Shown here: in pieces, positions 1 through 32,000 of the stretch | How the letters are laid out: every line of letters starts with the position of its first letter | Numbering within the stretch: position 1 is the first letter of the stretch | Assembly (NCBI GenBank): GCA_030649345.1 | Contig: JAUSKK010000038.1 | Span: forward strand, 1 to 32,000 | Source of the DNA: Candidatus Iainarchaeum sp. | Lineage (GTDB): Archaea > Iainarchaeota > Iainarchaeia > Iainarchaeales > 0-14-0-20-34-12 | Direction of reading: 5' to 3' | Length of the DNA: 32,000 nt | Made by a program: the position numbers and the translations under genes | The notes under the pieces: generated by a model | Told to the model about the DNA's origin: nothing | What the model saw: the letters and a program-made list of their open reading frames with translations, nothing else | Database searches by the model: none

Positions 1-447
1 TTATTTTCTTGCTTTTTTTTCAGTTAAATCTTCTTTTTGGATCATTTTTTCCAAAATTTGTCCAGTGACTTGTCCAGTTTGTCCAGGCCGGTTGGTGACT
101 TTGGCCTGCATTATTTTTCCGCTGACAGTGCCTTGAATAACAGCTCCTTGAGTCATAATGTTTCTTCTGGCAAATTGTCGGTTAGCAGGATTTAATACAA
201 CGGTTTCAATTTTCATTTTATGGCTTTTTCCTTCAGCATCTAAGACTGTGGCGTGTTGTACTTTGTTGGCTTTAAGTTTTAAGACATTGCCCATTCCTTT
301 GGCTACAGTAATTTCTTCTTGGCCACCGTCTGCAACTACAGTTGTTAAAGTTGGATGATTGCCTTTTTCGTAAAGTTTTTTATTGCGGGGAATTACTTTT
401 TTTGCTCCGCTGGGTTTTGTTTTAGATCCTAAATGCCATTGTGTCAA
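1..447 (-). CDS. rps8e: 30S ribosomal protein S8e
   Basis: The 148-aa ORF has the N-terminus TQWHLGSKTKPSGAKK, which fits the S8e signature (W-x-G-x-S-x-K-x-S/T-G). It is basic throughout. The apparent start is TTG at 447, preceded by AGGTGA. The stop codon is at 1-3. Confidence 0.8.
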   Translation of the reverse strand: MTQWHLGSKTKPSGAKKVIPRNKKLYEKGNHPTLTTVVADGGQEEITVAKGMGNVLKLKANKVQHATVLDAEGKSHKMKIETVVLNPANRQFARRNIMTQGAVIQGTVSGKIMQAKVTNRPGQTGQVTGQILEKMIQKEDLTEKKARK

Positions 448-491
448 TATTTCACCTTCTATTTTAATTCTTATATCTTCTTGTTTAATAA

Positions 492-1052
492 ATGATTCAA
501 AAAATAGGCCCTGGTTTTGTTTTAATTAAAACCGGCTATTTGACTATTAATACTGTTGAAGAAAGCATTAATAAAACTTTGGCTTTGCTTTCCCGGCCTT
601 CTGAGTTTGCTCAAATCATTTCCGTAAAGCCAATTTGTTCAATGGATCAAATCTTTTTTGGAGCAGATCAAGCTCAAGAATTTTTTACACAAAATCTTGG
701 AATTACTTCTTCTATTCCTTTAGAATTTTTAGTAAGAGTTACTGCTCAAAGGCAGTTAAAGGATGCTTTGGTTTTGGCTGGTTTAAAGCAAGGCAAACAG
801 TCTGTTTGTTTGGTTTTTTATTCGAATTCAAAAGATCGTGTTCAGCAAGCATTTAAAAAATTTGAAGAATTATTTGAGTTTAAAGAAAAAAAGAATTTGC
901 TTGAAGAAAATTGTAAGCAAAATTTTTCTGATTTGTGTTTTTTGTATAACATTTCTGAAACTGAGCTTAATGTGATAAATTTTAAAAATAAAACAAAAGC
1001 TTTGCAGTCCTTGGTTTTGGAACGTATTGCTTGTTTGGAATTAAACAAGTAA
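492..1052 (+). CDS. cgi121: KEOPS complex subunit Cgi121
   Basis: The 186-aa ORF starts with ATG. EFLVRVTAQRQLKDALVLAGLKQGKQSVCLVF and the C-terminal VLERIACLELNK resemble the remembered Methanocaldococcus Cgi121 segments EILVRASGQRQIHEAIKIIGAKDGNVCLIC and VLEKIALIELKK. Confidence 0.75.
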   Translation: MIQKIGPGFVLIKTGYLTINTVEESINKTLALLSRPSEFAQIISVKPICSMDQIFFGADQAQEFFTQNLGITSSIPLEFLVRVTAQRQLKDALVLAGLKQGKQSVCLVFYSNSKDRVQQAFKKFEELFEFKEKKNLLEENCKQNFSDLCFLYNISETELNVINFKNKTKALQSLVLERIACLELNK

Positions 1053-1092
1053 CCAGTAGGTATTTATTCTATTTAAGTCTCTTTATTTTAAT

Positions 1093-1806
1093 ATGCTGCA
1101 ACCGAAACGTTCTTCTCAGGAAATGTTTAAGGCTTTAATGCGTTTAACTCGGATTGCGGATAAATTGGGAATTCAATATTGTTTTGTTGGCAGTACTTTG
1201 CCGTTTATTGAAACCAAAGTTCGAAGATTAACTGACATTGATTTGGTTGTTGAAAGTCCTGAAGCTGCTGCCCGCTTGTTTAATTCTGCTAATTTTCGAG
1301 ATCCTGATTTTGAATTTAATTTATCTAAAACTCCTGCCTTGGCTAGGGCTGGCCAGTATTTTGCCAGAGCTCAAGGTATTCGTTTTGATATTTACACCAA
1401 AGATTTAGGTGGCATGCCTGTTTCATTGATTTTGCAAAATAAATCTGTACATACTCAGTCTCGTTTTCGTATTCCTTTGGTTTCTAGAGATCTGTATTTT
1501 GTTTTGAAAACATTAATTCAGCCGTTTGCTGAAATTGCTTTGACTGGAAGACTGAAAAAAGGAACTGGCCGCGGAAATTCCGGAAAAAAAGATTTATTTG
1601 ATTTGACTTTAATGCATCGTCGTGTTGATTTAGCTAAAGTTAGAGAACTGGCAAGTCATTTGTCGCCTGAAATTCGTGCACGCATTGATGCCAATATTGC
1701 ATTTATTCAAAAGCCTTCCAAGCAAGGCCAGAAAATTATTTGGCGTGCCAAAGAAAGATTGCATCGTGCACCCAGGCAAGGAATGGGTCGTCATGCAATA
1801 AAGTAG
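1093..1806 (+). CDS. hypothetical protein, possible nucleotidyltransferase fold
   Basis: The 237-aa ORF starts with ATG. The N-terminal CFVGSTLPFIE...LTDIDLVVES looks like a GS...DxD minimal nucleotidyltransferase motif. The C-terminal tail is basic. The fold assignment is weak. Confidence 0.35.
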   Translation: MLQPKRSSQEMFKALMRLTRIADKLGIQYCFVGSTLPFIETKVRRLTDIDLVVESPEAAARLFNSANFRDPDFEFNLSKTPALARAGQYFARAQGIRFDIYTKDLGGMPVSLILQNKSVHTQSRFRIPLVSRDLYFVLKTLIQPFAEIALTGRLKKGTGRGNSGKKDLFDLTLMHRRVDLAKVRELASHLSPEIRARIDANIAFIQKPSKQGQKIIWRAKERLHRAPRQGMGRHAIK

Positions 1807-1820
1807 TGGAAATTGGTTTT

Positions 1821-3149
1821 TTATTCCAAGTTTAATTCTGTGTCCAATGGGCTTCGTTCTAATATTTCTCCGCGCAAGTTTTTGTTTAATAATTCTTTAG
1901 TTTCTTTTGGTGAAAAGTTTCCTAAAAGCCAAGCTAGTTTAATAAAAGCTGTTTCTGGCAGCATGTCTTCGCAGTAAATAACTCCCATGGCTTCTGTTTT
2001 CCGTGCATTTACATATACTTTGCTGTGCACTCGACCATTCAGGCATTGAGAAGTCATTCCAACTATGCAGTTAGTATCCAATAATTTTTGGAATGCTTTT
2101 TTGTTCATTTCGTTTTGTTCAGTATTGATTTGAATATGCCCCAATCCTGTGCCTGCTAAAATTAAGCCTTTGTATTTTTTTTCTCTAAAAAAATCAAATT
2201 CTTCCGGTAAAGTATGCGGGTGAGAATAAAAAAATCCAGTTTTAGTTTCCATTTTTTTTCGAACAATCATTTTTGTACTGGTTTTTTTTACGTAATCTTT
2301 TTTGATGTATTCAATTTTTTTGGTTGCATAATCTACCAGTGCGATGGGTGTATCGTTAATGGCTTGAAAGGCATCTCTTTTGGATGTGTGTATTTTTCGT
2401 GTTTTCGTTCCAGGCAAAATTGCACATTTTGTATCTGAGCTGGTTTTATGCATGCAAATGCATACTCCAGTGTAATCTGTTTGAGCCGCAAATGTTATGG
2501 CTGAAATTAAATTCATGGCAGCGTCACTGCTGGGTCGATCAGAACTTCTTTGAGATGCAACGAATATTATGGGCACGGGTAAGTTTTCAAACATGAATGA
2601 AATCGCTGCTGACGTGTAGGTAAGTGTATCTGTTCCGTGGGTGATTACAATTCCTTTTAGGTTTTTGTTTTCTTGAATTTCTTTTTCAATAGCACTGGCA
2701 ATAAGTTCATAGTTTTCAAATCGCAAGTCTTCGGATAATAATGCACTGACTTTGACAGATTTTACATAAGCTATGTTTGGAATTTCAGGCACTGTGTTGA
2801 TTAAGTCTTCTCCTTTAACAACTGCTTGGACTCCGCCGGTAGTATAATCTACCCGGCTGAGAATGGTTCCGCCAGTATGCAATAAAGTTACTTGGGGTAA
2901 TTTTTCGTTTTGTTGTATGCTTTGACTTTTTGAAGTTCCAATACTTTTTCCAGCACCAATTTTTTTAATATTTTGAATATTTTCGTATTTGAATCCTGCA
3001 TTGTAGCCATTGCTGAGTTTAAGTTCAACTGTTGGTTTTTCAGAGCAAGGCAATAGTATTCCAGTAAATGTTTGTCCTTGGCTTTCGAGTTCTACTTCTT
3101 CGCCTGGATTTACTTTAAATTTTTTGCACATTTTACAGTCTGCAGTCAT
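1821..3149 (-). CDS. gatD: Glu-tRNA(Gln) amidotransferase subunit D (GatD)
   Basis: The 442-aa ORF has an N-terminal GatD-specific domain followed by an asparaginase-type domain. The domain carries the LLHTGGTI and ITHGTDTL motifs. Confidence 0.85.
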   Translation of the reverse strand: MTADCKMCKKFKVNPGEEVELESQGQTFTGILLPCSEKPTVELKLSNGYNAGFKYENIQNIKKIGAGKSIGTSKSQSIQQNEKLPQVTLLHTGGTILSRVDYTTGGVQAVVKGEDLINTVPEIPNIAYVKSVKVSALLSEDLRFENYELIASAIEKEIQENKNLKGIVITHGTDTLTYTSAAISFMFENLPVPIIFVASQRSSDRPSSDAAMNLISAITFAAQTDYTGVCICMHKTSSDTKCAILPGTKTRKIHTSKRDAFQAINDTPIALVDYATKKIEYIKKDYVKKTSTKMIVRKKMETKTGFFYSHPHTLPEEFDFFREKKYKGLILAGTGLGHIQINTEQNEMNKKAFQKLLDTNCIVGMTSQCLNGRVHSKVYVNARKTEAMGVIYCEDMLPETAFIKLAWLLGNFSPKETKELLNKNLRGEILERSPLDTELNLE

Positions 3150-3235
3150 TCTATAATTTACTTATTAAACCTTTTTAAGAGTATACAGTATATGCGGAAG
3201 CTTTTTTGGTTAAGCTTTTCCGTAAGGAAAAGGTT

Positions 3236-3922
3236 ATGAAAATTTGCGGCTTGTTTTCAGGCGGAAAAGATTCAACCTATGCTTTGTTTAAGGCTATTCA
3301 AGCAGGGCATGAGATTGTATGCTTATTAACCATTCGTGCAGAACGCGATGATTCATACATGTATCAAGTCTCCAATATTGAATTAACGGAATTGGGTGCA
3401 GAAGCCATGGATTTGCCTTTAGTGGTTGAGTATTCTACTGGAATTAAAGAATTAGAATTAAGCGAATTAAGAACTGCTTTAACTGAATTGAAATCTAAAT
3501 TAGGTCTTGAAGGAGTTTCTACTGGTGCGATTGCGTCCAGATATCAAGCTGACAGAATTCAAAAAATTTGCGATGACTTGGGATTAAAAACATTTAATCC
3601 GCATTGGCAAAGAAATCATGAAGAATTACTGCGCGAAATGCTGGCCCATGATTTTAAAATAATGATTCATGCCGTAGCTGCTCAAGGTTTAGATAATGAT
3701 TTATGGTTAGGCCGAATTTTGGACAATCAAGCTGTTGAGGAATTAATTCAATTAAACAAAAAATTCGGTGTGTCTTTGATTGGAGAAGGCGGAGAATTTG
3801 AATCTTTGGTTTTAGACTGTCCTTTGTTTAAGAAAAAAATCGAAATCGTGGAAGCTGTAAAAGAATGGAAAGGATTAAGAGGAATATATAAAATTAAAAA
3901 AGCAATTTTGGTTGAAAAATGA
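3236..3922 (+). CDS. PP-loop ATP pyrophosphatase, MJ0570/Dph6 (diphthine-ammonia ligase) family
   Basis: The start was trimmed to ATG 3236 (MKICGLFSGGKDS); the ORF-track start at 3206 is TTG. The protein has the SGGKDS PP-loop and the EGGEFES motif typical of this family. Confidence 0.75.
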   Translation: MKICGLFSGGKDSTYALFKAIQAGHEIVCLLTIRAERDDSYMYQVSNIELTELGAEAMDLPLVVEYSTGIKELELSELRTALTELKSKLGLEGVSTGAIASRYQADRIQKICDDLGLKTFNPHWQRNHEELLREMLAHDFKIMIHAVAAQGLDNDLWLGRILDNQAVEELIQLNKKFGVSLIGEGGEFESLVLDCPLFKKKIEIVEAVKEWKGLRGIYKIKKAILVEK

Positions 3923-3932
3923 AGTGAAAATT

Positions 3933-4022
3933 ATGTCTTTAATGGATTGGATTTTTTTTATTTTATTAATTGTATTAAGTTTATGGTTTGCTGTAACTTG
4001 GCTAACCGGTCATGCTATTTAA
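3933..4022 (+). CDS. possible 29-aa hydrophobic micropeptide
   Basis: An ATG-to-TAA ORF missing from the track encodes MSLMDWIFFILLIVLSLWFAVTWLTGHAI, a single predicted TM helix. It fills the gap between two convergent genes. There is no other support. Confidence 0.2.
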   Translation: MSLMDWIFFILLIVLSLWFAVTWLTGHAI

Positions 4023-4029
4023 GAAAAAG

Positions 4030-4725
4030 TTATTTTCCTTGTTCGATTTGTGCAAGCACACGTTGAGCTTGTTCGTTTTTCATTTGTGTTTTCCAATTTT
4101 TCATAAGTTCTTCTCGAGTTATTGCTTTTCCTTGAGTTATGGTTTCAAACCAGTATCTTAAATCATTGCGTATGGCGTTGTCTTTTTGGGTTTGAGGAAT
4201 ATTGTGCAATTCTTGTATTGCGTATAAATCAATGTCTGCAATTACAAATTTTACTCGTCCAGAATGCGTAGTTGCTGAAATGGAATCAATGGCTGGAGCG
4301 TATCCTGTGTTTACAATTTCAATAATCAGTTTGGATAATGCATAGGCTGTTTTAGGTGTTTTAATGTGACTTAGTTTTACTTTTTGCATATCTTCCACTA
4401 ATTCCATAACCTGTGTCCAAGCTCTTTTGTATCGTGTGAATTCTGTTTTAATTAATGGAAGTTTTGCGTTTCGTAACTTTTTAATAACTTTTTGATAAGC
4501 TTCAACTGTTTCTGGTTTTAAAGGATGGCGAAATCTTTTTACTGCAACTTCAATATATCGATTTCCGCGTTTTTTTCGGCCCACAACAACTATTCCACTT
4601 AAACCTGAACCTAGGCCTTCTCGGGTTAATCGAATGTGTTGCGGCCTACGAATAGTTCGTCTGGATTGAACTCGTTTACTAAATCTTTTTCCCTTTATAA
4701 ACTTGAAACTTAATTGTTGTGGCAT
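4030..4725 (-). CDS. hypothetical basic protein with protein-kinase-like N-lobe motif
   Basis: The start was trimmed to ATG 4725 (MPQQLSF), which overlaps the upstream stop codon as TAATG. GSGLSGIVVVG...IEVAVKRF resembles a glycine loop plus VAVK lysine. The catalytic-loop motifs are not clear. Confidence 0.45.
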   Translation of the reverse strand: MPQQLSFKFIKGKRFSKRVQSRRTIRRPQHIRLTREGLGSGLSGIVVVGRKKRGNRYIEVAVKRFRHPLKPETVEAYQKVIKKLRNAKLPLIKTEFTRYKRAWTQVMELVEDMQKVKLSHIKTPKTAYALSKLIIEIVNTGYAPAIDSISATTHSGRVKFVIADIDLYAIQELHNIPQTQKDNAIRNDLRYWFETITQGKAITREELMKNWKTQMKNEQAQRVLAQIEQGK

Positions 4726-4982
4726 TATCTTTTTCTCCGTGTTTTGTACATTGGCAAATGATCTAGTTTTCGGGCTTGCCATTTCAGTAATTGTTCTACA
4801 ATCCAAGTAATTACGTAAGCAATTCCGAATACTACAATTAATTCAGGCCATTTTCCGGCCTTAAAAAAATAGGTAGTTAAATCATGGCTCCAGACTTTAA
4901 AGGAAACCAATACAAAAACAGTTACAATTACACTAATTAAAAATATGGCCATTTTTTCAATGAATAAAAGTTTTCGTCCCAT
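4725..4982 (-). CDS. small membrane protein (2 predicted TM helices)
   Basis: The 85-aa ORF has two hydrophobic stretches (IFLISVIVTVFVLVSF and LIVVFGIAYVITWIV). Its ATG overlaps the ligase stop codon by 1 nt and its own stop overlaps the next ATG, which suggests translational coupling. Confidence 0.5.
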   Translation of the reverse strand: MGRKLLFIEKMAIFLISVIVTVFVLVSFKVWSHDLTTYFFKAGKWPELIVVFGIAYVITWIVEQLLKWQARKLDHLPMYKTRRKR

Positions 4983-6829
4983 TAGTTTTCACTGCCTTCT
5001 TGTTTTATGACTTGTACATGTTTTTGGTTTTTGTACATTTTAATTATTTCGTCTGTATGCGTGCAATCTTCTGCTTGTTTGTCTGTTCGAATTTTCACCA
5101 ATCTTGGAAATCTTAAAGCCAATCCTGTTCCAAATTCTTGTTGCGCAGTTGTATGAACTGGGCTTTTCGTTATTTCATCTGCATTGACTTCAATGACTAT
5201 TTTGGGTTCTACCCAGACATCTGGATTGAGTACAGAATCTACGCGGGCTGGTTTTTGTTTGGTTTTCAGTTTTTCTAAATCGTGTGCAAATTGTTTGAGT
5301 TGTTCTTCGCTTAATCCTGTGCCAATTTTGGCAATGCTTTCAAATACATCTCTTTCTGGATTATACACTGCAGCCAGTAAAGCACCCAATCCAAATACTG
5401 TTCTTTGTCCTCTTCCTTTCAAATATCCAATAATGACTGCGTCAATGGTGTCGTGCAATTCTCCTTTATAGGATCGTTTTAATTTAATCCATGCAAATTT
5501 TCTGGCTCCAGCAATATAGGGTGCGTTTAAGTCTTTGGCAATAATTCCTTCAAGTCCTTTTTCAATGGCTTGATCAAAAAATGAATTAACTTCTAGTGCA
5601 TTGCTGGTGACAATTCTTTCCGGTAAATCTACAATTTTTCGTTCTGTAATAATTTCGTTTAGTTTTTCTTGTCTTTCTTGAAATGGCAAAGGCATTAAAT
5701 TTTTTCCATTCAAGTACATGCAGTCAAATACAAATAATTTGAGCGGAACTTTTTCAGAAAATTCTTTTACTTCGTGTTTTCGTTTTCTTTGAATGGTGAC
5801 TTGAAATGCTTCAAATTCTCCAGTAATTTCATTGACTGCCAAAGCTTCTCCTTCGAAAATCATTGTTTTGGCTTTAATTTCTGTTCGAATTCCTTGAACT
5901 ATGTCTGGAAACATTGCAGTCATTTCTTCTAAATTTCTAGAATAAATTGTAACTGTGTTTTCGTTTTTATGACATTGTAGTCTTAGTCCGTCGTATTTTC
6001 CTTCGATGGCACAGTTTCCTAATTTTTCAATAATTTCTTCTCCTGTGTTCATTCGTTCTGCTAAAGTTGGCCGTATAGGAACTCCAACCGTAATTTCGAT
6101 TTGATTTAATCCATTTAATCCTTTTTGTTTGAGCATTTCTGCAATTTTTCCCAAGTCTGGAAAAATATTGTATTTTTCTTCAATTTTTTCCCGCAATCGC
6201 ATTCTGAGTTGTCTTTGCAAGTCTTCTGGTTTTTTGTATTTTGTTTCAAGTTCTTGAACTAGTTTTTTTTCTTTGGTTTGAAATTCATTCAAATAGTTTA
6301 CTGCCAATGAATCCATTAAAGTTGGATCTCCTGTGCCCAATCTAAGTTGTCCTAATGGAACGCGTGTAATAAATTTGGCTTCCAAGGGTTGCGCTGAGTT
6401 TAGTAATTCAGCCAATAGTTTGATTTTGCTTTCTTGGCTTCCAGTTCCTGAAGTAGTTGCAATTTTTAAAAAATTGGCAAACACTTTGTTTACGGTTAAT
6501 TCTTCTGTATACAAACTGGACTGCTTTTTTTTGCTTAATATTTCTTGCGCTACCAGTCCTAAGTCTCCTTGTTCTTTGTATTTTTTTTGCAATTCTTCTT
6601 TTTTATATCCTGAAATTTTTGCAATGCTTTCCAGTACATATTGTTCGCCCATGCCGGCTTCAATATTTTTGTAATCCGGTCCTAGTTTTCCTTGGCTTAA
6701 ATAAATTAGTGAAGCAATTTCTTGTTCATTGGCTTGGCCTAACATTTCTGCCAAATGTTTCATCATATCCAGTCTTGAATTGGCTTGTTCGATTTTTTCA
6801 AAAAATTCTGCTACATTTAAGAATTTCAT
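4982..6829 (-). CDS. lig: ATP-dependent DNA ligase
   Basis: The 615-aa ORF has the adenylation motif I EGKYDGLR, plus EGIIAK and FAWIKLK motifs. Length and domain order match archaeal Lig1-type ligases. Confidence 0.9.
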   Translation of the reverse strand: MKFLNVAEFFEKIEQANSRLDMMKHLAEMLGQANEQEIASLIYLSQGKLGPDYKNIEAGMGEQYVLESIAKISGYKKEELQKKYKEQGDLGLVAQEILSKKKQSSLYTEELTVNKVFANFLKIATTSGTGSQESKIKLLAELLNSAQPLEAKFITRVPLGQLRLGTGDPTLMDSLAVNYLNEFQTKEKKLVQELETKYKKPEDLQRQLRMRLREKIEEKYNIFPDLGKIAEMLKQKGLNGLNQIEITVGVPIRPTLAERMNTGEEIIEKLGNCAIEGKYDGLRLQCHKNENTVTIYSRNLEEMTAMFPDIVQGIRTEIKAKTMIFEGEALAVNEITGEFEAFQVTIQRKRKHEVKEFSEKVPLKLFVFDCMYLNGKNLMPLPFQERQEKLNEIITERKIVDLPERIVTSNALEVNSFFDQAIEKGLEGIIAKDLNAPYIAGARKFAWIKLKRSYKGELHDTIDAVIIGYLKGRGQRTVFGLGALLAAVYNPERDVFESIAKIGTGLSEEQLKQFAHDLEKLKTKQKPARVDSVLNPDVWVEPKIVIEVNADEITKSPVHTTAQQEFGTGLALRFPRLVKIRTDKQAEDCTHTDEIIKMYKNQKHVQVIKQEGSEN

Positions 6830-6839
6830 GCAAGTTCCT

Positions 6840-7586
6840 TTATTCTATTTTTATTTTTTTTCCAATTTCTGCTTTAGCTAAAATGACTTCAAATTTGTTT
6901 AAAGCACTTCCATTTTTGATAGAAAATTCCAAAGTATTGTTAGAGCCTGTGATTAAAAATAATTCTTCTTCTGCGCTTTCATATTTTTTGTGAAAATCAA
7001 TTAAGGCTTCCATGCCATCGTAGCTGACCTTGTATTCTTTTTTGTTTAAAGTTGGAACATTGGTAATAATGTTTCCGTATCCATCAATGTTTACAATTTG
7101 TCCTGTGTGTTCTTTTTGAAAAAATTCTAGTCTTTCAAGTTCTTGTTCTGGAATTTTTTTTAATGCTTTTTTGTTTCCTTGATCGATTTGTCCAGCTACT
7201 TTGGCGTAAATATCTCGGCCGTGAAATGTGTTGCTGACCAGCCAGTTGTTTTTGATTATAATTTCGTAAACTTGTTTGATTTCATCTTGTTTTATTGCTT
7301 CATATAAGCAGCCGTTGTTGGGTCCAATAAACCAATAATTTTTGGTTTCAATTGCAATATTTTTTCGTTTTCCGCCAACGCCAGGGTCAACAACGCAGAC
7401 AAAGATTGTTTTTTTTGGAAAAAATAAATAACTGGTTTTTAAAATCCAGGCTGCTTGCAGTATATTTTGAGGCAAAATATTGTGCTGAATATCTACAATA
7501 TTGGCTTTTGGGTTTTCAGAATAGATTACTGCTTTGACTACTCCAGCATAGGCTGTTTCTTGAAAGTCGCTTAATAATGCAATCAT
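6840..7586 (-). CDS. SAM hydroxide adenosyltransferase / SAM hydrolase family protein (DUF62)
   Basis: The 248-aa ORF carries VVDPGVGGKRK, IGPNNG and FHGRDIYA, the motifs I associate with the DUF62 chlorinase/fluorinase-like family. Confidence 0.7.
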   Translation of the reverse strand: MIALLSDFQETAYAGVVKAVIYSENPKANIVDIQHNILPQNILQAAWILKTSYLFFPKKTIFVCVVDPGVGGKRKNIAIETKNYWFIGPNNGCLYEAIKQDEIKQVYEIIIKNNWLVSNTFHGRDIYAKVAGQIDQGNKKALKKIPEQELERLEFFQKEHTGQIVNIDGYGNIITNVPTLNKKEYKVSYDGMEALIDFHKKYESAEEELFLITGSNNTLEFSIKNGSALNKFEVILAKAEIGKKIKIE

Positions 7587-7663
7587 ACTTTAATTAGTGA
7601 ATTTCTGAATTTAAATCATATCCTTTCGATAAGATTTTATCCTAAATAAAGTATTGTTTTAGT

Positions 7664-8383
7664 ATGGTTGTTGAGAAAAAAGCAGTGATTGTGGTTCCTG
7701 CCTTTAATGAAGAAAGTGTCTTGCGTCAAACTTTGAGGATTATTCGTGAAACCAATGTTCCTGCACATATTGTTGTAGTCAATGATGGCAGTACTGATCG
7801 CACGGAAGAAATTGCTCGTGTTTTGAACTGTGAAGTTGTAAATTTGCCAAAGAATCGCGGTAAAGCCAATGCTGTGTTTGCTGGCTTTCGCGCTGCACTC
7901 AAACATTCTCCAACTGCCGTGGTTACTTTGGATGCAGATTTGGTGCGGATTACTTCTCCTGTTTTGCGTTCTTTGGTTAATATTGCGCATCATGCAACAA
8001 CGCGTGGAAAAGTTTTGATGTCTGTTTTTCCGTATGCTGAAGAAGGAGTGATGATGGGAACTTATTCTTCGGGTGTTCGTTCGTTTAGTGTTCAAGCTTT
8101 GCATAAATTACAGCATTCAGGTTTGCGGAAAATTCCTAAAGGGTATGGTTTAGAGGCTTTTTTGAATAAATTTTTTGAAAAAAGTGTAATTGAATTGCCT
8201 AAATTTCCAAGAGCTGATTTTGTAGTGCATCAACGTATTGCTTTTCGAAAAAAAGAAGGACGTAACAGGCAACAAGATGAAATTTTTTTAACCCGAGAAC
8301 GAATGCGTAAAGCAATAGAATCTGTTCGAAGGAAAAAAAGAAAAAAGTTAGGAATTCCAATTGTCAAACCAAGATTAAAATAA
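7664..8383 (+). CDS. family 2 glycosyltransferase
   Basis: The 239-aa ORF has VVPAFNEE and VVVNDGSTDRT (GT-A fold, GT2 signature) and an LDADL DxD-type motif. The C-terminal tail is basic. The antisense ORF 7637..8104 is rejected. Confidence 0.7.
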   Translation: MVVEKKAVIVVPAFNEESVLRQTLRIIRETNVPAHIVVVNDGSTDRTEEIARVLNCEVVNLPKNRGKANAVFAGFRAALKHSPTAVVTLDADLVRITSPVLRSLVNIAHHATTRGKVLMSVFPYAEEGVMMGTYSSGVRSFSVQALHKLQHSGLRKIPKGYGLEAFLNKFFEKSVIELPKFPRADFVVHQRIAFRKKEGRNRQQDEIFLTRERMRKAIESVRRKKRKKLGIPIVKPRLK

Positions 8384-8430
8384 TTTTTTCTTGATGATTT
8401 TAATTAAACTAACTAGTGTGCAGTGCTATT

Positions 8431-8534
8431 GGGCGTTAGTGCGATTAAAATTAGTAAATTTTAATGCGTGATTAAAACTTAGAGTTTTAATACGCCCTGC
8501 TTAGGCACATTAAAACTAAGGATTTTAATTGTGA
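8431..8534. repeat. cluster of three AU-rich hairpins sharing ATTAAAA(Y)...(R)TTTTAAT arms
   Basis: The stems are ATTAAAATT/AATTTTAAT (8444-8466), ATTAAAAC/GTTTTAAT (8471-8491) and CACATTAAAA/TTTTAATTGTG (8506-8533). The first two hairpins are enclosed by GGGCGT (8431-8436) pairing with ACGCCC (8492-8497). Confidence 0.55.
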
Positions 8535-8628
8535 AGATATTCCAATTGATTTTTGAAATTTGGCTGAATTTTGACAGTAGTGCTGACTGAAAGGAAGCAC
8601 TACAATTGACTCCCGGAATTTGCCGGGA

Positions 8629-8793
8629 TGAGGGTGATGAGATTTGAACTCATGTCGTAAGCTAATTTGAATCCTTTTTCCAGTTTCGTATGATCGAGCG
8701 TTAGCGAAGATCATACATCCCGGATGCATCGAAACCACGGAGTGGTTTGGATTCCCAAAGCTTAAATGCTAAACCAGGCTACACTACACCCCC
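8629..8793 (-). tRNA. tRNA-Pro (anticodon UGG) with a 90-nt intron (8664-8753) at position 37/38
   Basis: Exon 1 (8793-8754) is GGGGGTG TA GTGT AGCCTGGTTTA GCAT T TAAGC TT-TGG-G. Exon 2 (8663-8629) is A GCTTA CGAC ATGAG TTCAAAT CTCAT CACCCTC A. The acceptor pairs at 7/7 positions with one G-U, and the anticodon stem TAAGC/GCTTA is perfect. The splice sites sit in GG|A and TT|A bulges around a 4-bp TTTG/CAAA helix, with an outer AATCC/GGATT helix, giving a bulge-helix-bulge. No CCA is encoded. Confidence 0.85.
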
Positions 8794-8830
8794 GGTTCTA
8801 ACTTGTGTTGGTATACTTATTCTTTAGTTG

Positions 8831-8838
8831 AATAAATT
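8831..8838 (-). promoter_or_regulatory. putative TATA box (AATTTATT) for tRNA-Pro
   Basis: AATTTATT on the minus strand lies about 41 nt upstream of the mature tRNA 5' end. The same octamer precedes three of the paralog genes. Confidence 0.3.
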
Positions 8839-8867
8839 ATTAAAATAGATTACTTTGTGGTTTTAGA

Positions 8868-9563
8868 TTAATAACTGAATGGATTGTGAATGATTCCTTC
8901 TCTGCGAAGTAAGTTCATTAGTGTTTTAGGTAATTGTTTTCGCACTGTTTGCCCGCAAGGATAATATTTGAACATTGCTTCAAAAAATTGCTGAATTCTA
9001 GGTACTTGATATCCTAAGCTATCTAATGTTTCAGCCCACCATTTCCAGTCTTCTTTGAATGCAGTGCGTATGCTTTCAGGTGATTTCCAGTCTAGTTCTG
9101 GGTGTTTTTTAGCTAGTTTAAAGTCAATTAAAGTTGGTTTAAACTGGCTGTCAATTACAATATTTCGATCGTGTGGATGCCCATGGCTTATTCTTAGTGC
9201 GTGTGCTTTCCCTAAACTATTGGTTATTAGAGTGGCAATGCTGGCTCTTATTCTTTTGTTAGGGTGTTTTTTGATTAATTCTTTTAATTCTTGTAACATC
9301 CAGCCTTCTCGTTTGAATACTGCAATTTCTCCTGTATGCAGGATGGGCACTTCAACTCGTACTCTTGCTTTTGCAAGTTTTTGAATAATTTCCAATTCTT
9401 TTCTTGAAACTCCTTGTTTTACTAAAACTCGTTTAAGTTTTCCGCCTATTTTTGGGTGAAATTCAATTAAACGAGTTCTTGTTCCAACTTGTTTTCCAGT
9501 ATGCGTGGTTACTTGAGGACGAACATAAGGTCTTCGTTCAATGGGTCTTTTTTGCATATGCAT
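8868..9563 (-). CDS. small atypical protein kinase-like protein (Bud32/RIO/Kdo-kinase-like)
   Basis: The 231-aa ORF has ISHGHPHDRNIVID, which resembles the HGDLxxxN catalytic loop, followed by LIDFKLA, which resembles DFG. An alternative ATG at 9557 has better AGGAG spacing. Confidence 0.5.
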   Translation of the reverse strand: MHMQKRPIERRPYVRPQVTTHTGKQVGTRTRLIEFHPKIGGKLKRVLVKQGVSRKELEIIQKLAKARVRVEVPILHTGEIAVFKREGWMLQELKELIKKHPNKRIRASIATLITNSLGKAHALRISHGHPHDRNIVIDSQFKPTLIDFKLAKKHPELDWKSPESIRTAFKEDWKWWAETLDSLGYQVPRIQQFFEAMFKYYPCGQTVRKQLPKTLMNLLRREGIIHNPFSY

Positions 9564-9598
9564 TCTCCTTTAAATTAATTACAGTATTTGATTTATTT

Positions 9599-10414
9599 AT
9601 GCGTATTGGTTTATTGGGCACAGGGAACATGGGCGGAGCAATCTTGAAATCGATTGTTGAATCCAATCAATTTAACAAAAAAGACTTGTTTGCTTTTGAT
9701 GTCAATTCTGAAAAATTAAACAAATTTTGTTCTGATTTAAAAATTCAGGCTTGTACTTCTGCGATTGATTTAGTGAAAAATTCAGATGTAATTATTTTGG
9801 CTTGCAAGCCCCAGCAAATGCCTGTTGTTTGTTCTGAAATTTCTGCTGTTATTTCTTCGAATCATTTAGTGATTTCCATTGCTGCAGGAATTCCTTTAAA
9901 GTTTTTTGAAGAAAAATTAAATAAAGCAAGAATTATTCGAGTGATGCCGAATATGCCTTTATTGGTACGTGCAGGAATGACTGTTTTTAGTTTAGGCAAA
10001 AATACAAATTCGGAAGACAAAAAATTAATTGAAGAAATTTTTAGTTTAACTGGAACTGTCTTAGAAGTTTCCGAAGAAAAAATTGGAATTGCCAGTATTG
10101 CATTTTCGTGCATGCCTGGCTGGACTGCGTATTTTATGGATGCATTTATTCAAGCTTGTAAAAAACAAGGTTTAAGTGAAGAACAAGCTCAAATCATGAT
10201 TGCTCAAGCTTTTTTAGGTTCCGGAAAATATGTTTTGGAAACCAAAACCAAGCCAGCAGATTTAGTCAAACAAGTGGCTTCTCCAGGCGGAATTACGCAA
10301 CAAGGCTTGGAAGTATTTGATTCAGTTCAACTACAGAAAATCTTAGAACAAGCAGTCGAACGCGGAATGAAAAGAACCCAAGAATTAGCCCAAGGTGTTG
10401 AACAAACAAAATGA
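9599..10414 (+). CDS. proC: pyrroline-5-carboxylate reductase
   Basis: The start was trimmed to ATG 9599; the ORF-track start at 9452 is TTG and overlaps the upstream gene. MRIGLLGTGNMGGAI is a Rossmann motif and SPGGITQQGL is the P5CR signature. A TTTAAATTAATT box lies about 25 nt upstream. Confidence 0.85.
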   Translation: MRIGLLGTGNMGGAILKSIVESNQFNKKDLFAFDVNSEKLNKFCSDLKIQACTSAIDLVKNSDVIILACKPQQMPVVCSEISAVISSNHLVISIAAGIPLKFFEEKLNKARIIRVMPNMPLLVRAGMTVFSLGKNTNSEDKKLIEEIFSLTGTVLEVSEEKIGIASIAFSCMPGWTAYFMDAFIQACKKQGLSEEQAQIMIAQAFLGSGKYVLETKTKPADLVKQVASPGGITQQGLEVFDSVQLQKILEQAVERGMKRTQELAQGVEQTK

Positions 10415-10460
10415 TATTTTGAATTGTGTTGTTCGTATTGAGTAGTATTCAACACCTTGG
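10390..10460 (+). repeat. about 70-bp inverted-repeat element, copy A
   Basis: A perfect 13-bp inverted repeat is formed by CCAAGGTGTTGAA (10390-10402) and TTCAACACCTTGG (10448-10460). The termini CAAGGTGYTGAACAAAYAA and TAGTATTCAACAYCTTGG are shared with the copies at 28146-28284. The left arm lies inside the last 8 codons of proC. Confidence 0.65.
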
Positions 10461-10475
10461 CGGAACAAGCAAAAT

Positions 10476-10483
10476 AATTTATT
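10476..10483 (+). promoter_or_regulatory. putative TATA box (AATTTATT) of paralog P1
   Basis: The box centre is about 25 nt upstream of ATG 10505, which implies a leaderless or near-leaderless mRNA. Confidence 0.4.
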
Positions 10484-10504
10484 CTCTTAAACACTAATTT
10501 TATA

Positions 10505-11392
10505 ATGCCTGGAAAAGGAAAGTCTCAGTCTGCTGTTACGCGGTCAAAAATTAGCTTGGCTAGAAAAGCTCTTCTTGCAAAGAATCGACCTGCTTTGATT
10601 CGCAGAAATCGTCAATTGGCTGTCGAAAGATTGCGTGCACTTTTAGCCAATCATGAATCCATTAATTCAAGATATATTCGAGATCGTCATCCTCGTTTAT
10701 ATGATTTAATCCGTAGGGCTTTTGGTTCTCATGAACAAGCTGTAGTAAAAGGTTTGAAAATGGATTATGATCAAGTTCGTGTTTCTGTTGATGAAAGATC
10801 TAAACGTGTGCGTGCTGGCTGGAAAAAACAATGGAGTGAAGCAGACTTAAAAAAACGCAGAAAAATAATGCATGCTTTAAGACGCAGAAGACGAATTGTC
10901 AATCGTTTGCAAAATATTTCTTTTATTTCAAAACTTTTAGAATTGCGTTTACAAGGCTGGCATCATTCCCTGGTTGCAAAACGCTTGAATATTGCTGAAA
11001 AAACTTGGCAAATTTGGTCTAGTCGAGTTATTCATACAGTTTCTCCAGAATTGCGAGAACACTGGAAAGCCATTGCTCGAGCAATTCAATACGAAAAAAT
11101 TACAAGCATTTTAAATGGAAGCCCAGCTGTTTCATGGAATGAAGCTCAAGCTATTGCTGCAAAATTTAAAAAAACTGAATTGAAAAAATTTTCAGAAAAT
11201 AGAAGAAAAATTTACAGATTGGCATTGACTGGAAAATCAATACCTGAACTTGCTGGTGAATTAAATGTTTCTGAAAAAGAAGCTGTGGCTTTGGTAAATA
11301 TGCTGTCCTTTGAGCAATCTGAAAAAATCAAAAAAAAGTGGTTAAGGCAGTCCTTGGAACGTGTTCGAGCTGAACGGACAGTTCAACCATAA
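10505..11392 (+). CDS. basic double-HTH paralog P1
   Basis: This 295-aa protein is Lys/Arg-rich. Its helical module is RHPRLYDLIRRAFGSHEQAVVKGLKMDY. HTH-1 is LRLQGWHHSLVAKRLNIAEKT and HTH-2 is LALTGKSIPELAGELNVSEKEAVALV. Confidence 0.8.
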   Translation: MPGKGKSQSAVTRSKISLARKALLAKNRPALIRRNRQLAVERLRALLANHESINSRYIRDRHPRLYDLIRRAFGSHEQAVVKGLKMDYDQVRVSVDERSKRVRAGWKKQWSEADLKKRRKIMHALRRRRRIVNRLQNISFISKLLELRLQGWHHSLVAKRLNIAEKTWQIWSSRVIHTVSPELREHWKAIARAIQYEKITSILNGSPAVSWNEAQAIAAKFKKTELKKFSENRRKIYRLALTGKSIPELAGELNVSEKEAVALVNMLSFEQSEKIKKKWLRQSLERVRAERTVQP

Positions 11393-11393
11393 C

Positions 11394-11403
11394 AATTTAT
11401 TTT
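11394..11403 (+). promoter_or_regulatory. putative TATA box (AATTTATTTT) of paralog P2
   Basis: The box centre is about 25 nt upstream of ATG 11423. The decamer is identical to the one at 13231-13240. Confidence 0.4.
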
Positions 11404-11422
11404 ACTTGAACATTATTCTAAT

Positions 11423-12331
11423 ATGCCTATTCGTGGAAAACTCAATCGGCCTCCTTTGTCTGCTGAAGCCAGAGCTAGAATTGGTTTAAAACAAAAAAGG
11501 TATTGGAACAAAAATAGGTCAGCTTTAACTCGAAAAAGAAGAATAAAAGCAGTAACTGCTTTGAACGAATTGCAGGCTAAAGGTTTACCTTTAAATCCAA
11601 GATTTTTGCTTGCTCATTTTCCAAAAGTTTACAATTTGGCTCGCGGTGCCTTTAAAACTTATCAGAAAGCCATCGAAAAAGGTTTGGGTTTAAAGTATGC
11701 TGAAGTTAGTTTTCAAGGAGAAAAAAAATCAAAAGTTTCCAGTGAAGCTTCCAAACGTCAATGGGCAGAACGTGCTCTTCCTGAAAAAAGAAAAAGAATC
11801 CGTTTATGGACAGCCGCACGCGAAATAACTTTACGCAAACGAACCATTGCTCGCAGAGCCAAAGTATTAAGTTATCGTTTGCGTGGATTTTCAACGGATT
11901 GGCTTGCAGAAAAGTTTGGAGTAGAACGAGTTACAATTGTGCGTGATATTTTATTTTTAAGAAATACTTTAAAACCTGAAGTACAAACTGCGTTAGCTCA
12001 ATTAAATGATTTTTTTATCCGAAATCCAAACGCAAAAAAAGCAAACGGAACTTTTATTGTTTCACCTGAAACAGCCAGCAGTACTGGCATTGAATTTCGC
12101 AGAAAAGAATTGCAAAAATTAAAATTAATTCCAAAAGAAATAGCTAAACTGGCTTTGACCGGAAAAACAAATCCAGAAATTGCTCAAGTCTTAAATTTGA
12201 CTGAAAAAGAAGTTGCTCAAATGATTGGTTGGCTTCCGGAAAAACAATTTAAAAAAATTAGTTTACTTAGATTAAGAACTGCATTTACTGCTTGGAAAGC
12301 CAAACAAACAGGAGCTGTAAAAAATGCCTGA
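11423..12331 (+). CDS. basic double-HTH paralog P2
   Basis: This 302-aa protein has a NUMOD3-like PPLSAEARARIGLKQKRYW motif and the module FPKVYNLARGAFKTYQKAIEKGLGLKY. HTH-1 is YRLRGFSTDWLAEKFGVERVTIVRDI and HTH-2 is LALTGKTNPEIAQVLNLTEKEVAQMI. Confidence 0.8.
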   Translation: MPIRGKLNRPPLSAEARARIGLKQKRYWNKNRSALTRKRRIKAVTALNELQAKGLPLNPRFLLAHFPKVYNLARGAFKTYQKAIEKGLGLKYAEVSFQGEKKSKVSSEASKRQWAERALPEKRKRIRLWTAAREITLRKRTIARRAKVLSYRLRGFSTDWLAEKFGVERVTIVRDILFLRNTLKPEVQTALAQLNDFFIRNPNAKKANGTFIVSPETASSTGIEFRRKELQKLKLIPKEIAKLALTGKTNPEIAQVLNLTEKEVAQMIGWLPEKQFKKISLLRLRTAFTAWKAKQTGAVKNA

Positions 12332-13232
12332 ATTGAGAACCGCTTTTGTGATTTCTAAAACTAAACGAAAAGGCCATACTATTTCTCCTGAAACTAAAGA
12401 AAAAATCCGGCAAAAACGTTTGGCTTATTTTAAGCGTGCTGGGACACGTTTGCGTGCAGCCAAGAAAGCTCGCTTGTTAGCTGAATTTAAAGAAATTCAA
12501 AAACATGGTGAACCCATTAATGTGGCGCAAATGCATAAAAAACACAGGGCTGTTTATCAGCGAGCAGTTGCTTTTTCTGGTTCGTATGAAAAATTTGTAG
12601 AACAAGTTTTAGGCTTAAAATATTCGGATGTACAAATTTCTCAAGATACTATGATTGCGCGAAACAGAGAGCAGGCTCAAAAACAAGTGGCTGCCCGAAC
12701 TCCTGGAGAACAAATTAAAAAACGCAGAGAATTAATTCGCGGAAGATATTGGACTCAACAAAAAATACATATTCGAGTTTTGCGTTCTGTTCTTGCTTTG
12801 CGTTTACAAGGGCATTCTTTGGCCAGCATGGGTGATCGTTTAGGTTACAAATTGAAAACTGTTTCTCAATTCTTAACTGAACTATATCCTTTGGTCCCCC
12901 AAGAAGTTCACGACCGTTTAATTGAAATCCGAACTGCTTTTCTGCGAGTAAATAATGTACGCAAACTGGGTAAAGGTCCAGTATTGGCTGGCCCTGAAGC
13001 TGCTCAAATTGCCAGTGCTTTTGGAAGCGATTTAATCAAAACGTTTAATGAAAATTATGCTAAAGTAAAAGACTTAAGCTTGCAAGGCATTTGGCCGGAT
13101 GAAATTTCCAGACAAACAGGACTGCCTCAAGAGACTGTTGTACGCTTGACTAAAATGTTTCCAGAAAAGGTTCACAAGCGTTCTGTAAAAGCTAAATTTG
13201 CCAAATTTGTACGCCCTTTGAAAAGAAAGTAA
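12324..13232 (+). CDS. basic double-HTH paralog P3
   Basis: This 302-aa protein starts 8 nt inside the P2 reading frame (ATGCCTGA overlap). It has a NUMOD3-like KGHTISPETKEKIRQKRLAYF motif and the module FSGSYEKFVEQVLGLKY. HTH-1 is LRLQGHSLASMGDRLGYKLKTVSQFL and HTH-2 is LSLQGIWPDEISRQTGLPQETVVRL. Confidence 0.8.
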   Translation: MPELRTAFVISKTKRKGHTISPETKEKIRQKRLAYFKRAGTRLRAAKKARLLAEFKEIQKHGEPINVAQMHKKHRAVYQRAVAFSGSYEKFVEQVLGLKYSDVQISQDTMIARNREQAQKQVAARTPGEQIKKRRELIRGRYWTQQKIHIRVLRSVLALRLQGHSLASMGDRLGYKLKTVSQFLTELYPLVPQEVHDRLIEIRTAFLRVNNVRKLGKGPVLAGPEAAQIASAFGSDLIKTFNENYAKVKDLSLQGIWPDEISRQTGLPQETVVRLTKMFPEKVHKRSVKAKFAKFVRPLKRK

Positions 13233-13240
13233 TTTATTTT
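13231..13240 (+). promoter_or_regulatory. putative TATA box (AATTTATTTT) of paralog P4
   Basis: The box centre is about 25 nt upstream of ATG 13260. Confidence 0.4.
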
Positions 13241-13259
13241 CAAATTCTCTATTTATTAT

Positions 13260-14096
13260 ATGCAGCCCAAACTAAGCAGAGCTAATTTAGTTAAACCACC
13301 GGTTACTCGAAAGTCTCAAAATCGCAGGCCTAAGCTAATGGAGCGCTTGAAAGCTTTACATGGAAAAATTCCATTAAATCCTACTGCCATTATGAAAAGT
13401 CATCCAGGTTTGTATCGTTTATTGTGTGCAGAATTTGGAACCTATGGTAATGCTGTAGAATCTGCTTTAGGTATTCCTTATGAAAAAGTTCGTTTAAATA
13501 AACAAGAAATTGAACGAAGACAAAAAGATGCCGGTAACAGAAAGCGTGCCAGAATGTCGGATAAAGAAAAAAGCGTGCAGATTTATGATTTAATTCGAAA
13601 CAGAAGATTGGCTATGCGCAGGCATGTAATTGGCCAGCAAGCCAAAGTTTTAAGTTTGCGCTTGCAAGGATATCCTGTGCGAGTGATCCAAGAATTTTTA
13701 GGAGTGCAAAAATTAGCTGTCACAAAACGCGGCGGAGAATTGCGAAAAATTTTACCCCAAGCACTTGTGGAACGCTTAAAACAAATAGAATTGGCCAGAC
13801 GTTCAGTTGAAGAAAAAGATAAGCTGGAAGGATCGCTTGTTTTTTCTAAACCGGATGCTGAAAAAATTGCTGGCAATTTTCAAAAAACTGAATGGAAAAA
13901 ATTCAATAGTGTATTAAAACAAATTTATGAGAAAAGATTGACTGGAAAAACAAACAGTGAAATTGCTGTTGAATTAAATATTCCGGAAAAAAATATTGTT
14001 TCATTTACCCGATTGCTTTCAGTTACCCAATTCAGAGAAATTCGCATACTTGAACTTAAACAAGTCAAAGAACGGGTGTGGCGTAAAGGGAAATAG
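13260..14096 (+). CDS. basic double-HTH paralog P4
   Basis: This 278-aa protein has the module HPGLYRLLCAEFGTYGNAVESALGIPY. HTH-1 is LRLQGYPVRVIQEFLGVQKLAVTKR and HTH-2 is RLTGKTNSEIAVELNIPEKNIVSF. It has no clear N-terminal NUMOD3-like motif. Confidence 0.8.
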   Translation: MQPKLSRANLVKPPVTRKSQNRRPKLMERLKALHGKIPLNPTAIMKSHPGLYRLLCAEFGTYGNAVESALGIPYEKVRLNKQEIERRQKDAGNRKRARMSDKEKSVQIYDLIRNRRLAMRRHVIGQQAKVLSLRLQGYPVRVIQEFLGVQKLAVTKRGGELRKILPQALVERLKQIELARRSVEEKDKLEGSLVFSKPDAEKIAGNFQKTEWKKFNSVLKQIYEKRLTGKTNSEIAVELNIPEKNIVSFTRLLSVTQFREIRILELKQVKERVWRKGK

Positions 14097-14127
14097 TTTA
14101 ATACTGGTTTAGAATACCTTTCTATGT

Positions 14128-15048
14128 ATGCTGGAATTACGCAAACCATTGGTTATAGAAAAACGTGCTCGCAAAGGAACTCCTTTAAGTGAAGAAGCCA
14201 AACGAAAAATTAGTGCAGCGCGAAAAAGATGGTTGGCTGAAAATTCAGGGCGTTTAAGAAAAGAATCCCGAGCTCGAGTTGTAAAAGAATTGCAAGCTTT
14301 AAGAACACGCAATGAAGCCATTAATTACGAATACATTCGAAAACGATATCCTAAATTAGGTAGATCTGCAAGGCATGCTTTTGGAACTTATGAAAAAGCC
14401 ATTACCGAAGGCTTGGGATTATCATACGATCAAGTAAAAGTTTCTGAAGAAAAACGCGTTCAGCGCGTTCAAAAAGGTTCTGCAAAATATTGGGAAAAAT
14501 TTGATACTCCAGGTTCCAGAAGACGAAGAACCCATGCATGGATTTCCAGCGGATATTTAGCTAGTAAAAAAACCCAATTTCGAAGAATGGCTGAAATTTT
14601 AAGTCTGCGCTTGCAAGGATTTCAAACTCGAACAATTGCTCAACAACTGAAAGTTCATCCAAATGAAGTTCATCGCAGAATTAATCAAATTCGTGCTGTT
14701 GCAGTTCCTGAATTAGCTGAACAATTATTATTGATTCAACGGAGACTCAAAAATCAACAACGTTTACCGCAAATTGATGGAGCACAAATTCTTTCTCGCG
14801 ATTCCGCCAATCAATTTGCGCGAGAATTTCAAAAAACTCAATTGAAAAAGTTTAATGAAGATCGAAAGCAAGCAGGAAAATTGGCTTTGCAAGGAAAAAC
14901 AAATTTAGAAATTGGCATTGCTTTAGGTTTGCCGTCCGAAGAAGTTCAAATTTATTTAAAATCTTTGCCAATTCAAATACTTGAAAAAATTCGAATTTTA
15001 AAACTAAGGCAAGCTCTGATGAGAACAAAAGCAGTTCGAGGCCAATAA
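14128..15048 (+). CDS. basic double-HTH paralog P5
   Basis: This 306-aa protein has a NUMOD3-like RKGTPLSEEAKRKISAARKRW motif and the module YPKLGRSARHAFGTYEKAITEGLGLSY. HTH-1 is LRLQGFQTRTIAQQLKVHPNEVHRRI and HTH-2 is LALQGKTNLEIGIALGLPSEEVQIYL. Confidence 0.8.
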   Translation: MLELRKPLVIEKRARKGTPLSEEAKRKISAARKRWLAENSGRLRKESRARVVKELQALRTRNEAINYEYIRKRYPKLGRSARHAFGTYEKAITEGLGLSYDQVKVSEEKRVQRVQKGSAKYWEKFDTPGSRRRRTHAWISSGYLASKKTQFRRMAEILSLRLQGFQTRTIAQQLKVHPNEVHRRINQIRAVAVPELAEQLLLIQRRLKNQQRLPQIDGAQILSRDSANQFAREFQKTQLKKFNEDRKQAGKLALQGKTNLEIGIALGLPSEEVQIYLKSLPIQILEKIRILKLRQALMRTKAVRGQ

Positions 15049-16191
15049 ATGCCGAATTTTGCTGCAGTTCAAAAAAGAAAAGGGGTGCGTCCTTCTTTAA
15101 GTGCGCGGAAAAAATTACGTGAAGCAAAATTAAGATATTATGAACAAAATCGTACGCGAATTCGACAGCAAACTCGAAAGAATTTGGTTTCTGGATTTCG
15201 TTCATTAATTCAGGCAAAAGTTCCATTGAATTCAACAAATATTAGTCAAAATCATGCTGCTTTGTATGTTAAAGCCAGAAGATATTCTGGAACATATCAA
15301 AGATTTGTAGAAGAAGTTCTAGGGTTGAAATACGAGGCCATTCAAATTTCTAAAGAAAAACAAGGACAACGCAGAGAACAGCATCGCGTAAAAGTTGGAA
15401 AAAATTTGAAAAAAGAATTTCGAAAACTTTTGGCTGGAGATAATTCTAAACTAATTATGCATGTATTGAATCCGGCATATATGCGGGATCATTACAGAAA
15501 TTTGTATCAAGCTGCGTTAAGATATTCTGGAACGTACCAAAAATTTATTGAACAAGAGCTTGGCTTAAAGTACTCAGAGGTTTTATTGTCTCCGGAAGAA
15601 GCTAAACGAAGAATCTCTCAAGGCGGAAAAAATCGCTGGGCTAATGTTTCTTCGGATGAAAAACGTATATCTCAACGTACACTAAATCGCAAGCGTAGAT
15701 TTTCGCTGAAGAAAAAATACAGAAACAATCTTGCTCTTGCAGTGAGTTATCGTTTGCAAGGGCATAGTACAAATCGCATATCGCGGCGTTTAGGCAAAAA
15801 AGATGAAACCATTCGAAGATATTTGCTGGAAGCTAAAAAATATTTAGAACCTTCCGTCATTGAACAATTGGATGACATTCAATTCGAACTTCGAAATTCT
15901 TCTGTAGCCAGTGCAATTTCTTCTGAAAAAGCACGAACAATTGCTGTTCAAGTACGCAAAAAAATGCAGCAAGAATTAAATCAACAAATTCGTGCTGTTG
16001 GTGAGTTAGGTTTGCAAGGATTATTCCCTGAAAAAATTGCTGAACGTATGAATCTTCCCTTTGATGAGGTTAAAACTTTGCTGGGTCTGCAGTCGGAAAG
16101 TATGCATAAACGCATTTTAAGAGCTTGTTTTACTTTAGTTAAAGCTCGTGTTCAAGCTCAAAGACAATCAATTTTGCCTGCAACTACATAG
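15049..16191 (+). CDS. basic double-HTH paralog P6 (with duplicated helical module)
   Basis: This 380-aa protein has its ATG directly abutting the P5 stop (TAAATG). It has a NUMOD3-like KGVRPSLSARKKLREAKLRYY motif. Two copies of the RYSGTYQ[RK]F[VI]E..LGLKY module lie exactly 80 aa apart. HTH-1 is YRLQGHSTNRISRRLGKKDETIRRYL and HTH-2 is LGLQGLFPEKIAERMNLPFDEVKTLL. Confidence 0.8.
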   Translation: MPNFAAVQKRKGVRPSLSARKKLREAKLRYYEQNRTRIRQQTRKNLVSGFRSLIQAKVPLNSTNISQNHAALYVKARRYSGTYQRFVEEVLGLKYEAIQISKEKQGQRREQHRVKVGKNLKKEFRKLLAGDNSKLIMHVLNPAYMRDHYRNLYQAALRYSGTYQKFIEQELGLKYSEVLLSPEEAKRRISQGGKNRWANVSSDEKRISQRTLNRKRRFSLKKKYRNNLALAVSYRLQGHSTNRISRRLGKKDETIRRYLLEAKKYLEPSVIEQLDDIQFELRNSSVASAISSEKARTIAVQVRKKMQQELNQQIRAVGELGLQGLFPEKIAERMNLPFDEVKTLLGLQSESMHKRILRACFTLVKARVQAQRQSILPATT

Positions 16192-16244
16192 CCTATGCAT
16201 TAAATATTTTTGGTTAACTAATTAATTAGATTTTAGGTAATTTC

Positions 16245-17486
16245 ATGTCTTTGAAAGCAAATTTTATTCAAGCTAAAAAAGCAAGCCAAATTTTAGCTCA
16301 AGCTAGCACAAAACAAAAAAACTTGGTTTTAAAAATTTTAGCTCAAGAACTCAAAAAACAAACAAAAGAAATTTTGAAAGCCAACCAACAAGATTTACTT
16401 GCTGGAAAAAAAATTGGACTGAATGAAGCTTTTTTAGATCGACTTGAATTAAACAAAAATCGAATTAATGGAATCATTGAATCTGTGCAGCAAGTTCAAA
16501 AATTATCTGATCCAGTTAATCAAGTTTTGGAAAAAAGAATTTTATACAATGGCTTAAAATTGAAAAAAGTTTCTGTTCCCTTTGGAGTGATTGGAGTAAT
16601 TTATGAATCTAGGCCGAATGTTACAATTGATGTTGCCATTTTGTGTTTGAAGTCAGGTAATGCTTGCTTATTGAAAGGCGGGCCGGAAGCAAACTATTCC
16701 AATCAAGCTTTAACCAAAATTATTCAAACTGCTTTACGTAAAGCAAAATTGCCTGTGCCTGCAGTTCAGTCTTTGAATCCTGAAAAGAAAACTGTTGCAG
16801 AATTACTGCAAGCAAAACAATTTGTGGATTTAATTATTCCAAGAGGCGGGCCTGGCTTAATTAAATTTGTGGAAGAAAATTCTAAAATTCCTTTTTTGGC
16901 TGCAGGTGCAGGAATTTGTCATATATTTGTAGATGATTCTGCAGATTTAAAGAATGCTGTTGAAATTGTATTCAATGCCAAATGTCAAAGGCCATCAGTA
17001 TGCAATGCTATTGAATGTGTAATTGTGCATGAAAAAATTGCTGGCAAATTTTTGCCTTTAATGGAACAAAAATTATTGGAAAAAACAACTGAATTGCTTG
17101 CAGATAAAAAATCTTTAAAATTTTTGAAAACAGGGGCCCTTGCTCAAGCAAAAGATTTTGATACTGAATTTTTGGATTACAAAATGGCAGTCAAAACAGT
17201 TCAAGATTATCAAGAAGCCATTGAGTTCATTAACCAACATGGCACCAAGCATTCGGAAAGTATTTTGTCCAAAAATAAAAAACATATTCAAGCATTTTTA
17301 CGGCAAGTAGATTCTGCGGCAGTGTATGCTAATTCCAGTACTCGTTTTACGGATGGTTTTGAATTTGGCTTGGGTGCAGAAATTGGAATTTCTACTTCTA
17401 AGTTTCATGCCCGGGGTCCAATGGCTTTGAAAGAATTAACTACGTACAAATATGTGATTGAAGGAAAAGGGCAAATTCGAAATTGA
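16245..17486 (+). CDS. proA: gamma-glutamyl phosphate reductase
   Basis: The 413-aa ORF has an aldehyde-dehydrogenase-type fold, with the YESRPNVT motif and the catalytic-Cys context RPSVCNAIECVIVH. The length is typical of ProA. Confidence 0.9.
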   Translation: MSLKANFIQAKKASQILAQASTKQKNLVLKILAQELKKQTKEILKANQQDLLAGKKIGLNEAFLDRLELNKNRINGIIESVQQVQKLSDPVNQVLEKRILYNGLKLKKVSVPFGVIGVIYESRPNVTIDVAILCLKSGNACLLKGGPEANYSNQALTKIIQTALRKAKLPVPAVQSLNPEKKTVAELLQAKQFVDLIIPRGGPGLIKFVEENSKIPFLAAGAGICHIFVDDSADLKNAVEIVFNAKCQRPSVCNAIECVIVHEKIAGKFLPLMEQKLLEKTTELLADKKSLKFLKTGALAQAKDFDTEFLDYKMAVKTVQDYQEAIEFINQHGTKHSESILSKNKKHIQAFLRQVDSAAVYANSSTRFTDGFEFGLGAEIGISTSKFHARGPMALKELTTYKYVIEGKGQIRN

Positions 17487-17492
17487 TTCTAA

Positions 17493-17987
17493 ATGCCGGC
17501 ACGTGTTTCCAAAGTCTATGTTTTCTGGGAACCATACTTAATGATGAAAGTCCGTGATTTACTTTTGTTGCAAAGAACACCGCGTGAAATTGCACAAGCT
17601 TTAAAGCGTTCCAATTCTCATTTGACTGAAATTGGAATTACTGGAATGATCGGGCGAGTATTTGGCAGAACTCGAGAATTATCTAACGGCCAAATTAATA
17701 AAGCGTACGATCGTTGGTTTTTGTTTTATAAAGATCAAGCAGCACGAAAAAAAATTTTAGCCCAACGCGGTCGTGCAGGCCAAAAAGTCAGAGCACAAAA
17801 ATATCCCCAAAAAGAACTAGACGCAATGTTTAAACCTTTTTTTAGTTTAGGTCCAAAAGCTTTGTGGACTCGCTTGAATGCAAATCCTGAGCAAAGAAGA
17901 CGTTTTTTAGAAGAACGAAATGCTGCGATTTCTAAAGCCAAGCAAAGAAAAAAGCTTGGTAAGAAAACAGCGTTCCGCAAACCTTAA
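17493..17987 (+). CDS. short divergent member of the basic HTH paralog family (P7)
   Basis: This 164-aa protein starts 6 nt after the proA stop. Like P1, P2, P3 and P6 it begins Met-Pro. It has an HTH-like LLLLQRTPREIAQALKRSNSHLTEI segment and a C-terminal NUMOD3-like PEQRRRFLEERNAAISKAKQRKK motif. Confidence 0.6.
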   Translation: MPARVSKVYVFWEPYLMMKVRDLLLLQRTPREIAQALKRSNSHLTEIGITGMIGRVFGRTRELSNGQINKAYDRWFLFYKDQAARKKILAQRGRAGQKVRAQKYPQKELDAMFKPFFSLGPKALWTRLNANPEQRRRFLEERNAAISKAKQRKKLGKKTAFRKP

Positions 17988-18015
17988 AAAGTTCAAATTG
18001 TATTTTAACCTAAGT

Positions 18016-19119
18016 ATGCTAAGATCAAGAAAAGCTATTCATCCATCTACTCAGAGAGCTGTTCAAAATAGATTAATTGCTGGATGGACAGATAAACAAG
18101 TTAGGGCTGAAGGTCATTCAGTTAGCACAGTAGATCGAACATTAAAAACTTTGACTCCCAAAGAAAGAGAAACTCGTACTTTGAATATGTTGTTACGCAA
18201 GCATGGTTCTCCTTTGTCTGTGGATGCAGCTAGGAAAAAATTATTGGCCAGTGTAGATAAGCCTGTTATTGAACGTGCAAAAGAATTGGGTGTTGAACCG
18301 CAAAGCTTGGCTTGGTATTTAAGATATCTGCCGGAAAAATTTCGTGCATCCAATCAAGAAAGAGTTATTCGTTTATTGAAAGCCAGAAGAAAAGCCGGAA
18401 AGCCAATTTCTTTAAAAGCTTTGGAAGCAGATAGTCCTGCATTGTATCGTGCAGCCAGACGTGCTTTTGGTTCTTATCGAAAAGCAGTGGACGCTGCAGG
18501 CTATACTTATGAAACTGTTTCCAGAAAAGGTACCACCTCTGCTAATTTGAAGAATTATTATTCCGGACCGCAAGAAAATCGCAGAAGAAAAGAAAGTGCA
18601 ATGCGAATGCGGGAAACAGTTACACGAAATAATTTGAGACTTGTTTCTCGAGTGCTTGAATTAAGACTGCAAGGTTATGCCAAAGGATTTATTCAAAAAA
18701 GAATCCGGCAAAATAAGTCTTCGGTTCAAAGGCATTTAAGGTTTCTTTACCGGAATGCTTCGCCTGAATTGAACGCAAGACTGCAGAAAATTACAGCTGA
18801 TTTAGAACAAGCTCATGTAGCAAAACTTTCCAATGGTGCTACTATTTCTGAATCCGAAGCTAAAATAATAGTTAAACAATTTCAAGTGCATTACAAAAAT
18901 TATTTGAATCAATTAAAAAGTCAAGTATTGGATTTGCAAATGAAAGGCAAATCTTTAGAGCAAATTGCCAAAGAATTGAATGCAGAACTTTTTGATGTGA
19001 CTTTGGTTCGCGGCAGGTTTTCTAGAAAAGAACAATTGGCTGTTTTAAAAGCAGCTAATGAAAGAGCGCGGCAAAATCCCAGGCCTTTAATTCAGACTGT
19101 TGTAAGCCCTGCTGCTTAA
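18016..19119 (+). CDS. basic HTH paralog P8 (with extra N-terminal HTH)
   Basis: This is a 367-aa protein from ATG 18016. An upstream in-frame ATG at 17920 would overlap P7 by 68 nt. The extra N-terminal HTH is IAGWTDKQVRAEGHSVSTVDRTLKTL and the module is SPALYRAARRAFGSYRKAVDAAGYTYE. HTH-1 is LRLQGYAKGFIQKRIRQNKSSVQRHL and HTH-2 is LQMKGKSLEQIAKELNAELFDVTLV. Confidence 0.75.
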   Translation: MLRSRKAIHPSTQRAVQNRLIAGWTDKQVRAEGHSVSTVDRTLKTLTPKERETRTLNMLLRKHGSPLSVDAARKKLLASVDKPVIERAKELGVEPQSLAWYLRYLPEKFRASNQERVIRLLKARRKAGKPISLKALEADSPALYRAARRAFGSYRKAVDAAGYTYETVSRKGTTSANLKNYYSGPQENRRRKESAMRMRETVTRNNLRLVSRVLELRLQGYAKGFIQKRIRQNKSSVQRHLRFLYRNASPELNARLQKITADLEQAHVAKLSNGATISESEAKIIVKQFQVHYKNYLNQLKSQVLDLQMKGKSLEQIAKELNAELFDVTLVRGRFSRKEQLAVLKAANERARQNPRPLIQTVVSPAA

Positions 19120-19144
19120 AAATTAATTTGAACTATTTTCTAAT

Positions 19145-19891
19145 ATGGATTTTTTTGCCTTAGTTTTAATTTTTTTTGTTTCAATTTTTGCTTCTTTTAT
19201 TAGTTCCATGGTGGGCAGCGGCGGTTTGATTACTATTCCTTTTTTGATTTTTTTAGGTTTGCCGGCTCCTACCGCCATTGCTTCGCATCGTGTTGGTTCT
19301 CTAGGCTTGCAGTTGGGTTCGCTTTCTCGTTTTTGGAATGAGAATAAAATTAACTGGAAATATATTTTACCGTTTACAATTATTGATGTGGTTAGTGCTT
19401 TTGTGGGCGCCCATTTATTGGTTTCAGCAGATTCCAATTTGTTGTCGAAATCTTTGGGTTTTATTTTATTGTTGTTATTGCCTTTGAGTTTTTTTAAAAA
19501 AGATTTTGGAACAGTTTCCAAAAATGTTTCCAATCAACGAAAATTTTTAGGAGTTGTTTGTTATTTTTTGGCTGGAATCTGGGGCGGTTTTTTTGGAGGA
19601 GGCGCAGGTACTTTGGTGTATGCGATTTATGTTTCTTTTTTTGGTTTTACTTTAATTGAAGCCATTGCCACAGATAAAATCCCAGGCTTTCTTTCAGGTT
19701 TACTGGCTGTAGTATTGTTTTCAGCCTATGGTTTGATTGATTATTCTGTAGGTTTTACCATGTTTTTTGCCATGATTATTGGAAGTTTTTTGGGCGCGCA
19801 TATGGCTTTACAGAAAGGAAATGTTTGGCTGAAAGCCTTATTTGGCTTGATTGTTTTGATTTTAGCCTTAAAGCTGATATTTTTTAACTGA
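19145..19891 (+). CDS. TauE/SafE family anion exporter (membrane protein)
   Basis: This 248-aa polytopic membrane protein has two homologous halves with glycine-rich motifs (MVGSGGLITIP and GGFFGGGAGT), as in the TauE/SafE (DUF81) family. The antisense ORF 19123..19533 is rejected. Confidence 0.7.
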   Translation: MDFFALVLIFFVSIFASFISSMVGSGGLITIPFLIFLGLPAPTAIASHRVGSLGLQLGSLSRFWNENKINWKYILPFTIIDVVSAFVGAHLLVSADSNLLSKSLGFILLLLLPLSFFKKDFGTVSKNVSNQRKFLGVVCYFLAGIWGGFFGGGAGTLVYAIYVSFFGFTLIEAIATDKIPGFLSGLLAVVLFSAYGLIDYSVGFTMFFAMIIGSFLGAHMALQKGNVWLKALFGLIVLILALKLIFFN

Positions 19892-19914
19892 TTGCTTCTT
19901 CATTTTTTAATCAT

Positions 19915-21033
19915 ATGATTCGAAACGAATTATTTAAATCAATTCAGCGGGTGGTTGTCAAAATTGGCACCAGCAGTATTTCGAATGACCAAGGAATTAA
20001 TTTAGTTTTTTTGACTTCTTTAGCCAATCAAGTTAAAGAATTGCAGTCCAAAGGAGTTCAAGTCATTATTGTTTCTTCGGGTGCTATTGGTTCGGGCGCA
20101 AAAGTTTTGGGCTTAAAAGCTCCCATTCGTGTGATTGAATTACAGCAAGTAAGTGCTGCAGTAGGTCAGCCTAGATTAATGCAAGCCTATGAAAATGTTT
20201 TTTCTGGTTTGGATTTAAAAGTTGCCCAAATTTTGCTGACTTATGATGTGTTTGAAAATCGAAGAAAATATTTAAATTTACGAAATGCATTGAATGAATT
20301 ATTGAAACTAAACGTGGTTCCCATTATTAACGAAAACGATGTTGTGGCTGTAGATGAAATTGGCCCAACTTTTACGGACAATGACAAACTCAGTGCTTTG
20401 GTTGCTGCGAAATTAAATGCTCAATTGTTGGTGAATTTAACCAGTACGGAAGGAGTGTATTCTCAAAATCCAAATCTTTCCAAAAATAAAAATTTTGAAG
20501 TTATAAAAGTGGTTGACAAAATTACTCCTGAACTGGAAAAAATTGCAGGCAAACCATCCATGCATGGCACTGGCGGAATGTATTCTAAAGTTCAAGCAGC
20601 CAAAATTTGCATGAAGGCCGGAATTTTTTTAGTAATTGCCAGTTCCAAGCAGCCCAATGTTTTAAATCGAATTGTTTCCGGTGAAGAATTGGGCACATTA
20701 TTTTTGCCGAAAGAAATTTTATCCAATAAACAACGATGGATTGCGTTTGGTCAGCCGAAAGGAATTTTGTTAGTGGATAATGGAGCTATGCTGGCAGTTC
20801 AAAAAGACAAAAGCTTATTGGCCATTGGTGTGCGGGAAATTATTGGTTCGTTTGAAAAAAACGAAATTGTTTCTTTGGTTTGCTCTGGAAAAGAATTTGC
20901 CCGAGGTTTAACTAATTTTTCTTCATCTGAATTAAAAAAAATCAAAGGATTGAATTCAGATCAAGCCGCAATGCAATTAGGAAAAAAGGTTAAATCTGTG
21001 GTTTTAGCCGAAAATCTTATTAAAATGAATTAA
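19915..21033 (+). CDS. proB: glutamate 5-kinase (with C-terminal PUA domain)
   Basis: The 372-aa ORF has the amino-acid-kinase motifs VVKIGTSSI, IIVSSGAIG and INENDVV. A roughly 90-aa PUA-like domain forms the C-terminus. Confidence 0.9.
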   Translation: MIRNELFKSIQRVVVKIGTSSISNDQGINLVFLTSLANQVKELQSKGVQVIIVSSGAIGSGAKVLGLKAPIRVIELQQVSAAVGQPRLMQAYENVFSGLDLKVAQILLTYDVFENRRKYLNLRNALNELLKLNVVPIINENDVVAVDEIGPTFTDNDKLSALVAAKLNAQLLVNLTSTEGVYSQNPNLSKNKNFEVIKVVDKITPELEKIAGKPSMHGTGGMYSKVQAAKICMKAGIFLVIASSKQPNVLNRIVSGEELGTLFLPKEILSNKQRWIAFGQPKGILLVDNGAMLAVQKDKSLLAIGVREIIGSFEKNEIVSLVCSGKEFARGLTNFSSSELKKIKGLNSDQAAMQLGKKVKSVVLAENLIKMN

Positions 21034-21046
21034 GTACTGTATTTTT

Positions 21047-22525
21047 ATGTCTGAAAAAGTAAATCCAAAAACTGAAAAGATTACCTTTAATATTGACAAA
21101 GAAAAAAACTTTAGTGACTGGTTTACTGAAATTATTAAAACAGCTGAACTGGCGGATATTCGATACAATGTAAAAGGTTTTTTGGTTTTCCAGCCTTGGT
21201 CTGTTTTATCCATGGAATCCATTTACTTTTTTTTAGAACGAGTACTCCAAAAAAAAGGACACAAGCCTTATTGGTATCCTGCCGTGATTCCAGAGAAAAA
21301 TTTTTATTTAGAACAAGAACATGTGCAAGGTTTTACTCCAGAAGTATTCTGGGTTACCGAACATGGAGCTGGAGAAAAATTAGAAGAAAAATTAGCTTTA
21401 CGTCCAACCAGTGAAACTGCTTTTTATCAAATGTTTTCAATCTGGATTCGTTCCTATAATGATTTGCCGTTTAAGACTTATCAAAGAGCGCAAGTTTGGA
21501 GATATGAAACCAAAGCCACAAGGCCTTTTTTGAGAGCAAGAGAATTTCATTGGATTGAGACTCATTGTGCTTTTGAAACCGAAGAAGATGCCAGAGCTCA
21601 AGTTCAAGAAGATATGGAAACTACAGAAGAAGTATTGCACACTATTTTAGGAGTTCCATTTATTTTTTTCAAACGACCTCAATGGGATAAATTTGCAGGA
21701 GCTGTAAATACTTTTGGTGCAGATACTTTAATGCCGGACGGCCGAGTTCTCCAATTGCCAAGTACTCATTTATTGGGGCAAAACTTTTCCAAGCCCTTTA
21801 ATGTAAAATTTACGGATTCCGAAGGTCAAGAAAAGTTTACGTTTTTGACTTGCTATGGTCCTGCGGTTGGAAGAATTTTTGCAGCCGTTTGTGCAGTTCA
21901 CGGAGACAACAAAGGATTAAGATTTCCTTGGGCGATTGCTCCAGTTCAAATTGTAATTGTTCCCATTGGAATGAATAAAGATAAAAATGTTTTAACCAAA
22001 GCGCATACATTGAAAGAAAAATTACAAAATGCATTTTATCGGGTTGAAGTAGATGTTTCTGAAAAAATGCCGGGTGAAAAATTTTATTTTTGGGAAATGA
22101 AAGGAGTTCCTGTGCGTTTAGAATTAGGTCCTAAAGAAATACTGGAAGGAAAGTTAACTGTTTTCAGACGTGACACGAATTCAAAGACTCAAATTTTGGA
22201 AAAAGATTTGCTTTCATTTATTGAAAAAACTGGAAAAGAAATTACTGAAAATTTGAAAACTCAAGCAGACCAAAAATTTAAAGATGTTTTGGTTTCCGTT
22301 AAAACCAAAGCAGAAATTGAGCCAGTAATTGTTGCCGGAAAGATTGCACGTACTCCTTTTTGTTCAACCAATATGGAAGGAAATGCCTGCGCTGAATTGA
22401 TTGAAAAAGAAATTCATGCCCGAGTTCGAGGTACAAGAATTGATGTTCCGCAAACTGTTTCCGGTAATTGTGTGGTGTGCAATAAGCCTGCAAAAGAAAC
22501 AGTGTATATTGCCCGCGAATACTGA
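21047..22525 (+). CDS. proS: prolyl-tRNA synthetase, archaeal/eukaryotic type
   Basis: The 492-aa ORF has a class II core (LRPTSET, FLRAREFHWIE, YGPAVGRI) and no bacterial insertion or editing domain. The C-terminal Zn-like domain (CVVCNKPA) ends in a Tyr (IAREY), as in archaeal-type ProRS. Confidence 0.9.
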   Translation: MSEKVNPKTEKITFNIDKEKNFSDWFTEIIKTAELADIRYNVKGFLVFQPWSVLSMESIYFFLERVLQKKGHKPYWYPAVIPEKNFYLEQEHVQGFTPEVFWVTEHGAGEKLEEKLALRPTSETAFYQMFSIWIRSYNDLPFKTYQRAQVWRYETKATRPFLRAREFHWIETHCAFETEEDARAQVQEDMETTEEVLHTILGVPFIFFKRPQWDKFAGAVNTFGADTLMPDGRVLQLPSTHLLGQNFSKPFNVKFTDSEGQEKFTFLTCYGPAVGRIFAAVCAVHGDNKGLRFPWAIAPVQIVIVPIGMNKDKNVLTKAHTLKEKLQNAFYRVEVDVSEKMPGEKFYFWEMKGVPVRLELGPKEILEGKLTVFRRDTNSKTQILEKDLLSFIEKTGKEITENLKTQADQKFKDVLVSVKTKAEIEPVIVAGKIARTPFCSTNMEGNACAELIEKEIHARVRGTRIDVPQTVSGNCVVCNKPAKETVYIAREY

Positions 22526-22539
22526 TTGTTTGAATTAAA

Positions 22540-23223
22540 CTATTTAGGTCGGTTTCTCATTCGATTAAATCGTCCAGCAATTTTTCCAAACTTTTTTAAT
22601 TGTTGTCTGCTGGCTTGAACCAGTTTTAGGTGGATATCTTTTTTTGGGTGTATTTTTTTTCTATCGGGATTGCGAAATACTTGTAGCCATAAACTTTCTC
22701 GGGCAGTTCCATGTAAATTATAAATTGAAAAAGGAGATTGTGTAGATCCTACAAAGTCAAGTTTATGCCATGCACCTTGAGTGTATGTCCATCCTGGTTT
22801 TTGGCTGTGATTGTTAAAACTAAATGCCCCGCTAAATATGCGGGCTTTTCCTACTGTTTGAAAATATTGTTTTAGTTTTGTTATGCCCAATCCTGTTTCA
22901 CTGTATTCATCTAAAAATAATATTCTATTTTTTGGGTTTTGAAATTCAGCATATGTTTTAGGTCGTTTTTCTCGAATAGCTTGTTCTAAAGCTTCTATAT
23001 TTTCAGAATCGTGAGTAATGTTTCGGGTTTTTCCCAATGCAATTATTTTTGGCATTTCTTCTATTGGATAACCACTGGCTTTCCAAGCATTTGCAATCAA
23101 ATGTCTTAGAGGAACAGCAGCTGTTCCTTTTAGTGCAATTACATTAATTTTGTTTTCCTGAATCCAATTAATTAATCGAATGGATGTTAAAATAATTTCT
23201 CGTTCAGAAGCAGATCTCGGCAT
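22540..23223 (-). CDS. hypothetical protein, phosphoribosyltransferase-like motif
   Basis: The 227-aa ORF has RILFLDEYSETGLGI, which resembles the acidic PRPP-binding loop of type I PRTases (hydrophobic run, two acidic residues, then TG). The C-terminal tail is basic. It is the last gene of a tightly packed four-gene unit. Confidence 0.35.
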   Translation of the reverse strand: MPRSASEREIILTSIRLINWIQENKINVIALKGTAAVPLRHLIANAWKASGYPIEEMPKIIALGKTRNITHDSENIEALEQAIREKRPKTYAEFQNPKNRILFLDEYSETGLGITKLKQYFQTVGKARIFSGAFSFNNHSQKPGWTYTQGAWHKLDFVGSTQSPFSIYNLHGTARESLWLQVFRNPDRKKIHPKKDIHLKLVQASRQQLKKFGKIAGRFNRMRNRPK

Positions 23224-23226
23224 AAG

Positions 23227-23907
23227 TTATTTTTGTTTTCTTAAATAGTTTTCAATTTCTTCTTCGCTGACTGCGCATCCTGCGTATTTGACTGCATACA
23301 ATGCTGCTCGTGCAGCCTTGATGGTGTTGGTAATGGTTTCATTCAGTAAACCTTCTTCGTAGGCTAAAGCAATTAATTCAGTTGAACGAATAATAATGGG
23401 CTTGGGAATAATTTGATTTAATTCATTTAAAATAGTAGAGTTTACTTGGATATTGATTCCTTGTCTTCGTTGAATTAATTCACGTAATTCATTGGGTGTT
23501 TCAATTAACATTCTGGTAGTTTTTTCATCCATGCATAAAATTCTGGAATTGACTTGCTGCATTAATGCTAAAGATTCTGCTTCTCCTTTGTGCAAGATTT
23601 GAATAAATTTTCCATTGCTGTGAAATAATTTTCCACATAAAGAAACCATTCGTTCTTCCAGTGCTTTGGATTCAGAATTCATTTGAGCTACTTGAATCCA
23701 TTTTTCATTTAATCCTTTTTGAATTCTTTCTGAACTTAACTGAAATCGTTTAATGGTGCTGGGAGTTTCAATGCTTTCTTCGGCAACTCCTTGGCTCATT
23801 ATAAATTGAATTCCTAATTTTTTGTTGAGTGCACGAAACACATCAAATAAGCAGGTTTCGCTTAAAGAAATTAAAGCGCTTGAATCCAATACAATAATAG
23901 TGTTCAT
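23227..23907 (-). CDS. PIN-domain protein
   Basis: The 226-aa ORF has IIVLDSSALISL (first acidic residue), KGEAESLAL and CMDEKTTR. These fit the PIN acidic triad spacing, in a COG2405-like arrangement. A C-terminal helical extension follows. Confidence 0.5.
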   Translation of the reverse strand: MNTIIVLDSSALISLSETCLFDVFRALNKKLGIQFIMSQGVAEESIETPSTIKRFQLSSERIQKGLNEKWIQVAQMNSESKALEERMVSLCGKLFHSNGKFIQILHKGEAESLALMQQVNSRILCMDEKTTRMLIETPNELRELIQRRQGINIQVNSTILNELNQIIPKPIIIRSTELIALAYEEGLLNETITNTIKAARAALYAVKYAGCAVSEEEIENYLRKQK

Positions 23908-23912
23908 GTGCT

Positions 23913-24590
23913 TTACCTTTTAATGATTGTTTTTGATTTTTTATATTTTTTTCGTTCTTTATACCATTGCCGTGCATTTTCCAGTTTTTGATTTCGAATT
24001 TTATGACTTTCTTGTCTTGCATAGGCTCTTGGGTATTTTTGCTGAAAAGGATTTGTGACAGAATGTCCTTTGGCTGTAAGCGCTTTAACTACTTCGGGTG
24101 CATGATTTTCTCCTATGACTGCATAGTCTAAATTTAGTTTTGGAATTCGTTCAATCATGGCTTTTTCTTGGGTTCCGACTGAAAATAACTCTCTTTCTCC
24201 GAAAACTGTTTGTTCAACATCTTCGCGTGATTTTGCTTTTTTGATTCTAGCCTTCAAAAATTGTGATTCTCGTTCAAAAATATTTTTTGGCAAAATAGGA
24301 ACAATTTCTATGCCTCCTTGTTTGAGTTCCACGGCCAATTGATGCCAGTAGCTGGCAATAGTTGGGTGTATTCCGAATTCAAGTTTTCCATGTTCTGTGT
24401 TCAATGCTTTTGCAGCAGGCACTTTTCCTTTCATTATTTGTTCAAATTCTTTTTCTGCTAATTCAATTCCTACTCTTGTTCCAGGTTTTAGTCTTCCTTG
24501 CGTTATTTCTTTTTGAAAAAAAGCAAACAATTGCGGTAAGGTTTGCGGGTGATGAATAACGCCAAGAATTCGCGTTGGCTTTGAAGTCAT
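23913..24590 (-). CDS. hypothetical protein (weak TraB/Tiki-like features)
   Basis: The 225-aa ORF has RILGVIHH...VGIELAEKEF and VIGENHAPEV, which loosely recall the GxxH motifs of TraB/PrgY/Tiki-type proteins. The C-terminus is basic. Its start overlaps the upstream gene by 4 nt. Confidence 0.3.
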   Translation of the reverse strand: MTSKPTRILGVIHHPQTLPQLFAFFQKEITQGRLKPGTRVGIELAEKEFEQIMKGKVPAAKALNTEHGKLEFGIHPTIASYWHQLAVELKQGGIEIVPILPKNIFERESQFLKARIKKAKSREDVEQTVFGERELFSVGTQEKAMIERIPKLNLDYAVIGENHAPEVVKALTAKGHSVTNPFQQKYPRAYARQESHKIRNQKLENARQWYKERKKYKKSKTIIKR

Positions 24591-25144
24591 TCCAGTACAC
24601 TCCGCAATGCTTCCAATCGTCCAGTGATTCCTTTTTTGTCTACTTCTAAATCATGCTGTTTGGTGTACCCAATGTATTTTTGCAAGTCTTCTTTGGGCAC
24701 GTCCAATAATTCTGCGGCTTGTGCCAAGGATATTCCATAGTAGTGGGCGTCAGCTGCATATTTTACGCGTGCTTTATCATACGCGCTTTGAACATAGACT
24801 CCCAATTCTTTATCCACTGCTCTTAGATTGACTGTAACTGAATTGAGTTCGCGTTCGAATTTTTTCAAGTTTTTTTCTTTAAGTTCATGTTCTGCTTTTT
24901 CAATGGTTTCAGATATGGCCAATTTTTGTTCCAGCCAGAAATGGTTTTCGACTACATGTTCTTTGGTTAATAGTTTATGCAATGCATACGCCAATACTGC
25001 TATTTTGGCTAATAATGCACTGTTTTGTAAGGCTGCGTCTTTAATGGTTTCATTGGCTAGTTTTCGCAAGCCCATAATGTTTTCTTTTTGAAGTTCTTTG
25101 CGCATTCGCAGTGTATAGTTTTCTAGAGCTTGCTGGTATTCCAT
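24587..25144 (-). CDS. hypothetical helical protein with C-terminal HTH-like segment
   Basis: The 185-aa ORF is predicted helical. GISLAQAAELLDVPKEDLQKYIGYT looks like an HTH. It is the first gene of the four-gene minus-strand unit. Confidence 0.4.
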   Translation of the reverse strand: MEYQQALENYTLRMRKELQKENIMGLRKLANETIKDAALQNSALLAKIAVLAYALHKLLTKEHVVENHFWLEQKLAISETIEKAEHELKEKNLKKFERELNSVTVNLRAVDKELGVYVQSAYDKARVKYAADAHYYGISLAQAAELLDVPKEDLQKYIGYTKQHDLEVDKKGITGRLEALRSVLE

Positions 25145-25203
25145 GCATATTTTTAATTCGAAAGGAATTAATTAATGTAACGGATGGTGGTATTTTGGAA
25201 AAA

Positions 25204-25512
25204 GTGTACAAAAAATTGGTTCGGGACAAAATGCCTGAAATTTTAAAGGCTAAAGGAGAAACTCCAGTAACCTATGTGGCGGATAGTGTTGAATATGCGG
25301 AAAAATTGAACCGAAAATTAATTGAAGAATGCAATGAATTTGTGCACAAACCAGAACTTGAAGAATTAGCAGATATTTTGGAAGTCATTCATTGTTTGGC
25401 GGAATTGCATGATTCTTCGTTTTCTGAAATTGAAAAATTGCGTATCCAAAAAGAAAAAGAACGCGGATCATTTCGTAAAAAAATTATTTTAGAAAAAAGT
25501 ATTGTAAAATAA
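25204..25512 (+). CDS. MazG-like nucleotide pyrophosphohydrolase (phosphoribosyl-ATP pyrophosphohydrolase-like small family)
   Basis: YKKLVRDKMPEIL at the N-terminus and EELADILEVIHCLAE...ERGSF are typical of the small all-alpha MazG-like family. The start is uncertain: GTG 25204 is chosen and TTG 25195 is possible. The ORF-track GTG 25111 would overlap the divergent gene. Confidence 0.65.
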   Translation: MYKKLVRDKMPEILKAKGETPVTYVADSVEYAEKLNRKLIEECNEFVHKPELEELADILEVIHCLAELHDSSFSEIEKLRIQKEKERGSFRKKIILEKSIVK

Positions 25513-25812
25513 TGAGTATTGGCAGTAGGGTCGAATGAAATGAGACCCTACAACAGCCTACTCTCGCGGCTAGGCGAGATTGGGGACGCCGAGATCCAAA
25601 CCGCGGGAACCAAGGTTCCAGCAGAAAACTGTGGTTTTCTGTGGCCCATAAAACCTGTTGGTTTTATTTGGCCCTCAGTTTTAGGTTAATCCTGATCCCT
25701 CCTTATTTCGAGGTTAAATCGGCGGACCAATTTTTGATAACAACATAAAATCAATGATTTTATGTGTCCCGCAAAATCTTTGATTTTGCTTGGAAACTTT
25801 TTTTAAAAGTTT
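25513..25812 (-). other. hairpin-rich noncoding tract with a 16-nt duplicate of the tRNA-Trp 3' end
   Basis: No credible ORF is present. Consecutive perfect stems are GTAGGGTC/GACCCTAC (25525-25551), TCTCGC/GCGAGA (25561-25578), GGAAC/GTTCC (25606-25619), CAGAAAAC/GTTTTCTG (25622-25641), ATAAAACC/GGTTTTAT (25648-25667), ACATAAAATCA/TGATTTTATGT (25743-25765) and GCAAAATC/GATTTTGC (25771-25789). TTGGGGACGCCGAGAT at 25580-25595 repeats 25812-25827. Confidence 0.35.
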
Positions 25813-26084
25813 TGGGGACGCCGAGATTTGAACTCGGACCAAAAGGTAACTTCTCAGATCAATTTTTTGTTTTGTTTGCCTTTTTTTATATCATCGTTCT
25901 TTTCAGAACTCATCACGCAACAGTTTTTTTCAGTACTGTGCTGCTGTAGTGAAACGAAAGCACAATTAAAACGAACACGTTTTAATGTGCATTAAACCAT
26001 TATGGTTTAATTGCAGCACGTTCGACCAACCGGAACCCCGGTTGAGCTGGAGCCTATTGCGCTGCCAGGTTACGCCACGTCCCC
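25813..26084 (-). tRNA. tRNA-Trp (anticodon CCA) with a 199-nt intron (25848-26046) at position 37/38
   Basis: Exon 1 (26084-26047) is GGGGACG TG GCGT AACCTGGCA GCGC A ATAGG CT-CCA-G. Exon 2 (25847-25813) is A CCTTT TGGT CCGAG TTCAAAT CTCGG CGTCCCC A. The acceptor and T arm are perfect. The anticodon stem has 4 Watson-Crick pairs plus one U-U, and the variable loop is only 4 nt. The BHB is less canonical than in tRNA-Pro. Confidence 0.75.
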
Positions 26085-26201
26085 ATATCATACCCTTCGG
26101 GTACGATACCTCCTGTTGTAGAATCTTCGCTATTGCTCGATTCTACGTTAGGATACCTCCTTTGTTGAGATAATTATGTGTGTTAGAATTTGTTTTAAAT
26201 C

Positions 26202-26942
26202 CTATTGGATAATGGTTGCCTGGTTTAAGCAGTTAAAGTTTAACTGATTTTGAGTTATGTTTTCTTGAATATTTAAAAGTTTTAAGGATGAAGTTATGTT
26301 TTGGTCTAAGGCAATTTTTTCTAAATCCAATTGAACCAATCTGTGGTTTTGGTGGTCAAATAATGCTGTGCCAGTCCATTCTTCAGTTTCTGTTTTTTTT
26401 GCAAGCATAATTTTTAAAACAGGAATTTGTGCTCCATTAAAGTCAGCTAAAATTTCTTCTTTTAATGCATAGTTGACTGAATTAAATTTCCAAGTTTCTT
26501 CAATTTTAACTGAGTAAGCGGGTAAATATATTTCAACAGATTGAATGTTTTCTTTGCGGATTTCTCCATTGGGGTAAAATTGAATTAAATAGTCTTTTGT
26601 TTGAGGTGTTAAACTTCCGCAAATATTAAGTATATTTGTTTCTAAATACTCTGCTTCGCTTCCAATCAGCAATCGATTTGCGTCTGTGGTTAAAATTTCT
26701 AAGGTATTTGGATTTCCAATCAATTTAGGAATTCGGTTGAATTTTTTGATAATGGTTTCCGGATCATTTTCAGGCGTTTGTATAGTTGTTTGAATTGTGT
26801 ACTCCAATACTTGATTGGGTGAAAAAGAATAATATAAAAGATATCCTTCATTTTTTGGAGATTCTATGTATTCGGTTTTAATGCAGCCGCTGCTAATTAA
26901 AAGAATTCCAATAATTAAAATCCATTGAAATTGGTTCTTCAT
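26202..26942 (-). CDS. putative lipoprotein / secreted protein
   Basis: The 246-aa ORF has an N-terminal signal peptide with a lipobox-like LLISSGC. No family was recognised. Confidence 0.5.
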   Translation of the reverse strand: MKNQFQWILIIGILLISSGCIKTEYIESPKNEGYLLYYSFSPNQVLEYTIQTTIQTPENDPETIIKKFNRIPKLIGNPNTLEILTTDANRLLIGSEAEYLETNILNICGSLTPQTKDYLIQFYPNGEIRKENIQSVEIYLPAYSVKIEETWKFNSVNYALKEEILADFNGAQIPVLKIMLAKKTETEEWTGTALFDHQNHRLVQLDLEKIALDQNITSSLKLLNIQENITQNQLNFNCLNQATIIQ

Positions 26943-26966
26943 AATTTATTTGTTTCCGATGTTTTT

Positions 26967-27650
26967 TTATTTGTTTTTCATTTGTTTGGCTATAGTGTAC
27001 AATGAATTGAGTTCTTTTTCAGTTAAAGGAACCCGATTCAGTAAAGCTTTAAGTGTTTCCAGTACTCCTTGAGGGTTATCAATTTGTTTTGCTTTTTTTA
27101 TTTTTTCAACAAATTGATTGAATACATTTTTTCGATTTTGGGATGTAGCTGTCTTTAAAACAGTTTTTTTGGGTTCTGCAAAAAATGCATACAAGGTTAC
27201 AGCCACGGCATGGCTGATGTTTAAAGAAGCATATTTGTGTGAAGTTGGAATGGTCATAATTAAATCGCATTGTTCGACTTCGGAGTTGGTTAATCCAGAG
27301 CTTTCTCTTCCAAACACCAATCCTAGTTTTAGGTTTTTGGAATTAAATTTTTTTACAATTTGTTTTAACGGCAAAGCTGTTCGGGTAAATTTTTTTTCAG
27401 AAGTAATTCGAGCAGTAGCTGCAATTGAATAATCCAATCCCTGCAATGCTTTTTTGAGATTTTGGGTTGTTTTGCTTTTTTTTAATACGTCTTGTGCATG
27501 CATGGCTCGGCTAATGGCTTTGATATTATTTTTATTGGCTTTGGGTTTGACTAAAAATAATTCAGTGACTCCAAAATTTTTGCAAACCCGGGCAATGAGT
27601 CCTAAATTTTCTTCGTATTCTGGTTCAACCAATATAATCCGCAAGCTCAT
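26967..27650 (-). CDS. trmJ: SPOUT (SpoU/TrmJ-type) RNA 2'-O-methyltransferase
   Basis: The 227-aa ORF has LRIILVEPEYEENLGLIARVCKNFG, FGRESSGLTN and IPT...SLNISHAVAVTLY, which are SPOUT motifs 1-3 in the TrmJ-like arrangement. Confidence 0.7.
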   Translation of the reverse strand: MSLRIILVEPEYEENLGLIARVCKNFGVTELFLVKPKANKNNIKAISRAMHAQDVLKKSKTTQNLKKALQGLDYSIAATARITSEKKFTRTALPLKQIVKKFNSKNLKLGLVFGRESSGLTNSEVEQCDLIMTIPTSHKYASLNISHAVAVTLYAFFAEPKKTVLKTATSQNRKNVFNQFVEKIKKAKQIDNPQGVLETLKALLNRVPLTEKELNSLYTIAKQMKNK

Positions 27651-27671
27651 ACTGTTTCCATGTGAGTTAGT

Positions 27672-28109
27672 TTACATTAATCGTACAATGTCGCCGTTGT
27701 TTTCAACAACTCCAATGTCTACCAGTCGGGTTAAGGCGCGTTTTAAGTCTTCCGATGTTTTGATAATGCTGCGATCGGTTAAGTTTTTGCTAAGCTGAAA
27801 GAATTCAACTTTATGGCCAGCAATGTTTTCTAAGAATTCAACTATTTTTTCTTCAACGCCCATTTGTTTTTGGTCATCAATTCCTTCCAAGAAAGTGTCG
27901 TGAATTCGTTTTTTCATTTCTTGCAAGTGTTTGGTTTCTATTTTTTTTCCAAGACTTTCAAGAGGCTTAGTAGATTGGCTTGGAAATGGTTTGTTTTCAA
28001 AGCGTTGCGGTCTAAATTTTCCAAAAGGCTTTCTTGAACTGTTTTTGGATCTAAAAGGTCCGTTAAACTTGTTTGGTTTCTTGTTTTTTTCTTTGTTTTC
28101 TCCGAACAT
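27672..28109 (-). CDS. hypothetical protein with basic low-complexity N-terminus and winged-helix-like C-terminus
   Basis: The start was trimmed to ATG 28109; the ORF-track start at 28160 is TTG and lies inside the repeat. The C-terminal LKRALTRLVDIGVVENNGDIVRL looks like a wHTH recognition helix plus wing. Confidence 0.4.
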   Translation of the reverse strand: MFGENKEKNKKPNKFNGPFRSKNSSRKPFGKFRPQRFENKPFPSQSTKPLESLGKKIETKHLQEMKKRIHDTFLEGIDDQKQMGVEEKIVEFLENIAGHKVEFFQLSKNLTDRSIIKTSEDLKRALTRLVDIGVVENNGDIVRLM

Positions 28110-28145
28110 ATGTTTTTTCCTTATTTTACCTAAATTTGGGCCAGT

Positions 28146-28284
28146 CAAGGTGCTGAACAAATAAATGGCCTATTTGACTTCTGTTTACTCCATTGGCTAG
28201 TATTCAACATCTTGGCCAAGGTGTTGAACAAATAACGTTAATTGGACTTCTTTTTACTCCATTGGCTAGTATTCAACATCTTGG
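28146..28284 (+). repeat. two tandem copies (B: 28146-28215; C: 28216-28284) of the about 70-bp inverted-repeat element
   Basis: The two units are about 90% identical by eye, for example GACTTCTGTTTACTCCATTGGCTAGTATTCAACATCTTGG against GACTTCTTTTTACTCCATTGGCTAGTATTCAACATCTTGG. Each is bounded by CAAGGTGYTGAA and TTCAACATCTTGG. The junction forms a 26-bp near-palindrome at 28203-28228. Confidence 0.75.
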
Positions 28285-28325
28285 TAAAGCTTTTTATTTT
28301 GCAAATTAATAATACATACGATTGT

Positions 28326-29654
28326 ATGAATTATAATAGTATTCTTTTGCATCGAAAATTGCTTGCAGTTTTGCTTTGTTTTCTTTTTTTGCCGTTTTCG
28401 GTCGCTGCCTACGAGCCTTTGTTGTATTTGCAGTCTAGGCCTTCTTTAGTGAATTCCGGAGAACAATTCGGGCAATATGCGGTTATTGCCTTAAGTGCAT
28501 CTTCGTATTATGTAGTTCAAGTTCATTCAGGTTTAACTTTGAGCGGTTTAATTGCTTTAAAGACCAATAAAGAAGAATTAGAACAAGGCGAAGTTTCTTT
28601 GCGTAAATTATTTCGTACTTCTGTTTTTATTTTAGAATATTCTTCGTTTAAAGAAAAATTAAAAACATCGAATCCACAAGCTTGGTTTATGAGTGAATTT
28701 CGGATTGCTGGAAATTTGGCCGATTTTTTAGAAAATGAAAAAACTGAGTTAAATATTATTTCCAGTACTTTGAATTCAAATCAAGTTTCAGTGATTGTTG
28801 CTGGACTAAAACTGCAGTTAGATCAATTGATTTCTGAAACGCAGTCTTTGAGTTCATTCATGCAAACCGCAAATCAAAACGAAGCAGAATTTTTGCAAAA
28901 TTTAGAAGCTGAAAAAGAAAGCATGCTTTTATCTGATTTGGATTCTGTGTTTGAAGCTGTATTGCAATTGGATGATTCTGCGCGGGAATATTCTTCGCAA
29001 TTATCTCAATTAAAAGCATTGATTGCTACTGCGGACACGGATGTAGATACCAAGCGTTCTTTGTCGGGTGCTGCAGATTTGCCTAGAGATTTTACTCAAA
29101 ATATTGGTGCTTGGGCCAGTGTGGTTCCAAGTTTGCAGTCTTCTTTAGACCAAGTTCAAAGCAAAGCCAATACCCAAGCCGATGTATTTGTTCAAGGAAT
29201 GGCTGTAAGACTAAAGCGCGAAAAAGCATTCAATGATCAGTTTGCAGAAGATATGCAATTGAAAAATAAAGCTGGAGAAAATTTTGCTTCTTTAAAGCAA
29301 GCCGTAGATGTTATTTTGTCTTCCAGCAATCGAAGTTTATGGAAAGAACAAGTACGTGTAAATCAATTGGCGGACAATTGGGCTAAGGCACAGTCTTTTT
29401 TTTCCACAGCTGATTATCTCAAAGCATCGGAGTATGCTGTGAAAGGAAAACAAGATGTTGTATTTATTGTTCAATCTGGTTTTATGGATTCTGCTAATTC
29501 CAAAGATGCCATTAATTATGGTTTATTGATTTCCGGCGCAGTGGTTATTTTGGTTATGTTAATTTTGGTAATATTTTTTAGAAATCGAAAAAAATTATCC
29601 GGATTAATTCAAGGCAATGGAAATGAATCGGAGTTGAATATTTATGACCGTTAA
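28326..29654 (+). CDS. surface-anchored protein (signal peptide plus C-terminal TM anchor)
   Basis: The start was trimmed to ATG 28326 (MNYNSILLHRKLLAVLLCFLFLPFSVAAYEP); the TTG at 28242 lies in the repeat. A TTTTTATTTT box lies about 30 nt upstream. The central region is Gln/Ser/Leu-rich and helical. The C-terminus has the TM segment LLISGAVVILVMLILVIFF followed by RNRKK. Confidence 0.55.
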   Translation: MNYNSILLHRKLLAVLLCFLFLPFSVAAYEPLLYLQSRPSLVNSGEQFGQYAVIALSASSYYVVQVHSGLTLSGLIALKTNKEELEQGEVSLRKLFRTSVFILEYSSFKEKLKTSNPQAWFMSEFRIAGNLADFLENEKTELNIISSTLNSNQVSVIVAGLKLQLDQLISETQSLSSFMQTANQNEAEFLQNLEAEKESMLLSDLDSVFEAVLQLDDSAREYSSQLSQLKALIATADTDVDTKRSLSGAADLPRDFTQNIGAWASVVPSLQSSLDQVQSKANTQADVFVQGMAVRLKREKAFNDQFAEDMQLKNKAGENFASLKQAVDVILSSSNRSLWKEQVRVNQLADNWAKAQSFFSTADYLKASEYAVKGKQDVVFIVQSGFMDSANSKDAINYGLLISGAVVILVMLILVIFFRNRKKLSGLIQGNGNESELNIYDR

Positions 29655-30507
29655 GTTTTTTGGAGTTTTATTTTGTTTAATTCTTTTTTCTTTTTCTGCA
29701 TTTTCGCTTTCTGTTTCAGTTCAACCGCAATTGCCGGTGTCTGTTCTTGAATTGTATCCAGACGAATTGGGCTATTTGGTTTTAACAGTATTCAATGATC
29801 AGAGTGTTTCTGTGGAAAATTTGACTTTAAATGTTTCTGCTGATCCTGGTTTAGTTTTGGTTGAAGGTTTTGAAGAAAAATTAAATCAAACGTTTCGCAT
29901 TGCAGTTCTTGCTTCGGATGAAACGAAAACTTTTTTAGTGAAAGTAAAAAATGTGTTGACTTCGGTAGACTCGTTGCCTGAAAAATTATTGGTTAATGTA
30001 TCGTATGGTGTGGATCAATTCACTAATTTTTCAGGAACTTTTATTAAACCCAGTTTGCCAGTGCTTTCAGTTAATTATGTTGTTTCAGAAGAACTGGTTG
30101 TAGGTCAGGATAATTTATTGGAATTAAAGTTTCAAAATTTATCCGATCAATATTTGGCGAATTTAGACTTTCAATTGGTTTCATTTAAAGAAGTGGATTT
30201 GAATGTAAATTCTGGTTTTTTGACAACTGTGCTGCCTTTGAGTACAAACAGTGTGCATGTTTCTGTGAATCCAGCGCCTTCGATTGAACGAGGCTTGCAT
30301 ACTTTGTTGGCTCGTGTTTCGTTTTCAGACAGCTTAGGTTTGCATGTTTTGGAAAAAACCATTTCATTTACTGTAAAAGACAAACTCACGAATTGGATTT
30401 ATTTGCCGGCCATTGGTTTGATTTTAGTTTTGATTGCTTTTGTTTTAAAGAAAAAGTTTTCTAAAAAAGAAACACTTTCTGAAGCAAGTTCTAACCAGCA
30501 TGAATAA
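29644..30507 (+). CDS. surface-anchored protein with CARDB-like beta-sandwich repeats
   Basis: The 287-aa ORF overlaps the upstream gene by 11 nt. Its signal peptide is MTVKFFGVLFCLILFSFSAFS. Two segments of about 110 aa follow the L.L.V.N.S...ENL.L.V pattern. The C-terminal TM segment is AIGLILVLIAFVL followed by KKKFSKK. Confidence 0.5.
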   Translation: MTVKFFGVLFCLILFSFSAFSLSVSVQPQLPVSVLELYPDELGYLVLTVFNDQSVSVENLTLNVSADPGLVLVEGFEEKLNQTFRIAVLASDETKTFLVKVKNVLTSVDSLPEKLLVNVSYGVDQFTNFSGTFIKPSLPVLSVNYVVSEELVVGQDNLLELKFQNLSDQYLANLDFQLVSFKEVDLNVNSGFLTTVLPLSTNSVHVSVNPAPSIERGLHTLLARVSFSDSLGLHVLEKTISFTVKDKLTNWIYLPAIGLILVLIAFVLKKKFSKKETLSEASSNQHE

Positions 30508-30522
30508 GGTTCTGAATGGATA

Positions 30523-31665
30523 TTAAAAGTATAGTTCAATAATGTCTTTATTTTGCAAAACATATTCTTTTCCAACTTTTTGTCCTTCGAATTTAGCACT
30601 GCCCCAGACTTTGGCAAATTTTAAGTTTTGTGCAATTTCTTTGTGGACAACTTTGGCCGCATATTCGACTGTACTTCCAATAGGCACTGCCAATGGAAGT
30701 TTGGCTGCATCGTCCCCTGGTCTTTTGGTGTAAATTAATATTTTTTCCAGTAATTCAAATAATTGATCTCCGAGTTTTATTTTGGTTTCAGAATCAAATT
30801 GAGTTAATTCAATAACTTGTGTTTTTTTCCGCAATTTTTGTAATTCTTCCAGATTGGTTGTTTTATGCGTTAAAACAAAAATGCCTGCTTTTTTGTAAAC
30901 AAGTTTTTCATTCAAGACTTCCAATACTTGTTCTTTTCCAATTTTTTCTTCAATTATGACTGTACAGTTTTGATACCCGTTTTGTTTAAGCAATACTTGG
31001 AATTCTTCTAAAGGCAAGCGCAAGTTTTCTTTTCCGGAAATAACCATTCCTTTAAATTCTGATTTTTGGAGTTTAAGTTTTGGTTTTATGGAATTAATTT
31101 TAATGTCAGAGTTTTCTAGTTCACTTTTTAATAATTCATATTCTCGCAATGGGCTTTCTGAATTTAGAATTATGGCCAAGGCGTCTGAGTTTCGTACAAT
31201 GCTTAACAATTCATTTCCTTGAAATTTTCCAGTACTGCTGCCTTTGACTATGGGCGGAACTTCTACCAATTGAATTAATGCTTCATGGTAGTTTAACATT
31301 CCAATTTCAGGCTTAGTGGTTGTGTAAGGATAGCTGGCAATTTCTACATTGGCATTGGTTAATTCTTTTAAGAAAGTGCTTTTTCCTGAATTCGGCAAGC
31401 CAATAATGGTGATTTGTCCGGAGCCTTCTTTTTTGACAGATAATGACTGAGAACTTGTTTTTTTGTTTTGTTCTTGCCGTTTGTCAATTTCTTCTTTGGT
31501 TTTTTTAATTCTTTTATTGAGTTCTGAAGTTAGTGTTTCAGTTCCTTTGTGTTTAGGCACAGCTTTCAGCATTTCATACAATGCAGCTAAACGTTCGTCT
31601 GCGCTTTTGGCTATGCCGAATTTTCTTTCTGCTTCAAAATATTCGTGTCCTGCATTAACTGGCAT
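30523..31665 (-). CDS. DRG/Obg-family GTPase with C-terminal TGS domain
   Basis: The 380-aa ORF has the G1 motif IIGLPNSGKSTFL, followed by PYTT (G2) and a C-terminal TGS-like IYTKRPG...VWGSAKFEGQKVGKEYVLQNKDIIELYF segment. Confidence 0.8.
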   Translation of the reverse strand: MPVNAGHEYFEAERKFGIAKSADERLAALYEMLKAVPKHKGTETLTSELNKRIKKTKEEIDKRQEQNKKTSSQSLSVKKEGSGQITIIGLPNSGKSTFLKELTNANVEIASYPYTTTKPEIGMLNYHEALIQLVEVPPIVKGSSTGKFQGNELLSIVRNSDALAIILNSESPLREYELLKSELENSDIKINSIKPKLKLQKSEFKGMVISGKENLRLPLEEFQVLLKQNGYQNCTVIIEEKIGKEQVLEVLNEKLVYKKAGIFVLTHKTTNLEELQKLRKKTQVIELTQFDSETKIKLGDQLFELLEKILIYTKRPGDDAAKLPLAVPIGSTVEYAAKVVHKEIAQNLKFAKVWGSAKFEGQKVGKEYVLQNKDIIELYF

Positions 31666-31696
31666 ACTCTAGAATTAGAATGAAAACAATTTTAAA

Positions 31697-32000
31697 CTAG
31701 ATTTTTCCGTTTTTTATTTTTTCCTGGGTTTCTGTGCTGGTTAATATTTCGTCTAATTCTTGTGCTAAACTGGCTCCGCCAAAAAGTACATATGGGTCTT
31801 TGCTGAGTTCTTGGATTTGGCGGCGGGCATTTTCTCGAAATTGAGCAATGGCTGTTTTGGATAATTGAGTTGAAGAAAGCAAACTAAGCACTGCATAGGT
31901 TTTTCCTAAATTGTATCTTGTGTGCACGCTTACTTCAAATGCTGGGCCCTTGGTTAATCCGGATCGTTCGGCTGCTTGAATTTGTGTTTTTTGTTCATTT
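31697..32000 (-). CDS. C-terminal part of an unidentified protein (runs off the window)
   Basis: The reading frame stays open upstream of the GTG listed in the ORF track, reading ...NEQKTQIQAAERSGLTKGPAFEVSVHTRYNLGK.... The gene therefore starts beyond 32000. No family was recognised. Confidence 0.4.
   Translation of the reverse strand, partial: NEQKTQIQAAERSGLTKGPAFEVSVHTRYNLGKTYAVLSLLSSTQLSKTAIAQFRENARRQIQELSKDPYVLFGGASLAQELDEILTSTETQEKIKNGKI

Follow-up and report, generated by a model that had tools for sequence, protein, structure and literature searches.

Seven divergent modular proteins, predicted to bind DNA, are encoded in an array among proline-synthesis genes of a Candidatus Iainarchaeum genome

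What are the highly basic proteins encoded by a run of genes among the proline-synthesis genes of a Candidatus Iainarchaeum sp. (Diapherotrites) MAG, and what might they do? We analysed a 32,000-nucleotide stretch of this MAG (the window), for which the original prediction had described an array of eight paralogs, P1 to P8. The array is real but comprises seven paralogous genes on the same strand (P1–P6 and P8), as P7 drops out. The genes and their neighbours are as follows:

9599..10414, + strand: proC, upstream of the array (Pfam P5CR_dimer, F420_oxidored)
10505..11392, + strand: P1, 295 aa, scoring 392 bits with the family HMM; A-type, with its own TATA-like box at -27
11423..12331, + strand: P2, 302 aa, A-type, leading the putative coupled pair P2-P3, with a TATA-like box at -27
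12324..13232, + strand: P3, 302 aa, B-type, GGAG upstream, no TATA-like box
13260..14096, + strand: P4, 278 aa, short N-terminus, TATA-like box at -27
14128..15048, + strand: P5, 306 aa, the reference member (NCBI MDO8428492.1, Q7S92_04740)
15049..16191, + strand: P6, 380 aa, B-type, GAGG upstream, N-terminal part duplicated internally
16245..17486, + strand: proA, between P6 and P7 (Pfam Aldedh; ~50% identical to bacterial ProA)
17493..17987, + strand: P7, a small basic protein of 164 aa, pI 11.3, outside the family, one HTH-like stretch
18016..19119, + strand: P8, 367 aa with the NCBI start or 399 aa with an alternative start at 17920
19145..22525, + strand: genes for a TauE-family membrane protein, proB and proS, in this order downstream of P8 (Pfam TauE; AA_kinase and PUA; tRNA-synt_2b and ProRS-C_1)

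All seven family ORFs are full-length and each is annotated as a gene by NCBI. The tight linkage that had been predicted was confirmed: the P2 and P3 ORFs overlap by 8 nt, the P5 and P6 ORFs abut (TAAATG), and P7 starts 6 nt past the end of proA, with which it is probably co-transcribed. P7 was rejected as a family member as BLAST gave no match to the family better than E 0.08, the family HMM gave none at E<=10, and hhalign returned a probability of 3% over a 22-residue HTH-like stretch. P7 has its own homolog elsewhere (P0156, 72% identical), which places it in a different family; its AlphaFold2 model was uninformative (pLDDT 51). P8 has diverged most; it is extended at the N-terminus by ~130 aa that contain extra HTH-like stretches, and its start is most likely at 18016, 32 nt downstream of a TATA-like box.

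Pairwise full-length protein identity among the seven members is 21–34% and DNA identity between the copies is 40–49%. Different codons are used for 48% of the residues that are identical between paralogs, third-position identity is only 35–47%, and synonymous sites are near saturation. The low identity and the differing codons at identical residues indicate old paralogs under protein-level constraint, as had been claimed, and not an assembly artefact. That the ORFs are spurious, or that repeats were collapsed or expanded during assembly, has nothing in its favour beyond the MAG source and is effectively refuted by the DNA divergence, the conserved protein motifs, the codon differences and the full-length annotated ORFs. 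In a neighbour-joining tree P1 grouped with P5 (80%) and P3 with P6 (77%). The proteins have a pI of 10.6–11.3, a net charge of +35 to +48 and 0–1 cysteines each. An AlphaFold2 model of P5 is all-helical with a mean pLDDT of 86, and its pTM of 0.55 means that the relative placement of the modules is not predicted.

Judged from profile comparisons, the common architecture is one helical module of the PF18780 type, two HTHs and Lys/Arg-rich helices, without a nuclease. Neither a nuclease or other catalytic domain nor a zinc-finger or ligand-binding domain was detected in the family proteins using the Pfam, NCBIfam, PHROGs and PADLOC libraries. The three motif blocks named in the original prediction were recovered in the alignment consensus as HPxLYxxARRAFGTYxKAVExxLGLKYxxV, LSLRLQG and LxLxGKxxxEIAxxLNLPxxEV. 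In P5 the modules are located as follows:

14257..14445, + strand: PF18780 unit, residues 44–106
14575..14703, + strand: HTH-1, residues ~150–192, invariant R-L-x-G followed by a variable recognition helix
14857..14967, + strand: HTH-2, residues ~244–280, L-x-L-x-G-K-T-N-x-E-I-A, LuxR/NarL-like

Profile comparison identifies the helical module as a single unit of PF18780, the Pfam family HNH_repeat ("homing endonuclease associated repeat"), with an hhalign probability of 99.5% (E 1e-22) between the window modules and PF18780 repeats. Neither a function nor a structure of PF18780 is on record from experiments. One unit is present in each of P1–P5 and P8 and two in P6 (residues ~41–103 and ~119–183), where the family HMM gives two separate matches (residues 1–113 and 118–370). 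P6 also contains a DNA repeat, D1, with copies at 15285–15356 and 15525–15596.

Both HTHs are, by the same kind of evidence, LuxR/sigma-70-region-4/SpoIIID-like and related to each other (hhalign 91%, E 1e-6). LuxR/sigma-4 HTH matches in Pfam are consistent across all seven proteins, with every Pfam match of the family proteins scoring under the gathering score of the Pfam family concerned. HTH-1 reached 23.4 bits for GerE (cut-off 23.5) and E 1.9e-4 for Sigma70_r4_2, and also matched SpoIIID (PDB 2l0k) at E 0.008; in PHROGs its region matched phrog_3855, a phage 'HTH DNA binding protein', with E-values down to 7.6e-7. Its alignment columns have a conserved hydrophobic scaffold and exposed positions that vary between paralogs, and a conserved 'PEL..E.L..I' helix follows it. 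HTH-2 has sub-threshold GerE and Sigma70_r4_2 matches in P1, P2 and P4, and through it the family profile matched the PDB entries of NarL and DesR (E ~0.01). Few residues in the third HTH-2 helix are basic and most are acidic or hydrophobic, a composition given which HTH-2 may not read bases. The archaeal protein Tfx matched with E 0.0086, scoring 16 bits where the cut-off is 60 bits. In Foldseek searches GerE, NarL and DegU matched locally (target TM-scores 0.5–0.6), without statistical significance (best E 0.05–0.5).

Pfam identified the flanking genes as proC, proA and proB, as had been proposed. Insertion of the array into a proline operon had also been proposed; the pro genes do lie close together in one orientation, but motifs ahead of the genes suggest that there are several transcription units. 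TATA-like boxes lie at -27 to -32 of P1, P2, P4, P5 and P8, whereas P3 and P6 have Shine-Dalgarno-like motifs (GGAG/GAGG) and no TATA-like box. This pattern suggests that the array may consist of separate leaderless transcription units and the coupled pairs P2-P3 and P5-P6, rather than a single operon. The order proC..proA..proB contrasts with the adjacent proB-proA found in all 104 related loci that have both genes (104/104). No array-free relative that could reveal an insertion was found.

The family profile matched 2042 proteins at E<=0.001 among 1.84 billion representatives, and among those listed it is nearly always the PF18780 unit that matches; a Pfam scan identified the module-matching proteins as PF18780. 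All listed non-self matches match only this module, with the exception of two poly-HTH proteins. Among the 1.84 billion representatives and the other collections searched, the complete architecture turned up in this MAG and nowhere else. The C-terminal double-HTH half had no relative in any of these collections, and the searches returned no related genome carrying the family and no phage, plasmid or viral-contig relatives. Profile searches with Pfam, NCBIfam, PHROGs and PADLOC placed no whole protein in a characterised regulator family and matched only sub-threshold modules. The description of the family as unrecognised thus holds for the whole protein but not for its parts, as the PF18780 unit and the LuxR/sigma-4/SpoIIID-like HTHs are known.

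Most likely, given these modules, the family proteins bind DNA. Our preferred reading, held with moderate confidence, is that P1–P6 and P8 are lineage-restricted, nuclease-free modular DNA-binding proteins that would act as diversified regulators. The combination of a conserved scaffold with exposed HTH-1 recognition positions that vary between paralogs suggests that the seven copies most likely recognise different sites and regulate transcription; a diversified regulator set was one of the options in the original prediction, and it fits the variable recognition helices as a predicted role. In the mechanism that we infer, a protein would stretch along perhaps 20–30 bp of DNA and place its HTH-1 recognition helix and its PF18780 unit in consecutive major grooves, with its basic helices touching the DNA backbone or minor groove. 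Long sites are read in this way by NUMOD arms, loosely tethered parts of HNH and GIY-YIG homing endonucleases. The PF22083 and PADLOC matches given below are also consistent with the preferred reading. The B-type proteins P3 and P6, whose genes have no promoter motif, may act jointly with P2 and P5, their partners encoded upstream. Ancient tandem duplication, perhaps of a cassette of two genes, may have given rise to the array, which purifying selection would have kept. Counting against a regulatory role, no sensor or oligomerisation domain, normal in regulators, is evident in the family.

The same basic, multi-module proteins could instead be nucleoid-associated or architectural chromatin proteins that coat, bridge or bend DNA with low specificity and serve chromatin functions in a reduced DPANN genome, another option in the original prediction. 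We consider this unlikely. Their extreme basicity (pI 10.6–11.3, net charge +35 to +48), the elongated helical form with several DNA-binding modules and the ~6.7 kb of a presumably small genome spent on the family are consistent with it, but neighbouring housekeeping proteins are also fairly basic (pI 9.5–9.6), and at ~300 aa the proteins are far larger than typical archaeal chromatin proteins. A weak similarity to the multi-HTH archaeal protein Cbp1 scores 16.7 bits, far under the 140-bit cut-off, and the PF18780 protein P0003 has a sub-threshold N-terminal MucR/Ros-like zinc-finger stretch (20.9 bits against 25.4) that could be read in the same direction. Protein identities of 21–34% and variable recognition helices point to distinct specificities rather than bulk coating. 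An RNA- or ribosome-binding role, as basic helical RNA chaperones or assembly factors, is very improbable: high positive charge and an extended helical shape are all that favour it, whereas all module similarities are to DNA-binding HTHs, no RNA-binding domain was detected and no Rfam RNA lies within the array.

Ranked after the chromatin reading, and also doubtful, is the proposal that these are remnant, domesticated or still-selfish free-standing homing-endonuclease genes that would have moved in between conserved genes, lost a nuclease or never had one, and survived with DNA binding as their only activity; their products might possibly be repressors, or protectors of target sites against related endonucleases. 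Domesticated mobile-element proteins had been among the predicted options, and matches to homing-endonuclease-related modules lend this some support: PF18780 takes its name from an association with HNH homing endonucleases; PF22083 (I-HmuI NUMOD-like) co-matches two of the Pfam-scanned PF18780 proteins, in one below its cut-off; residues 143–215 of P3, in the HTH-1 region, match the PADLOC homing-endonuclease model, HEase (E 4e-4); P1 matches phrog_20467 'HNH endonuclease' (E 0.03); and the P5 N-terminus matches NUMOD3 (E 0.0036). The NUMOD3 match, however, is sub-threshold and occurs in one of the seven proteins, and the Pfam-scanned PF18780 proteins closest to the window module themselves have no nuclease domain. 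The family genes are placed precisely between conserved neighbours, leaving very short spacers, as are free-standing homing-endonuclease genes of phage T4 (PMC3943268), and orthologs elsewhere were not found. Against this, neither the family members nor the remaining Pfam-scanned window ORFs showed a nuclease domain, an integrase or a transposase, the searches yielded no phage, plasmid or viral-contig relatives, and seven intact old ORFs with near-saturated synonymous sites indicate long-term selection and not decay.

Several known systems offer comparisons. The HTHs share the L-x-L-x-G / x-E-I-A-x-x-L / recognition-helix pattern of LuxR/GerE (PF00196) and sigma-70 region 4 (PF08281/PF04545), but the window proteins have two HTHs per chain, ~60 residues apart, lack a receiver, autoinducer or sigma-2 domain, and in the third helix of HTH-2 lack the basic residues usual in LuxR/sigma-4 HTHs. 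SpoIIID, a Bacillus mother-cell transcription factor, is a small monomeric sequence-specific regulator. HTH-1 and the next helix ('..P.L...L..I') align with the SpoIIID HTH and its following segment, a marginal similarity; SpoIIID is a 93-aa single-HTH bacterial protein, whereas the window module sits inside a ~300-aa multi-module archaeal protein. The NUMOD-type DNA-binding arms of the phage HNH and GIY-YIG homing endonucleases I-HmuI, I-TevI and I-BmoI are likewise an elongated string of small helical DNA-binding modules. Such arms have little hydrophobic core, with the modules carried on linkers, and NUMOD-bearing homing endonucleases are elongated and contact sites of up to 30 bp (PMC3943268). 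Unlike them, the window proteins have no catalytic domain at all, and Foldseek returned no significant structural match to I-HmuI or I-TevI. Two uncharacterised metagenomic proteins are built of poly-HTH repeats: P0092 has 8 tandem HTH-1-like units, the ~65-aa unit 'RQGRVLELKLMG....IAEELGV...TV..DL..L..LA.GPIKELL' matching the family helix, HTH-1 and tail helix, and P0137 is 1557 aa long; unlike the window proteins, both are without the PF18780 unit and the HTH-2-type tail. PF18780 proteins share with the family a ~60-residue unit, a helix followed by 'P.LY..A...FG(S/T)(W/Y)..A....G..Y..V', although in the window proteins basic residues stand where the repeat has its leading Trp. Those listed have 4–15 matched stretches as tandem units and usually nothing else, whereas the window proteins join one unit (P6 two) to a pair of HTH modules and to long basic helices, an architecture that is new and whose component modules are known.

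The window is part of an archaeal chromosome, encoding ribosomal protein S8e, Cgi121, GatD, a diphthamide synthase, an ATP-dependent DNA ligase, a RIO-type kinase and an archaeal-type ProRS. The NCBI annotation is of a "Candidatus Diapherotrites archaeon" MAG, with an 86,314-bp contig and locus tags Q7S92_047xx; GenBank proteins from the array region include MDO8428492.1, MDO8428495.1 and MDO8428496.1 (Q7S92_04720-04760). Eight same-strand ORFs (P1 to P8) are interleaved here with proline genes, in the following order:

9599-10414, + strand, proC, first in order, before P1
10505-11392, + strand, P1
11423-12331, + strand, P2
12324-13232, + strand, P3
13260-14096, + strand, P4
14128-15048, + strand, P5
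15049-16191, + strand, P6
16245-17486, + strand, proA, between P6 and P7
17493-17987, + strand, P7, after proA and before P8
18016-19119, + strand, P8 (a longer ORF begins at 17920)
after P8, + strand, a TauE-family membrane protein gene, then proB and proS (proB and proS together 19915-22525)

The tight linkage originally described was confirmed: P2 runs 8 nt into P3, P6 follows P5 without a gap, and the start of P7 lies 6 nt past proA. The eight ORFs had also been proposed to form a single array of paralogs, each with a basic N-terminus, a helical module, a Lys/Arg-rich linker and two HTH modules (HTH-1 and HTH-2). This holds for seven of them. Alignments among P1-P6 and P8 span the complete proteins (BLASTP E 1e-8 to 1e-45, 21-34% identity), and when all six frames of the window were scanned with the family HMM, exactly these seven ORFs were recovered (313-420 bits) and no others. 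The N-terminal part of P6 is duplicated internally, giving two helical modules, and P8 has an N-terminal extension of ~130 aa with additional HTH-like stretches. P7 was ruled out as an eighth member: its best BLAST match to the family had an E-value of only 0.08, it did not match the family HMM even at E<=10, and hhalign aligned a 22-residue HTH-like stretch alone (probability 3%). P7 is a small basic protein (164 aa, pI 11.3) whose AlphaFold2 model (pLDDT 51) was too poor for use. It has a homolog, P0156, a 98-aa fragment that is 72% identical and comes from sample SRR3989338; no further relatives were found among 5.8 billion proteins. The presence of this homolog in another sample indicates that P7 is a real gene, and SRR3989338 probably holds a related organism.

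Aligned DNA identity among the seven paralogs is 40-49%, identity at third codon positions is 35-47%, and different codons are used at 48% of the residues that are identical between paralogs. These values show that the paralogs are ancient and have been kept by selection at the protein level. They exclude a recent amplification as well as an assembly artefact, leaving the chance that the array is artefactual practically nil. A neighbour-joining tree of the paralogs is almost star-shaped, with P1 grouping with P5 (80% bootstrap) and P3 with P6 (77%).

The family had not been recognised from the sequence by eye. The helical module can now be identified as one unit of PF18780 (HNH_repeat, "homing endonuclease associated repeat"), while the protein as a whole is still unplaced in Pfam, NCBIfam, PHROGs and PADLOC; a whole-protein assignment was rejected, as these libraries returned sub-threshold matches to individual modules alone. 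PF18780 describes a helical unit of ~54-64 aa with the motif LY..A...FG(S/T)(W/Y)..A...G..Y, which is present in the P family. An hhalign comparison of the eight window units (A5) with PF18780 repeats (A6) gave 99.5% probability (E 1e-22), and single-sequence hmmscan detected PF18780 in P8 alone (E 0.0059, 17.4 bits vs a 26-bit cut-off). An exhaustive search of 1.84 billion representatives with the family profile matched 2042 proteins at E<=0.001, with PF18780 proteins reaching E 8e-74. The details that follow concern the best 150 of these 2042 matches, a set filled by PF18780 repeat proteins, and homologs below about 114 bits could fall outside them. The only full-length matches among the 150 were six of the seven paralogs themselves, P4 being the one not listed. 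All other listed matches except two (P0092 and P0137) covered profile positions ~38-105 only, with 4-15 matched stretches per protein. Those scanned with Pfam were PF18780 proteins, two of which also matched PF22083 (I-HmuI NUMOD-like), one above and one under the cut-off. PF18780 is named for an association with HNH nucleases, but the P proteins have no nuclease match in Pfam, NCBIfam, PHROGs or PADLOC, and a nuclease domain is also absent from the PF18780 proteins scanned with Pfam. No solved structural relative or described function was found for PF18780.

Three metagenomic proteins among the database matches have arrangements of their own. P0003 (446 aa) combines PF18780 repeats with an N-terminal stretch resembling a MucR/Ros zinc finger (CRICGR...HLRTHG; Pfam ROS_MUCR 20.9 bits vs a 25.4-bit cut-off), which ties the repeats to a DNA-binding domain known from regulators. 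P0092 (567 aa, positions 172-1875 of locus L081) is an uncharacterised poly-HTH repeat protein whose ~65-aa unit, repeated eight times in tandem, resembles the helix, HTH-1 and tail helix of the family; on its 4.4-kb Logan contig, the neighbouring genes are secY and one for a ribosomal protein (Pfam Ribosomal_L27A). P0137 (1557 aa, also poly-HTH) matches the family profile through the HTH region.

HTH-1 has an invariant R-L-x-G followed by a conserved "PEL..E.L..I" helix. Its best GerE (PF00196) score falls just under the cut-off (23.4 vs 23.5 bits, in P5); the remaining matches to LuxR/GerE and sigma-70 region 4 models score 14-21 bits. It also matches Sigma70_r4_2 and ECF-sigma models, the phage family phrog_3855 ("HTH DNA binding protein", up to E 7.6e-7), a PADLOC homing-endonuclease model (E 4e-4) and SpoIIID (PDB 2l0k, E 0.008). 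The scaffold columns of HTH-1 are conserved and the exposed recognition-helix columns are variable between paralogs. HTH-2 (L-x-L-x-G-K-T-N-x-E-I-A) is related to HTH-1 (hhalign 91%, E 1e-6), and the family profile matched NarL and DesR through it (E 0.008-0.011). An AlphaFold2 model of P5, the 306-aa reference member, was built with the seven paralogs as the alignment and is wholly helical (mean pLDDT 86, pTM 0.55), with the HTH helices as expected (pLDDT > 90). The modules are modelled with confidence, but their relative arrangement is not. Foldseek searches of this model against PDB and BFVD returned no global relative, none at E<=0.001, and local HTH matches only, including GerE, NarL, DegU and LiaR (target TM-scores 0.52-0.59, E 1.5-3.3). 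The modules are joined by long Lys/Arg-rich helices, giving the proteins a pI of 10.6-11.3 and a net charge of +35 to +48. Each P protein has 0-1 Cys, and Pfam, NCBIfam, PHROGs and PADLOC detected neither a nuclease or zinc-finger domain nor a sensor or enzymatic one in any of them. By sequence comparison, the P proteins contain modules of DNA-binding type only. Two sets of matches were set aside: the best PDB sequence match, 8vd6 ("CAP REPEAT", E 3e-14), is uninformative, being a de novo designed repeat protein (PMC12339374), and Rop-like matches to the N-terminal helices were taken as generic helical-hairpin similarity.

The full architecture was found in this MAG alone. With a profile of the double-HTH half, a 5.8-billion-protein index, 185,579 GTDB species genomes, JGI metagenome contigs and IMG/VR yielded only the query itself, in indexed searches that respond only to shared 5-mers or conserved peptide patterns and in contig collections that hold neither the source MAG nor a close relative (exact look-ups of P5 and P6 returned no contig). 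A tblastn search of phage and plasmid records yielded no relative of the family. As no related loci were retrieved, presence/absence variants of the kind expected from homing were not seen either. The databases hold a 72% homolog of P7 and nothing comparable for any member of the P family, which is weak evidence that the family is missing from that relative, or is evolving much faster there.

The array was originally described as inserted into a proline operon, but upstream motifs suggest several transcription units, so a single operon with inserts is too simple. A scan for bacterial promoters and terminators gave counts at or under the shuffled expectation; few bacterial-type signals are expected in an archaeon, and the positions of TATA-like boxes were counted instead. 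Of the 32 start codons in the window, 16 have a TATA-like hexamer beginning 24-35 nt before them, compared with 10.6% of random positions, a placement that fits leaderless archaeal mRNAs. Such a box is present at P1, P2, P4, P5, P8 (18016 start), the TauE-family gene, proB and proS, and is absent from P3, P6 and P7; P3 and P6 have GGAG/GAGG ~8-14 nt upstream. The likely units include P1, P2-P3, P4, P5-P6, proA-P7 and P8. As P3 and P6 are sister paralogs, each second in its predicted pair, the two pairs may derive from the duplication of one ancestral two-gene cassette.

The nearest database relatives of proA are 45-51% identical and occur in both genome and metagenome collections; organism-named records among them are all bacterial (Bacteroidales, Clostridia). 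proB is followed directly by proA in all 104 proA-related loci that have proB, compared with the order proC..proA..proB-proS in the window. The proline genes of this archaeon may be bacterial acquisitions that have been rearranged. No family members were found at the loci of the proA-anchored relatives. AT skew on the + strand changes from about -0.2 elsewhere to between +0.07 and +0.17 over the array (10001-19000), with G+C unchanged. This switch is most simply explained by the A-rich Lys, Arg and Glu codons of basic proteins rather than by foreign origin. An integrated virus or plasmid was rejected, as the window ORFs scanned include no integrase or transposase and there is no GC shift.

A palindromic element of ~70 nt occurs three times in the window, each copy with 13-nt terminal inverted repeats (CCAAGGTGTTGAA / TTCAACACCTTGG). 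One copy (10390-10460) overlaps the proC stop codon, directly upstream of P1, and the other two (28144-28215 and 28213-28284) are in tandem within a spacer at 28.1-28.3 kb. Its 18-mer TAGTATTCAACAYCTTGG has 3 occurrences vs 0.06 expected, and the RNA fold z-scores of the copies are -3.9, -2.0 and -4.3. Possible identities are a MITE/REP-like element, a structured RNA and a site bound by protein. Elsewhere in the window, consecutive ORFs of 227, 226, 225 and 185 aa (22540-25144, - strand), one of 246 aa (26202-26942, - strand) and two of 470 and 287 aa (28242-30507, + strand) have no Pfam match, and BLAST at 1e-3 detected no paralogy among them. Rfam places a tRNA over 165 nt at 8629-8793 (- strand; 41.7 bits, full model), presumably an intron-containing archaeal tRNA; ARAGORN found no tRNA in the window.

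The origin of these proteins, possibly from homing-endonuclease-related modules, and their function, as regulators or nucleoid proteins, are partly independent questions. We favour, with about an even chance of being right, a diversified set of nuclease-free DNA-binding regulators resembling the arms of homing endonucleases, given the presence of DNA-binding modules only, the old and selected paralogs, the variable recognition helix of HTH-1 and the likeness to NUMOD arms. In HNH and GIY-YIG homing endonucleases, elongated NUMOD arms read targets as long as 30 bp (PMC3943268). By analogy, each P protein would bind an extended DNA site with its modules laid along the duplex, and specificity would have diverged between paralogs. 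NUMOD3 had been suspected by eye in all paralogs, but it matched only the N-terminus of P5, below threshold (E 0.0036, 17.6 bits vs a 20.4-bit cut-off), and none of the other paralogs' N-termini or linkers, and is kept as a lead. The charge, shape and gene dosage of the family would also suit nucleoid or architectural proteins; deep divergence and variable recognition helices make this role unlikely.

It is rather improbable that the genes are domesticated or still-selfish derivatives of homing-endonuclease genes. The affinities of their modules and their strictly intergenic positions would agree with such a descent, but they encode no nuclease, the ORFs are intact and ancient, and the nearest PF18780 relatives are themselves nuclease-free. 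A bolder reading, which we regard as a long shot, sees in them a class of archaeal genes, DNA-organising or selfish, that had not been recognised before. Descended from the DNA-binding arms of homing endonucleases and free of a nuclease, they would have colonised the spaces that separate conserved genes. Their present role would be that of a fast-evolving set of chromatin or regulatory tools particular to a single DPANN lineage, or the protection of sites from related endonucleases; the PF18780 unit would be a new modular DNA-reading element and its tandem-repeat relatives a TALE-like family. RNA binding by these proteins seems very improbable.

The most probable reading is that DNA-binding regulators have expanded in this lineage specifically. 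Genomes of DPANN archaea are small and encode few recognisable regulators. The array, as seen in one MAG, is a curious and sizeable investment for such a genome, and a lineage-specific family of ~6.7 kb made up of DNA-binding modules only would be a notable part of the organism's DNA-binding repertoire. The P proteins also present a widespread repeat (the 2042 matches, with those listed nearly all matching via the unit) in a compact, single-unit setting. If they bind defined sites, they would offer a tractable route to what the PF18780 unit recognises, and would show whether the DNA-binding arms of homing endonucleases can become stand-alone regulators. If they are ordinary regulators in a single MAG, their significance is local.

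LuxR/GerE and sigma-70 systems have a receiver, autoinducer-binding or sigma region 2 domain, whereas the P proteins have none of these in Pfam or NCBIfam. Homing endonucleases have a catalytic domain (HNH, GIY-YIG, EDxHD, LAGLIDADG or PD-(D/E)xK), none of which was detected here, and the all-helical P5 model contains no predicted beta-beta-alpha or GIY-YIG fold. Scores for the archaeal chromatin and multi-HTH proteins Cbp1 and Tfx were far below the NCBIfam cut-offs (HTH_Cbp1, 16.7 bits vs 140; tfx, 16 bits vs 60). Listed database members of PF18780 have 4-15 matched stretches; the P proteins have a single unit each, or two in the case of P6, so they lack the tandem-repeat trait of that family. 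The modules belong, or nearly belong, to known families, namely PF18780 and HTHs of LuxR/sigma-4/SpoIIID type. What was found in no library or collection searched is the combination of a single PF18780 unit with two HTHs and basic helices and with no catalytic or sensor domain, and the expansion of this architecture to a seven-gene array interleaved with pro genes.

Follow-up and report, generated by a model that had tools for sequence, protein, structure and literature searches.

Do the archaeal proteins encoded at this locus, in which DNA-recognition modules of homing endonucleases appeared to have multiplied with no nuclease attached, cut DNA, read it or coat it? The exemplar, P5 (306 aa), is encoded by an ORF running from ATG to stop at 14128–15048 (+ strand) of the window, as we call the whole 32,000-nt stretch of DNA analysed, and the coordinates and sequences given for it in the preliminary description were correct. 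The window contains exactly seven paralogues (P1–P6 and P8), all on the + strand, 25–34% identical and interleaved with proC, proA, proB and proS, which bears out the proposed tandem expansion:

9452..22525, + strand: gene block with proC, P1–P6, proA, a 164-aa ORF, P8, a TauE-family gene, proB and proS
10505..11392, + strand: P1, paralogue, 295 aa, 34% identity to P5 (BLASTP E 7e-44)
11423..12331, + strand: P2, paralogue, 302 aa (BLASTP against P5, E 1.6e-39)
12324..13232, + strand: P3, paralogue, 302 aa, its first 8 nt shared with P2
13260..14096, + strand: P4, paralogue, 278 aa, without the N-terminal NUMOD3-like motif
14128..15048, + strand: P5, exemplar, 306 aa, pI 11.1, net charge +40
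15049..16191, + strand: P6, paralogue, 380 aa, beginning directly after the P5 stop codon
17920..19119, + strand: P8, paralogue, 399 aa, or 367 aa with a start at 18016

The block is tightly packed on one strand, with intergenic gaps of −68 to 90 nt, and its other genes were recognized by Pfam matches to P5CR_dimer, Aldedh, AA_kinase plus PUA, tRNA-synt_2b and TauE. The paralogues occupy two positions inside the proC–proA–proB–proS block, with proA separating P8, the most divergent member and one with an N-terminal extension, from the others; the 367-aa form of P8 is database entry P0006. A/T-rich elements, at which transcription might begin, lie ~25–33 nt upstream of P1, P2 and P4. Two further candidates were rejected: the 164-aa ORF at 17493–17987, previously labelled 'P7', scored −1.1 with the family profile and is not a family member, and four ORFs at 22540–25144, considered as a second paralogue family, proved unrelated to one another.

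All seven proteins are strongly basic (pI 10.6–11.3, net charge +35 to +52) with at most one Cys each, and in P5 the following modules could be mapped:

Residues 16–35, 14173..14232, + strand: NUMOD3-like unit KGTPLSEEAKRKISAARKRW, in which Ser21 N-caps a long basic helix (residues 22–60)
Residues 47–98, 14266..14421, + strand: one HNH_repeat (PF18780) unit, from hhalign and an outside-only profile (45.8 bits)
Residues 99–149, 14422..14574, + strand: basic helical linker, with helices 107–124 and 128–162 in the AlphaFold2 model
Residues 150–192, 14575..14703, + strand: HTH1, a helix-turn-helix (HTH) of the LuxR/GerE/sigma-70 region 4 type
Residues 243–280, 14854..14967, + strand: HTH2, of the LuxR/GerE type

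The preliminary description had staked its reading on at least one of two motifs, NUMOD3 and HNH_repeat, giving a significant profile match, and we found that HNH_repeat does so clearly and NUMOD3 weakly. HNH_repeat, which it had noticed in P5 (ARHAFGTYEKAITEGLGLSY, residues 81–100) and P8 (AFGSYRKAVDAAGYTYE, in the ORF at 17920–19119), occurs in all seven paralogues, twice in P6 (residues 47–89 and 140–168). Direct Pfam scores are below the curated cut-off of 26 bits (best in P8, 17.4 bits, E 0.0059; family consensus, 15.1 bits; P1–P6 not reported), since the window units deviate from the PF18780 consensus (FGTY..AV...LGL versus FGSW..A..AAG). Nonetheless, a profile from 960 units taken only from proteins outside the window gave the paralogues 28–56 bits (P1 38.0, P2 28.6, P5 45.8, P8 56.1), and hhalign aligned a window-only profile with 89 outside units over 51 of 51 columns (probability 99.15%, E 3.8e-19). 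Moreover, the family profile retrieved 2042 proteins, through its positions ~38–105, and 89 of the 90 best non-window matches belonged to PF18780 (lowest E 8.6e-52). In this set of 90, which is biased towards long repeat arrays, only one HNH_repeat protein carries an HNH nuclease, so that the nuclease-free state is the usual one for the repeat and no derived oddity. Like the PF18780 proteins recovered here, every paralogue has a full-length unit (47–98 in P5), but those proteins consist of 4–13 tandem units and nothing else, whereas the window family joins one unit (two in P6) to two HTHs. Literature and PDB searches yielded no function or solved structure for HNH_repeat, which is therefore called DNA-binding only through its association with endonucleases.

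The presence of two LuxR/GerE/sigma-r4-type HTHs per protein, also described earlier, was confirmed. The family consensus matched GerE (PF00196) in two stretches with 39.4 bits (cut-off 23.5), the second being consensus residues 241–268 (HTH2), and also exceeded the cut-offs for HTH_38 and Sigma70_r4_2; P5 alone reached 23.4 bits for GerE, just under the cut-off, and 21.4 bits for Sigma70_r4_2. HTH1, which matches phrog_3855 'HTH DNA binding protein' (E 7.6e-07), contains LSLRLQG, the most strongly conserved stretch of these proteins, where R161, L162 and G164 are invariant. For HTH2, the family profile matched NarL (E 0.0083) and DesR in the PDB, and Foldseek gave local matches to VqmA, GerE and DegU (probability up to 0.94, none significant). 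Both HTHs thus match profiles and structures of LuxR/GerE and sigma-70 region 4 proteins (NarL, DesR, GerE, VqmA), but the family differs from these in having two HTHs per chain and an archaeal host, and in lacking a receiver, a ligand-binding domain and sigma region 2. A test for sigma-70 factors returned only region-4-like HTH matches (TIGR02937, 19.3 bits against a cut-off of 42.9), and the family is neither a response regulator nor a sigma factor. Across the paralogues, mean pairwise identity is 16–19% in the recognition helices compared with 32–33% in the HTH scaffolds and the repeat; in HTH2, the recognition helices have few basic residues.

NUMOD3 forms a minor-groove α-helix in I-TevI and I-HmuI (PMC2853131, PMC3664794), and had been assigned to P5 (RKGTPLSEEAKRKISAARKRW, residues 15–35), to the N-termini of P2, P3 and P6, and to the C-terminus of 'P7'. 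The Pfam model (PF07460) matched P5 alone, with 14.8 bits for the full protein (cut-off 20.4) and 17.6 bits (E 0.0036, model positions 1–17 of 37) for a 45-aa segment, and no other paralogue. Because its 37 positions represent two tandem units (the genuine HNH+NUMOD3 endonuclease L081 reaches 33.9 bits across the pair), a single unit can reach only ~17 bits. A non-circular model built on five units was set against 1600 composition-matched shuffles, of which one reached the score of P5 (7.2 bits), two that of P3 (6.8 bits) and three that of P1 (4.6 bits), the best site lying at the same aligned N-terminal position in all three. A single unit of the form G-x-x-h-S-x-E-x-K-x-K-I-S-x-A-x-K is above chance at this conserved position only in P5, P3 and P1, the last absent from the earlier list; P2, P4, P6, P8 and the 164-aa ORF are at chance level, so that the assignments to P5 and P3 stand while those to P2, P6 and 'P7' do not. 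Units near-identical to KGTPLSEEAKRKISAARKRW of P5 are found in the real endonucleases L081 and L084.

An AlphaFold2 model of full-length P5 (pLDDT 86.4) is all α-helical, and strands of three or more residues are absent both from it and from a model of the N-terminal half (pLDDT 82.5). The 99–149 linker is poorly conserved (mean pairwise identity 23%), with no strand or conserved catalytic residue, and the only residues invariant across the family are M1, Y100, V103, R161, L162, G164, A227 and G256, with no D, E, H or K among them. Searches of the paralogues against Pfam, PHROGs and NCBIfam identified no nuclease family, a Foldseek search with the P5 model found HTH regulators as its best local matches (none significant) and no nuclease, and no nuclease remnant was present in any member or in other reading frames of the window. 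The nuclease-less character that had been claimed, including the absence of a cryptic nuclease fold from the linkers, is thus confirmed as far as it can be tested with searches and predicted models. The sole match to a known defence system was a weak one in P3, where HTH1 matched PADLOC 'HEase' (E 4.2e-4). No significant structural relative of the HNH_repeat or N-terminal half was found in the PDB or BFVD; weak Rop matches to that half were set aside as helical-hairpin noise, and a PDB match to 8vd6 'CAP repeat' (E 3e-14) as biologically meaningless, that protein being a de novo designed repeat.

Outside the contig, no full-length homologue was seen. A single-protein search returned only the window protein itself, the two-HTH half only window proteins and the N-terminal half only a fragment of a P4 orthologue (P0162, 83% identity); the full architecture was absent from the best 150 matches of a profile search of 1.84 billion representatives. 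Scans of genome, metagenome and viral contigs revealed no related locus, and an HNH+NUMOD3 endonuclease that they brought up, which shares the 8-mer SEEAKRKI, was dismissed as unrelated. The housekeeping proteins of the window are likewise singletons at 90% identity, and the only relatives of proA found were ~50%-identical bacterial ProA loci, uninformative on synteny for this archaeal lineage. Substitutions between P0162 and P4 are underrepresented in the core of the repeat (4 of 55 positions compared with 14 of 48; Fisher p 0.004), a pattern that shows, at the sequence level, purifying selection on that core. The paralogue ORFs are intact in this 35% GC genome, with GC and GC3 equal to those of neighbouring housekeeping genes and, judged from such sequence features, they are real genes under constraint. 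No flanking repeats, tRNA or integrase that would signal a mobile island were found in the window, and the DNA repeats in the block, mostly inside paralogue coding regions, are largely a by-product of the paralogues' similarity in coding sequence.

We consider it probable that all seven paralogues are modular DNA-binding proteins without catalytic function, which read extended sites with diverged recognition helices, and are not endonucleases. Each chain is extended, all-helical and highly basic, with four modules joined by long Lys/Arg-rich helices: a NUMOD3-like unit (a Ser N-cap plus basic helix), one HNH_repeat unit forming a small helical bundle, and two LuxR/GerE/sigma-r4-type HTH domains. 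These modules may engage one groove after another along a single long stretch of DNA, in the manner of the DNA-binding moiety of GIY-YIG or HNH homing endonucleases but with no cleavage. The scaffolds are conserved whereas divergence is greatest in the two recognition helices, so that the paralogues probably recognize different sequences, and they would probably serve to regulate transcription or as architectural factors at specific sites. We infer the DNA ligand, the extended target site, the different specificities and the regulatory role from this arrangement; against it count the direct Pfam scores of both 'endonuclease' motifs, which lie under the curated cut-offs, the scarcity of basic residues in the recognition helices of HTH2 and the setting among proline-biosynthesis genes, for which it offers no explanation. 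Non-specific DNA binding, or RNA binding, is also conceivable for helical proteins this basic. Among archaea, Cbp1, the CRISPR repeat-binding protein, and Tfx are examples of small, basic proteins in which several HTHs in a row read an extended site. Weak NCBIfam matches to both occur in P8 (HTH_Cbp1, E 0.0053; tfx, E 0.0086) but far under the curated cut-offs (16.7 versus 140 and 16 versus 60), and the window has no CRISPR array, nor do Cbp1 and Tfx have the N-terminal modules of the family.

It is unlikely, if conceivable, that the paralogues are instead non-specific nucleoid-associated (chromatin-like) proteins that coat or bridge DNA, their number reflecting dosage or condition variants. 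Their extreme pI and net charge, the long extended helices in both models, the scarcity of basic residues in the HTH2 recognition helices and the packing of seven copies into one tight block would all fit such a role. However, the paralogues have diverged to 25–34% identity, above all in the HTH recognition helices, a pattern seen more typically where specificity has diversified, and NUMOD3 and LuxR-type HTHs classically read sequence.

We regard as rather improbable an origin in free-standing homing-endonuclease genes that invaded gaps of the proline block and lost their nuclease, the present genes being selfish and decaying remains or domesticated. In its favour, the NUMOD3-like helix and the HTHs are the modules from which I-TevI and I-HmuI build their DNA-binding halves, and the closest phage-DNA matches to the P5 motif lie in annotated homing or HNH endonucleases, although with E of 1 or more for so short a query; the PADLOC hit on P3 points the same way, as does the location of the genes at two separate sites between conserved pro genes. 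The seg and mob genes of T4-like phages likewise sit between conserved genes. As to known systems, the layout of small DNA-binding modules as beads on a string, with HTHs after NUMOD3, is shared with I-TevI, I-BmoI and I-HmuI, and KGTPLSEEAKRKISAARKRW of P5 scores like one genuine NUMOD3 unit and is similar to GRKHSSESKQKISAARKTWLKEN in an endonuclease-like protein from a T4-like phage. The family differs from those endonucleases in having no nuclease domain, HTHs of the LuxR/GerE/sigma-r4 type, an interposed HNH_repeat unit, no NUMOD1 or NUMOD4 match, a NUMOD3 signal in only three of seven paralogues and a cellular archaeal genome, rather than an intron or phage, as host. Against the proposed origin, one nuclease-free architecture is common to all seven, so any nuclease loss predates the expansion, and neither the members nor the other reading frames of the window retain a remnant; of the 90 best HNH_repeat relatives, 89 are nuclease-free too, the ORFs are intact, conserved and host-like in composition, and mobile-element signals are missing from the window. 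The earlier proposal of domestication from a homing endonuclease derives from Pfam names only and is not borne out by these data. A more elaborate version is, in our estimate, a long shot: that a free-standing homing-endonuclease gene retained its DNA-recognition half but not its nuclease and multiplied in gaps of a horizontally acquired proline operon, its descendants now serving the host as long-site DNA readers, either as new archaeal transcription or chromatin factors or as 'target-site guards', whose occupancy of homing sites would keep related endonucleases from cleaving them.

Binding to RNA, or association with ribosomes or RNA, in place of DNA seems very unlikely: extreme basicity, long helices and the proximity of proS and other translation-related genes would suit it, but LuxR/GerE HTHs, NUMOD3 and HNH_repeat are all DNA-associated families and no RNA-binding family was matched in Pfam, PHROGs or NCBIfam. 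Least credible, and very nearly to be discarded, is that the paralogues are cryptic endonucleases with an unrecognized catalytic domain in the linkers, since both linkers (99–149 and 193–242) are confidently predicted as plain helices, there is no β-strand for a ββα-Me, GIY-YIG, PD-(D/E)xK or LAGLIDADG fold, no D, E, H or K is invariant, Cys number 0–1, and Pfam, PHROGs, NCBIfam and Foldseek found no nuclease. The two linkers match no family, and nothing was found in positive support of that reading.

The family most likely comprises lineage-specific DNA-binding regulators, not a new kind of system; it is a new combination of known modules and reveals no new system type. It is common for DNA-binding domains to be reused as modules, and HNH_repeat proteins without a nuclease are common too. 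If the reading of the paralogues as modular, non-catalytic DNA-binding proteins is right, they would represent a clean natural case in which a NUMOD3-like helix and HNH_repeat have been recombined with LuxR-type HTHs, free of nuclease and in seven divergent copies. They would also offer a handle on the uncharacterized HNH_repeat, in a single-unit, soluble-looking context for DNA-binding work, and would give a poorly sampled archaeal lineage a regulator family of its own.

Scanning the window in six frames with family profiles identified exactly seven paralogues of one basic family, without family fragments or any other gene carrying the HNH_repeat (Pfam PF18780):

10505-11392, + strand: P1, family paralogue
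11423-12331, + strand: P2, family paralogue
12324-13232, + strand: P3, family paralogue, sharing 8 nt with the end of P2
13260-14096, + strand: P4, family paralogue, without the N-terminal motif
14128-15048, + strand: P5, exemplar, ATG-to-stop ORF of 306 aa
15049-16191, + strand: P6, family paralogue with a duplicated repeat unit
17920-19119, + strand: P8, most divergent of the seven

The P5 ORF is intact, and the peptide strings quoted in the preliminary description were found in the sequence. The paralogues share 25-34% identity (BLASTP E-values 1e-8 to 1e-44), and every one is strongly basic (pI 10.6-11.3, net charge +35 to +52). The 164-aa ORF at 17493-17987, previously counted as a member under the label P7, scored -1.1 with the family profile and was ruled out of the family. 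It is also very basic (pI 11.3), contains an HTH-like stretch (TPREIAQALKRS...), matches no family in Pfam, PHROGs, NCBIfam or PADLOC, and faintly resembles only the second helix-turn-helix (HTH2) of P2 (BLASTP E 0.15). It shares 68 nt with P8 in its longest reading (17920-18015 region), an overlap that is gone in the 367-aa database form of P8, which starts at 18016. The N-terminal extension of P8 (17920-18180; ~90 extra residues, no significant family match) contains a further HTH-like segment, AVQNRLIAGWTDKQVRAEGHSVSTVDRTLKTL, counting which P8 would have three HTHs.

Direct Pfam scores for HNH_repeat fell below the 26-bit cut-off (P8, 17.4 bits, E 0.0059; family consensus, 15.1 bits). A search of 1.84 billion representative proteins with a seven-paralogue profile gave 2042 matches at E up to 1e-3, and nearly all those listed from outside the window, the exceptions being two HTH-array proteins, aligned with profile positions ~38-105 through 4-13 stretches in tandem; 89 of 90 scanned repeat-matching proteins belonged to PF18780 (best E 8.6e-52). 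An outside-only profile, built from 960 units of non-window proteins with a Pfam-delimited unit as seed, scored 28-56 bits on all seven paralogues, with two units in P6. Finally, hhalign, comparing the N-terminal alignment of window proteins alone with 89 outside units, gave a probability of 99.15% (E 3.8e-19) over the entire 51-column unit, corresponding to P5 residues 47-98. The outside proteins used in these last two comparisons, first fetched with the window profile, possibly represent the window-like end of the HNH_repeat family, but are certified independently by Pfam. These three profile lines settle the presence of HNH_repeat in the paralogues, proposed earlier for P5 and P8, despite the sub-cut-off Pfam scores.

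The NUMOD3-like motif (Pfam PF07460) required finer scrutiny. Pfam NUMOD3 (cut-off 20.4 bits) gave 14.8 bits with full-length P5 and 17.6 bits (E 0.0036) with a 45-aa segment of it, matching model positions 1-17 of 37, and had no match in the other paralogues or the 164-aa ORF. A genuine HNH and NUMOD3 endonuclease of 157 aa (metagenome contig Ga0116144_10090565, 779-1252; HNH_3, 32.1 bits) scored 33.9 bits through two tandem units that together span positions 1-37, so that one unit can reach only ~17 bits, the P5 score. This ORF carries KGIPCSEEAKRKISNTKK, the P5 counterpart being KGTPLSEEAKRKISAARK; the exact 9-mer SEEAKRKIS is common to P5 and one of its units, and the contig was retrieved only via exact-peptide seeding. 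With P5 residues 11-45 as query, the best matches in 2.3 Gb of phage DNA were in annotated homing/HNH endonucleases of T4-like phages, at E >=1 for this short query; one of these endonuclease-like proteins (L084) reads GRKHSSESKQKISAARKTWLKEN, with Pfam NUMOD3 at 26.2 bits and a DUF559/Vsr-like nuclease region. A model from five NUMOD3 units, none found through P5, scored 7.2 bits in P5, 6.8 bits in P3 and 4.6 bits in P1, values reached by one, two and three, respectively, of 1600 composition-matched shuffles, and in all three its best match occupied one and the same N-terminal position of the alignment. In P2, P4, P6, P8 and the 164-aa ORF it remained at chance level; a partly circular nine-unit model gave the same picture. 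Thus, the NUMOD3 calls made earlier hold for P5 and P3 but were over-extended to P2, P6 and the 164-aa ORF. Judged by its shared position, the motif seems to have been present in the family's ancestor and to have decayed in some copies. In P6, the HNH_repeat unit is internally duplicated (residues 112-197), and after the second unit comes SPEEAKRRISQGGK, which marginally resembles a further NUMOD3 motif (4.0 bits, reached by 6/1600 shuffles); the equivalent post-repeat segment of P5 is VSEEKRVQRVQKG. According to PMC2853131 and PMC3664794, NUMOD3 is equivalent to the alpha-helix that I-TevI and I-HmuI place in the DNA minor groove. In the AlphaFold2 model of P5, Ser21 caps helix 22-60.

For the C-terminal half, P5 scored 23.4 bits with GerE (cut-off 23.5) and 21.4 bits with Sigma70_r4_2, and the family consensus exceeded the cut-offs for GerE (39.4 bits, two stretches), HTH_38 and Sigma70_r4_2. 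The family profile matched NarL and DesR in the PDB, and phrog_3855, 'HTH DNA binding protein', was matched at E 7.6e-07; the top local Foldseek matches were GerE, VqmA, DegU and LiaR (probability up to 0.94, none significant overall). The top PDB match, the de novo designed repeat protein 8vd6, was dismissed as irrelevant. The HTH part of the profile also retrieves two metagenomic proteins, P0091 (567 aa) and P0136 (1557 aa), with 8 to >14 tandem HTH units.

The view that these proteins lack a nuclease holds. The AlphaFold2 models of P5 (pLDDT 86.4) and of its N-terminal half alone (82.5) contain helices only, with none of the secondary-structure elements needed for HNH, GIY-YIG, PD-(D/E)xK or LAGLIDADG folds; only M1, Y100, V103, R161, L162, G164, A227 and G256 are invariant in the family, each paralogue has 0-1 Cys, and none matches a nuclease family in Pfam, PHROGs or NCBIfam. 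PADLOC gave one weak match, PDLC03682 'HEase: homing endonuclease' (E 4.2e-4, 18.4 bits), in P3 and in no other paralogue, at residues 143-215 (12750-12968), that is, HTH1 and the following helix.

The gene neighbours (CGI-121, GatD, diphthamide synthase, RIO kinase, a DRG-like GTPase, an ATP-dependent DNA ligase with its N-terminal domain, and a prolyl-tRNA synthetase with the Pfam ProRS-C_1 C-terminal domain) mark an archaeal host. GC is ~35% all along the window, and paralogue GC and GC3 are those of housekeeping genes. A tightly packed same-strand block (9452-22525; gaps of -68 to 90 nt) comprises proC, P1-P6, proA, the 164-aa ORF, P8, a TauE-family permease gene, proB and proS, the paralogues interrupting the others at two places. 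No tRNA was found in the window and no element-like flanking repeats around the block, whose DNA repeats lie mostly inside paralogue coding regions. The identity of ~50% between ProA and its bacterial counterparts (Bacteroidales, Clostridia) suggests an old horizontal acquisition of the pro genes from bacteria. In its longest form, the proC ORF (9452-9600 region) begins with a TTG that precedes the P5CR domain by ~50 codons, and it runs into a convergent-looking opposite-strand ORF with a weak RIO match (8868-9563); the real start is probably further downstream. ORFs of 185-470 aa without Pfam match lie at 22540-25144, 26202-26942 and 28242-30507, and four adjacent ~225-aa minus-strand ORFs, family-like by length, were rejected as unrelated in sequence. 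Three paralogues share an A/T-rich element, TAA(N)AATTTATT, positioned ~22-33 nt before their ATG:

10469-10504: upstream of P1
11390-11422: upstream of P2
13230-13259: upstream of P4

TauE and proA also have comparable A/T-rich stretches ahead of them, with no visible Shine-Dalgarno sequence. The element, whose 9-mer occurs 64 times in the window versus 45 expected, only a modest enrichment, may function as a TATA box of the archaeal type, giving transcripts that are leaderless or have short leaders.

The family is an orphan in current databases. No full-architecture homologue occurred among the best 150 matches of the representative search, where weaker full-length relatives would sit beneath many repeat-array matches, and a word-indexed search of limited sensitivity in 5.8 billion proteins with P5 and the two-HTH half returned only window proteins. 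The N-terminal half retrieved one 103-aa fragment (P0162), 83% identical to P4, whose substitutions avoid the repeat core (4/55 positions versus 14/48; Fisher p 0.004), evidence of purifying selection and of a second, related organism. The contig's housekeeping proteins too are singletons at 90% identity, and the lineage is therefore poorly sampled.

We infer that the paralogues are non-catalytic DNA-binding proteins, in which the module chain would read a long DNA site, as I-TevI and I-HmuI do with their DNA-binding halves. Mean pairwise identity among the seven is highest in the HNH_repeat and HTH scaffolds (32-33%) and lowest in the two recognition helices (16-19%); because the recognition helices are paralogue-specific, they suggest different targets. 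The main rival is that these are non-specific nucleoid proteins. The family may descend from a homing endonuclease, though this is unproven, and the 'domesticated' status raised earlier as a possibility is not demonstrated: nearly all HNH_repeat proteins retrieved in this analysis lack a nuclease, and six-frame scanning found no nuclease remnant in the window. The preliminary module calls were largely right, apart from the over-extended NUMOD3 assignments, and the family represents a new combination of known DNA-binding modules.

Follow-up and report, generated by a model that had tools for sequence, protein, structure and literature searches.

Canonical euryarchaeal C/D guide RNAs are laid out in the order C-guide-D'-C'-guide-D. 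In Haloferax, the intron of tRNA-Trp acts as a guide for positions 34 and 39 of the tRNA and forms a stable circle (PMC3326292; PMC11408192; PMC7994747). The tRNA-Trp intron of Sulfolobus solfataricus, 65 nt in length and also a stable circle, has no consensus C/D boxes and displays 7-bp complementarities at positions 34 and 39 (PMC3326292). Here, we compare these systems with the tRNA-Trp(CCA) gene found at positions 25813 to 26084, minus strand, of the window, by which we mean the whole 32,000-nt stretch of DNA that was analyzed. The gene is the only tRNA-Trp(CCA) gene of its genome (1.3 Mb, 94.6% complete). In the explanation that we consider probable, two layers share this sole tRNA-Trp intron, namely, an ancestral C/D-type guide module and a nested repeat insertion, and the guide has decayed in this genome.

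The module resembles the Haloferax/Pyrococcus intron guide in its host gene, its intron position, and its pair of antisense elements, which are directed at positions 34 and 39 and are ordered alike. Judged here from the sequence, the resemblance would extend to a target located five nucleotides upstream of a D-type box, to action on the precursor, and to the L7Ae/Nop5/fibrillarin machinery (PMC11408192, PMC7994747, PMC3326292). The differences concern the host lineage (DPANN, as opposed to Euryarchaeota) and the layout. The DPANN module has no box C upstream of the C34 guide, and a single K-turn (D'-hairpin-C') is its only conserved protein-binding motif. Where a second K-turn is present, it follows guide 2, yielding the order guide-D'-C'-guide-D-C, which is a circular permutation. 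The S. solfataricus intron can be viewed as a box-poor version of the same idea, whereas the DPANN module keeps a clear covarying K-turn, GA/GA pairs, and a fixed 12-nt spacing. Standalone C/D sRNAs of the same order (located at C49:22540 in the same genome and at L025 and L041) share the D'-hairpin-C' design of the intron module, down to the UGAAAA or UGAA loop and the 12-nt length of the guides; unlike the module, they also possess canonical terminal C (AUGAUGA) and D (CUGA) boxes and a terminal stem.

The tRNA-Trp gene and its splice motif

The gene comprises the following features:

26047 to 26084, minus strand: tRNA-Trp exon 1, positions 1 to 37, with the anticodon CCA at 26050-26048; read by hand and aligned to the tRNA-Trp of two relatives of the same family (G001 and G002)
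25848 to 26046, minus strand: tRNA-Trp intron, 199 nt, at the canonical position 37/38
25813 to 25847, minus strand: tRNA-Trp exon 2, positions 38 to 73
25848 to 25857, minus strand: 3' side of the splice motif, with helix h' between UGA(G) and intron nt 2-4, a helix between GAAG and C32-C35 that includes a C34.A mismatch, and a 3' bulge made of UU and A38

The intron starts one base past the anticodon, and its boundaries agree with those of the tRNA-Trp introns of relatives. When the exons are joined without 26046-25848, the product is a 75-nt cloverleaf with an intact anticodon loop, which ARAGORN identifies as tRNA-Trp(CCA); the only mismatch in its anticodon stem is U28.U42. The original prediction had placed a 199-nt tRNA-Trp intron at exactly these coordinates, and this assignment stands.

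Pairing within the splice motif was derived by hand and by cofolding of mini-substrates. With position 32 paired to intron nt -3, the register fits a bulge-helix-bulge motif, in which two 3-nt bulges flank a 4-bp helix between nt 32-35 and intron nt -6 to -3; the central helix in the window is CUCC/GAAG with a C34.A mismatch, which also occurs in G001, G002, and G079. A36-G37-C and U-U-A38 make up the two bulges, and h' is formed by UGA(G) of a terminal CUGA and intron nt (1)2-4. In the energy model of the window, h' forms, the mismatched central helix does not, and h' competes with hairpin 1 of the repeat described below. Relatives belonging to family f27 have a textbook splice motif with a perfect CUCC/GGAG helix. 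The sequence GAGAAGUU and the adjoining ACC are kept in G002. The intron would be removed by the archaeal splicing endonuclease together with RtcB ligase, and the genome encodes one EndA (178 amino acids; C53:11332-11592) and RtcB. DPANN enzymes of the alpha4 type that carry an extra loop have been reported alongside heavily disrupted tRNA genes (PMC5829648).

A guide module in the tRNA-Trp introns of one DPANN order

Leaving aside about 108 nt of repeat sequence, the other 91 nt of the window's intron correspond to a guide module in the tRNA-Trp introns of 18 other genomes. Including the window, the tally is 19 genomes from eight families of one DPANN order. A comparison of tRNA-Trp introns across related genomes had been proposed in the original prediction, and it is this comparison that revealed the conserved module. 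The layer of approximately 91 nt would be ancestral, a C/D-type guide module common to the tRNA-Trp introns of the order.

In two relatives of the same family, G002 (intron of 152 nt) and G001 (221 nt), the alignment with the window begins near 25927 and continues up to the 3' splice site; the 5' parts of their introns are unrelated, each with dispersed repeats of its own. A C34 guide beside a K-turn was used as a search pattern (TGGAGNNYTGA, 10 to 20 nt, ATGAYGA). Among 215 genomes, this pattern picked up three further tRNA-Trp introns from two additional families, and its reversed control gave 0 matches. A covariance-model search of 151 genomes of the order returned 23 matches, the five weakest of which lay in coding regions. 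The remaining 18 include the window's own module, and G078, whose true match ranked below its coding-region match, was added to them. At the edges of the distribution, G003 has a tRNA-Trp without an intron and G168 has a tRNA-Trp intron without the module. A metagenome scan recovered only contigs identical to G002. Scanning the collection for the canonical arrangement CUCCA...UGAUGA-5 nt-UGGAGnnCUGA produced one archaeal match, in the Methanomicrobiales metagenome-assembled genome L087, which is not enough for a euryarchaeal comparison.

The module opens with a short 5' leader and guide 1; D', a hairpin, and C' come next, followed by guide 2 (12 nt) and the 3' strand of the splice motif. Among the 18 relatives, guide 1 contains an invariant UGGAG, mostly within UGGAGCG; D' reads CUGA (n = 9), CCGA (n = 5), CGGA (n = 2), CAGA (n = 1), or ACGA (n = 1); and C' reads RAUGAYGA. 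The elements NNGA, a G...C hairpin, and RAUGA are found in all copies (19/19). In the relatives, the hairpin opens with G and closes with C; pairing is 100% over the outer four pairs, of which three show compensatory changes. The hairpin score was reached by 0/500 shuffles, and slid registers were 35 to 58% paired. By established rules, a K-turn comprises a stem, a 3-nt bulge, and tandem G.A pairs; modeled on these rules, GA directly 5' of the stem with N-A-U-G-A directly 3' of it is the K-turn arrangement. D', the hairpin, and C' would together form one K-turn of the kind bound by L7Ae. Fibrillarin, Nop5, and L7Ae are all encoded in the window's genome.

Both guides pair with the anticodon region in a fixed register. 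Guide 1 pairs with G31-G37 and with intron nt 1, which places C34 opposite the fifth nucleotide upstream of D' (18 relatives, 8 to 11 bp including the junction); 97% of cells are paired, compared with 27 to 46% in shifted registers. Guide 2 pairs with A38-U44 and the last intron nucleotide, which places C39 opposite the eighth nucleotide after C', with 90% of cells paired compared with 25 to 48% in shifted registers. The window, G081, and G082 use a +1 register of guide 2 (ninth nucleotide after C'). Several of these pairs covary, namely, intron nt 1 with its guide partner (U:A in 7, A:U in 10), position 43 with guide 2 (C:G in 9, U:A in 7), and the last intron nucleotide (U:A, C:G, and A:U). 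When guides were permuted among sequences, the observed pairing was reached in 0/2000 cases. Because the guides pair across the exon-intron junctions, both read the unspliced precursor, and the covariation of the junction bases constitutes direct sequence evidence for guiding before splicing. The likely products would be Cm34 and Nm39, formed by Nop5-fibrillarin as in Haloferax.

The terminal boxes of a canonical guide were sought in the same alignment. None of the 19 copies has a box C on the upstream side of guide 1, and in uninvaded introns, the distance between the 5' splice site and guide 1 is only 9 to 20 nt. Similarly, no conserved box D follows guide 2; a GA-containing D box is present in only 3/19 copies (G012, G016, and G019) and is absent from the window. 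We considered "CAAA" after guide 2 as a degenerate D box and dropped it, as CAAA, AAAA, AGAA, AACG, AAUU, AAGC, and others occur there. A second D-hairpin-C motif directly follows guide 2 in G012, G016, and G019 and, in less clean form, in G052 and G030. Examples read AUGA or ACGA, a G...C hairpin, and then GAUGACA, AGUGACA, or AAUGAAA. In these introns, where a hairpin closes each of the two K-turns, the order is guide, D', C', guide, D, C; families f1, f14, and f27 have one K-turn only.

We tentatively propose that the order-wide tRNA-Trp intron is a circularly permuted C/D guide, often reduced to one K-turn and two guides and acting on the precursor only. A point against activity is that box C is missing and box D is not conserved, such that an active RNP would have to assemble on one K-turn. 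To our knowledge, a one-K-turn, two-guide architecture has not been described for natural C/D RNAs; if active, it would represent a minimal one-K-turn, two-guide methylation RNP. The intron-borne tRNA-Trp guide, so far reported from Euryarchaeota with a hint in Sulfolobus, would thereby be extended to DPANN in a non-textbook layout. The 19 natural variants, which range from the 71-nt minimal intron of G079 to the decayed copy described below, also provide a series for asking how much C/D architecture places fibrillarin.

The module copy in the window

The following features of the module were assigned in the window:

25914 to 25925, minus strand: guide-1 position (AACUGUUGCGUG); relatives read xUGGAGCG and the window reads CUGUUGCGUG, with the C34 region not paired
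25910 to 25913, minus strand: D'-type box AUGA, aligning with CUGA/CCGA/CGGA/CAGA/ACGA; these are the 3' four bases of the "C box" (25916-25910) of the original prediction
25896 to 25909, minus strand: K-turn hairpin GUUC-UGAAAA-GAAC, covarying in the 18 relatives; contains CUGA 25906-25903
25888 to 25895, minus strand: C'-type box GAUGAUAU; relatives read RAUGAYGA, and the second GA is lost
25875 to 25887, minus strand: guide 2; AAAAGG (25884-25879) pairs with C39-U44 of exon 2, with a mismatch at A38

An intron-borne C/D guide had been proposed from four minus-strand motifs, GTGATGA (25916-25910), CTGA (25906-25903), GATGATA (25895-25889), and CTGA (25857-25854). All four coordinates are correct, and the combination of one or more RTGATGA with three or more CTGA motifs is unexpected for this intron (P = 0.0014, 20,000 mononucleotide shuffles). 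The kind of element was also rightly recognized, as relatives carry a module against C34 and position 39, but most of the box assignments were wrong. GUGAUGA, taken for a C box, aligns with GCG+CUGA of the relatives and hence spans the end of guide 1 and D'. The first CUGA belongs to the stem and loop of the K-turn hairpin. The terminal CUGA, taken for box D, is not conserved (UUGA, GGGG, and GGGA occur elsewhere) and pairs as helix h' of the splice motif. Only GAUGAUA, described as C'-like, was assigned to its proper box, being the true C'. Homology thus rules out the scheme C 25916/D' 25906/D 25857, and a canonical terminal K-turn, for which box C (RUGAUGA) would lie close to the 5' end and box D (CUGA) close to the 3' end, is absent from the intron. 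The pairing of AAAAAGG with CCUUUU, also pointed out at that time, is real and sits at the conserved guide 2 (position 39).

We conclude that the C34 guide is lost in the window and that the window's copy is the most degenerate of the set. The UGGAG guide is present in the other 18 copies and missing from this one, whose D' and C' boxes are also the weakest. At the guide-1 position, the window forms only scattered pairs with the C34 region. Over 9 bp, the same segment instead matches tRNA positions 22-30 (P = 0.04 by shuffling, post hoc), and two other exact 10-mer matches in the genome lie on C33 and C53; from these matches, no new target is indicated. A search for a replacement C34 guide elsewhere in the genome gave none that was convincing; GGAGCC-AUGA at window position 4891 was rejected for this role, being at chance level and without the hairpin and C'.

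Guide 2 differs in this respect from guide 1. Relative to G001 and G002, AGCAGG has become AAAAGG in guide 2 and CCUGCU has become CCUUUU in exon 2, i.e., two paired changes, and A/T drift in guide 2 and exon 2 alike could account for part of the resulting match. A leave-one-out model built from the 18 relatives recovers only the hairpin and C', which are the window's top match (10.1 bits; E = 0.27 window-wide and 0.0017 within the intron); in a whole-genome search, this model did not recover the window's module. The homology of guide 1 and guide 2 therefore rests on their orthologous position and on the two same-family alignments. In the explanation that we favor, decay in the window would have left a guide 1 that no longer matches C34, a D' reading AUGA, and a C' without its second GA, with guide 2 alone still matching its target. 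The sequences themselves establish the identity of the gene, the intron boundaries, the membership of the repeats, and the conservation and covariation of the module; methylation, RNP assembly, and the activity left in this genome are inferred.

An alternative with a substantial though somewhat less than even chance is that the whole module is a dead relic here, such that nothing guides methylation and the intron is kept since it is harmlessly spliced out. The missing UGGAG, the weakest D' and C' of the set, and a leave-one-out model that detects the hairpin and C' only are all consistent with this view, as is the finding that deletion of the Haloferax intron abolishes both methylations with no growth defect (PMC11408192). 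What argues for a surviving module is that the K-turn stem and both sheared-pair GA dinucleotides are intact and that the two changes in guide 2 match two changes in exon 2. Furthermore, the +1 register is shared with G081 and G082, whose modules otherwise look intact.

A second alternative would make the module mainly a cis-acting folding or timing device, which pairs both strands of the anticodon stem, binds L7Ae, and controls formation of the splice motif. Pairing of both guides across the junctions, in a manner mutually exclusive with the anticodon stem and the splice motif, would suit such a role, as would the 9- to 20-nt leader of uninvaded introns, which permits a cis hairpin, and the missing terminal C and D boxes. 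The register makes this unlikely, since C34 lies exactly five nucleotides upstream of D' and the 12-nt spacing brings position 39 to the canonical distance. Positions 34 and 39 are, moreover, those methylated in Haloferax (PMC3326292), and a pure chaperone would not need this register.

Dispersed hairpin repeats in the intron

The 5' part of the intron is composed of two repeats, termed elements A and B:

26013 to 26045, minus strand: 5' part of element A, with CAACCGG-GGUU-CCGGUUG, GUCGAAC, and GUGCUGC (5' strand of stem 2); left boundary accurate to about ±3 nt
25960 to 26012, minus strand: element B, the pair of AT-rich hairpins, nested where stem meets loop in the second hairpin of A
25931 to 25959, minus strand: remainder of element A, with the loop UUUCGUUUCACUACA, the GCAGCAC 3' strand, and a 7-nt tail; read against short-form A copies without B

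Approximately 108 nt of the intron (26045-25938), including the twin hairpins, are a nested copy of these dispersed hairpin repeats. In a BLAST search with the pre-tRNA, intron nt 1-109 matched 17 other places in the genome. In element A, a hairpin (CAACCGG/CCGGUUG) is joined through the linker GUCGAAC to a second stem (GUGCUGC/GCAGCAC), whose loop measures about 15 nt; nhmmer finds about 14 copies of A in the genome, along with 22 copies of element B. The copies of both elements are 75 to 92% identical, noncoding, and located at unrelated loci, with conserved ends and structure. At other loci, B occurs alone or within hairpin 1 of A, and A also occurs without B. All 22 B copies have a common two-hairpin consensus fold, and the arms of B hairpin 1 change in step (e.g., AAACC/GGUUU, ACACC/GGUGU, and AAAUC/GAUUU, as read by eye from the alignment, without scoring). 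The twin-hairpin module of the original prediction was thus correctly described as a GTGCTGC/GCAGCAC stem enclosing two AT-rich hairpins, but it is a dispersed repeat copy that does not belong to the guide.

Direct repeats of target DNA, 13 to 38 bp in length, often imperfect, and ending exactly at the element boundary, were found at 5/14 A copies. Compared with shuffled controls, four of these were above expectation and one (13 bp) was marginal; one of the duplications is the 3' end of a tRNA-Gly. The flanks of the intron copy of A were also checked, and no target-site duplication was found there. Most copies of A and B are intergenic or lie at gene ends. Another repeat, R (GGAGGUAUC, a hairpin, and UGAU), lies outside the intron at 26087-26113, minus strand, 2 nt upstream of the 5' end of the tRNA. 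The sequence GGAGGTATC occurs 18 times in the genome and the hairpin-UGAU form occurs at 15 sites, several of which adjoin tRNA ends; several copies of A and R lie only 1 to 2 nt from tRNA or exon ends.

Elements A and B are similar to MITE-like elements in that they are short, noncoding, and multicopy, with hairpins kept by compensatory change, nesting, and some target duplications. They are unlike such elements in that their duplications are exceptionally long and in many cases imperfect, they have not been linked to a transposase, and the intron copy is without a duplication. Transposition of tRNA introns in Thermoproteales provides a further comparison. As the second layer of the favored explanation, a B-in-A composite of about 108 nt would have landed 1 to 4 nt downstream of the 5' splice site, where it was probably tolerated because the intron is spliced out.

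It is most improbable that the twin-hairpin element is instead a functional domain of the intron RNA (e.g., a stabilizer of a circular intron or a small RNA of its own). The compensatory changes that keep the hairpins over 22 copies and the A and R copies adjoining tRNA or exon ends could be read in this way. None of the 18 relatives, however, has the element in its tRNA-Trp intron, where that place holds nothing or unrelated repeats, and the prevalence of intergenic and gene-end copies, some with duplicated target sequence, also argues against a role in the intron.

Intron length and annotation of the gene

The length of the intron had been called unusual in the original prediction. At 199 nt, it is long for archaea generally and ordinary for this lineage, as the tRNA-Trp introns of the relatives range from 71 to 254 nt and the tRNA introns of the genome reach about 200 nt (introns are predicted in 29 of its 44 ARAGORN tRNA calls). 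Segments shared with other loci are found in 17/19 of the introns of at least 40 nt in this genome. The tRNA introns of these small genomes are thus landing sites for hairpin repeats, which explains both the unusual intron lengths and the failure of tRNA finders to detect genes or label them correctly.

The gene analyzed here was missed by the default run of ARAGORN and by the Rfam tRNA model. The sole Rfam match spanning 25810-26084 was to the tmRNA clan (12.7 bits), and no Rfam C/D family matched in the window at gathering or permissive thresholds. In its intron mode, ARAGORN moved the intron by 3 nt, giving a 200-nt intron and a tRNA-Lys(CUU). We rejected this identity because tRNA-Lys(CUU) and tRNA-Lys(UUU) are already present elsewhere in the genome, which has no other tRNA-Trp, and because the orthologous genes in the 18 relatives are tRNA-Trp(CCA). 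For 16/18 of these orthologues, ARAGORN itself calls tRNA-Trp(CCA); in G052 and G019, it moves the intron to give Gly(CCC), and both were read by hand as tRNA-Trp(CCA). The weakest alternative, namely, that the resemblance of the motifs to boxes arose by chance in an intron full of repeats or that the gene encodes tRNA-Lys(CUU), could draw on the ARAGORN -i call and on the lack of an Rfam C/D match, but it is already refuted by the conserved, covarying module of the orthologues, by the Lys and Trp gene complement, and by the clean tRNA-Trp obtained on splicing.

Downstream of the gene, we also observed a second copy of the tRNA-Trp 3' end (AUCUCGGCGUCCCCAA) at 25580-25596, minus strand, with the last 16 nt of the tRNA recurring at 25595-25580, 232 nt downstream of the first, which marks a further insertion behind the gene.

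Diversity of the tRNA-Trp intron guide module

In five related lineages, a second K-turn-like motif lies directly 3' of the 12-nt guide 2 of the tRNA-Trp intron module (loci L071, 1554-1580; L103; L106; L097; and L098). It consists, in order, of a D-type box, a G...C hairpin, and GAUGACA/AGUGACA/AAUGAAA. Judged from sequence, the presence of this motif after guide 2 in five lineages implies that the module would descend from a permuted two-K-turn form. A euryarchaeal tRNA-Trp-like gene (L087 3440-3523; Methanomicrobiales MAG, JAXDAH010000205.1) has a short intron that starts with AUGAUGA, directly 3' of the anticodon loop, followed by a 12-nt guide with a UGGAGCA end and then CUGA. This looks like a half-size intron guide, composed of C, guide, and D only.

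Within the order to which the window belongs, the module has apparently been lost or replaced repeatedly, as tRNA-Trp of genome G003 is intronless (L060 1501-1574) and that of G168 (L034 1434-1616) has a 112-nt intron that does not include the module. In the window itself, the altered guide 1 (25914-25925, CUGUUGCGU) shows 9-bp complementarity to positions 22-30 in exon 1 of its own tRNA (shuffle P = 0.04, post hoc), spanning the 3' strand of the D-stem, position 26, and the 5' strand of the anticodon stem. In this pairing, C25 is opposite the fifth nucleotide upstream of AUGA.

Only one strictly canonical C/D sRNA was found in the window's genome, on contig C49:

C49:22540, minus strand, standalone C/D sRNA

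Its layout is AUGAUGA, 12 nt, CUGA, hairpin, GUGAUGA, 12 nt, and CUGA, with a GGC/GCC terminal stem. Homologues carrying the same pair of guides occur in other families (L025 of G050 and L041 of G123).

Repeated elements in and around tRNA genes

Genome-wide, 17 of the 19 tRNA introns of at least 40 nt contain segments of 30-98 nt that recur in other introns or immediately 3' of other tRNA genes. The most frequent of these is a CU-rich hairpin with a purine tract (CCUUUUCUUUCUU...AAGAAAGAAAA UGUACGUUGCC AAAAGAAAGAA). The window holds an intron with a common segment, a copy resembling hairpin repeat B, and a further repeat, R:

8629-8793, tRNA-Pro(GGG) with an 88-nt intron containing a common segment
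8505-8533, B-like hairpin copy
26087-26113 and 26152-26160, minus strand, repeat R (GGAGGUAUC, 9-bp hairpin, and UGAU)

Besides these two window positions, GGAGGTATC occurs at 16 more sites across the genome, and the 9-bp hairpin of R shows compensatory changes. Copies of R lie 1-3 nt upstream of the 5' ends of tRNA-Trp, tRNA-Asn, and tRNA-Ser. The L7Ae gene also has R upstream of it; antisense R is found directly 3' of exon 1 in tRNA-Leu(CAA) and tRNA-Glu(UUC). The 3' end of this genome's 16S rRNA (GAACCUnCGG...GAU(C)ACCUCC) is similar to the reverse complement of R.

The last 16 nt of tRNA-Trp (25812-25827) recur 232 nt downstream (25580-25596), and the two copies enclose a hairpin-rich noncoding insert. 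Similarly, at C27:48880-49010, on another contig of this genome, the tRNA-Gly 3' end is duplicated (17 bp) around an element with one end from hairpin repeat A and one from R.
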